This document shows positions 1 through 64,000 of a stretch of 64,000 nucleotides of DNA, piece after piece. Position 1 is the stretch's first letter, and every line of letters begins with the position of its first letter. Source of the stretch: Botryllus schlosseri (taxonomy: Eukaryota); NCBI GenBank assembly GCA_051294905.1, contig CM119371.1, positions 18,168,001-18,232,000 of the forward strand, written 5' to 3'. Position numbers and translations under genes: made by a program. The notes beneath the pieces were generated by a model. It had not been told where the DNA came from and ran no database searches. It saw only the letters and a program-made list of their open reading frames with translations.

Positions 1-1377
1 TACATATAAATTTAACTATTTATCTCTCTTATCGCACCGTCTATATGTTTCGTTTGATTACTCATTCTTTCATATGCTCTGGTCTCTTGATATATGCTCG
101 ACTCTCGTTCAAGAAAACCCCGCTGCGTAATACTCATTTGAAGATTGTTTCACTCACTGCGAATAGTTTGAACACAAACGAGAACAAGGAACGGAAATTA
201 AACTGCGAACACTGGGTTTGTTTGTAACACTGCGCGGGACAATGTATTTGCTTTCTTAAAAATATATGGAAACCCGATGTGTCATATTTGTAGAAGATCA
301 GTTGTCGTAACGAAGCGTAGAAGCTTAAAATAATACCACGACGGTTTCTTCTGGAGCTATACACATCGCCTGATCTCCGGAAAAACCGTTGCTAGCTAGG
401 TGTCAAGCCCAGCAATCCATATTTCAAGCCATTGGTAAAATTACCGACGACGTTACTGACGCGTCTTTCAAAATTGCTTGGAATATCGCTAAACCCAAGA
501 AATTTGTCGGAAAAGATGTGATTCTACTAAGACTTTAACATACTGTTGGAATATTCGCCGTTTCCGGAACCTAGCAGCAAGGACAACATCACCTGACAAA
601 TTTTGAAGCTACAGTTTTCTGATTCAACCGCGCCCAGAAGAGTAACAGCAATATCAGCAGATCTTCTATCGCATATTCTGAAACATACGTTGCCGCGTAG
701 CCTACTTTATCCTAGCATTGGACGAAACCACCGACATACATTGCATACCTAATTATCTTGGTGCATTTGATCGGAGTGGACATATTTGCAGAGGAAATGC
801 TGACAGGGAAAACGTGGGGAGGGATTAGCGAAAAACATTAGCTTGACAAAGCTGACTTCTGTAGCTAACTATTGGTGCAGAGCTCCAGATATGGCTGGAA
901 AGGATAAAGGTTGATTGGTATGCTCAGAAATGACCCTGAACGCCAGACTTCTTCTCATATCACTGAGAGCTCAAAGTGATCATGGTCTTTGCAACAAAAA
1001 CGCTACCGTCATTTTCTACTTGCTCGCTCAGGCATTTAAACAGGCATTTAAACAGTTCGGCTCTCTGGTGGAAGGGTTCGAATGGGTATGTACTGACTTG
1101 TCAAAGAATGCAATGCACGCTCCATGAAGGGATTTACTTGCGTCGGTGGAAGACACATATTTTCACAAAAACAGCAACTGCAAACTTACAAACGCTGTCT
1201 ATTAATGCTTTAGAATGCATAAAAATGTATTAAGTGCCCGTATACGACTCGAAAATAGGTTACAGTAGCCAAAATTTAATAGTAGCCCACAAATACAAGA
1301 TAATAATGTTCTGCGGCCCGCGGCGTCTTTTGCCGTTAAAGTGCGGCCCGTTACACAAGGGAAGTTGAGAGCCCCTG
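1..1377 (+). mobile_element. Decayed hAT (Charlie/SPIN, GTF2IRD2-like) transposon, left end outside the window
   Basis: Broken translation gives BED-finger-like GNPMCHICRRSVVV (~269-310) and catalytic-type YFILALDETTDI (~703-738). Right TIR gttgagagcccctg ends at 1377. Inverted paralogue of 10717-12031. Confidence 0.85.
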
Positions 1378-2329
1378 CCCTAGGGTGTACGAAACACCCG
1401 ATTAAAAAGCCTTGCTGTATATAATGTTAAACAAATGCGTTTATTCCCCACCAGAAACCATTGAATTCCCCACCGGTTGAGAACCACTGTTTTAAACTGT
1501 AGAAGTGGATATTTCGTTACCGGCCACCACTACATTTTTATCTAGGCTTCAACTCGGCCATCTGAACCGCGTAACCCGAAGCGGTGTCTTAAAAAACCTT
1601 AAAAGTGAGCCGTAGTCGGCAGTTACGGAATCACAATAAAGAATACCGGCCTGGTGTAAATAACCATTGCACTCAAAAACGCCATGAACACCACAAACAA
1701 CAACACCTGTGTATTTAGCAATGCATAACACTTCGCCGCGCCGTCACCCGGTACCCACGATAGAATATACACATTGAGAAAGGTAGCTCCATGTTGGCTT
1801 CACTTCTTTTCAGGTGGCGTACGATGAGGAGACATCACCCTAAGTACCGCCAGAAGACTGGTTGGTGTCAGATCTGTCGGAGATGACGCGTATAAAGTAC
1901 CCTATCGCCCTTTACAGAGAAACCTGTCCTCCGTTGCAAGCGCGCCAAGGAAGATGGTGCGGAAGTCTATTAGCAAGATATGGATAAAGGATATTAATTA
2001 GAAGTGTTATTCGATGAGACTTAAATTAGACGAAGAAGGGATGATTGCCAGTGGTTAATATTTGCATTTTGTTCGTATAGTTCCGTGAGTATAAGTTATA
2101 TATCACGTTGATGAACTGTCGAAGAAGCCGTAATACAGCCGACTTCATAGTAGTCAGCGTTGCTATACTCAAGTACAAGCAGGAGCTGGCTAATGCCGTA
2201 AATTTCTACTCGATTGCTAGTAGAAGCAGAGATTTCCAATAAATTATGTTATTTATTCACATTTGTTTGATATTGTGACGATTCGTGTTTTGGGGTGTCA
2301 GTTTGCAATTCAACTGCTATCCTTTAGAT

Positions 2330-3796
2330 CAGTATGGTTCCCAGCCTGTGGTAGGCCTACGCGTACCACTAGTGGTCGCCGAAGGTATTCCAGGTGGTAC
2401 GCGAGTAGATTCTGTTTTTTTTTCGACCGAAGGGAGTTATATTTCAGGTGGGGTTGAATTTGAGGTTTTTGAAACCGCCGTCGTCGTGGTAAGGTCTTCG
2501 TCTCGGGGTAGGGGCAATCCCACCAATGCCGGTCTACGGGGAAGAGATCTGGTCGTAAAGCATTGGGATTCTTACCTAACCAAATTCCATTTACTATATT
2601 TGACCACATGAATTCCAAATGGATCCAATACAGAAATCATATACAGCGGCCAGGACCGTAACTGCCGCGCCCCAAGCCTCCTAATTTGAGGGGAACGAGC
2701 TCGTAGGGGGCCCAAAATTATTCCATGAATTAGCATAAATCATACAGTATTTTTTAGAGATTTATGCAATTTTTTCATTTTTTGTCGAGCTACGCGTGAT
2801 TTAATGTCAAATATCTTGATTATTGGATACCCTTCCTCCAACCAAAAATACGCACTATTTATGGAAATTGGCACTTCGGCGTTGGCCATAACCGCGCTAC
2901 GACGCACCAAGACATATGAGCTTATATGCCATGTAACATGCGACTCGGAGGCGTGTGCCAGAACGATCAGCAGAGAGACGACCTTGGCCGAAAAGGACTA
3001 CGCTCTATGTGCTTACCGAAAACTTCGGTGTAATACATATATGTTAAATTGTCCATATTCACCCACATAGCTGGCGCCGAATATTCCTGTCCTGGCGATC
3101 TGATCCCCACAAGACAAATGTCATCCCGCCGGGAACATTATTTACCAGTAAAGAAATATCAATTTGACATCGTTTACGTCTTTTAGTTTAGTACGTTTGG
3201 GCGATTTCAATATCTTTTGACATGGCAGTTAGGAGGTTACGAAATAGCATCACGTAACGAAGTCATTATACCAACTGGTATGTCCAAAGATGTTTAATTA
3301 TTTTTAGGGCTCATACCTTCTCCAACACACCTCACTCATCTCTCTCGGTAAATCTGTTTACGTGAGCAGAGAGAGGATTAAAAATTGATAGCAATTTATA
3401 TGCAATTCCCGATCAGATTGAAGGATTCAATCATGAAATATAGAATTCTTTCGCGCTTCGCGCGCTTAAGCGACACAAGCGCACTCACAAAACGGACACC
3501 CAGTGTAGATAATGATAAGAAGCGGCCAAATGCATAAGCCTGAGGGGGTCTGAGGTTCGGTTTATCACCCTATGGGGGCCCAAGACCAACGTTTTGGGGG
3601 AGACTGGCGAAGTGCTGTTACGGTCCTGACTGCGCCTTAAAATGGGAGGTTTATTTTCTATTTCGTTGCCTTCGGCAGCTCAACACGCTGGAAACTTTTT
3701 TGACCGCCTCGGCGCGAGTAACTTGCGTAGGTGGTACGCGAGCACTGCATAAAACCTCGAAATGGTACGTGGGTGGAAAAAGGTTGGGAACGACTG
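2330..3796. mobile_element. Non-autonomous hAT-type element carrying a nested MITE
   Basis: Ends cagtatggttcccagcct ... aggttgggaacgactg; TSD ctttagat/cttcagat; absent from the paralogous block at ~19665. Confidence 0.8.
2651..3628. mobile_element. MITE, CAGG(A/G)CCGTAAC family (other copies or fragments ending 28519, ~35466, 61324, and starting 63598)
   Basis: TIRs caggaccgtaac ... gttacggtcctg; degenerate 8-bp flanks acagcggc/actgcgcc; internal sequence matches 60770-61324 (inverted) and 63598-64000. Confidence 0.8.
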
Positions 3797-4349
3797 CTTC
3801 AGATGTACTTCGTTTCCCGTATCGCTTTTCTTAAAATCAACAATTCTAATTGTCCGTTTATATTTAATTTGATTGTTTAATTACTGTTTTACGTGTCTCT
3901 TCGCTTGCGTTATACTTTGTCTTCGTGAGTGTCTTCCCACTCCCTATTGCAGCAGATTGACGAATTTGCTATGCCTAAAGTGCAATAGTAGCTAACCAAA
4001 TATTATAGGTTGCGCTGTACCAGTAACTTGACCTACGTCATTTGCTGTCATGGTATCGTGAATTCTCAATCCACAGATACACTCAATAAAGTTTATTTAG
4101 ATACCTCACCATTGTAGGTAGCATAAAAGAGTCTCACATCTTAAAACCCAGGAAACAATATTATATACTCAAGGTTCATCATGTAGTAATGAGAGAATAT
4201 CGAAGTACGAAGTAAGTTTCAGTGATATGGTGAGTAGTAGGGCGATCACGTGGTAAATTGTTACTGATAAAGTGTTATATTTCCTTAGTATCAGATACAT
4301 TACGTTAAGCGGACTAAGGGCCCGCCGCACTATTCTTCGAGCATCGGAG

Positions 4350-5026
4350 CAGACTTGAACAACTGGATAATATATAGCTTTTGCAAATTAGATTAGAATT
4401 AGAATTATAGCTACACAGTCTCGTCCAAAATAGATTAGAATTAGAATTATAGCTACACAGTCTCGTCCAAATTAGATTAGAATTAGAATTATAGCTACAC
4501 AGTCTCGTCCAAATTAGATTAGAATTAGAATTATAGCTACACAGTCTCGTCCAAATTAGATTAGAATTAGAATTATAGCTACACAGTCTCGTCCAAATTA
4601 TATTAGAGTTAGAATTATAGCTACACAATTGTTTCCGCATTAGACTAAGAATAAGAATTATAGCGACACAGTCATTTCCCAATTAGACTCAAATTAGAAA
4701 TATAGCTACGCAGTTTCTTCCATATTAGATTAGAATTAGAATTATTCGCGAATACTTGGACATTGATTGAATCAAGTTAAGCTCATATTAAATCACACTT
4801 CGTTCTTATGAGAAGGAGAACAGCAAATGCCTGTAGCCTGAAGCAAGCTTGACGCTTTTCGCATAGTTTTCCTATATAGCATTTACAGGAAAACCAGGAA
4901 TAAGATTAGAATTAGTATTAGAGCAAGGAAAAATCTCACAAATCAGATTACAGTTAGGTTACCGGCATTTCGATCTAATTGATCTTTCTAATCGGAAAAC
5001 TAAAATTATCTGGTTGTCCAAGTCTG
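4350..5026. mobile_element. MITE containing a 42-bp minisatellite (paralogue ~20217-20926)
   Basis: TIRs cagacttgaacaactggataat ... attatctggttgtccaagtctg; TSD catcggag/cgtcggag. Confidence 0.8.
4386..4745. repeat. 42-bp tandem minisatellite ATTAGATTAGAATTAGAATTATAGCTACACAGTCTCGTCCAA
   Basis: About five near-perfect units plus degenerate units; matches the 14-aa period of the spurious ORF 4314-4682. Confidence 0.95.
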
Positions 5027-5898
5027 CGTCGGAGGTGCAATCAAAATTGCTGATTTCGCATATGATTGTTGTGTTTCCAACAACTAAATTACAAGCCTAT
5101 GTCATTATTCGATTCGAGTTTCTTGATTGGTATAAGTGAAATGCAAGACCGATACGCAACGTTTAATTCCCTAGTCCGAAAGCAGGCTTCTTTCAACTGA
5201 GCAAACAGGATTCGACGTCTGATAAATAGCCACGCATTAGCACTGAAGTGTCGAGTCCAAACATGTCATTACTTCACATGAAAATGAAAATGGTTGCTGT
5301 GAAAATGTACTCAAGTGAATAGTATCGAAAAGTAGATTTGATCGGGGATGACTAATTCCGTAAGTGCACGTTGTAGCCTAGGCTACATTTGCAACTAACA
5401 CAAGACTTCTGGGCCTATAACCGATGGTCGCGACACCGAAGTGGTAGCATCTGCGTGTCGCTGGTCGCATAAGAAATTCGAGGGGGCGCGAAAAGTATAT
5501 CAATTTAACACAAGAATTTATACTTCACATTGCACATTGAAACTATTGAAAGATCAATTTGGATACTCCGCACACGCGCTGATCAGAAATATTTAGGGTT
5601 GGGATTTCGGTATCAAATTGAATATGCCATTTCGTGATTTTTCCAAAATTAGCCTACAGTCCATATGATACCGGAATTTTTCGGGATTAGCAACATATAA
5701 CGATCCGCAAGTTACGCAAACCGTATTTATCAAAATACTGACGCAAAAACACCAGTGCATCGATAGTATCACCGTTTAGAGACGGCTTCTGATTTTTCTG
5801 GCAAAATATGCAAGAACGCAAATGCACGTTATCCTAATATGTTTTAATTATGCTTGTAAATTGCATCGCCCTATTTTTCTTGCTCCATATAGGAGCTA

Positions 5899-6861
5899 GG
5901 GGAGATGTGGTACCGATGAAACACTGGGACCGAAAATACTTGAAAGATTATCGGTGATAATCTCATGGTTACAGAACCCGACTTTGTCCACAGTGGCATG
6001 CTGGCAGAATATTTCCTCACATGCAAAAAACTTCGACCTGCGTGCGTGAGTTATGGGGTCTGTGAAAAATGATTTACGTTTTAGGGGGTGCAAAGTAAAT
6101 TTGGATCGAAATATGCATTTTGCTATATCACCTTGCAAACTAACAAACCCGCAACATTTTTGATGTGAATTATAGGGCTTGTATCAAGGTATACAATAAC
6201 ATATATTTTTTGAATCAATATCATCCTCGAGTGGACTACTTTCAATTCAATTACAATATTTATAGGGTGGGGGACCTATGATACCTTAACTAAATCAAGC
6301 AAAATAGTTTGACCAACTAATCACTTAAAACAGAAACACGCCTACATATATAGAGACTGTAAATCAGAGTTACCTGTGGTGTTTTATCGCCATTGCGAGG
6401 TATTTGAAAGTCGAAATGTCGATTTTCCGGTAATATGTATGTGGCATAAATTTTGTAAGTTTATGGCGGAAATCACAACGTGATTTTATCCCAACATCTG
6501 AGTTGATATAATCTATTTTATTCTTGTAGGAGGCGATGAAACATTCTTCATTGGCATGCTGTAGCTTAAATTACAGCACACAACAAAACAAGCGGACAAA
6601 TTTTAGTTTTGAGCGTATGTCTCATAGGTCCCATGGTCGTGTGCCATTGGACCCACCGGGTGGGACCGATGGTACGTTCGGGCAACAAATTTTAAACGTT
6701 TATAAATATTTGTTGAAAAGGAGGATATCCATATAAATGTCTCCGATAGTTAGAGCTTGTATCAAAGTGTTGAGACAGCAAAAGATCCGCTATTCTCGGC
6801 TGAAGATTTGAGGGACAGAGATCATTTTGCAATTTTTGATCCATCGGTACCACATCTCCCC
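5899..6861. mobile_element. TA-flanked MITE with GGGGAGATGTGGTACCGATG TIRs (Tc1/mariner-like TSD)
   Basis: Perfect 20-bp TIRs, TA on both sides; second full copy at 46926-47889. Confidence 0.9.
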
Positions 6862-7663
6862 TACTCCTTCTTTGCAACAGTGATAGCAGTCTAAAATGCA
6901 TGAGCACTTGAGTAAGTTGCGGATGTAGTCAAAACCTATACCTGAGTAGTCCAGAAATGTAGAAGTATTTCGTTGCTGACCAACTCTGATGTGAAGTTAT
7001 AGAATGATTCGAGATTTGCCTTGCTTACGTATGCACTAATAAAAAATGGAAACGTCAACACGATTTCTATGCAAAAAGTTTATTTAGTATTCCTGCATAT
7101 TTATCAGAATCGAATATTCTCGCAAGTGTCGAAAATAACGAATATAATTATAAAGGCTTGTATGGGCAGCATCAGTTACGGCGAACGGAATTAGGCATTC
7201 GAAAACCAAAACTTACAAAAATATATGCTACATGCAACGAGTGTCAGTACATCATGTTTTCACCTAATACCTAAAGAAATGGGACTATAAGATGGAGGTC
7301 GCGTCGATAAACTGCAACATTGATGAATACGTGCCAGAAATTTGTGAAAGGGTTAAGAAACCGTGACGCGTGATGGCGATTAACCTCGACTCTACAGAGA
7401 TTGCTTTATGTTGCCTATTATGAAAATCGTTAAGCTGCCTTTACAATACGGTGACTCCTCGAGAAAAGGGGTGCTGCAAATGTTTTCCCAAGTATATCTG
7501 TACTTTGAGACCACGTCATATTTAGAGAGCTCTAGATATGAAAATAAATACTATCTACATTTACATAGGCGTACGCAGCGTAGCCTACAATGTGAAAAGT
7601 ATTGAACTATCTGAAATAACGAGCGTATGGTGATTACAGCGTTGCAATATAATTAGGCATAAC

Positions 7664-9076
7664 CAGGCCTGTTTATTTTTGGATGTTGGGTTTTATTTTT
7701 GGAGATTCTCCAAAAATAAGACTTGAAAACATCCAAAAATAAGCATTTTTTGGATGATATTTTTTCAAGTTTTTTAGTGAAATGCACGAGTCATAGTCAG
7801 TGTAAATACTGTTGAAACAACCAGGAAACTCACAAACACACACCAAAACAGCATGTGTGTGCGGGAGGGGGTATCCGAAACGCTAAGAGTATTTCCACTC
7901 ACTGGAAGAATCAGAGGCGACACGACAAGGGCTGAAGAGGCGGCATGGTATGAAATCGTGCGAGTGTGGTGCAGGCGGGACCTTGTAACGCAGGCCGAAT
8001 ACTGCCACCTATACAACAATAACTTCGTCCACACGATGATGTAACTGAATCTCTACCTCCAACGGCAACAGGACTTGATCCAGGAAAAGAAAAGTATGTG
8101 CCCCAAGTTTGTAGACAGATGTTGGTTGTCAATTAAGAATATGACCACTTGGTTGACTAGACACCGTAACAAACTCCTCAGGGTTATAAACGATGAAAGT
8201 CCGGCCTGTGCACTTTCGCTGTAGTAGTGGATCCAACCAAGCACCACCGTCACAAAGATTCAGGGACTTGGCCATCTGATCGTGGAGCATGAGGATGAGC
8301 TCCATCGCCTGGTCGAACGCCTTCGAGCTCGGTGCCCAGCTGAGGGCTGGGACAATGACATCCGCGGCCAGGAAGGTCCTCTGGTCAGAGGGTGCTGGGC
8401 TATCAAGTTCACTGAGTCACGCAATTTCGTGGAGGATCAGAGTGTGCACTGCGCAGTCCTCGATCTTCTCGAGAATATCGACGAAGAAGAGAAGCAGTCC
8501 ACGTTCGAGGCAGTCAGGAGCCTTATAGCAGGTCTGATCGACGGCATAAAGGAAATTGAAGTTGCCGACAATGAAGGGGTTCTGCCCTGTCTACCACATC
8601 AAGTGGTGCAACCTCGTAGGCAGGACAGAACAAACACTTCTTCCAATCCATGTCTGTCCGATACAAAATGGACGTCACTTTCAAGCGCATTATTGACGAG
8701 CGACAGTTCTTTGGACCCACATGACTCGATGTTTCCCACAACTGCGACGGTCGAAACCGATTTCTGGAAAATCAACTGGGAGAAAGGCTTCTACCGGGCG
8801 TCACCCACTGATTTTTATTTGGATGGCATTCTCTAGGCCAAAGACTTTGTGATGAAAGTATTAGAACATTAGATCAAGATCACTGATGATGTCGATGTGT
8901 TGCAGAACATGAATACATGATAATAACATACTTTCGGTGAAGTTTTCTATGTAGTATTAGGGCTAAAAACACCTTCATTTCTTATTTTTGGAGATTCTCC
9001 AAAAATAAAATTTGAAAACATCCAAAACTAAGCTATTTTTGTTAATTTTGGAGAAATCCAAAAATAAACAGGCCTA
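7664..9076 (+). mobile_element. hAT DNA transposon, internally deleted, with transposase pseudogene
   Basis: TIRs caggcctgtttattttt ... aaaaataaacaggccta; perfect TSD GGCATAAC (7656-7663 / 9077-9084); empty site at ~43950. Confidence 0.9.
7853..8860 (+). pseudogene. hAT-like transposase pseudogene (single frame with in-frame stops)
   Basis: One frame reads TGRIRG..IVRVWC..YLQRQQDLIQEKKSMCPKFVDRCWLS..PCLPHQVV..FPTTATVETDFWKINWEK..TDFYLDGIL*AKDF, interpretable as decayed CxxH, RW and C-terminal dimerisation motifs of hAT transposases. Confidence 0.75.
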
Positions 9077-9228
9077 GGCATAACGAATTCATTGCAGCTG
9101 GGCCATATCAATATATAACGACAACCTTTGACAAGTCAAATGTTATTTACAGCATCATAATTTAGAACATGGAATGAACAGTGTCCGCAAACATCATATT
9201 GTTTATATTGCCAGATATGCATGTGGAT

Positions 9229-9609
9229 TAGGGCGGAGCATGGACCGGACCCAGGTCAGTACTTTTTCTGATACGGCCGGAGCCGGATCGAAGCCGGATC
9301 AGTACTTTTTACTGAGAATAGGGCAGCCTTATCCTCTTCCGCCCTCGAATTAATAGTTCAAGTGGAACTTTCATGGAAAATAAACCATATGTTAAGTCCA
9401 AATTGGCATAATAACTCCAGATAAGGATTGGGCTTGGTCTTTCGTTTTCTAATCTCCTGTTTTCATTGTTTCAATCAATCTTCAGTACCATACTGTGAGT
9501 GGATATTCAGTATCGGAGTTTTTCGGACCAAATCGCGGTCATTTCTAAAATACGGCCCAGGAGTCGGACCGGAGTCGGACCAGACAGTTTGCCGATCCGC
9601 TCCGTACTC
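9229..9609. mobile_element. MITE (TAGTACGGAGCGGAT-type TIR), paralogous copy 12829-13214
   Basis: TSD atgtggat/atatggat here, atatggat/atatggat in the second copy; empty site gcatatggatgtgtg at ~44095. Confidence 0.8.
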
Positions 9610-10716
9610 ATATGGATGTGTGAAAATGGTCTATGCAACTGATCATAACAGACCACAAATATTTTTAGGATTATAGCTCAATTCGTTTCGGTTAAAGCGA
9701 CTTCCAATTCTGCCCACAAATATGTTTGACAGGACCTCTTTGAAGTTCTCGCAGGCCGCATAAAATTCCACGTCTAAATTAGAAAATTAAATATATTTAG
9801 TCTCTAGTTTGATATATTTGCGTCAATTATAGTTTTACGTGTGCAAAGAAATGCTGAGGATATATAAACTACAATTTCTATATTATTGACTCGCTATAAT
9901 GCTCATTTCATGATATAGTTATGAGTGTAGCGATATGCCGATTGACACCCTTGTTAGGATTTCGGCAATATGCCATGTAAAAAGGCCGTAAGAGAACTAA
10001 TACCACGATGCCTTCAATGATTACATTGGGCCATCGATGATGTTGATGGCGAAGCAAAATGCTATTTTAAAATATATTCTCATGCACAATTACAATGTCC
10101 AAGTTCTGGATCGGGGAATCATGTAGCCTATATCTGTGTTACTGAAATTCGATGGTTTGTGGACGAGCGAAATTATACATTGCATTGGCCTACTAAAGAC
10201 TGTTAAGCAGCAGTGATAGCAGTCTAAAATGCATGAACACTTGAGTAAGTTTTGCAGGTAGTCAAAACCTATGCCTGAGTAGTCCAGAAATGTAGAAGTA
10301 TTTCGTTGCTGACCAACTGTAGTGTGAAGTTATAGAATGATTCGAAATTTGCCCTTGCTTACGTATGCAATAATAAAAAACCGAAACTTCAACACGATTT
10401 TTATGCAAAAAGTTTGTTTAGTATACACTGCATATTTATCAGAATCGAGTATTCTCGCAAGTGTCGAAAATAACAATTATAATTATAAAGACTTATATTG
10501 GGCAGCATCAGTTACGGCGAACGAAATTACGCATTCAAAAACCCAAACTTACAAAAATATATGTTGCATGCAATGAGTGTCAGTGCATCATGTTTTTCAC
10601 CTAATACCTAAAGAAATGGGACTATAAGATTCGTCGATAAACTGCAACATTGATGAATACGTGCCAGGGTTAGGAAACCGTGACGCGCGATGGCGATTAA
10701 CCTCGACACTATAGAG

Positions 10717-12031
10717 CAGGGGTTCTCAACTTCCCTTGTATAACGGGCCGCATTTTAACAGCAAATGACGCTGCGGGCCGCAGAACATTATTACCATGTA
10801 TTTATGGGCGACTATTAAATTTAGGCTACTGTAGCCTATTTACCAGTCATATACGGGCCGGTATGCACCTTTTTATCCCTTCCAACAGAGAACTGAACTC
10901 TCTGTTTCAAAGCGGGAGCGAGCATGTATAAAATTACGGTAACTTTTTCGTTACAGAGGCCATTATCGCAATGAGCTCTCAGTGATATGAGAATAAGTTT
11001 AGCGTTGGGGGTCATTTCTGAGCAAACCAATCAACCCATCTCCATTCATTCCATGGCGGGGCCCTGCACCATTAGTTGATTTTTTTGCTGTCCCCCTCCT
11101 ACGTTTGCCAAACCAGTATTTTCTCTGCAAATATGTCCGCTCCGATAAAAGGCTTCCAGATAAATAGCTATGAAATGTCAGTGGAGTCGGTGAATTCATC
11201 CAATGCTAGGATAAAGTAGTCTACGCGACAACGTGTTTCAGAACATTCGACAAAAGATCGACTGACATTGCTGTTACTCTTTGTGACTACGGTTGAACCA
11301 GTCCAGACAACTGTAGCTTCGACATATGTCAGGTGATGTTGTCATTGCTGCTAAGTTCCGGAAACAGCAAATACTCGCAGAGTTTTATTGAAGTCACAAC
11401 TTCACTAGCAGATTTCGTGGGTTTAGCCCAGCAATTTTGAACGATGTGTCTGTAGCGTCGTCGGCAATTTTACAATGCCTCGAAATATAGATTGCTGGGC
11501 TTGACACCTAGTTAACATTTGTTTAACTCCTGACGAAACGGTCGCGGTATCGTTTTAAGCTTCTACGCTTCGTTACGACTTACGAAAACTGTTCTTCACA
11601 AATATGACACATCAGATTTCCATTTATATCTGAGAATGCAAATTCATTTTACCACTTAGAGTTACAAACTCAGTTCTCGCCGTTTAATTTCCCATTCCTT
11701 GTTCCCGTTTCTGTTCAAAGCATTAGCGGTGAGTGAAACACTCTTAAAAATGTACTTATACGTAGCGGGATTCTTGTGAACCGTAGTCCAACCGAACACA
11801 GATTCAAAACAATAACAATCTAAACTCGAGCATATAACATGAAACCAGAACACATCAAAAATGAGTAATCAAACGAAATAGAGACGGTGCTATAAGAGAG
11901 CTAAGCAGCTCAATTAATGTGCAACAATACCGTGTCAGTAATAATTGCGTTCATAATGAAAGACGTCGCGGGCCGCAAAATTAACGTCTGAGGGCCGCAT
12001 GCGGCCCGCGGGCCGCGGGTTGAGACCCCTG
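10717..12031 (-). mobile_element. Internally deleted hAT (Charlie/SPIN-like) transposon
   Basis: TIRs caggggttctcaac ... gttgagacccctg; perfect TSD CTATAGAG; empty sites at ~7392 and ~43680; inverted paralogue of 1-1377 including the LALDE-type remnant. Confidence 0.9.
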
Positions 12032-12305
12032 CTATAGAGCTTGCTTTATGTTGCATATCATCAAAATCGTGTAGCTGCAGTTGTAATACGGTGGCCCCTC
12101 GACAAAATGACTGGTGCAAATGTTTTTCCCAATTCCATCTATTATTAGAGTTCACGCCATGTTTAGAGAGCTCTAGATATGTACATAAATACGTTATCCA
12201 TATACATAGGCATATGCTGCGTAGCCCACAATGTGAGAAGTATCGAACAGTCTGAAATAACGAGCGTATGGTACTTACGGCGTTGCAATATAATTGGGCA
12301 TAACG

Positions 12306-12686
12306 TAGGATTACCATATTTTGGGATCGGGAAAGGAGGACACCTTTTCAAAATTTTCAAACTCAGAATTCCGGTGAAAACTCTTGAAAAAATGGTGAAG
12401 TTTTCCAACTTCTTGGTCGGTTGACTAAAAAAAGAAGTTCATCTTCCCGGCTCAGCTCCCGAAATACCCGCTGGAGCTATACTTCGGGGCTAATTTACGG
12501 TATCTCAGTCCAATTTGACAGTAAATTCGGTCAAAATTCTCAAAAAAGAGGACAAAATTCTCAAAAAAGAGGAGAAAATCTCATAAAGGAGGACATCTGG
12601 GCGTCCTCGGAGGACATTTTCAAAAACCTGAAAAAGGTGGACAAATCCTCCTAAAGGACGTATGGTAACCAAAAACCATAGGCCTA
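12306..12686. mobile_element. MITE of the TAGGGTTACCATA family (related fragment from 61419)
   Basis: Left end taggattaccata; right end tatggtaacc..cta interrupted by a short insert; cataacg duplicated on both sides. Confidence 0.7.
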
Positions 12687-13808
12687 CATAACGAATTCAT
12701 TGAAGCATGGCCATACCAACATCACGACAACCTTTGACGAGTCAAATGTTATTTACACCATTCTAATTTAGAGCATGGAATGAATAGTGTCTGCAAACAT
12801 GTCGACATTGCCAGACACGCATATGGATTATGGTGGAGCATGGACCGGAGGCCGGAGCCGGTGCAGTGCTTTATCTGATACGGCTGGAGTCGGATCGAGG
12901 CCGGATCAGTACTTTTTACTGGGAATAGGGCAGCTTTACCCTCTTCCGCCATCGAATCAAAGTTAAAGTGAAACGTTCATGGAAATAAACCACATGATAA
13001 GTCCAAGTTGGCAAAATTACTTTAGATAAAGGTTGGGCTTGATCTTTCGGTTTTTACGTTCCTGTTTGCGTTGTTTCAATCAATATTCAATACCATACTG
13101 TGAGTGGATATTTAGTATCGTAGTTTCTCGAACCGGATCACAGTCATTTCTAAAATCCTGCCTAGGAATCGGACGGGAGTCGGACCAGAGAGTCTGCCTA
13201 TCCGCTCCGTACTAATATGGATATGAGAAAATGGTCTTCGTAACTGATCACAACAGACCACAAATAATTTTGGGATTACAGCTCAATTCGTTTCGGTTAA
13301 AGCGACTTCCAATTCTGCCCACAAATATGTTTGACAGGACCTCTTTGAAGTTCTCGCAGGCCTCATAAAATTCCACGTCTAAATTAGAAAATAAACTATA
13401 TTTAGTCTCTAGTTTGATATATTTGCGTCAATTATAGTTTTACGTGTGCAAAGAAATGCTGAGGATATATAAACTACAATTTCTACATAATTTACTCGCT
13501 ATAATGCTCATTTCATGATATAGTTATGAGTGTAGCGATATGCCGATTAACAGCCTTGTTAGAATTTCGGCAATATGCCATGTAAAAAGGCCGTAAGAGA
13601 ACTAATACCACGACGCCTTCAATGATTACATTGGGCCACCGATGATGTTGATGGCGAGGCAAAATGCTATTTTAAAATATATTCTCATGCACAATTACAA
13701 TGTCCAAGTTCTGGATCGGGGAATCATGTAGCCTATATCTGTGTTACTGAAATTCGATGGTTTGTGGACGAGCGAAATTATACATTGCAATAAATTCATA
13801 CCAGGAGC

Positions 13809-14942
13809 TTATGTCTGTGGAATCGCTTGTTGGCGCACATGAATGATTTCCAGAGGGAGTATTTCCTGTCTCCCTTGATGTGCTCTTTGACATAATACTA
13901 ACCATGGAAAAAATTTCAATTTCCAATCGGTTGCAATTAAATTGACGCAAATTAGATTCATCATCAAGTTTAACCCAGCAATACTTTGCATCACGTTAGT
14001 GAGTTCCACGGAGTTCAGAAGTAATATCGCCGCAGTTGTATCAGTGACCAAGATTGCTGTTGTCAGGATGGTTACTCTATTTAGCAATCGAACATATTTA
14101 TTATCGGTTGGAATATTTGACTTGCGATTATTTTGCATGTTCTTGATCAATGGACAGATGAATAAAATCAGCATTGGAAACTGAATGGTCCAAGGACATG
14201 CCATCATCATCCACGTGAGCCGTCCGGACACCATATGCGATACGGTTCTGTACGATTCCAATATCATGAAGACAGTTACAAAAACGACAACGACTGTCGT
14301 GTAAACAATGAAGTATTTACTGATAAATCTTGTAATCTTATTTGAAAGATGAGCCAATGTCTTTTCCCGATAGAACGCTCTTTGCCTTTGCCAAATCACT
14401 ACATATAAGGTTAGAGTCACAAATCCCCAGACAGCTGAGAGGTAACGTGACACTGGCAACATATAATAGAAAACCAATCGACATTTGGCAGGTATGAGCG
14501 TTAACACAAGATGGTAGATATCTGCAGGGCTTTCTCCGGTAGCAACAAAATCTTTGGTATCAGACTGGCTCTGTTTGTTTTCAAACATCTCAATCAAAGT
14601 TCTCTGACCTTCGTACAAACTCGTAGATGTACGATTCCAATTGAAAGACGGATACCGGGATATATATTTTCGTTCGTCCATCACGAAAGAGCAATATCGG
14701 TTGTATAATATCGCTCTTGCTAGAGCTATCATTTCTGAAACAGCGCAGACAGTGCCGCTAACAGAAAGTATAATGTTTTCAATGCGCCTCCTTGATATCT
14801 TGAAATCACAGCAAGGCTTCTCATTTTCACGAATCAGATGCAACCATAGAGCGAAACACGTGTAGACTGCGATACCACACAACACGGATTCACACGCGAT
14901 CATAGTGTCGGCACGATGGATGAAATCTTCTTGTTTAGCCAT
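13809..14942 (-). CDS. Orphan 7TM / GPCR-like membrane protein, paralogue 1 (377 aa, uninterrupted CDS)
   Basis: Intact ORF with seven hydrophobic segments; motifs WQRQRAFY..LAHLSNKITRFISK, IQFPMLILFICPL and NLMMNLICV..W..KFFPW shared with two paralogues. Confidence 0.9.
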   Translation of the reverse strand: MAKQEDFIHRADTMIACESVLCGIAVYTCFALWLHLIRENEKPCCDFKISRRRIENIILSVSGTVCAVSEMIALARAILYNRYCSFVMDERKYISRYPSFNWNRTSTSLYEGQRTLIEMFENKQSQSDTKDFVATGESPADIYHLVLTLIPAKCRLVFYYMLPVSRYLSAVWGFVTLTLYVVIWQRQRAFYREKTLAHLSNKITRFISKYFIVYTTVVVVFVTVFMILESYRTVSHMVSGRLTWMMMACPWTIQFPMLILFICPLIKNMQNNRKSNIPTDNKYVRLLNRVTILTTAILVTDTTAAILLLNSVELTNVMQSIAGLNLMMNLICVNLIATDWKLKFFPWLVLCQRAHQGRQEILPLEIIHVRQQAIPQT

Positions 14943-17016
14943 GTTTTCTTCAACAAGATTTTATGGAAATCAATTAAGTAAATCTCTGTAAATTGCAAGT
15001 TGCGACGGTTACACGCCGTTGCGGTATGATAGAGCAATAACATACCACTTTCTAAAGTGAAGCCTCGCATTTCTGAACTGGCATCTGAAATGGAACAGTT
15101 TGAGTCACGCTGATTACTTCCCGGGACGCATCAATACGAATCTAACTCTATGCACCTTCCGCATAGCTTAATTTGCAGCTTTCATGCGAACGAATTAAGA
15201 CTGTTCTCAAAACTACTTACTTACTTAGGTAGATTTAAAGTCAGTCAATTCTACTTCTACTTCAAGTAGTTTTAGGTGGCTTATGGAAGAAGTACTTCTA
15301 CTTGTACTTGAGTAGATTTTTTTCGGCGCTACTTCTACTTCTATTTAAGTAGCTTTCTTGACTACTTTGACCACCTCTGGTTCGTGTTAATACGAAAGTA
15401 TGAAGTAACCGTAAATTTGTACTCAATTACAAGTCCCAGTAGAAGGAGAACTTAAAACCACTTCAAGTGGAAGTAGGAAGTTGAAGGTTCCAAAAGTACT
15501 CAAATAATTGCATTCAAAACATACACTTGGTCGAGAGGACATTAGCTTTTGTAAGTTATACTTTCGAGATCGCAAGATAAATTCCGCTACCATCGCTCAA
15601 GACTAAAACTACTGCAAATAGGTGGAATCTTTGGATACATACTCAGCTACCGTGATACAGAGGCTATTTCACGCGTTTCTTCAGACAATAATCACTCCTG
15701 TGTGAAGTTGTCCGTAAACTACATCCTATTTTTCAAATCCAAAGTGTAAAAGTCAGTTTTGAATACTAAATTGTTCTAGTCAAAGTTGAAGTTGTATAAA
15801 TACATAACCACAATTGTTTTCGCGCTCCGCGCGATTTACTTCCATTTCATGGTTATTACTCTGTCTATAGTTCGGATTTAAAATTTGAGAATTATCTCAT
15901 CAACTGTCGATACCTTCCAAATTATCCGTCGGGTTTGCCAGCATTCTGGTTTCCTTTTGTGATATGACGATAAGGGGGGCGCGAAATTTTTCACTATCAT
16001 AAAGGGAGGCGTGTCTAAAAATGTTTGATAACCACTGATATAGAATATGGGCCTGGTATTTACGACCGTTTATGCCCACTTTTGAATAAAGAAAAATTTC
16101 CCAGTAATCAAACGCTGGGCAGCCATGGCGTTGCTGAAGCGTGTTCCGACCCCGGGGCTAGCATCATTCGTCAAATGATAATCACGCCATATTGAAATAG
16201 TTTGTATATCGCGCTAACCCCGCCACAAATGTATGTTTCTCTTAGGATTTTGTTTCATTGCATTCGTGATACTTGACAATTGTAATGTCTTTGTCCCTCC
16301 AAGAGACATCGTCACCATCAAATATGCCAGAGAATGCCGATCTTTACAGTTGATGTTGATGTTTTATACAGCTTTTGAACTAGTTGAAGTAGAGCGCTTT
16401 TCATTTCCATAAGCTTGTCCATATGCCCTATTTTTTATATGTTTTTGCAGTTTTTTTTTACAAGATTCCAAACACATTCGCGACTCACCTTAGCATTTGT
16501 CGGATACACAGTTTGGGAATCATTACATATGAACTGTTGGTTCATACGAAAGGCAAATACACCAACATAGATGCTTGTATAACAGCTCCATTCTACAACC
16601 ATGCCGATCTGCTGCTGACACCGATACTATACCGCAGACCGATGAAAATAAAACGCGTTACTCATACATATTCCGCATAGAAAATCTGCCATTTGTACTC
16701 TGTTCTGGCAGTGCTTTTCCTGTCATGCTACGGATCCACAAAAAGAAAAAAGGCATTTAAAATCGATATATGGTTTACCGCCTGACACCACCATCTTTGC
16801 TAGTGGTATTCGATGCTGGGTGCGGTTCTAGTTATACGCATCATATCAACATCGCGGACTTGCGCTTAACGCGGAAGGAAATCCTCTATAGCCACGCTTT
16901 GGCTTATAATTAACCCGGCGCTCAAGACTTGCAGACAATGTTCCCTCTGAGCTCTGAGCGCGCCCACGAAGATGAAGCGACAGTCTATAAGCAAAATATG
17001 GATGAAGGGAGGATTA

Positions 17017-19317
17017 CCCTGGTCGACATTTTTCAACTTTTTTTTTGTTTTTTAGAACGAATAATTGAATTTACATAATTTGACGATGCTGAGTCAGAAC
17101 TTGCCGTCAGAAGTCACTGAACACGTCACAATTTTCTGCAAAAATCGAATAAAAATTCCGCTCAAAAACGGCTGTATTAAGGGTGCTTATGTCCGTTTAT
17201 GTCCGTATACCATACGAAACACATCCTACAATGCGCTCAACTTACTTTATTGGATTTGAGGTGTTGTTATCTTAAACTAAACCCTCTAAATAATCAGGAT
17301 CCATAGTAGGCCTATTTCCAAGAAATTTAGATGCAACTTCAATGAAAGAAAGTCATTAATTTTTTCCAAATCCGCTTTCCTAATAAGAAATAGGGGGTTT
17401 TGGTGAGTGTTCTGATTTGAGGTCCTTCAAACACACTCTCTACTGTATAAACTCAAGTTAGCAAACCTTTGGTGAATGTATTTAGACCATGCACCTCTTT
17501 GATCAGCGCTTTTGAAAACTTTTTCATTAGATCCAGCTTATCATATAATGGTGGGAATACAACATTAGATCTGTCTATAAGAACAGGCTCTGAAACATGT
17601 TAAAGCCTTTTATATATGATTCTTCCTTATCGACCGCATACGTTTAATTCAGTGATATCTACTGTCCCATTCACATATAAAACAAGGATACCTTGTAGTT
17701 CTAGACAGTTGAACCAGTAGCATATTTATGAGTTCAAAATCAACGGAAACTTCACACGCTTGAGTAGTTTGAGTGCTATATTCCAAACTTGAAATCAAAG
17801 GTTCATAATCTCGTAAGACCCTTTGATGCCAGTTGTACCAGCTACAGGGATAGAAGCACATTGATTTATTTGTATTGTGCGACGAAACAGCTTTTAGGCT
17901 TGGTGCATAGATAAAGAGGCACAATTCACAGTTCCCAATGTCTCTACGAGACATCGACGAAATAGACTAAAGTGGGTTCGGAGGCAAAGAAGCGTGTGTA
18001 TTCACTCTCGCGATACATATACCGAGCAACAGTGGTATCAGTGCCAAGTAAATGTTTGGCTTTTAATCCGGAGCCTATAATAAGAGCAGATTAATTTGGC
18101 AAATTCAAATTTATGACAAAATTATTTAGTTCAGCTTGATTCAACTTTATATAGCTGCTGATCACCATCACACTGATGCTGAGAACATTCTTCAGGCAAA
18201 GACTCTTCACCGAGAGAATCATCTTAAACTGTTGCTAAAACTTTTGAAGGCAATGGAATTGTGATATCCGGCCCATGAGGAATCAGTCGTATTGCGCAAG
18301 TCAATTTGGATATTGAATTTTATGCTGATTTTTGACATTGAACAGAAAAAACATGAGCAAAAATAACAATCTTTTCCATGTCCCCGTGGCTCTCTTCAAA
18401 CCATTAGCAAATCAAATGCTAAAGATTTTTGTATTTTAATGCTTCACAGCCTTAATGTCGCTTCATTTTTCATTCAGTGTGCTTTGAATTCCTCTTCTTT
18501 ACATCACCTAGGGCCAAGTGGGGAAGCGAGTGGCGCAGTTGGTTAAACACTGTAGTCACGACATCGATGGTTGATGGTTCGAGTCTCGGCTCTGCCATGT
18601 TTCTATGTGTCGGAGGTTTATCTGGGCTCCTCATCGCCGATCCCGCTGTAATACAGCGCATTGAAAAAGCCCAGACAAAGAGAGAGCCGAACTCACGAAA
18701 GGAGGCAGCAAATGAGCAGAAAAAGGACTCAAGTCCATGAAGACATGACATTATGCGTTTATGAAATTTACTGTGTGGGCGCAAATAACCCCGAGTTGAA
18801 AAGCGCCAATTATATATGAGTTAATAAACAACAACAACAACAACAACCTAGGGCCAAGTGGGTGTCTGAGTTTAAAGACTACTCCAAGTCGTTACAACTT
18901 TTCATTGTATCGCAGTCTTGTGATGTTTTGAAAGGAAGGAAATATTAATAAATTGATACTGATATCAAAAACTAGTCCTAGAATACTTACTTTTTTACAT
19001 ACTTATAAAAAGTTACGTTCACTTCTACTTGATTAGAAATTGACGCCGTTACTTCTACTTCTACTTGAGTACCTATAGAAAGTACTTTGACCACCTCTGA
19101 TGACGTCACCATGGTTATAGCAATGACCCAACAGCAAGTAATACGTCACAGAACAGACTGTTTTTAGCACGAAAATGCAAATTTTTAAATCACAGATTAT
19201 AAAAAATCTTGACGTGATGGGAATAAAGCGACTTCATATTCGTAATCAGCGTACGAAAATTGACTTATAAGACATCATTTTGGCCAAAAAACAAAACAAA
19301 AATCATGTCGACCAGTG
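17017..19317 (-). mobile_element. Decayed Chapaev3-like (CMC) DNA transposon
   Basis: TIRs c(c)ctggtcgaca ... tgtcgaccagtg with TTA TSD; minus-strand remnants MV*REPRGHGKDCYFC, FNQAELNN, YPCFICEWDSR and PPLY.KLDLMKKF.KAL match motifs I associate with Chapaev3 transposases. Confidence 0.8.
18523..18845 (+). mobile_element. tRNA-derived SINE with (ACA)n tail, inserted in the Chapaev3-like element
   Basis: A box TGGCGCAGTTGG, B box GGTTCGAGTCTC, AATAAA then (ACA)n; 17-bp TSD acctagggccaagtggg (18506-18522 / 18846-18862). Confidence 0.9.
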
Positions 19318-20287
19318 TTATCAGTGGGTAATATTTGCATTTTGTTGGTAGTTCGGTGAGTAGAATTGTGAGGAGAATTGTCAGTGGTTCATTTTTGCAT
19401 TTTGTCAGTAGTTCTGTGAGTAGGTTATGTATGACGTTGATAAACTGTCGAAGAATCCGTAATATATCGCCGGCGTGGTTCATACTTCATAGTAGTCAGC
19501 GTTGCTATACTCAAGCACAAACAGAAGTGGGCTAATGCCGTAAATTTCTACTCAATTGCAAGTAGAACCAGCGATTTCCAATACATGTTGTTATCTCTTT
19601 ACCTTATCTTGATATTGTGACGATTCGTGTTTTAGGGTGTCAGTTTGCAATTCAACTGTTATCCTTTTGTTTTTTGTTTTTGTTTTCCTGTCTCGTTTTT
19701 CCAATCAACAATTCTAATTGTCCGTTTTTATTTCATTTGATTGTCAAAGTACTGTTTTACGTGTCTCTTCGCTTGCGCTATCCATTGTCGTCGTGAACCT
19801 TTTCGCACTCCTTATTGCAGCAGATCGACGGACTTTCTATGCCTAAATTACAATGGTAGCTAATCAAATATTTTGGGTTGCGCTGTATCAGTAACTTGAC
19901 CTAACGCGTCCTTTGCTGTCCTGGTAATGAATTCTCAATCCACAGATACACTCACTGCAGTTTATTTAAATACGTCATCATCGTAGGTAGCATAAAATAG
20001 TCTCATATCTTAAAACCCTGGAAACCAGTTTATATGCTCAGGGTTCATCTTGCAATAATGAGAGAATATCGAAGCACCAAGTAAAGATTACCGTGACATG
20101 GTGTTTTAGGCTAATCACGTGGTAATTGTTACTAACAAAGTTTATTTTCTTCGTATATTAGAGACGTTGCGTTGAGGAGACCAGGGGTCAGCTGCACTAT
20201 TCTTCGAGCATCAGAGCAGCCTTGGACAACTGGATAATTTACTGCTTTCCCAAATTAGACTAAGAATCAGAATCATAGCTACACCTC

Positions 20288-20558
20288 GCCGAGCGAGATA
20301 GTGTAATGGTTATGCGTCCGGCTTCTCGAGCGGTAGGTCGTGGGTTCGATCTTCGATCCCCGGCCGGGTCATACCAAAGACTCGAAAAATGGTATCCGCA
20401 GCTATCCTGCTAGGCGCTCAGCAATCACGGATAGCATGGAGGAGAAAAAAAACGGGGGCGCAGACTAGATGACCTCATGGGGCCGTATCGCAACTCCGTC
20501 GCCAAAGCATCTCGATGGTGCAGGCGAGAAAGAATATCATATCTCTCTCTCTCTCTCT
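20288..20558 (+). mobile_element. tRNA-derived SINE with (TC)n tail and Meta-like central domain
   Basis: A box TAGTGTAATGG, B box GGTTCGATC, then GGGTCATACCAAAGAC..AAAAATGGTATCC..CCTGCTAGGCGCTCAGCA; absent from the paralogous MITE at 4350-5026. Confidence 0.8.
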
Positions 20559-20967
20559 CCCTTCGTCACCTTGTTCCCAAATTAGACTCAAATTTGAATT
20601 ATATCCACACGGTTTCTTCGGAATTAGATTAGAATCAGAATTATTCGCGAACACTTGGACATTGAAGAAAGTTCAGTTCATATAAAATCATAGTTCATCC
20701 TCATGAGAATGAAAACAGCAAATGACTGTACAGCAAGCTCGACACGTTTCGCACTGTATAGCCCAGCTCTCCTGTAGGCCTATAGCATTAACAGGAAAAA
20801 ACAGAAATTAGATCAGAATTAAAATTAGAGAAAAGAATAACATCACAAATTACATTACAGTTTGATAACCGGCATTTCGACCTTTCTCATTAGTCAGCTA
20901 AAATTATCTATAGCTGTCCAAGTCTGCGTCGGAGGAGCAATCAAAATGGCGAATCTTGCATAAGCAT

Positions 20968-21360
20968 TAGGGCTCTTCAAAAATAACTTTTTTTCAAAAA
21001 TCGTACTGGCTACTTGATAAAATTGTTAGGTTGCCTAATTTAAGCCTACACACCAAATTTGCTGCAATTCCAACCAGTAGCCGCATTGCTACAGGAGAAG
21101 AAAGTTTCTATTTATTATATAAAAATAGATAACAAAAAATTGAAAATTTTCCGTTCACCCCATTAAAGTGTGGGGTTGTCTCTAGAAACGATGTTCACCA
21201 AATTTGGTTCAATTCCAAACAGTGGAAGCGGAGTCATTGCCGTCGAAAAATTTGGATTTGAATAAAATAGTATTTACAGTGGCCCCCACTATAATGAATA
21301 ATTAAAAAATTGGTCACCGTAAATACTATTTTATTCAAATCCCAAATTTTCGACGGCAAT
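20968..21360. mobile_element. Truncated fold-back MITE related to 24781-25401
   Basis: Begins tagggctcttcaaaaataac; central inverted repeat 21237-21359; right arm lost. Confidence 0.7.
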
Positions 21361-21614
21361 AACCGAGATGGTGTCGCTGATCGCATAAGAAATTCGGTCG
21401 GGTGGAGGGCAAAGAGTATATCAATTTAACACAAGAATCTATACTGCACAAGGTACATTGAAACTATTGGAAGATCAATTAGGATACTTGGGACACGCGC
21501 TGATCAGAAATATTTAGGGTTGGGATTGCGGCATCAATTTAGATATGCCATTTCGGGATTTTTCGGGATTTGCAAAATATAACAATCTGCAAGCTACACA
21601 AATCTTATTTATTA

Positions 21615-22116
21615 AGTCAGTCGAGTAAAGTCATTTTCCATTCAACACCGAGTCAAGTCCTAGCCCAAGTCAGCTGGTAGAGGCTCGAGTCAGAGTCAGG
21701 GCGTTTTGACTGAGTCCGAGTCCAAGTCAATATGGTCACTGTGCGGTTTTCAGTTCAATCCGGTTCAACCCTCTCTTTTCAACTCTGTTCGAGTGATATA
21801 GAATGGCTCGCATTCAAAATATAGTGATTTTCCTCAGTCTTACCAGTTTCTGGCCATATTTTTCAAGTATCAGGCCTGATAGACGAAATACCAATAATGT
21901 GGTAACTCTACTATTCTTCGAAGTTACAATGAAATATCTGTCTTGGCGGTCCTAGTCTCGAGTCATATGACTTGGTTCGAGTCATGCGCAATGACTTGAG
22001 TACAAGTTGAGTCAATAAAGAAATTGACTCAAGTCGAGTCGAGTCATTTTACGTATTTGAAAAATTGACTCGATTCAAGTCGAGTCACCAAAAAATCGTG
22101 ACTCGAGTCGGACTAC
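21615..22116. mobile_element. GAGTC/GACTC-repeat-rich MITE (related 33260-33595)
   Basis: Dense cgagtc/caagtc subterminal repeats at both ends; TSD not resolved. Confidence 0.55.
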
Positions 22117-22266
22117 ATAATATAATCTACTATCATGCAGATTGGTACGGTGTCATAGTGCAATAGATTGGGGGATAATGTATCTTTCTGTGTTACTGAA
22201 AGTCAATGGTTTGTGGATGAGCGGAATTCCGTTAGAATCGGGAGATTGTATTACAGGAATCGCTTG

Positions 22267-23388
22267 TTAGCGCACATGAATGGCTTGCAGAGGGAATATT
22301 TCTGGTCTTCCTAAATGGGCTCTTTGACACAAGAACACCCAGGGAATAAATTTTAATTTCCAGTCGTTTGCAATTAAATTGACGCAAATTAGGTTGATCA
22401 TCAAGTTTAAAGCAACAATACTTGTAAGTGGGTAACCAAGTCCAGTGAACATCCAAAGTAATATCGCTACGGCTGTGTCCGTCACCAAGGTTACTGTTGT
22501 CAGAACAGTCACTCTTTTTAGTAATCGAACATATTTATGGCAGGTTGGAAGACTTGACTTGCGATTATATTGCATGTTCTTAATCAATGGATAGTTGAAT
22601 ATAATCAGGAGTGGAAATTGGATGGTCCACGGATGTGCCATCAACATCCAAGTGAGGCGTCCGGTCACTAAATCCGATAAGATTCCGTACGATTCCGATT
22701 CTATTAACATAAAGGCAGCTAAAAAAATGATAACGGCTGCCATATAAAAGATGAAATATTTGCTGGTGAATCTTGTTATCTTATTTGAAAGATGAGCGAG
22801 CGTCTTTTCCAAATAGAACGATCGTTGCCTTTGCCAAATCACTCCGTATATGGCTAGACGCACAATTCCCCAGACAGATATCAAGTAAATAGATACTGAC
22901 GACAGAAAATTGAAAATATATCGACATTTGTCAGGAAATAAAGAGTCCATGTATTTCACGTGCTCTTTAGTTAATCCTCCACCAGCAATAAAATCGTAAA
23001 ACTCAGACTCGTTCGGATTGCTTTCAAGAAACTTAATCAGAGCTCTTTTAGCCTCGAACGACATTTTATTTGTACTGTTCAAATTCCGAATAATAGAATC
23101 ACTGATGTCCTTCCATTCGTCCACCCCGAGAGTGCAATACTGTTTAATTAATATCCCACTTGCTATATCCAGCATTAATAGAACAGCGACGAAAGTGCAG
23201 CTAACAGCCAGCAGAATGTTTTCAATCCTCTTTCTTGTGACCTTACAATCCCAACAAGGCTGCTCGGAATCGCGAATCACATACAACCATAGAACAAAAC
23301 AGATGTAGACTGCAATACCACACGCCACTGATTCACACGGTAACACAATGTCGACAGCACCAAAGGTTATATCCATTTGCTCTGGCAT
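22267..23388 (-). CDS. Orphan 7TM / GPCR-like membrane protein, paralogue 2 (373 aa from the ATG at 23388)
   Basis: Intact ORF. The track start at 23436 is TTG; the ATG of MPEQMD aligns with MAKQED of the paralogues. Same WQRQRSFY..LAHLSNK motif. Confidence 0.9.
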   Translation of the reverse strand: MPEQMDITFGAVDIVLPCESVACGIAVYICFVLWLYVIRDSEQPCWDCKVTRKRIENILLAVSCTFVAVLLMLDIASGILIKQYCTLGVDEWKDISDSIIRNLNSTNKMSFEAKRALIKFLESNPNESEFYDFIAGGGLTKEHVKYMDSLFPDKCRYIFNFLSSVSIYLISVWGIVRLAIYGVIWQRQRSFYLEKTLAHLSNKITRFTSKYFIFYMAAVIIFLAAFMLIESESYGILSDLVTGRLTWMLMAHPWTIQFPLLIIFNYPLIKNMQYNRKSSLPTCHKYVRLLKRVTVLTTVTLVTDTAVAILLWMFTGLGYPLTSIVALNLMINLICVNLIANDWKLKFIPWVFLCQRAHLGRPEIFPLQAIHVR

Positions 23389-23829
23389 AATTTCTTCAAT
23401 CTGCTTATAACAATATAAATAAAGTTGATCTGTCAAAAGTTAAAGGCAATTCGCGTCGTCAAAATTCAAGTTGCAGATAAAGTAGTAATATATCATCAAC
23501 TTATAACGCCTGATTATAAAACTAAACAAAATGACTATTAACACTGAGATGGATATAGGCTGTATAGTATTCAGAGGTGGTCAAACTAGTGAAGGAAGTT
23601 ACTCAAGTAGAAGTAGAAATAGTAACGCATAATTTTACTGAAGTACGAGTAGAAGTTCATGGTGCTTTTCGAAAGTTTTGTAAATAAGCTACAAATACGC
23701 CCGCGTGGAATGCGAAACTGTAAAATGACATGGTATGCGTATGGCGGATCGGATAAATTATTCCCTAGACTGTGTAACACGAGAAATGGTCCGTTTTGTA
23801 CATGAGCCATCACGCGCACTGGCGCCCAT

Positions 23830-24568
23830 TGTGACGACTTTGTCCTCGTGGTTTCAGAGGCATTTCCCTTCCAGTCGTTTGCTTATTCATGTGACTCATT
23901 GATGGATTTGTAGTTATTTGAGCTAGGAATTAGGGAGAATAGGTTGTAATTTGACATTGTTCTGTTGATTCACTTGATTGCATTGTTATTGTATTTAGAT
24001 ATTAGATTATCCTAGGGAGTTGACTGTTGGTAACCTGTTGCGACTGTACCTTAAATTGGCGTTGGCGTGAACTTAGTTACGGCAGCCCTTAAATTACTTT
24101 CCTATCTGTAAACCAGTGGTTTATATTGACAGGGTCTCAAGGGTAGATCGTGATAGGTAGGAAGTGATTACAAGCCAGGTAGGGTTGCAACCGAGTTGGC
24201 AAGCTTCTCGACTAGCCAAACTTTACATAGCCAAATATCCAATCCAAATATAACGCACGGGCGTTGACTAGGCAACGACTAAACGTATGTTAAAGACTGC
24301 GCAGTGCGCATCATCAGTTACAACCATTGGTGATCATTGTGCATAATTAAAGAAGACCATCGTTCGATGTGCGCCGGCTTTTTACCTAACTACATCGAGC
24401 GACGCGACACGATCATCGCTGTTTTACTAATCCATTGCTGTTATCCGGAATCTGTTCATGTTATACGTTGACCAATAAAATGTAGGTCAACTTATTCGTC
24501 GACTCTTGTTGCAGACCCTAAAGGGAACGCGACGTTGTCTCGTACTACTGCAGATAGCCAAACGCACA
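23830..24568 (+). mobile_element. Solo LTR (Gypsy-like 4-bp TSD)
   Basis: TGTGACG...CGCACA termini, CCAT duplicated (23826-23829 / 24569-24572), AATAAA at ~24474. Confidence 0.7.
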
Positions 24569-24780
24569 CCATGTGCAGACTGTGTAGAGCAGGGATGGGT
24601 AAACTTTTCAAATTTTGGGCCGCATTCAACATCTGAATCCCTCAGCGGGCCGCATTGTAGTATGATCAGCATTATAAGCCACGACGCAAGCTTTTATTTG
24701 ATTATATAGTAACCATATAGTAACCGAAGACATCGAGACAATACACAAACAATTTAAACATTGATTTCATGAACGCGCAT

Positions 24781-25401
24781 TAGGGCGGTTCAAAAATAAC
24801 CTTTTTTCCTGAATCTTGCTGGTTACTTGATTAAATCGTTAGGTTGCCTCAAAAAACGACGCACACCAAATTTGAATTCATTCCAACCAATATTCGCGGA
24901 TTTCGTAGAGTTTGAAAATTTTTAATTTGCCTAAAAATGCAAAAAAAAAAAAAATTTCAAATTTTTATGCCAACCCCATGAAATTGTTGCGCTGTCTTCA
25001 AAAACGATGCAAAACAAATTTGACTCAATTCGAAGCCGTAGAAGTGGAGTTATTTCAGTTTTTCTTTGATAATTCTGGGATTATCCTTGATTGAGGGATC
25101 ATCCCAGAATTATCATCAAAAAACTTGAATAACTCCGCTTCTGCAGCTTGGAATTGAGTCAAATTTGTTTTCCATCGTTTTTGAAGACAGCGCAACAATT
25201 TCATATGGATCGAGGGAAAATTGGAAAAAAAATTTTTTTTTGCATTTTTAGGCAAATTAAAAATTTTCAAACTCTACGAAATCCGCGAATATTGGTTGGA
25301 ATGAATTCAAATTTGGTGTGCGTCGTTTTTTGAGGCAACCTAACGATTTAATCAAGTAACCAGCAAGATTTAGGAAAAAAGGTTATTTTTGAACCGCCCT
25401 A
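24781..25401. mobile_element. Fold-back MITE, near-perfect 621-bp palindrome
   Basis: Arms tagggcggttcaaaaataacc... inverted over ~300 bp each; perfect TSD ACGCGCAT. Confidence 0.95.
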
Positions 25402-26620
25402 ACGCGCATGCGTCAGAAACATTAACGAGATTTTATAAGCTGGCCATCCTCAAGCGATTCATCAAAATTAGGTGCGAAAGGAGGTCGTGCTGATTCTCAA
25501 TAATGAATGGAAATTTGAATATGCGAGCAGTGATCGGCTCATAGATATGTGCTGATTCTGCGTTTGGTCATCTTCATAACGCACAATGCTGACAGCGTCA
25601 TAACCAGCATATCACCTTTAAATACGTTTCAGTAAAGGCTTAAGCCAGGGGTCGGCAACCTTTTGCTAGTCGCGGGCCAAATTTCGGGTGTACAACTTCT
25701 TGGCGGGCCGGAATTTTTCTTAGTACTATATTTTATGCTCACTTCGGTATATTATCCTACATTGCTGCAATCTCAATCATATCAATCAGAAGACACATGT
25801 ATTTACACCTCAACAACACAGAATAAATGTGACAACTGACGCAGCTTGCTTTGTGAAAGGTTTTCAACTTCTGGTAACAAGTCAGATGAAACAAGAATCA
25901 GACCCTATTCAAAATGGACGTCCGAAATACGTGATCTTAGCTTGCTCTTCGTGAATTTCATTGTTCAAAACTATTGTTTACATGCGTACGTGGATGCTTC
26001 CAAAAATCGATGCAATTTCTTTTGCATTGTTGGTCAAGCTAGGATAAAGGCCAATTCAAGAACGTACTCTTTGTCAAAGTCATGCAGCGATATGCTCTTT
26101 GTATGAGATTTGTCATTCAATTCAACTGCATCGCATTTCAGGAAGGCCCATTTGAAATTTTCAGGCAATGTTATTGGCGTCCACATTAAACGGAGTACTG
26201 AACAGTCAGAATTCATTTTGTAGAAGGAATGTGGGAAAAGCGGGTGAATATTCAGTAGTTAAATTTCGTATCACAGTCACAAATGTAGTGTTGGTACTAG
26301 GTTTTCTCTCCTCCAGTATAGGAAAGTGAGCATAATTTTCTTTGTACTGTTGACATTTCCAGAGTCACAGATTTGTTTTGAATGCGCCTCAACATCTCAT
26401 GTATTTAGTAGTTTTCCCCCTGAAGTTGCAAATTCAATTTGTTCAGATGTGACGTTAAATGTACCAGGAAAGCAAGATGTCGAGATACCCATTTTCGATT
26501 ACAAGATTATGAGTCGGCGATATTTGTGTTTTCGGGGAAAGTTGCTATTTCATTTCTCAGTTCATACACTCGTGTAATAGTACTGTAGAATTTGGTCTAA
26601 AAATGGGTCAACCTAGAAAA

Positions 26621-27320
26621 AATTCTTATAAAGACGTATGATACACCGTTGGAAAGGTAATTTTATCAGCTTTTCAATGATAGGTTTTGTCATTTTTTTC
26701 ACTTTGGGGAAAAAAAGTTATGACCAAAAACGTGCGAAGGGGTAGAAATTGAAATTAGGGAAAAAATTGACATAAACATATGAACAGAAGGCTAGAAACT
26801 AATGATTTATCAACAGAAGAGCAGGATATAGATGCAGAAGCTATAAATGAAAATGACAGTAGAATGACATATCTGTTTCAGGGAGAAAGAGTGAGCAACA
26901 TGGGGTGGGGGGGACGTTGGGGGAGGGGGGCACCAGTAGAGCTGTCGTTGTTCGTTATAACTTCATTGTGGTAATTCTTATAAAGACGTATGATATACCG
27001 TTGGAAAGGTAATTTTATCAGCTTTTCAATGATAGGTTTTGTCATTTTTTTTACGTTGAGGGAAAAAAGTTATGACCAAAAACGTGCGAAGGGGTAGAAA
27101 TTGAAATTAGGGAAAAAATTGACATAAACATGAACAAAAGGCTAGAAAGTAATGAATTATCAACAGAAGAGCAGGATATAGATGCAGAAGCTATCAATGA
27201 AAATGACAGTAGAATGATATATCTGTTTCAGGGAGAAAGAGTTAGCAAGGCGGGGGGAGGGGGGGCGTTGGGGAGGGGGGCCCAGTTGAGCTGTCGTTGT
27301 TCGTAATAACTTCATTATGT
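26621..27320. repeat. Direct tandem duplication, ~352-bp unit x2
   Basis: aattcttataaagacgtatg starts at 26621 and 26973; units nearly identical. Confidence 0.95.
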
Positions 27321-27496
27321 TCTTGTTTACTTACTATGGTTTGTTCCATTTACCCTGCTTGTTTTTTTAAATAGTGCTTAGTCAAAAAGAAACAGCAATT
27401 TGTGTTAAGTGTAGAAAAGGCTATCGGACCGGGGATTCAATGTGTCATGTTGGAGCTTATTTCTGCGAGAGTCATAGTACTACACATCCTTTAGAC

Positions 27497-27937
27497 TAGG
27501 GTTGCATTTAAAACAAAAATCAATTAAAAACAAACATGTTTAAAACAAGGCCCTAATTTAAAACATGTTTTTTATTGTTTTTTGTTTTTGTTTTTAAGCC
27601 ACGACGTCACGAATATTCAATTGTGACGTCATAATGGATTGAAATTGACCATTGAAAATATAGTTTAAATATAGCCCCTTTGACAAAATATATGTACTGC
27701 AACTGTTGAACCGACTATTTTGAGGGTTCCAACCATCCCATAACGATATGCGTCGGCTAAATTGGGTGGTAATTGTCCGTGTGTTCATACAAGATGTTTT
27801 TGGTACGTATTTACACAATTATGGTATAATTTTACAACTTGAAAAAATACAATTTTGTTTTTTTTTCTTAAGGCTTTTGTTTAAAATATGTTTTAACAAA
27901 GTATTTTAAAACACCGTTTGTTTTAAATGCAACCCTA
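27497..27937. mobile_element. MITE with TAGGGTTGCATTTAAAAC TIRs
   Basis: 18-bp TIRs; degenerate TSD ctttagac/ctttgcac. Confidence 0.8.
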
Positions 27938-29222
27938 CTTTGCACACTATAATTGGTCATGCTTTGAAACGGGATTGTGAAACGCTGATCGCAACATATC
28001 AGAAAATTAGGAAAATGGCCATATCCACACAACATGCCGTAATTTATTGAGAAACCATGCGAGATCCAAGAAACGTTTGTGGTGGCTTTATCGAGAATTG
28101 GTATTTCTTAACTGGCAAATAATTTTTCTCTGAGAAATGTTATTTGACCTGTGGGGTTCAGATTGCCACGGTCAAGGTTTTCTCGCAGGCGACCTATTGG
28201 CACACTTTTCGGAGAACCATATTGGCAAATACTTCGTATGTTTTCGTGCATCGCGGCGTGGTAATGGTCGATGCCGAAATGCCTATTTTTATTTTCTATA
28301 AATCATGCTTTTTTCGTGGGGGAAGGGTACTCAATATTCAAAAATTTGGCAACACGAAATCGCGTCCAGCGCAAAAAAAATTGAAATGAGTTGCCTAAAT
28401 TGTCAATAAGTGATGTAGGCCTATAAATAATTTATGTTCATTCACCGACATAATTTCGGGCCCTTTTCGAGCTTGGGACCCCCAATTGGACGATTTGGGG
28501 TGTGGCAGTTACGGTCCTGGTTAGAGGTCAAAGTTCGGTCGCTGTTTTCTAGTTGTGATTTTACTATTGGAAATATTTTGCGCCTCAATCCCATATATAC
28601 ATTAATTGCATGTGGTATATTAGGGTTAAATCAAGGTTGTTATATCAGCCATCGGAGAAGGGTTCACACCATGTGCTTCGAATCAGATGTACGCAATCCG
28701 AATTCCCATCTGTGATTGGCAATACGGGAAATTATTTGTATTGGGTTTTGTTTTAGTGCTCTGTGTGACTATAGTAAATCAGCTGGGAATGTCATGGAGA
28801 TATCTGCCCACCTTGGATTTGGTACTGCACCCAGTAATTAATTTTAACACGAGTGTATTCCAAACAAAGGTCCGCTCCGCAACGATGTTGGCTGTATATG
28901 ATTTCATAAATGTAGTAGCCTTAACAGCCCCTAAAGCACGGTAACTGAATATATTTTCGAATATTCTACCAATGGGTATTGTGTCATTATAAACATTTTG
29001 CGTTAGCCGACAAGATACATGTTGCGATTTCGTATGTAGCCACCTCCGACTAAATTTCGAAAGTATGCGACCACCCTCCCCCCGACCAAATATACTTAGT
29101 TATTACTGCCACATGAAGTAGTTTTCACATGTCTTAGAAATTACTACTTATACTGTTAATTGAGTAGAAAATATAGGAAGTTACTTGAGTAGCAACGCCA
29201 ATCACTTCTACAAAATCTAGTT

Positions 29223-29933
29223 CGGTGGTTCTCAACCGAGGGTCGGGGTCCGCGAAGCCTCTAAACTTACAAAATAGTTGATTAACTAATTTATAATTTT
29301 CAAATTAGGAAAATCACGTGGCAGTTTTGCTTCATTACAGTTGAACTCACATCAACAGGATGGCCGCCTGAGATGGAATATCCTGCTGTGTGGACTCATT
29401 TTAGTTGCTAAATTGCCAATAGCCCACTGATACAAATATTTGGCTGTATAGAGATGTATTGTTGTGCATTGCCTAAAAAATAAATGGTTGGATTAGTAAA
29501 GTCAATCACGCAGACTTCAAAATGTTCGCAAAAATCCGTTTTCTTCTGTGATATAGGCCTATATATAACCATTTTCCCTAATAACTTCAAGATGAGCTGC
29601 TAGATATAAATTAACAGGCTTGAAGTTATATGTTCAATAAAAAAATTGTTTGTCAATTTTGGCGTCATCATTGTTGCGACCATACCCAAATGTGTCACCG
29701 GTAGCGTTGTGCCTTATTATTACATTCGCCACCATCTTTCTTTGTCTAAATGGATTTTCAGCACTCGTTGATATCAAATCGAAGGCGCAGAAAAGACACG
29801 ACCACGTATTTCAAAAAATGCAGTGGCAGCTTTGAAATAATAAAAGTCAACCCAATTTCTACATAAATAGAATGCTGGGGGTCCGTGATGGTCCAAAAAG
29901 GGTCTGCGAATACAAAAAGGTTGAGAACCACTG
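29223..29933. mobile_element. hAT-type MITE (CAGTGGTTCTCAACC family), paralogue of 39036-39862
   Basis: TIRs cggtggttctcaacc ... ggttgagaaccactg; flanks atctagtt/ctcaagtt; colinear with the 39036 copy. Confidence 0.8.
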
Positions 29934-32900
29934 CTCAAGTTCATAATAAATATTACGGCAAATCAGAAACCGCCAAAAATGGTAAGATTTTTGTAAATAG
30001 AACTGGCGCTTAATATTGCAAAACACAAACAAAAAGCCTCGACACCCTTTTAAAACATCTCTGCCTCTGTTCCAGTATGGAATTTGGTGTGGTTTTTTGA
30101 ATTTGTTGACCATTGTAATTTTATGGATCGAAAAGAACTTCTGATTGAACGATGATAGATAATCACTGTATTTAAGTTCACCGAAAACTCACTCATTGTG
30201 TATTACAACAACCCAGGTTTCATGATAGATGATTTCAATAACAATATTTGATCTGTTGCTATTGTACGCTAACCCTGATGTCACTAACGAAAGCTGAAAT
30301 TTGAATAATTTATGAAAATGACAAAATTTAATACGGAAAAAATCTGACGTGATGGAGACATTATTATAGCACAGAATCGAATTCAGCAACCATAAATTAG
30401 CCTAAAATCAATCATGAAAATTTTTGACGCAATTTTTTTTCGAAATTTGTAAACCAGTGTTATCTCCGTCTCGGTCAACTTTCGCCCCCTTAACGTATGA
30501 TAAATACCCCCTATCAAAGTTATGTTTCTTTTTTTGCTGTTCGAGAGTTAGTATGCTTTGCTGAGAGTCATATTTCAATTCATGGTGTTGTATTCTCTTG
30601 ACGAAGGTATCATATTTTAGCTTATAATTGTATATAAATATTAGGCAAAATAGTGTTTTACCCCCTAGCACGTTTACCCCCATAACTTTTTTTCCCCAAG
30701 GTAAAAAAAATGACAAAACCCATCATTGAAAAGCTGATAAAATTATCTTTCCAACAGTATATAATACGTCTTTATAAGAATTTTTTCTAGGTTGACCGGA
30801 AATTCTACAGGACTATAAGTATAACAGCTCGACTTAATGCGCGAACATGACAGATATAGGCCTACATGACATCGCTAAATTGATTCTCTGCTTGTAGTAA
30901 TATCTGGCGTAACTGATTCAGTTAATGAGACAAAAATCATATTAACAGTTTTCATCATTGTGGTCAAAACACTATTCAGGTTTGTTGTCTTGGCACACAA
31001 TGCCTTCAGGAAAATTGAACTATAGATAGGCTAACTAACATACGGAGGCTAGTTATCTATAATTGAACAGTTTGAGATTCTGTCATTGCGTCTGAGATGT
31101 TCCAAGCGTTTTTGAAGCAAATGAAGGACACCTTTATTGTCACACCCCATTAGAGTGGTAAACCCTTTAAAAAGTATGGAACACCTTCGGTTGCGAGATA
31201 CACCCGATTGATAAGCACTGATCCAGTCTAGTCTATCTCCATCTCCTACTTGAACCACCTTCGTTTTATGGCGTAACAATAGATTAATACGATGTAGGCT
31301 ACTATTATATCGTAGCAATTCCGCATTTTTTTCATGCAGTGTTGCACTGCAGATTGAAACTCATTATGAAACGCCGGGCCGTATTCTTGTGATAACTAAT
31401 TATTATGTCGCGGGCCGGACGATTTCGCTTGGCGGGCCGGATCCGGCCCGCGGGCCGTAGGTTGCCGACCCTTGGCTTAAGCTATTGTACTAAACTTGCC
31501 TTTTTCACGTTCTTTTGCGAGGACGACACACACGACGTAAATTACTTTGGTGTCAAACATTTGATTAATTCAGTTGATTTATTTTGCACCTCATAATTTG
31601 TTAAATGGTGCCTCTAATTTGGATAGTCGGAATCAAATGTTGTTTCAAATTACAGCAACAAAACTTTTCGCTTTTTGTATTGATTTGAACATCTCATTAT
31701 GAATAAGTTGAGACCGAAGTTATGAATGATTTGCACCTATAACTGCGCATAGAGGACGATTCTTTTACACACTCATGAGACGTTTTTTTTTCAAGTACAG
31801 CACTGAAAGTTGGAGTTCTAATCTAAAGTCACAATTGTGATCCAAACTAAGTCATTTCCGTTTTGATTTTCTCAGATGTTTCGCAACCGAAACATTTCAA
31901 TACACTTTGGACAACAATAAAATATTTTATCAATATTTTTATTACGTTTCACGATGCCTTCGCGTGCCGCAGGAAATGTTGTCACGAGCCGCATACGGTG
32001 TGAGAGCTGCTGCGTTCAGGATTCCACATACCATGCAGGAGATATATGTTTTAACATCATAAGCATTCTACGGCATCATGTGATACAAATGAGAAGTTTT
32101 GCTATAGAAAAGTGATATATTACTTATTTTCGTCCCAGAGCCCCTGTTCAAAAAACGTGGTGCTATGGCGTCCGTACTCCTATTATAAGGCCTGTAGTAA
32201 ATAAGATGAGTGTAGCGATACGGATAAGATGTAATTATGCGCTTTGCGCCCTTAAGAAGGAAACTGTAAATATGCGGTGTATCGTATAATTCTGACCGTT
32301 TCACTGAGCTCTATTTACTGTGCCGCCAGAAAAAAATGCACATGAGCCAAGCAAACGCTACATAAATTTATTACATTGACCGAGACATTCGTGGAAACAT
32401 ATTGATTACTTCATTTGGCGCGAATCATGACTGCCCTGAATATGGCCATCTTGATCTCTCTCCATGTATCTTACTTTGAGAGAAATTGTAAATAACGAAA
32501 AGTAAATAAGTCAAAATATAGTAGAAGTAGCGGAAAATTTGATTTACTTCAGTAGGTACTGGAAGTAATGGAAAACTAATTGAGCACTTCAAAAAAGTAG
32601 AAGTATGCTTCGTTACTGGCCACATCTGGTGGTATTATATCCAGACCAAGTTGGACGAGCTGGGACGAAAGCGGCTACTACAATAAAGCGCCCCTGAAAT
32701 ACGTAGGTACAGATTTGTCTTTGATGTTTACTCTTGAAAAGTGGAAAACTTGCAGTATAAACAATTTCGTTATGAATTACTACTCTGATGGATATAAACG
32801 TCCTCTGTTGCCAATGGTCTGTATTTGGTAAATAGAACGTATTATTGTGAGTGGACACTGGACAGGCACATTTGACTATTAAACAGAAACCAAATGATAA

Positions 32901-34749
32901 GGAAGAAAAGCCAGACGCAATCTTACAGAGACATATCTCCATAGCGGTTATGGCGTGTCATAGACAGGTCCTCAAATAACCGTGTCAACACGTGGCATAT
33001 GGGTAATATTATTTATAAAACAGAAATCTATGCAATATTCATATTTAAAGCAGATTTTTCGTTATTTTTCGTTTTGAGTAATGAATTCCCACAGACTACC
33101 CTATAAAATTACAATACAGCGGCTCGCGCGAGTGCACGGCATGGAATGCTCGAATGCGGTTCCTGTATCAATGAAATGTTATTGTAACGATAGATACACG
33201 TATCTATTTCTTACTACCAATATATTGGCTATTTTCGTCATAAAACACACCAGTATCTACTAGTGTCGCTACCTCCGATTCTCACGTCATATCGAGCCAT
33301 TGCAGATTCTGACTCGAGTCAAGTGATACCGAATTATACAGTACGAGACGTGATTAAGTCATTGGATTTTTCAAGATGTTTAAAGTACAGATTGCATTGG
33401 TATTTATGCTGAAACGAGTAATGAAACCTGGTTTGTAATGACTTGAGACATAACTCGACTCGAGTCGGAATTTTTCGGTTTCTCGACTTTCCTCAATTTA
33501 TATTGTTCAATCTCTAAACTGACTCGGCTCAACTGAAGTCACTTTAAGTATTCACTTGACTTGACCCGCGATATTGCTATGACTCGACTTAGTAATTAAT
33601 AACCTTCCTTTCGTGTCTCATATTTTGTTACACTGTTTTAAAGATGCGATAATCTCATCATTGTTGCATGATACGTGAGCATTGAGCAGTTGAGCACTCC
33701 GAGCAGTCAATACAGCACGAGTAAGGGCACTCATGGCCATCGTGCTCTGAGTTGTCGTGCAACATGCGACGACGCAATGCAGTTCACAGTTTTAATAATT
33801 TGAATCAATGGTTCTTAACCTTTTTCCGCCAGCACCATCTTTCAGGGAATTTCATGGTCTGGCGACCTCATATGAAGAGGGCTGTACTGAAGACGATGGG
33901 TGATCGAAGGCGGATTTGCAGATTCGGGCGTGTATTCCGAAGAATCTTCAGGCCCTAATCGTGACGGATGGTGGTTGACTATCGAACGATGCGAATATTG
34001 TTTATAATATATGTTTTGGGCAATCAAGTTGTTATTGAAACATTGGGGTACTGTCTTAAATCTACATTACTCAATTTCACATTTACTTCCGATATGGCCA
34101 TTACAAAAGTGCAAGCATATGCTCATCAGTCCTGGTTAAATAAATAAATGCATACTATATAGCAAATTTCTGAAAACGATACATGCAGTAGAGATTATAT
34201 AGCAGGGTGGGCAAACTGCGGCTCGCGAGCCGCATGCGACTCTTTCAGCCTTTGATTGCGAGTCTTTATATGACTGCACAATGCACATGAGTTTCGTCAT
34301 TTTGCTAGAGAGGTTTAACCTAATTATAAATTGATGCATTCTATCGCGTATTAAAAATATACGTATTGATCTCTTGTTGTTTCTTTCCATCTGGTTTACG
34401 CAATCAATGATATTGATAAATGATTGTAATCAAGTACAGATAACTCCCGTACGTAGGTTAGTTCTATAATGAACTTGATAATTAATCACGCCTGCGTAAA
34501 TCCAATCATTTCCAGGCTAACAGTGGTGTATCAGGCTCTTCCATTTGTATTGTAAAGGTTAGCAATAACTGCAGAGTTTGTCCATGAAAAATCCGTCAAG
34601 ATTACCGAGCTGAAATCTTCCTTGAATTTACATCAGGACTTGAAGGTGCTGCTCTGCACTGCTCGGACGTCATAATAGCAGCCTGGTTTCAAACAACTTG
34701 CATCTCAGGTGGAGACGCATCGTATCACCACACAATAACAAAGTCATTC

Positions 34750-35853
34750 AACTATGGTTACGCGAACGTAAACCTCATGACGTCATGTGACTTCATATTG
34801 CTTATTCCAACCCTACATTTCAGTGAAGTGATATATTAATGTACGTGATACCTGGCGACGATTCGGGCCAAATAATGCCAAAATGCTGAAGTACATACTG
34901 ACCTTTTAAACGTCGCCATATGTCTCAACTGTGGCAATCAAATGATATAAAAATCCTATAAAATCGATATTTTTCGTCGCTTTTCCAACAATTTCGACAA
35001 GGACTTGCAAGGGAATGTAAGGTTACGCTTTAACAGTCTAGGTCAGACAACGTATCCGGGGTCTGAGTGTTGTTGTGAGCAGACTGTAAAACGGGTTTCC
35101 ATAGTTGCTACCGATATTACCCCATTAACAAGTTGTACAGCAGTAGCCAAAACCCCAATCGCGCGGATTTGGTTTGTATAACACAACAAACATATAAAAT
35201 GGATATGGAGCCCGTAAGCTTGCTAGATGCTTTACATCAGACAACGATAGCAATTTCAGAAATTTTCGAAAATTTATGATAAAATCGGCGAATAAGATCG
35301 GGAATTGCAAATATATTGCCATCAACTTCTTGTTGCATAAATTTTCCAAAAATAATCTATAGAAAATACTTTATAATTTATGCTAATTGACGAAATAATT
35401 TTGAGCCCCCTTCGAGCTCGCCCCCCCCCCCAATTGGGGGGTTTGGGGTGCGGCAGTTACGGGCCCGCCTACAGGTAGCGTGTTTCGCTCTTGATGTTAT
35501 GTGATTGCGGGTCAAGCTCACAGCAGAGAGTCACTAAATATTCACAAACGGTGTGCAGAATATTTCGAGCAAACTTTTGTAACAAAGCAAGTAAAATTTT
35601 TGAGATTATCAAGGTGCATGCTCGTTTAGCGTTGATTTTTTTGTGCTGCCAGCGCCATGCATCGAGTAGCGCGCAGTTGAAATGCAGTAAATTTCAACCT
35701 AAGATGTTATAATTACGTGAAAATTTGATATAGGCCTACTAAAAAGTTTCACCGTGCAGAACCTACCAAGGTTCGTTTGTGAACGTGAACCTCTAAATTT
35801 CTGAGGTTCACACACAGAACGCGAACGTGAACCTCACGCTCACACTATCCCTA
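34750..35853. mobile_element. Partial TAGGGATGGTGTGAAC-family MITE interrupted by a CAGGGCCGTAAC-family fragment
   Basis: Colinear with 52378-53355; right end cacactatcccta. Confidence 0.75.
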
Positions 35854-38800
35854 GTGTCTATTACACAATAATACAGTATACCAGGAGTCGGGAACCTATT
35901 GCTCGCGAGCCATATATGGCTCTTTTGGGTATAGGATATGGCTATTTGCCAAATTTTAATTTTTAAACCTAATTTATCGATATTGCAGCAACTCGTTAGT
36001 AAATTTCAGCACGGTCAGAATGATTATTCTTGTGACAGTATAAACATGTCTTTGAGACGTCAAGACCGTGAGGTATTCAGGGTGAGGGGCTAGGACCCCC
36101 GTTTCAAAATCATCATTTTAGATTATTTCGATTTTACTATACTGCGTCTCACGAATGGATTTCGGTACAGTACTACAGCATTCCTAATAAAAGAACTCAA
36201 AGATTTTCAGCCAAACAATACCCGAATTACTTCGGTGATAATCGAGTTGTTAATGATACAATTGTGCGTGTTTTTATTAAGAGTTTGATTCCAGGGCGAC
36301 AAATTCGCACGGTGATTGAATAATCTCTGGATTCCTGTCGCATAGAGGCAGTTGGTAATGATCCTATAAGTGTGTGAAAACAGCGGAACGGCGGTCGCGC
36401 GAATAATCCGAAACGCAGCTGGATGAAAGTCGACAAAGTCAATGGTAATATTCAGGTTACGATTAAACTTGTCGCGGTAGCTCGATCCCGTACAAAAGAA
36501 TTAACCTCTCAAAGGATTAGGGTTAGAACAAAGTACACTTTTCAGACCATTTCTTATCGAGTCAGGATTGAAATCTGATTCTATGATTTCGTAATTACAA
36601 CCTTACCAGCGATTGTAGGGTTTTGCAACAAACTAATCACTTATTATTATCTCGCGGCCAATCGTAGGGTGTTCAGTGTTCACACTGTACACAGCTCTCT
36701 GCCGACAGACAAATGTCTGAATAACCAAGCCACTAGCGATTCCTATGTCTGTATCGTTATCTTGCTAGCGATCGTAGGGTTTCGTAGCAAACTAATTACG
36801 TATAATTATCTCACGACCTGTCGTAGGGTTCTGATACAAACCACCTACCGATTCATTATAACCTTGTCAGCGATCGTAGGGTTTTAGCTCATTATTATCT
36901 CGAGGCTGAAAGCCCACCTCATCAGCGATCGATATCTCCGTAGTGTTAGTTCAAACCCGATCGTAGGGGATTAAGCTCACCACCGGCCCCATTATTTGAT
37001 GAAGTGTTAGTTCACCACCGGGCCCAACTGAAGTACAGCCACCTTGTCAGCGATTAATACTACTACTGACGAACCTACGATCTCTCGTGTAAATAGTAGA
37101 TTCACGCTTTTACTACTGTCTAAATCTGTGGGAAATCAAAATTTTAATATTCGTGAGCCTCGTAAAATATCATACGGCTCAAACAAGATGTAACTTACAA
37201 AATATATATGTAACTCAAGTTTCGCATGGTCAAATAAGTCAACCAGCATGATTAGTACAAGTTTTTACAGAGAATCGACGAACCCCATGTAATGAGTTTG
37301 AATTAGTGCTACCCTAACGTCACGGATTTTCAATTGTGACGTAGAAGTTGATTGACATGTGTGGCATAGGCTCTGAACTCTTATTTTCCGTTGTTAAGCG
37401 GGATCAATGACGTCACAGAGAGGTGATGTCATACTACGTCAGAATTGACATATGAGCCGACTCGAACGTGTTCAATATCAAAAATCACCTGTCGCTCGTA
37501 TATGATGACAAAATTACGATACTATCATGCAGGCGCGTTGCCAGTCGGCCGCCGGCTGAATTGATTGAATTTGACTAGTGAGTCCGACTGCCGCCAATCG
37601 GGTTGCTCGCAATCTCCGTCAATACGCAACGTATTCGCCAGCGATAAGGGGATATAGGGATATCTAGTAGTTCTAGATATTCCTGGTATTCGCCAACACG
37701 CGCGCCGAAAATCACAAGATTTCAATCACTCCGTCTTGAGAACAAACGAATACGCATCTTGGGCGACGGATAATAAACTGATTTTACAGGAATTATTTTC
37801 TCAAATGCGAAATCTGTTCAATAGTGACACTAATTTCAGAGGAGTCAGAACTTTCGATATCAAGAGTCTAATTCTGCTTACTGCTACGCTTCAGTTACGC
37901 ACCCATGCGCCCCGATAAGCGTTGCCTTTTCTTTTTTGAAATTATGTCACACACGCAATAACTACACGTCGTTGGGGATATTTTGGGTTCACGTGGTGTG
38001 TAGCGTGTACTCTCAAGTCAGTTTACACGTCAACCGTTACAGCCCTAATTATACTCTTCTACTCATATATGTTGTTCGTTCAGATGCCCAGGATTTATTT
38101 GTTGGACGTGGATTGCTTACGACATTCGTAGATTTGTTCACAGTTCACAATGTCACCAGCGTTTCAATATACAATACAAACAATACAATACATTGGGTTA
38201 TAATTTTCATCCGAACAAGCTACACACACAATGTACAACGCGATAAGACACAATGCAATGTAACGCGCTGATAGGGGGATGTCGAACGACATGCGAACGA
38301 CACGCATCAGTAGCGATCCTTTACTCAAACATCCACCTCGGCCTAGGGTGCCCGATGTCACAGTTCTTATTCGGTGTTGATCTTTTTTGAAGCCGCGGCC
38401 CTCTCTATTAGTTCTTTCCGTTTCTTGTGAGTGCTTTCTTTCTTCGGATCTTTTTTTTTTTTGGGGCATTTTCGTCGCCGTAAGAACGCGACAGCTTGGG
38501 AAGAGGAGCCCAAATGAACCTCCGAAACAGTTCACTCTTCGGGCTTTTAGCATTTTCACCCTAGTTATGATGCGCCTATCTCCTTAGCCACTACAAAATC
38601 ACACAATCCTATTAGTTTCGCATTTCCTACAGTGTACGACATTCTGTTAATTATCACATCATATCAAACGTATCATATCAACCGATGCCGTTGTATTTTA
38701 TTAATTTAACCTTCGATTCACGGATTTTCATTTATTTCATTTTTAAACTACCTCTTAAATGATACGACACCCGTTATATTTCATTACATCGCGCGTACAC

Positions 38801-39035
38801 ATTTCACAGTCTTGCAAAAGGCATCAATTACGTACTACACGCCTACTTTACGCGTTGCAATTGAATAATATATATTCATATTGAAATGAACCCGAACTCA
38901 TTTTGTTGAGACAACCTTGGCTGGTGTATTTTGACACAATTCGACTCTAAGGCACACCGATGTGTCTGCACAGTGTACACTGTACACACACACAGTTACC
39001 ACATCTACAAGATATCGGTTGACATAGCGCTAGAC

Positions 39036-39862
39036 CAGCGGTTCTCAACCGGGGGTCCGTGAAGCCTCCAAATAGTTGATAAGCTAATTTGTATTTTTTT
39101 AATTCGGAAAATCACGAGGCAGTTTCGCTTCATTACTAGTTAAACTCCAGAGCTCACATCAACAGAATGGCAGTCTGAGATTAAATATCCTACTGTGCAG
39201 ACTCATTTTAATTGCTAAATTGTCAATAGCCCACGGATACAAACATTTTCTTGTTTAGAGATGTTTTGTTGGGGATTGTGGAAAAAAAGTTGGATGAGTA
39301 AGGTCGATCACGGTGACTTCGAAATATCAAAAAAAAAATACATTTTCTCCTGTGATATGTATAACCATTTTTCCATAATAACTTTAAGATAAGCTGCTAG
39401 ATAGAAATGACCAGGTTTGACGTCATATGCTCATTAAAAAAATTGTTTGTCAATTTCGGTGCCATATTTGTTGCGATGATACCCAAATGGGACGTCGGAA
39501 GCGTTACGAGTTATTATTATATTCGCCACCACCTATATTTGTGGAAATGGATTTTCGGCACTCGGTAATATCCTATCGAAGGCGCGGATTTTCAAGACAA
39601 GACTGCATGTTTCAAGAAATGCAATTGCAGAATTCGCTTTGAATTAATAGAAGTCAGCTCAATTTCTGCATGTATAATATGATTATTTCCAAAGAAAGTC
39701 GTTTGTTGCTGTTTATCACTAAGCCTACAGTTATAATTTGCGCACGACAGATGACGATTGCACGATATGTAAGCTAAAGTTGAACTAAAACTTTGTGGGG
39801 TCCGCGGGAGTCCGTGACTGTCTGGAAGGGGTCCGCGAAGACAAAAAGGTTGAGAACCACTG
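39036..39862. mobile_element. hAT-type MITE
   Basis: TIRs cagcggttctcaacc ... ggttgagaaccactg; perfect TSD CGCTAGAC. Confidence 0.9.
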
Positions 39863-40077
39863 CGCTAGACCTTTTGCACATTCATGTAATCATGCATCAT
39901 GACAGCATAGACTACCACAGCTACGCTCACACGCGTTAATTACGCGCACTTTCATCACGGTTATTTTCTTGTTTCATTTCACGAGTCACACCCTATTACA
40001 CTCGTGCGGTCATGCACACAGCGCGCATGACGACATTTATTACATTATCCTACATCATTTATTACATAACAATACAT

Positions 40078-42226
40078 CAGTGTTTCTTAACCTCGTCGCC
40101 AGCGCCCCCCCCCCCCCCCCCCCCCCCCCCCGCGAGGAGCGATTTGGATTTTGAAGGGTGTGTAAATGCTAAGGGTCCCTTGGCTAAGGGGACGGTATGG
40201 GTGGCACTGAAGACAATTGGTGTCCCAGTAGAAAGGGTGCAGTAGGGACATACGATTAGATAGTAAAACAACAGTTCTATTTATTCCTGAGCTCTCATTG
40301 CAAATTAACATTCAACACAATCTGTCAAATCTCGAAATTTGTCTCGCGCTGCGCTCGAAGTATATGCCGACAATCTTTGCATGGATGCAGTGGGTTATTG
40401 TAAAAAATTAATTATATAGTGGAATAAATATGACAATATGAACGTATTGTTTGCTGCAGTAAAATTAATTGCGTGTACATTTAGATCGCCAATTCCCCGT
40501 TAAAATACTCACATCACTCTAACTTGGATTATTTTACGCAAAATGTTTCGATCTCAGAGGTATTTTATAGGGATGGTGTGAACGTGAGGTTCACGTTCGC
40601 GTTCTGTGTGTGAACCTCGGAAATTTAGAGGTTCGCGTTCACAACAGAACCTTGGTAGGTTCTGCACTGTGAACCTTTTGGTAAATTGTAACTTTCACTC
40701 CATTATAAGATCTTTGGCTCAAATTAATTGCATTTCAACTGCGGGCCACTCCATGCATGGTGCTGGCAGCATAGAAAATCAACACTAAAAGAGCATGCAC
40801 CATTCACCTCGACAACCTTAAAAGTTTTACTTGCTTTGCTGCAAAAATTTTCTCGGAACATCCAGCTTTCCGTTTGTGAATATTTAGTGACTCTCTGCTG
40901 TGAGCTTGACCCGCAATCGATATACGTAGTCAGCGAATGATGCTTATTCAACCAATCAATGACATTGATATCGTCTTCTGATGTAAAAAATCGAACGGTC
41001 GTGCTGGGTCAATCTTGACTTCATATCTTTACTGTATCATTAAAACCAAATTCGTGAGATTAAGGTGCTTGCTACTGCTGCATAACTTGTTGTTTGTGGT
41101 ATCGGTAGCGAGTATAGAAACCAGTTTTACACTCTGCTCAATATCAATGAATCAATACTCAAACTCCGAACACATTGTTCGGTCTGGCTAGGACCGTTAA
41201 GGCGTAAGCTTATATTCCTTGGTAAGTCCTCGTCGAAATTGTTGGCAAAGCGACGGAAGGTACTGATTTTATGCAATTATTATATCCTTTGATTACCGCA
41301 GTTGATACATTTAGCGACGTTTAAAACGCCGATATGTACTTCATCATTGTGGCATTATGTGGGCCGAATCTTCGCTAGGTATCGTGTACATTAATATAGG
41401 GCATAGGCTATCACTTCATTGAAAGAAAGGGTTGGAATTAGCAATATGACGTCACATGACGTCACGAGGTTCACGTTCGTGTTCACACAGAACCTTTCAA
41501 AAAGGTTCGCGTTCACACGAACCTGAACCTTTCAGAGGTTCACACCATCCCTACTATTTTATCCCGCACCGTATAGCGTGTCGAAATCGAAGAGGTACTG
41601 TACCAGTTTGGGAGTGAGAGCCCTTCGTACATCAAAGATGCTTTGAAGCTTTTTGGTCAAAATGATGAACTAAATATATTTTTATTTGACAGCTACAAAA
41701 TTTACTTTTCAGACTATTTCCTGATCGTATCATGGAGTATCATGGGCTGCATTGTTTGGAATACATTCATGTTAAAGTTACTAACTGGGTGCAGTACTAA
41801 ACTCAATCTGAGCAAAATCTCTATCACTATCTCAGTTTATTAGTCAGATTTATTAGTCACAGAAGGCAATAAAACAAAACCCAATATAATTAGCGTCCCC
41901 GTATTGCCAGTTGCAGAGGTGAATTCTGGATGTGTAGGGTACATCGGGCTCGAACCAGATGATCTGAACCCGTGCCCGATGGTTGTTACAACAACCTTGA
42001 TTGGATCTCGAATATGACACATACAGTTATTATAGCGTTAATCAGTCGAGTGGTCCTCGGACGCGATTCAAGCTATTTGCAATAGTCAAGTCCCCACCCA
42101 AAAAGACCGGCCAGACTTTGAACTGTTACCCCTTGTTCTTACTACCGTCCTTAAATTATATGGGGGAGCTAGACTTGGGCAATTGTCGGAAAGGGGCGCT
42201 GCAGGGGAAAAGGTTACGAACCATTG
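40078..42226. mobile_element. hAT-type non-autonomous element with a C27 run and a nested MITE
   Basis: cagtgtttcttaacct ... aggttacgaaccattg; flanks caatacat/cattgcat; poly-C at 40105-40131. Confidence 0.6.
40568..41553. mobile_element. TAGGGATGGTGTGAAC-family MITE
   Basis: Perfect TIRs; TSD gtatttta/ctatttta; inverted relative to 52378-53355. Confidence 0.9.
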
Positions 42227-44674
42227 CATTGCATCATTACACAATATATCCATTTTTCTTATTCACTGCGCCGCGTTACAGCACCCTATCCCGCAATCAT
42301 CGGGCTTTTCCAAGCATCATGTTACATGCCTGCTTCCGCCTGGTTGTAGTTACTATTGCAGTGAAATTGTATTTTACTTCCGTTTTCATTTTGTACATAA
42401 ATCGTTTCCAGGCTTAGTAATCATTTTAATTGTTTGTATCTCGTGATGCTGTCGCAAGCTCATTTCAGCCGCGAAAGATACCCAGCCGGACGATCGGTAC
42501 GCCGCAGATTTCTGCATGACACCGGAGGATCAGGCCACAAGTACATTGAATTAGAATCGTCTCACGCTAACGAATCTCGCCCTGACACAGCGACATCTGA
42601 ACAGCTACGGTTCACGGCTCAGTCACAAGGTGCCCGATGCAAGTATTCAAGAACCAACTTCAGCAATCATCTTCGACGCCGAAGGCAACCGACACGTCAC
42701 GAGCAAGCAACGCATCGCATCTGATACCAGCTAGCGCACAGCTACGGAGCCACAGATGTTAGCCTCACTTCTTTTCAGGTGGCGTATGCTGATTCTCAAC
42801 CACTAATATTTGCATTATATATATATGTACATAGTTTAAATGCATCAAATTACATGACTCTATTGGTTAAACAGCGTTAAGAACTGGTAAAATATACTGT
42901 AAAACAGTCAGAGTTGGTCAAAGCAGTTCTACTGAAGTTCAAGTAGAAATAATGCCGTAAATTCCTCTTCAATTGGAACTAAAAGCAGCGATATCCAGTT
43001 CGTTCCAAAACTATATCAATTGAAAGCCGAAAGTGAAAGGTCTGATAGTGTAGTTTCAAAGAGTAGAGTTGTTGGAGACTTGGAGGGTACTTTGACCAAC
43101 TAAAAACTGTTAAGCAGCAGTGATAGCGTACACTAAAATGCATGAGCACTTGAGTAAGTTGTGCAGGTAGTCAACGCCTAAGACTGAATAGTTCAGAAAT
43201 GTAGAAGTAGCCTATTACGTTGCTGACCAACTATGATTTGAAGTTATGGCATGCTCTGTTTGAGATTTACTCTTGCTTGCGTTAGCAATAATAAGGAATG
43301 GAAACGTCAACACGATTGCTATGCAAAAAGTTTATTTAATATACACTGCACATTTTTCAGGATCGAATATAAGTGTTGAAAATAACAATTATAATTATAA
43401 AGGCTTATCACGGGCAGCATCAGTCACGGCGAACGAAATTACGCATCCAAAAACCCAAACATAAAACTATATATCCTGCGTGCCATGAGTGTCAGTGCCA
43501 TTGCATCACGCGGAAACAACGTGAGGGACACATCACATTTTTCACGTAATAGCCTAAGTAAATGGGACTGTAAGATTGAGGTCGCGTCGATAAACTGCAA
43601 CATTGATGAATACATGCCAGAGCATGTATAGACAAAGGATTGAGAAACCGTGACATGCGATGGCGATTAACCTCGACACTACCGAGATTTCTTCATGTTG
43701 CGTATTATCAAAATCGTTTAGCTGCAGTTCCAATGCGGTGGTTCCTCGAGAAAATGGTTCGCTGCAAATGTTTTTCCCAATTTTATCTACAATTTGAGAC
43801 CACGTCATATTTAGAGAGCTCTAGATATGAACATAAATACAGTACACATGTACGTACATAGGCATATCCTGCATTGCCTACAATGTGAGAAGTATCGAAC
43901 GACCTGAACTAACGAGCGTATCATGCTTACGGTGTTGCAATATAATTGAGCGTAACGAATTCATTGCAGCTGGGCCATATCATCATAACGACAACCTTTG
44001 ACGGGTCAAATATCATTTACACACAGCAATATAATTTAGAATATGGAATGAATAGTATCTGTAAACATCATATTGTCTATAATGCCAGATACGCATATGG
44101 ATGTGTGAAAATGGTCTACGTAACTGATTATAACAGACCCCAAATATTTTTAGGACTACAGCTCAGTTCGTTTTGGTTGAAGCGGTTTCCAACTCTGCCC
44201 ACAAATATGATTGACAGGGCGTCCTTGATGCTCTCGCGGGCCACATAAAATTACGCATCTAAGATGGAAAATATAAAATACTTATTCTCGAGTTTGATAT
44301 ATTTGCGTCAATGATAGTTTGGCGTGTGCAAAGAAATGCTGAGGATAAATAAACTACGATTTATACATAATTTACTCTCTATAATGCTCATTTCATGATA
44401 TAGTTATGAGGGTAAGGGATGCCGATTGACAGTTTTGTTAGCATTTCGTCAATATCCACTGTATAAAAACGCCGTAAGAGAACAAAAGTACCACGACGCC
44501 TCCAATGATTACATTTGGCCCCCGATAAGTGTTGATGGCGAAGCAAAATGCTATTTTAAAATATTTTCTCATACATAATTACAATGTCCAAGTCATGGAC
44601 AGGGGATTCATGTAGCCAATATCTGTGTCACTGAAAGTCGGTGGTTTGTCGACGAAAGAAAAAACATTGCAAGT

Positions 44675-45817
44675 TCATACCGGGAGCTTATGTCTGATGA
44701 ATTGCTTGTTGGCGCACATGGTTTCCAGAGGGAGTATTTCCTGTCTCCCTTGATGGGCTCTTTGACATAAGACTAACCATGGAAACAATTTTAATTTCCA
44801 ATCGGTTGAAATTATATTGACGCAAAGTAGATTGATCAGCAAGTTCAGGCCATTCATACTTTGCAAGACGTTAGTGAGTTCCAACAAGTTCACAAGTAAT
44901 ACCGACATAGTTGTATCCGTGACTAAGACTACTGTTGTCAGGATGGTTACTCTTTTCAGCAATCGAACATATTTACGATCGGTTGGAATATTTGACTTGC
45001 GATTATTTTGCATGTGCTTAATCAATGGATAGATGAATAAAATCAGGAGTGGAAACTGAATGGTCCACGGAACCGCCATCAACATCCACGTGAGCCGTCC
45101 GGCCACCATATGCGATATGGTTCTGTGCGATTCCACTATCATGAAGACAATTGCAAAAACGAAAAAGACTGTCATATAAACAATGAGGTATTTACTGATA
45201 AATGTTGTAATCTTATTTGAAGGATGAGCCAATGTCTGTTCCCGATAGAACGTTCTTTGCCTTTGCCAAATCACTGCATATATGGTTAGTGTCACAAATC
45301 CCCATACAGGTGGGATGTATTGTGACACTGACATCATATAATCGTAAACCAATCCACATTTGGCAGGTAAGAGAGTCGATAAAAGACGGTACATCTCTGC
45401 AGTATTTTTTCCGGTAGCAAAGACATTGTGGAAATCAGACAGGTTCCATTTGTTTTGAAACATCTCAATCACAGTTCTTTGACCTTCGGACAAATTCTTA
45501 TTTGTACTATTGAAATTCAAAATCGAATACCGAGATATATCTTTTCGTTCGTCCACCACGAAAGAGCAATGTCGTTTTAATAATATCGCACTTGCTATAA
45601 CCATAATTTCTGAAACAGCGAAGACAGTGCAGCTAACAGAAAGCATAATGCTTTCAATGCGCTTCCTTGAGATCTTGCAATCACAGCAAGGCTGCTCTTT
45701 TTCACGAATCAGATGCAACCATAGAACAAAACACATGTAGACTGCGACACCACACACCACGGATTCACACGCGATTAGAGTATCGACACCAGGAAAGATA
45801 TCTTCTTGTTTGGCCAT
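44675..45817 (-). CDS. Orphan 7TM / GPCR-like membrane protein, paralogue 3 (380 aa, uninterrupted CDS)
   Basis: Intact ORF, closest to paralogue 1; WQRQRTFY..LAHPSNK, IQFPLLILFIYPL, W..KLFPW. Confidence 0.9.
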   Translation of the reverse strand: MAKQEDIFPGVDTLIACESVVCGVAVYMCFVLWLHLIREKEQPCCDCKISRKRIESIMLSVSCTVFAVSEIMVIASAILLKRHCSFVVDERKDISRYSILNFNSTNKNLSEGQRTVIEMFQNKWNLSDFHNVFATGKNTAEMYRLLSTLLPAKCGLVYDYMMSVSQYIPPVWGFVTLTIYAVIWQRQRTFYREQTLAHPSNKITTFISKYLIVYMTVFFVFAIVFMIVESHRTISHMVAGRLTWMLMAVPWTIQFPLLILFIYPLIKHMQNNRKSNIPTDRKYVRLLKRVTILTTVVLVTDTTMSVLLVNLLELTNVLQSMNGLNLLINLLCVNIISTDWKLKLFPWLVLCQRAHQGRQEILPLETMCANKQFIRHKLPV

Positions 45818-46248
45818 ATCTACTTCAATAAGCTTTTAAATATATCAAGTAATTAAATCTCTGTAAAATGCAACGTCAAAAAGAAAGTAGCAGATAAAGC
45901 AGTAACATATCATAAAATTGTAACGCGTAATTAAACGAAGATTAACACTAAACATGGTATAGGCTACATGTAGTATGATATCCTAACCAAGTAAAACTAG
46001 ACGGCCGGTGAATGGCTATAATACACAATGCTCCATTGGGTAACATATGTGCAGATTTGCTTCAGGTGATGAGAGGTCGTCTGAGGTGTGGTTTTGTAAA
46101 TTGACTACAAATTTACGTTGTGAAATACTTCACACCGCTCTTTGATGTAAAGATACAGAACAGTCAGAGGTAAAGGTATATAGCGAATTCCGAAAAGCTC
46201 TGCCATGTGGTATATTGTTAGATTTTCCAAAGTGCAGTCGTATCAATT

Positions 46249-48494
46249 CAGAGGTGGTCAAAGTAGTCAAGAAATCTACTCAAGTAGAAGTAGAAGTAGC
46301 GACGAAAATATCTACTCAAGTACGAGTAGAAGTACTTCTTCCATTAGCAACCTAGAACTACTTGAAGTTGAAGTAGAATTGACTAAATTTAAAAGTACTC
46401 AAGTAAGTAAGTAATTATGAAAACGATCCTAATTCGTTCACATGGATTGTAAGGTGCAAATTGAGCAATAGGTGACGAGCTTGATTCATATTGATGCATA
46501 CCAGCAGGTATCCTTTCCGATAGCATAAGTATTCGTCCACATCATGGGATGAAAATGATAGAATTGATATGGAAATGCGATGCTAATACTCTGTTTTTTC
46601 GAACAGCACGTTTTAGAAAATAGCATGCGTTATGGTGCCATTCCCCATATTATAAGGCCCGTAGTTTAGTCGAAGAGCAATACGGAGAAGTTGTATAGGA
46701 TACGGTTGCGCGATTGGTAAACGTTAATAAAAAATATGGTGGACCGTAAAAATGCCATATTGTGTAGCTTTATTTCCAGAAATTAAAGGCATTACTACAC
46801 TTGCTTTTATACTTCAACATGTATGTTATCCAGACAAAAGAACTGATAATAATTATAACTCAAAGTATATGATACTGGGAATTGAAAGTGTAATGTAAAT
46901 ACTACTTCTAAAATCAGAACACGTAGGGGAGATGTGGTACCGATGGATCACTGGGACCGAAAATACTTGAAAAATTCCCCATGATAATTCCATGATTACA
47001 CTCCGTGAATTTGTCTACAATTACATGCTGACAGAATCTTTCCTCACATGCAAAAAAAATCGACCTGCGTGAGTTATGGGGTCTGTGACGAACGATTTAC
47101 GTTTTAGGGGGTGTAAAGTAAATTTCGATCGACATTTGCATTTTTCCATATCACCTTTCAGACTAACAAACCCGCCATAATTGTTGATGTGAAGTATAGG
47201 GCTTGTATCAGGGTATATAATGGCATATCTTTTTTGAATCAATACCATCCTTGGGTGGACTATTTTCCAGTCAATTACAATATTTATGGGGTGGGGGACC
47301 TATGGTACCATAGCCAAATCAAGCAAAATAGATGGACCAACTAATCACTTAACAACAGAAACTCGTCTTCATATATATAGGCTGTAAATCATAGTTACCT
47401 GTGGTGTTTTATCGCTGGTACGAGGTATTTGAAAGTCAAAATGTCGATTTGCGGGTAATATGTATGTGGCATTAATTTTGTAAGTTTAGGCGTAAATCAA
47501 AACATGATTTTATGCCAACATTTGAGTTGATATAATCTATTTTATTCTTGAAGGTCGTGACGAAACATTCATCATTGGCTTTCTGTAGCTTAGCTTATAG
47601 TACACAACAAAACAAGTTAACAAATTTGAGTTTTTGAGCGTATGTCTCATAGGTCCCATGGTCGTGTTCCTTTGGACCCACCGGGTGGGGACCGATGACA
47701 CGTTCGAGCAACAAATTTTAAACGTTTGTAAATATTTTTTGAAAAGGCGGATATTCATGTAAATGTCCGCGATAGGTAGAGCTTGTATCGAAGTGCTGAG
47801 ACAGCAAAAGATCTGCTATTCTCGGCTGAAGATTTGAGGGCCAGAGCTCATTTTGCAATTTTTGATCCATCGGTACCGCACATCTCCCCTATTTCATGTT
47901 TTAGTCCGGAAAGGTTCAAAGGTTGTGTGCTAAAACAGCTCTAAAACTAAAAAAAAGTCATAGTTCACTTTTCCAGATTTGGACACGCCATGGACATGCT
48001 AGATTACGATATGACAAGTAAATGCTAGATTGCGAAACATCAATTTCAAACGTTATGATGAGCTATATATACTGAAATGAATTATTTGATATGGACGAAG
48101 GGCGACAACGTGGTGTGAACGGAACCACGCCAACCCTCCACCTAAATTATATTCACCGATACTTTCGTGAAATCATACTGGTCACTCCGTATCCAGCACT
48201 GCACGCGAAGCACGACGAAAATTCTGGGCTTTACTAAACTTTTATGAAAATTTAATGTTGATACTCCGTGAAAACAGCCCCGAAATTCCTCAGGCTATCT
48301 TCCTGATTGGAAGATTGAACTACTTCTACTTGACAAACTGAAAATAGCGAAAAGTAAGTAAGTAGATCACAAAATATTACGAAGTAGAAGTAGAAGTAGC
48401 GAAAATCAGATCTACTTGAGTAAGTACCAGAAGTAGAGGGAAACTACTTGAGTACTTCGAAAAAGTAGAAGTACTTCGTTACTGACCACCTCTG
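46249..48494. mobile_element. CAGAGGTGGTCA-family element with a nested TA-flanked MITE
   Basis: cagaggtggtcaaagta ... ttactgaccacctctg; AGTAGA-rich subtermini; cgtatca near both ends. Other family ends at ~15379 and ~19099. Confidence 0.7.
46926..47889. mobile_element. TA-flanked MITE, second copy of 5899-6861
   Basis: ggggagatgtggtaccgatgg ... catctcccc with TA flanks; colinear with the first copy. Confidence 0.9.
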
Positions 48495-49029
48495 CGTATC
48501 ATAGACATTCACATTTTTCTCCATCGCCGTGATAATCTTGCCACTTCATCGCATCTCGAAGAGGATTAATGTTTTCCTGAAAAAAGCCTATTTGTCCGCG
48601 GCGTTTTGCAGCGAGTTAACAAGAATATCCCTCTAACGCGAGGAAATCCAGTGCTGAGCCGCCATTACAGTATTTACACCGTACAGTCACAGTAGCTAAT
48701 GTGCGACGAATAATAGCCATTTTGTGAGGGCATAGTAGCTTGTAGTCTGCGAACAGCATTCTAGTTTCGATCACAAACAGATCAAATGCAAAGAAAAAGG
48801 GATAAATATCAAAGGCCGTCTTATATGCGTCTCGGTCTTGTCAGTGTCTGGGCCATTGCACGTCAAGGCAATATGCTTATTTATCGATATGTCGATGACC
48901 CCTCATATAGTGTAGAAGGAGCCATGTTTGGTGTACACACGGAACGCATTGTGATTTGATATGAAATTAACTTTTTGCTGTATTTATTTATCATTCACAA
49001 TTTCAGTCAATTTCCAAGTTTTTGCGAAT

Positions 49030-49335
49030 TCAGTAATTCTAATTCCAATCTAATTTGGAAGAAACTGCGTATCTCTAATTCTAATACTATTCTAATTTGG
49101 AAATAACTTTATAGCTCTAATTCTAATCTAATTTTGAAAAAGCTGTGTAGCTCTAATTCTAATTCTAATGTAATTTGGAAAAAACTGTATAGCTCCAATT
49201 CTAATGTAATTTGGAAAAAGCTGTGTAGCTCCAATTCCAGTTCTAATGTAATTTGGAAAAAAACTGTATAGCTCTGATTCCAATCTAATTTGGAAAAAGC
49301 TGTGTAGCTCTAATCCTAATTCTAATATAATTATG
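49030..49335. repeat. Minisatellite (36-42-bp units), inverted relative of 4386-4745
   Basis: Repeated ttctaat(g/c)taatttggaaaaa(g/a)ctgt(g/a)tagctc. Confidence 0.85.
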
Positions 49336-50697
49336 AAAGGCAGAAAATTTTCTAATTGGTAAAGTCTGCAAATAAGCCAGAGTATCCCAATCCTTACAGG
49401 CAATGCTATAATTAGTTACATCGTCACATGTGTTTTTATTGAGCTTTTGAACTAATTGAAGTGGAGCGCTTTTCATTCGCATAAGCCTGTCCATATATGC
49501 CATATTTTGAATATTTCTACAGTTTTTTACGTTCCAGAATGATTCGCAACACACCTGAGCATCTGTGACGGTACACATAGCTTGGGAATCACTGCATATA
49601 AAATGTAGGTTGATGCGGAAAGCAAATACACCAACATAGTTGCTTGTAAAACAGCTCCGAAATCCAATCTACATCCATGACATCTGTTATCGACACCGAT
49701 GCTATTGCCGACCGATGGTATTATAAAACATTTTGCGCAAAAATCTTTCTGATAGCTAATATTCTAAAGAAGGAAACAGGTTATAACTTGGCCCTACCGT
49801 CTGTGCTAATAGGATTCGAACCTGGTTGCGTTTCTAGTTAAACGTATCATATCAACATCGTGCACTTACGCTTTATGTGGGAAGGAATCATGGCCACGCT
49901 TTGGTTTATATTTAACCCGACGCTCGAGACTCGCAGACCGTGTTGGGTTAAAAAAAAATCGCGAACTTTTTTTACTGTTATGACGCACCTTCTATTGTGG
50001 TATTCACACGAATTCCAGAAATTAGATTAGAATTAGAATTAAATTTGGAGCAAAGAATAACATCAAAAATTAGATTACCGGCATTTCGGTCTAATTCGTC
50101 TTTCTAATTAAGACAACTGCATCGGAGGAGCAAAAGAAATTGATCATTTTGCATAAGCATCCTTGTGTTTCAAACAACTAAATCAAAATTCTATATCATT
50201 ATTCGATTCGGGTTCTTTATTTGGATTATGCGAAAGGCAAGACCGGTACGCAACGTTTCCCTAGTGTCCGAAAGCTGGTATCAGCTGACAGTCAGGATTG
50301 CCTCTCATTAGCGCTTGAGTGTCGCGTCGAAAAAACTACTTCAAGTGACAGTACGAAATGAAAGGTTTGAAAAACGTTGGCCCGGTCAAAGAAATAGTTC
50401 CCAACAGCAGATTTTGCTGAGGAGTGGTGTGATTTTGACAATTAATCGCAGATAGCTATTTTCGAAAGTGCCACATGTACATTCGCAGTGAGTATGCGTG
50501 GTTGTGACATCGACGGTCAGCTACGCAAGCGCAGTATGGCGTAGCAGCCACATGGTGGCTATAGCTCTGCGCCAGCGGCGACAGGCTGCAAGGGGGTGGC
50601 AAAATGAGACTGCGCAGTGCACACATCACGGAGAGATGGCCAATCACGGTCAACACTTTTCAAAGGTGGACTTTTTTTAGTTATATGTGGTAATTGA

Positions 50698-51520
50698 TAG
50701 GGGTGGTGCGAACCCCAGAAAGGTTCTGGTTCGTGTGAACGCGGACATTTCTGAAAGTTTCAGTGTGAACGCGAACGTAAACGTGAACGTATGACGTCAC
50801 ATGTAGTCATATCCCCAATTCCAACCCTACATTTCCGTAAAGTTATTAATGTACATTATAACTAGCGACGACTCGGGCTACATTATGTCACAATGCTGAA
50901 GTACATGCTGACTTTATAAACGTCACCTAATGTATCCACTGGAACAATCAAATGCTATAATATTTCCATAAAATCAATATCTTACGTCGCTTTGCCAACA
51001 ATTTCAAAGTGGATTCGACTAGACCGGAAATATGTAGGCCTATTCTTAAGAGTTAAACACCGGTTTCTATACTTGTGCCAGATATTATCTCAAAAACAAG
51101 TTATACAGTAGCCGACACCCTAATCGGGTATCCAATACAGATATTAAATCAAGATATAGATCCCGTACGCATGATAGATTTTTTACATTAAACATCGATG
51201 CATTCTTTACATCAATTTCGTTGAAGTAAATATAATGGATTGGTAGACTATAAGCACAATTCGCTGACTTCCTGGATGTAGTGTGTTTCGTTGTTGCTAC
51301 TGTGTAATTGCGGGCAAAGCTCATGGCAGAGAGTCGCAAAAGATTCACTTACGTAAAGCAGAATATTTCTAGCAAACTTTCGAGCAAATAATTTTTGAAA
51401 TAGGCAAGGTGCACACTCGTTTAGTGCAGAGTGTCTTTGCATGCTGCCATCACCTTATGGAGAGTGACTCAAAGTTGAAAAGCAAAGAATTTCAATCCTG
51501 TCATATGTCTATGAAGATAA
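50698..51520. mobile_element. Diverged, truncated TAGGGATGGTGTGAAC-family MITE
   Basis: Starts taggggtggtgcgaacc; colinear with the 52378 copy. Confidence 0.7.
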
Positions 51521-51604
51521 GATATTTTGAACACGAGACACACATGGTACAATGCCATGAGATACAATGCGATGTAATGAACATATAGGAGGATGCCGAA
51601 CGAC

Positions 51605-51672
51605 CAGTTGCGTTTCCAGTTGCGGTTGCAGTTATGGTTGCAGTTGTAGTTGCAGTTGTGGTTGCAGTTGCG
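51605..51672. repeat. (GTTGCA/GTTGYR)n hexamer microsatellite
   Basis: cagttgcggttgcagttatggttgcagttgtagttgcagttgtggttgcagttgcgg. Confidence 0.85.
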
Positions 51673-52075
51673 GTCTCCTAAACTAGCATCCACCTCGGCC
51701 TAGAGCACGATGTCGCAGTTCTTTCTTCGATGTTTTGTCTCTATTGTTGCTCTTTCAATTCCTTGTAAGTGCGCTCTTTCATCGGGTCTTTTACTGGACT
51801 TTTTATCGCCGTAAGAACAGCGATGCGGGAGAAGATGAACACAAAATAATCTCCGTCGCGGAATCAAGCCCGGGCCGCTCTGGTGGCGGGCGCCCTACGT
51901 CACCACTGCGCTATCTCACTTTGTGCAATATGAAGAGAGGTAAGCCCGTGTTGAACAGATAAATAACTTGCTTTTGCAACTTTACACAGCAAGCGATCTT
52001 TCTCGCTCTCACATCAGCTTTCCAGTCGTTCTATGGGTCAAGATCCCTGGCTTTCACCCAGGTGACCCAGGTTCG

Positions 52076-54204
52076 GGCTACAACAAATAAGCCGTCTTGA
52101 GAAACCGATTGAAATATGGCACCCTGAAGCGATATATATAATCAGACAACGAAGGTGAGAGATATAAATTGCAATTTGTATAACAACTTCTACCCTCACA
52201 GAAATACCTTGACGGAGGACTGAAGGAAGGAAAAGGAAATCTTCGATGTATTCAAAAGCCCATCGCAAGAAGCACAAGAACTAAGCCAGAAAGAAATCTA
52301 CCAGATCGTAGTTTAACAGAAGACGCAGCCAAGAGGAAACCACGTGGCTGACTGGAAATAAATATGGCTATACCAACTAGGGATGGTGTGAACCTCTGAA
52401 AGGTTCAGGTTCGTGTGACCGCGAACCTTTTTGAAAGGTTTTGTGTGAACGCGAACGTGAACCTTATGACGTCACGTGACGTCATATTGCTAATTCCAAC
52501 CCTATATTTCAATGAAGTGATAGCCTATATTAATGTACACGATACCCAGCGACGACTCGGGCCACATAATGGCACAATGCTGAAGTACATATTGACGTTT
52601 TAAACGTCGCTAAATGTATCAACTGAGGCAATCAAATGATATAATAATCCCATAAATCAATATCTTCCGTCGCTTCGCCAACAATTTCGACGAGGACTTG
52701 CCCGGCAATATAAGCGTACGCCTTAACTGTCTAGGCCGGACCCTAAAATGTATTCGGCGTCTGAGTATTGCTACATGGATATTGCGCAGAGTGTAAAATG
52801 GGTTTTTATACTTGCTACCGCTATTACTCCATAGTAAGCTACACAAGCTATACAACAATAGCAAACACCCCAATCGCACGGATTTGGTTTTTATGATACA
52901 GTAAACATGTGAAGACAAGATTGACCTCGTACGATACTAGATTTTTACATCAGAAAACGATATAGATTGAATAAGCATCATTCGCTATCTACATGTAGTG
53001 TATTTCGATTTTGATATTGTGTGATTGCCGGTCAAGCTCACAGCAGAGAGTCACTAAATATTCACAAACGGAAAGCTGGATATTTCGAGCAAACTTTTGT
53101 TAGAAAGTAAGTTAAAATTTTTGAAATTGTCAAGGTGTTGATCGTTTATGCTGCCAGTGCCATGCATAGAGCGGTTCGCAGTTGAAATGCAATAAATGTG
53201 AACCAAATAAGTTAAAATGAAGTGAAAATTGTAATAAATATGAAAAAGGTTCACAGTGCAGAACCTACCAAGGTTCTGTTGTGAACACGAACCTCAGAAT
53301 TTCCGAGGTTCGCACACAGAACGCGAACGTGAACCTCACGTTCACACCATCCCTAATACCAACCCAACATCAAATATTACACTGAAAACATGCAGCGTGA
53401 AATTTCATACCGCAATAACATTGAAAGTTGGTTTACAGTCTCCAGAAGCACCAACGGATAGGTTGGGTACGAAGGAAAGACGCCTACTTGAGTAACAGAT
53501 GCAAATTCTGAACCATACCTTCGCGGAATGTGCAACTTACAAAAACCTAGGATCTTGAGAATGACCTGCAAACGACTATCGACGCTACACCCGACGAAAT
53601 CATGCGCAACGTATACGACGGAACGCCAGCTCCGACAATAATTAAAGCTTTTATGAACGTCAAAAGCCTAGTGTGGGAATGGAAAATGCACTCGACATCC
53701 AAGGCGAGTACGCCCACAACATTGAACAAAGCATCAACGATATAAGAAGTGAAATTTACCGCAAAATCTCGGCGGAAACATCCAACTAAACTATCCGATA
53801 ATACGCGACAAATCTTATTTATCAACCCACAGAACCCAACCATTTCACCCACCACCTATCCTAAACATCCTATCCTCTCATTCCATCCCATCCTTCCAAC
53901 CCTTTTCCAACCCATATCACCCCCCACCAACACTCCTCCCCGAATACCCAACACACCTACACAAACCATACATCAACCATCATAAACGATAAAATTACGT
54001 CTACAAAAGCTTAATAAGAACAATACACGCATACGAACGCCAACTAGCGGCGGCTTCTACTACGACCTCGACTAGACTACTAATTCAACTCCGATAACGA
54101 CTGCGATGAGATGAATCGATGATGTGAACGAACCAAACCGAAAGTTTTGCATTTATGATTTTATTGCTATTTTATGCACATACTTGAATAAAAATCACAA
54201 AAAC
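52076..54204 (+). mobile_element. 5'-truncated, decayed non-LTR retrotransposon (L1/Tx1-like ORF2 3' end plus 3' UTR)
   Basis: Remnant peptides KEIYQIV..W, RCKF(C)..NHTFAEC (CCHC knuckle, ~53497-53531) and VKSLVWEW; C/A-rich 3' UTR, AATAAA and A-rich tail; 6-bp TSD. Confidence 0.65.
52378..53355. mobile_element. TAGGGATGGTGTGAAC-family MITE nested in the LINE remnant
   Basis: Perfect 16-bp TIRs; perfect TSD ATACCAAC. Confidence 0.95.
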
Positions 54205-54479
54205 GGTTCGATTCCCGGACTGGGAACGTTTTTTTTGTGGGGAATGTTGAAGGGACACTGCATAACTATAGCTATAATATTATTGAACTTTCCCTATTGT
54301 ATTTTAGCTGTAGTAGTCTACCATTAAACCTCATCCTCAACACCAATGTTCCTTCTAAGCTGCGCACATGCGCAAATGCGCAGTGCTGACACGGTCTGTG
54401 CGCACAGAAAATCTAAGTTGCGCACAAAGAATCCTAAGTGATGACCTTTTTTTAGTCGTGACGCACTGTTGTCCAAGGG

Positions 54480-55470
54480 CAGGCCCGGGCAAAGTGCGGC
54501 CCGCGAAGCCATTCTGTGCGGCCCGCTAAAAGTTGCTTGGAATTCATAACATTAAACCTGCTTTTTGAAAATTGATTGGTGGAATAAAACCATAGGCTGT
54601 ATCCTGTATCAACTAAACAGGAAAATCGTATACTTTTAAGCCTACTCATTAATATGCAACGATTACGCTGCCTACGTACCTCGCATGGGTATTCCAGATT
54701 TAAAATACAGGCAACAATTAAATTCACAAGATATCACCATTTCCATATAGTTTACGTCAAACCTTCTTTGTTGCCATTGTCACGTTACGCATTACGGGTA
54801 CAGGCGGGTACACGTTTAAAATTGTTACGCGAGGCGTCTCCAAATCCCTAATTCGAAAAACAAATCAATCAGTGCTCGCGATTACTATATCTCATCATAT
54901 CTATTACACATAAAGGATGAAAGGGCATGTCATAAAGAGAAAGCCGAAAGCTGAAATTCAAAGAAGGTTTAGAGCACTAAATATTTGCATATCGGAGTAA
55001 ACTGGGGTAAACTGGGTAAACCCGTCCTTTTAGTTTTTGCCGGTAGGATATGGCGAATTCACACATGCACGGTTCCCGGCCACGATTTTTGGCCAGTAGG
55101 ATTTTTATTATGACAAAAACACGAAACACTCGGTCAACGGAGGGCGAATTTCAGAAAAACTGCAAACTTCGCTCAGCTTTGTACTATCCCATATGCATTG
55201 CAGTGCAGTGATTCTTGAACTGGGGGGCGTGAATGCATCTGAAGGGAGGCGTGAAGCTGAAGGTAAATGAAAAAAATTCGCGCTAGGCGCTATTTAACCC
55301 CAGCTTATACTTTATTGCTCTGTGTATTGTCCGACTTTGATAATACAGAATTCTCTCATCAACAACCATAACCTTCCATGCTATCAAACTATCCTTCGGG
55401 ATTGCTGGCATGCTGGTTGCTCTTTTTATTATGTTGTGATATCATGATAGGGGTGCGGGCGAAACACTGA
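54480..55470. mobile_element. Truncated copy of the hAT-type element at 55904-57200
   Basis: Colinear direct similarity over ~1 kb. Confidence 0.75.
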
Positions 55471-55903
55471 ACAGGGAACATGATATACATGAATTATGAT
55501 ATCCGAACCAAGTAAAATTGAACGGCCGGTAAACGGCTATACACAATGCGCCTTAAGGTATAACATAAGTGCAGATTTGCCTTATAGGTGGTGTGAGGTT
55601 ATCTTACGTGTCCGACAGCCTGTAATGGTATACACAGCGAGTCCGTGGTCGACGGATGGCAACTTGCAATACAATATATTTATTTGACAGTCGCTGATAC
55701 AGAATTCCTGCGTGAGTTCTTGGGGGCAGTTCAACGGACAAGAATTGCCTTTCCCAGATATATTGTACGAATAATTTAGGCAGTTATAGGTTCTTGAGTC
55801 TCTCGACAATATACGACAGACCAGTGGATACAAACTGGTGTTACATAGAACACTAGGGGCTGCCTGAACCCAAAACTCACACACATGATTTATCCGTCTT
55901 GGC

Positions 55904-57200
55904 CAGACCTGGGCAAAGCGCGACCCATTCTGTGCGGCCCGCGAGAGGTTGCTTGGAATTCGTAACATAAAACCTGCTTCTTGAATGTTGACGCGTGGAC
56001 TAAAACCATAGACTGTATCAACTTAACAGGAAATTCGTTTACTTTAAAGCCTGTTCATTAATATGCCACGATTACGATGCCTACGTACCTCGCACGCGTA
56101 ATCCAGATTCACAATAAAGGCAATGTGGCAAAGTATGAGTAGCAATTAAAGTCACAAGAAATCAATCTTTCCATATAGTTTAGGTCAAACATTCTTTGTT
56201 GCCATTGTTGCATTACGCATTACACGGTATTGTTGCGTGAGGCGTTTCCAAATCCCTAAGTCTTAAAACAAGTGAATCAGTGCTGGCGATTACTACATGA
56301 CTCATCACTCAGTCATCATGTATAATGTATACCACCTATAAAGAATGAAAGTGCATGTCAAGAAAGCCAGCCGAAAGCTGAAATTCGAAGAAGGTTAGAG
56401 CCCTAAATATTTGTATACTGGAGTTAGGGGTAAACCCGTCCTTTCAGTTTTTGCCGAGCATCTCGCCGAGATTAGGGATTTTAATTATGACAAAAAACAG
56501 GAAACACTCGTTCAAGGGAGGGCGAATTTCGGAAAACGTACAAGCTTTGCTCAACATCAAGGCTATTAGAGCTGCACACTGCTTGGAAGGCAGCGACCGA
56601 GACAATAAACATTGTACTATACCATATATATTTCAGTGCAGTGGTTCTCGAACTGGGCGTGAAAGCATCTGAAGAAGGGCGCGAAAACGACGGTAAATGA
56701 AAAATTACGCAAAGATTATGTGGTGATATAGTTATGGCTCTGTGTATTGTCCGACTTTCATATAGTAAAATTATCTCACCACCCGCCATGAACCTTCCAT
56801 GCCAACAGACCATCCGTCGAGAGTGCTAGCATTCTCGTTCGTCGTTTTAATATTTTGTGATATCATGATATGGGGGGTCGAAGGTTTTCACTATGATAAA
56901 GGGAAGCGTGCCTAAAAATGTTTGAGAACCACTGTTTGCTGTCTTAATAGAAGAACGTGGAGAGGGTTTTAAACAGGGTTAAAATGAATCATGTTCAACA
57001 TTGTTTCGAGTCATGACGACAAATAGATAACTTTCTCATTACCTAACACCAACACAATCACTGAGCAGCATTAATAGCAATGTGATTGGGAAATAAAATT
57101 AAAATACGCTGGAAAACATTTCTAAAATTTTTCACTCGGCCCGCCAACGTATTTTCTACTTCTCATATGGCCCGCGTAGGAAAATAATTCCCCACCCCTG
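55904..57200. mobile_element. hAT-type non-autonomous element with a nested MITE (~56639-56934)
   Basis: cagacctgggcaa ... ttccccacccctg; perfect TSD GTCTTGGC. Confidence 0.85.
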
Positions 57201-59971
57201 GTCTTGGCCATCATTGGTTGCAGGTAATTAGGGCCGATCAGAAGTCGAATTCTGCGTGATACTGTTACGGTGGTACGCAGTGTGCAGTGGCGTTTGCGAG
57301 CTAGCTCGAGCGAAGTATTTTACCGGTGAATTGTCGATCTAATAGTACGCGCAATTAATTTTGCATAAGCCATTTGGGGTACAGAACTTCAGACTAACGC
57401 GAAACAATAACTTCATATTGATAATTTATTCGATAAAGGCTTTTCGACTGACTCTCATCAGTAGCGAACGTCAGTAATAGGGTGAATCAAATTCGAAATG
57501 TAGGAGCTATTTTGTCTGTATGGCGTAATAATAACAAAAACAAACAACTAGTAGACAGGCAAGATACGGTAGTAACGAAACATAACAAACGTTAACGAGT
57601 ACATCTTCGGTTATAAATAACCGAAAAACAACAACAAAATTTTGCATGAATTATAATAAACCACTGCATACGTGGACACATGTTGCAAACATCGGCGGTA
57701 TATATTACGAGCGTAGCGCGAAGACAAATTTCGAGATTTGACAGAATTTGTCAAAGTTTAATTAGGATAAATAGAACTGTCCCTGCTACACCATCTACGG
57801 CGACGCCGTTTTTCGTTAGCATCCCCATACCCCCCTCAGAGTCTAGCGCCCCACATATCTCTCCCTGAACGTTCCGTTCCCTTCAATATCGAAATAGCCC
57901 CCTAGGGGCACTGGAGCCATGGTTAAACACCGCTGCTCTACAGCTATATCATGCATTAGGTGCTGACTGTCGGGGAATCAATATACGTCTACGGTGTCAC
58001 AGTTAAAATCGAAATAACTACGGTTCATGTGCAATTATAAAAAGAATTCTTCTTGTGAGTAAATTTGTCAATGTCATGGATGCAAGTCTTCATACATGAT
58101 AAGTTGTAGAGGATTCTTCACGCCCCATGACTAATGCGCCTGGGGAGAGTCTCCTCCTCATTACAAATCACGGAGATATAGGTACGTACCTTCGTCCTAT
58201 ACACGATACTTGATAATTTAGACTCAGATTCTTAGAGCTGCATTAGCAATGTGCATATACACAATCAAATTTTCCAGTCAGTTCGAGTTGGTATATCGAC
58301 CGGATCATGTAATTGATCGTGCCATTGATCGTGCCAGTCCTATCCTGTCACTAGTATGGATCGATGACGGCACAACGAAAACAGCAACCTTTCTCCCGTA
58401 AGCGAATGTACTTACTAACAAAGGTCATATGTTTTCGTACATTGGCTACAAATTCTGCGTTGTGAAATACTTCACATCGCCCTTTGGCGTAAAGATACAG
58501 AAACGTTAGAGCTAAAGGTACAATACAGCGAATTCCGAAAAGTGCCTCCATGGGGTGTATTGCCACGGTGCTTTATTTTTTATGGCTCTCCCTTCTCCGC
58601 CTCGGGTGAGTGACGCGGTGGCGGTCGTCTGTTTTGTTGTTGTTGTTGTTGTAGTAGTATTAGTTTGCTTATATTTGGTATTATTTTATCAGGATTTCGA
58701 GTGATTTGTACCGTCATCAAATAATAGATTCGTCCACTTGGTGTTTCTTGTTTGATGTCAGTTGAGATTCTTGAGAACCACGAATAAGTCAGCTTTCTAC
58801 AATCATCGCCATTTTTGGAGACAATGGGTATCGTTATATTTTCTAGAGAGCAGTTGTGTCATAGACTGTCGCATTTTTCTCCATCGCCACGATGATCTTG
58901 ACATCGCTTTATACTCTGTATGCATGATTATAGGGTCAGAAACCTTGGCGTATGAAGTTTAGGATAACATGCGACTCCGTGAGGTGTGCAGACAAAAAAT
59001 ATAGACGGGAGAAAATATTCGCAAGTAACTACCACGTCTGTTGACAGAGATGACGCATGTCTGATAAAATGCCAATTTCGAACCATGCGCACTTCACTAA
59101 AGAAGTGTTTCTTCTGGTTTCGAGTGGTACATCCGGGCGATTCCGATAAAATTTGAATACAGCGACAATTCTGGCGCGGGCTCACGTTCGCGTTCTGTGT
59201 GCCAACTTCAGATATTTAGAAGTTCACGATCACAAACGAACCTTATTGGTAGGTTCTGCACCGTGAACATTTTTTCATATATTACAATTTTTCACGTCAA
59301 TATAACATCTTTCGTTGAAATTCTTTGCATTTCAACTTCAGACCACTCTATGCATGACGCTTGCTGCATAAAAACAACCAGCAGTAAACGAGCATGCACC
59401 TTAGGCCTACCATTCTTATAAATTAAACTTGCTTTGTTACGATAGTTTGCTCGAAATATTCAGCTTCCCGTTTGTGAATATTTTGTGACTTTGTTCCTTA
59501 TTCAACCGATCAATGAAATTGATAAAGAATACATCGTTGTCTAGCAGGCGTGCGGGATCCATCTTGATCTGACAGGTTTGTTGTATCATAAAAGTTTTGT
59601 TTTTGAAAATCCCTATTGTATATTGAAACTATTGAAAGATCAATTTCGATATTCATCACACATCAGAAATATTTTGGATTGGGATTTCGGAATCAAATTG
59701 AATAAGCCATTTCGTGATTTTCCCAAGATTTTAGCCTATACTCCATATAATCCCGGGATTTTTCGAGATTAGCAGAATATAACAATCTGCAAGCTACACA
59801 AATCTTATTTATTACATATACTGACACAAAATACCAGTGCATCGAGAGTAGCCTCTATCACCGTTTACGCGACTTCTGATTTTTGTGGCAAAATATGCAA
59901 GAGCTGAAAATGCACGTTGGATTAATACTTTTTCAAATTACATCGCCTTATTTTGTTTGCTTCATATAGAA

Positions 59972-62014
59972 CAGTGGTTCCCAAACTTTTACGGTGTGAG
60001 GGCCAAATTTAGAATTTCAGAGTACGGTCGGGGCCGCACGACTACTACGGCTATGAAACGGACCCAAACAGTCATCATGGGTATTTCGGAGTAGTTTTAT
60101 TGCCCTGGGGAGATTTCAAAACTGTACACTGTTTACCGCTACTTATCTGCTGCATTGGGTGTCCGTTGAGTGAATCAGCTTTTCTCGTCTAAACGCGCGA
60201 AGCGCGAGAAAGTTATTTAGTTTCATGACTGAATCGGTCAATATGATCGGGAATTGCATGTATTGCTATCAATTTTCATCTTGTCTATGTTCACGTAATC
60301 TGATTTACCAGTATAGCTGAGTGAGGTGTGTTTGTAAAGGTATCGGCCCCCTCAATAGGAATTAAACATATCCGGGGGTATACCCGTTGGCAGGAACGTA
60401 ACGGCACTTCGTCATGACCCCGGGCTCCCATAGGGTGATAAACTGACCCCGCATGACGTTGTTCGCTTTTGCCACGAAATTAAAGTTGTACTGTGTATTG
60501 AGACAGCGCGACGCCCGAATATTTCGATAATTCATGATAAGACCGGTGAATAAGATCGGGAATTGCGTGGTTGTCCTCTTTGCCCACGTAATCCGATATA
60601 CCGGTAGCGCTGAGTGAGGGGTGTCTTGAAACTGCAGACCCCGTAAAATTAAACATCTTCGGGCGGGCAGACCCCTAGTTATGACTTTTTCACATGATGT
60701 TATCGTGACATCCTGATGTCTGCTATATCAAAAAATGTAGAATTGCCCAAACCTACTAAACTGGAAGATCACACGATTTCAGATTGGTATTTCTTCACTG
60801 GCATATAATTTTCTTTCCAGCAGGATGGTATTTGTCTTGTGAGGTTCAGATTGCCAAGACAAGAACATTCGGCGCCAGTCATTTATAGGCACCTATATGG
60901 ACAAATAAACCTATATGTATTTTGTATATGTAACGAAGTTTTTGGTATTTCGAAGTTTTTGGTCAGCATAAAAGCAGTCCTTTACGGCCAAGGCTTTCTC
61001 GCTGCCGATCGTTCACACTTCTTGGAGTCGCATGTTACATATGGCCTAAAACTTTATATGTCTTGGTGCGTTGTGGTGCGGTCATGGCCAACGCTGATAT
61101 GCCCATTTCTATAAAATCTTGCGTATTTTTTCTTGGGGGAGAGTACCCAATAATCAAGATATGCGGCAAATTGAAATCGCACCCAGCGCGAAAAATTTTT
61201 GAAGAAGTTGCATAAATTTTCAAAAACTACTCTATAATTTATGCCAATTCACGAAATAATTTGGGCCCCCTTCGAACTTGGCCCCCTCAACTGGGGGGTT
61301 TGGGGTGCGGCAGTTACGGCCCTGAATAGGACTTCCAGCAATTATACTGCTTTTAGCGGACTAAGCAATATCCGTCTCGGCGTATTCAACCGTAGGTCAC
61401 GTGATGTACATCTAGTTATAGGGTTACCATACGTCCTCTTTTAAGATGATTTGTCCTCTTTTTTATTGTTTTTGAAGTGTCCTCGGAGGACGCCCAAATG
61501 TCCTATTTTTTTAGATTTTGTCTTCTTTTTTGAGGATTTTTGTTACATATATGGCTAAATTATACTGATATACATTAAGTCAGCACTGTAGGAACGCTAC
61601 GGCGGCTATTTCGGAGCTGGACTGGGAAGTTTTTTTTTCAGTCAACCACCTGTTAATGTGAAAGAAAAACTGTATTTTCTGGGAGTTGAGCCTCTTTTTC
61701 TTTTGTATAGTCAAGCGACCACGCGGGAGAGATTTTCCTCCGGTTTTGAAAGTTAGCAATACCTATTTATATCTACAGCTACTGCTCGTTCAACTGGAAA
61801 GTTAGGGCACATTGCATTGAAACAGCAGTGATATAACGTTAGCAGTGAATACTAACAACTTTCCTGCAATTCTATAATTAAAAACCACAGAGGTCAAGTC
61901 AAGCAAGAGTATTTTATAAATATATATTTCATTTTTGTTAGTTATCGATTTCCTAATATATTTTGGGGGCCGCAAGAAGGCTATCTGGGGGCCGCATGCA
62001 CTTGGGAATCACTG
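59972..62014. mobile_element. hAT-type element with nested CAGGGCCGTAAC (ends 61324) and TAGGGTTACC (from 61419) pieces
   Basis: cagtggttcccaa ... ttgggaatcactg; perfect TSD ATATAGAA. Confidence 0.8.
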
Positions 62015-62311
62015 ATATAGAAGCTTTTCCTCGCATTTCCTGAGCGCCGATGTTACAGTTTTGTGCTTTAGTTTCTTATTCGCTTTTATATTCTGCTGCG
62101 AAAGCATGCGCTAAGCGGCTAAAGTATGAGCTTAAGACGTTTCAGTGTCACTGACATGGCTACGATATATTGCTGTCATAATTCTCCATTGATTAGCTGA
62201 CTTTGGGAAATCTGATGAGCGGTAAGCCCGTGCTCACTGCTCAACGGTTCATCGAGATTCGAGAGAAGACTTTGGCAATATTGAAGCGATCGTCGCCTCC
62301 CTCATTCGGCT

Positions 62312-62383
62312 TCCCAGTTGGTCTAGGGGTCAGGATTCCTGGCTTTCACCCAGGCGGCCCGGGTTCGATTCCCGGACTGGGAA
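62312..62383 (+). tRNA. tRNA-Glu-TTC: tRNA-Glu (anticodon TTC)
   Basis: Full cloverleaf: acceptor TCCCAGT/ACTGGGA, anticodon arm CCTGG-CTTTCAC-CCAGG, T arm CCGGG-TTCGATT-CCCGG; TTTT immediately downstream. Confidence 0.97.
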
Positions 62384-63597
62384 CGTTTTATTATTGGCTG
62401 GAGAAGTTGAAGGAACACTGCGGAACTGCAGCTAAGATATTATTCGAATTTGCCCATTGCCCCATCAACCTGATCATCAACACTAATAGATTCAATTATT
62501 ATTATTAGCTGGTTTGGAATAAATTGCACACTGCAGCAGATTTCACACCAACTTGCACTTTGAAACTGCTTGAGTCAATTGAGGTAAAACGTACTCAGCT
62601 GCAGAGTTGCGGCATTATGCTCGAAATCAATCACTACCATATACTTAGACCACAGCATATATATTTCCATTGATTAGGCTGTCACCACCATAAAGCCATT
62701 GAACCATCACCTTGACTCACACGAGAAGGATGCTCACTGCTCAGTAAACAAGTACACCTGCTTTTTCGAAGGACTTTTTTGCCTACACAGATGCGTATGT
62801 TCCATACATCGCGGTTGCCATACCGTCCTTATTTATAAGATTTGTCCTTATTTTGAAGGGCCACGTCTTAGAAAACTCAACTGTACTTATTTCCAAGAAA
62901 TATCCTTTTTTTCGACTTGCATAATATTCTAAATTTATGCTTTTGCATCGAGATTTTATGACATTATAAGTGAACGGAGCGAATCAGCCAATGAATCGCA
63001 AAATAATTTCAAAAATCAAACTATAGAGTATGACTGGAGTGACGACTCGATTGTTCTCCCATTGTTAGCCGGCAGAATGGTCACGGTCAGATGGATCCAC
63101 CCAAAACAGGATAGCTCAGTGCTTGTTTCAATGGCGTTCAAGGCGATTCGTCGTGTATTTCTTGAAGTTGCGTCGGAATTAGTTAGACAGTTCAACATTT
63201 AGGTAGCGGTGGCGAGTCGTTATGACTAGTGAATAATACTGTGTAGCCTATGTTACATTTCTCACGAGATTGATGTGATATTGTGGCTTTGATCCTTTGT
63301 AGAGTTTGCTACGTATATGAATAATGAATATGATGACGGAAGGTATAGAATATCTGGTTCGTGTGCATTGGCTATTGTGAGATGAACTCATGGAAAGAAA
63401 GACTGAAGAATACTACAAAGTGAACAAGTGGAAAGATCTTGAACTATACCGATATGCAATTCACAATATCGTTGATTGAAAATATGTCCTATATTAACTG
63501 AAGAAACTCGAGAATGAATATAACAAATAATATTGCAACTGTCTTGTAGTCTTATATAATGCCTGTCCGATAACCGCAGAAACTTGAGTATGACTAG

Positions 63598-64000
63598 CAG
63601 GACAGTAACTGCCGCACCCCAAACCCCCAATTGGGGGGGCGAGCTCAAAGGGGGTTCCAAATTATTTCGCGAATTAGCATAAATTATTGGGTATTTTTCA
63701 AAAATTTATGCAACTTTTTCAAAAAATTTTCGCGCTGCGTGTGATTTCAAGTTGCCAACTTTCTTAGTTATTTGGTAGCCTACTCTTCCCTAAGACAAAA
63801 TACGCAAGATTTGTCGAAATGGACATATCGGCGAGACATTTAAAGTTTTAGAACATGTAACATGCGACTCCAAGAAGTGTGACAGAACGATCGGCAGCGA
63901 GAAAACCTGGGCCAAAAAGGACTGCCCGCTTACGCTGACCGAAAACTTCGTTATATATGCAAAATGCATATAGGTTTAATTTTCCATAGGCGCCTAAATG
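63598..64000. mobile_element. CAGG(A/G)CCGTAAC-family MITE, runs off the window
   Basis: Starts caggacagtaactgccgcacccc; colinear with the 2651 copy. Confidence 0.8.

Follow-up and report, generated by a model that had tools for sequence, protein, structure and literature searches.

A non-LTR retroelement within the T-loop of a tRNA-Glu gene in Botryllus schlosseri suggests a LINE family that may prefer this site

The window analysed here, a stretch of 64,000 nucleotides from the genome of Botryllus schlosseri, contains a single intact tRNA gene, a tRNA-Glu(TTC) on the forward strand at 62312–62383, recognised by Rfam (60.7 bits) and by ARAGORN. This gene served as the reference for a paralogous tRNA-Glu(TTC) locus, also on the forward strand, that is split by an insert. 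The decayed 5′ part of the broken gene (52020–52075, gene positions 1–56) is identical to 62312–62367 at 47 of 56 positions and ends in GGTTCG (52070–52075, gene positions 51–56). On the far side of the insert, GGTTCG is present again (54205–54210), forming a 6-bp target-site duplication, and opens the 3′ part of the gene (54205–54226, gene positions 51–72), which matches the intact gene at 22 of 22 bases, and at 28 of 28 if the trailer is followed to 54232. Homology extends outwards on both sides. The upstream flank (51920–52019) aligns with 62200–62311, the flank of the intact gene, with 68 identities, 23 mismatches and 30 gap columns, while the T-run terminator and downstream flank (54227–54299) align with 62384–62459 with 57 identities, 16 mismatches and 3 gaps. 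A first-pass annotation of this DNA had placed an interruption after gene position 56 with GGTTCG duplicated, and had described the flanks of the broken and intact loci as homologous; all of its coordinates for the split hold in the comparison with 62312–62383. At junctions fixed by flank homology, a six-base match has a chance probability of ~2.4e-4. When the empty site was rebuilt by script, ARAGORN called a tRNA-Glu at a lowered threshold, and 19 of 21 stem pairs were retained.

Because both flanks match the intact tRNA-Glu locus, the element entered a tRNA locus already present in the genome and does not carry a retrocopied tRNA head; a tRNA head acquired by template switching was ruled out on the same grounds. 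An assembly artefact was likewise ruled out, since pieces of the insert that are identical or nearly so (99–100%) were present in contigs of three sequencing runs (X2, X5 and X6) from three samples. All 9 substitutions in the broken gene fall in its 5′ part (p ~0.02–0.04, post hoc); this asymmetry could be due to chance, or could mean that the 3′ part underwent gene conversion.

Further tRNA-like sequence was seen at 51860–51915 on the reverse strand, where a decayed head with A-box-like and B-box-like motifs lies ~105 bp upstream of the broken tRNA-Glu and points away from it; the adjoining stretch resembles 38330–38524, making this a candidate SINE or tRNA pseudogene. At 20290–20367, ARAGORN reported a tRNA-Glu(CTC)-like sequence, either a pseudogene or the head of a SINE, but only once its threshold was lowered. 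An Rfam miRNA match at 54243–54303 was dismissed as chance (25.6 bits versus a cut-off of 76). The window also contains a 42-bp minisatellite that occurs twice in opposite orientations (4384–4745 and 49034–49338), and a 352-bp tandem duplication at 26621–27316 (93% identity).

The insert is itself interrupted by a nested MITE of 978 bp (52378–53355, strand unassigned), bounded by a perfect 16-bp terminal inverted repeat and by an 8-bp duplication, ATACCAAC, at 52370–52377 and 53356–53363, features that confirm its earlier annotation. Given the 8-bp duplication and the short inverted repeat, traits associated with this class, we take it to be hAT-like. A full copy of the MITE, 80% identical and with a duplication matching at 7 of 8 positions, lies at 40568–41553. 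More copies of the MITE family are found at 34760–35853, 50698–51013, 51250–51411 and 59179–59490, with identities of 75–81% when the copy at 40568–41553 is included. With the MITE set aside, the insert measures 1,143 bp by computation, in line with the ~1.15 kb given by the first-pass annotation, and has the same orientation as the tRNA-Glu; no second copy of it was found in the 64-kb window.

The 5′-most part of the element that is retained (52076–52377, forward strand) is decayed coding sequence in a frame that starts at 52077, and presumably derives from late ORF2, judging by its motifs. If the MITE is removed together with one copy of its duplication, this frame resumes in register downstream, implying that both halves belong to one element and that the MITE is younger. 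The remainder of the coding region (53364–53789, forward strand), delineated by its translation and by relatives in the sequencing-run contigs, carries a broken Cys/His knuckle and runs to a last stop at 53787–53789. Stops and frameshifts are present in the coding remnant. Most related contigs have one extra base behind 53682, so that one frameshift there appears private to this copy. Seven of the 14 majority differences of the relatives fall in third codon positions, too few to indicate coding constraint. The CCHC-like remnant proposed earlier is split between two reading frames (RCKF and NHTFAEC) and was recognised by no database. Downstream lies the 3′ UTR (53790–54204, forward strand), which combines a C/A-rich tract (53800–54010; 41% C, 35% A and 3% G), AATAAA at 54187–54192 and a short, interrupted A-rich tail (54193–54204; 8 A of 12), with a peak in contig depth at 54156–54191 in two runs. 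The annotated C/A-rich UTR, polyadenylation motif and tail are thus all borne out by composition and sequence. As is typical of the anatomy used to recognise a LINE, a target-site duplication and a 3′ A-rich tail are present and terminal repeats are absent. This copy includes neither a reverse transcriptase nor an endonuclease, as expected if it is 5′-truncated.

Assignment of the element to a clade depends on the coding end. Here KEIY, W..IW, C..C/H...C and W.W.N, as they appear in the peptides KEIY, W..IW, RCKF, NHTFAEC and VWEWK, bear a tentative likeness to the C-terminus of an L1-group ORF2. Broken pieces of 33–97 residues were used as protein queries. These pieces of the remnant found no match in Pfam, in word-index protein searches or in the PDB, and no retroelement match when HMMER was run against 1.84 billion protein representatives. 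Four HMMER hits were dismissed, all being to unrelated tandem-repeat proteins, as were chaperonin fragments proposed by the Atlas (0.89–0.90), for which recognition was below threshold. Since the queries were short and broken, these negative searches are weak evidence. The earlier description of an L1/Tx1-like retroelement is therefore upheld as far as a non-LTR anatomy goes, while its L1/Tx1 part received no support from any protein search with these short, broken queries. No Pfam family was recognised in any of the 147 open stretches of at least 72 amino acids in the window (147 of 147 searched), which leaves no reverse transcriptase within it to serve as bait. Three paralogous, uninterrupted frames of 383–390 codons on the reverse strand (13809–14960, 22267–23439 and 44675–45835) encode hydrophobic proteins that lack a Pfam family; their Atlas look-alikes are serpentine-receptor-like clusters that are commonest in chordates (score 0.95, with recognition just under threshold). 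Searches for the tail and T-loop pattern in metagenome contigs, for the 3′-end pattern of the element in prokaryote genomes and viral contigs, and for related loci in viral contigs found none.

LINEs inside tRNA genes, the T-arm included, are already published for the NeSL-related lineage, as seen in PMC4640811 (S6 Fig). There, NeSL-1_TV of Trichomonas lies in the T-arm of tRNA-Pro, with GGTT missing between its junctions; LIN25_SM of a planarian lies in tRNA-Glu(TTC) genes, with its 3′ junction after gene position 4; and LIN15_SM, also of a planarian, lies in the D-stem of tRNA-Arg. The Botryllus insertion resembles NeSL-1_TV in being a non-LTR element in a tRNA T-arm, in the orientation of the gene and beside CCCG/GGTT, and shares the tRNA-Glu(TTC) target of LIN25_SM, but it lies in the T-loop of tRNA-Glu, unlike the junction of LIN25_SM after position 4 or that of LIN15_SM in the tRNA-Arg D-stem. 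It differs from NeSL-1_TV, a member of the restriction-like endonuclease group, in its host and in the tRNA concerned. The element might nevertheless belong to the NeSL-related lineage and carry a restriction-like endonuclease rather than be of L1/Tx1 type, given that NeSL-1_TV occupies the same stretch of the T-arm in tRNA-Pro (PMC4640811) and that no tool assigned the remnant to a clade. We consider this very improbable: the frame stops ~90 residues past the knuckle, within which a restriction-like nuclease motif was not seen by eye and found no profile match, and NeSL-1_TV lacks four target bases and has no A tail in S6 Fig of PMC4640811, whereas six bases are duplicated here and a tail is present.

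The abundance of related sequence was assessed by mapping contigs of runs X2, X5 and X6 to 53364–54420, along with unassembled reads from a single RNA run. Summed contig depth is not a copy number, and contig overlaps blur arithmetic on it. Read in that light, X2 depth was ~1,250–3,970 over 53544–53759 of the element versus ~29 over the flank at 54264–54335, and X5 depth was 2,000–11,700 versus 134–157 over the same intervals, values that again do not count copies. Depth on the element thus exceeds that of the right flank by tens to more than 100 times, indicating a multicopy family, and this family is dispersed, with pieces that are 80–92% identical. Taken together, the duplication, the AATAAA with its tail, the frame that runs across the MITE site and the multicopy family support the identification of the insert as a non-LTR retroelement. 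Several related copies skip 143–337 bases (with joints between 53600–53650 and 53788–53974) of either the coding C-terminus or the C-rich UTR, which suggests subfamilies that differ in their 3′ ends. The RNA run (X23, of which ~6 in 100 was covered) placed a few reads on the element, none of them 99% alike over the stretch and none over the junction, and we do not take this as evidence on expression. Separately, a short repeat at 54344–54417, present once in the window, reached a summed contig depth of 10^4–10^6, ~100 times that of the LINE family.

Junctions were examined in the 24 of 10,458 pieces that were listed, a sample kept for length and hence one that favours copies running into the tRNA. 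Six of these 24 cover the end of the tail: two represent this locus (99–100% identical), one, at 92%, comes from an allele or a near paralogue, and the remaining three are diverged copies (80–83%). Among the diverged pieces within these best 24 of 10,458, two of the three continue through the 3′ half of tRNA-Glu. One of the two (record 16 of X5; 1,530 bases) aligns with 53962–54226, preceded by 933 bases and followed by 338 that are unlike this locus, and its match ends exactly at the last base of the tRNA-Glu. Because it leaves the match at the end of the gene, it is the best sign among these sequences of an independent event, in which the element entered another tRNA-Glu gene followed by a different trailer. 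The other (record 2 of X2) aligns with 53833–54235, covering the tRNA half and reaching the T-run before its contig ends; as it has the trailer of our locus, it could be a duplicate of the same insertion or a separate one. The third diverged piece (record 4 of X2) matches to 54209, that is through GGTTC, and then diverges over its last 46 bases, suggesting a target akin to this one yet distinct from it.

These junctions bear on whether the site was hit by chance. An unspecific LINE could have struck a tRNA gene once, the other junction contigs then being segmental duplicates or alleles. The region is rich in duplications, the tRNA-Glu unit itself being duplicated, record 2 of X2 shares the trailer of this locus, and the depth of the family mostly stops before the end of the tRNA. 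Even so, we regard this as unlikely, since record 16 of X5 differs both upstream of 53962 and directly after the end of the gene, record 4 of X2 retains GGTTC before it diverges, and the target is G+C-rich.

At the opposite extreme, the family could be strictly specific for tRNA-Glu, as the two of three diverged pieces among those listed might suggest, with LIN25_SM providing a precedent for a tRNA-Glu target in PMC4640811. The S6 Fig of that source also places LIN25_SM copies in other repeats, so that there too the behaviour amounts to a preference. Besides the one diverged piece of the three listed that ends after GGTTC, depth argues against strict specificity. X2 depth fell from 3,807 at 54156–54191 to 204 at 54229, and X5 depth from 6,404 near the tail to 331 past the end of the gene, leaving ~1/20 of the depth at the tail. 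The junction bin in X2 and X5 fits either 20–46% of the depth continuing to the end of the gene or all copies sharing only 5–6 bases; in X6 the corresponding figure is 0–29%, with no excess if the common depth ends at 54204. Given the steep drop after the tail, strict tRNA-Glu specificity is distinctly unlikely. The tRNA-gene-targeting family proposed in the first-pass annotation accordingly stands in part: the T-loop is reused in two of the three diverged junction pieces listed, a sample biased towards long matches, while the fall in depth past the tail makes strict specificity doubtful.

The reading we favour, with a probability of roughly 0.55, is that of a site-preferring LINE family of L1/Tx1 type that has the tRNA-Glu T-loop among its targets and is not restricted to tRNA-Glu. 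Two or more diverged relatives are likewise joined to the 3′ half of a tRNA-Glu gene, so the family probably prefers this site, and its endonuclease is likely to favour a short, G+C-rich site in the T-arm beyond tRNA-Glu alone. The copy described here is old, dead and MITE-interrupted, and is likely a 5′-truncated LINE of L1/Tx1 type; it has destroyed one of several tRNA-Glu genes. Target-primed reverse transcription is established for non-LTR elements, and unspecific mammalian L1 targets a T-rich site. The target here has no A/T run, a difference from the mammalian L1 site that fits an endonuclease which reads sequence. Under this model, a nick of the lower strand just before GGTTCG would have allowed cDNA synthesis primed on the A tail, copying would have halted after ~1.14 kb to yield the 5′ truncation, and a second nick, offset by 6 bases, would have produced the 6-bp duplication. 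The MITE would have inserted later, with the copy and the 5′ half of the tRNA decaying thereafter.

Site choice could alternatively be directed by Pol III factors, with TFIIIC on the B box guiding the element as for TRE5-A of Dictyostelium, instead of by direct reading of sequence. The insertion site is the B box, and TRE5-A depends on the B box being intact and makes contact with TFIIIB, according to PMC5006619 and PMC5911963. The same sources describe TRE5 and TRE3, of the L1 clade, as guided by Pol III factors to flanking windows ~50 bp upstream of the gene or 100 bp downstream of it, the gene itself staying intact. They are thus APE-type LINEs for which tRNA genes act as landmarks; in contrast, the insertion studied here breaks its gene, at a fixed position within the binding site of the factor. 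Tethering of this kind therefore seems improbable to us, and we retain the preference of an endonuclease for the site itself as the better account.

By its ORF2 motifs, the element presumably belongs to the same clade as Mutsu and Keno. A further, tentative possibility is that one APE-type LINE lineage reads a GGTT-type motif in Pol III internal promoters and has, hypothetically, switched between two kinds of target, 5S rRNA genes and the T-loop of tRNA genes. As PMC5340908, PMC4494074 and PMC3706591 describe them, Mutsu (in 5S rRNA genes) and Keno (in U2 snRNA genes) resemble this element: both are poly(A)-tailed LINEs whose insertion at a set position inside a small multicopy RNA gene destroys that gene. 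The target gene here is instead tRNA-Glu. Within 5S genes, the sites of Mutsu fall in the 5′ half (PMC5340908). The Fig. 3 legend of PMC4494074 gives the targets of Tx1 elements as U2, U5, 5S, satellites, microsatellites and transposons, with no tRNA in that legend, and the criterion of Kojima for a sequence-specific LINE, according to the same source, is that the target occurs in >20% of flanks. The first-pass annotation had invoked Dewa as a precedent for tRNA genes. This required correction: in PMC3706591, Dewa, a Tx1-group LINE of zebrafish, inserts in the spacer of a tRNA-Leu array and not in the gene, so that the two are alike in their tie to tRNA arrays and differ in that the present insertion lies inside the gene. 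Dada elements, which are found inside tRNA genes, are DNA transposons (PMC3706591). The available parts of PMC8869645, PMC5035012 and PMC5753468 contain nothing on this insertion site. The literature searched yielded no element of APE type within a tRNA gene, which falls short of showing that none is in print. If the APE-type assignment holds, novelty at the T-loop would lie only in the type of element.

Site-specific LINEs are models of how an endonuclease chooses its target, and also serve as insertion tools. As far as the available parts of the literature searched go, insertion inside tRNA genes has been described only for elements of the restriction-like endonuclease lineage. If an APE-type family does occupy the T-loop, it would represent the convergence of a different nuclease on the same target, and would provide a testable target pair, tRNA and possibly 5S. 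Were a lineage that switches between 5S and tRNA to prove real, cutting inside tRNA genes would be a first for a Tx1-type element, and the lineage would offer a natural case of an endonuclease changing its target between classes of small-RNA genes.
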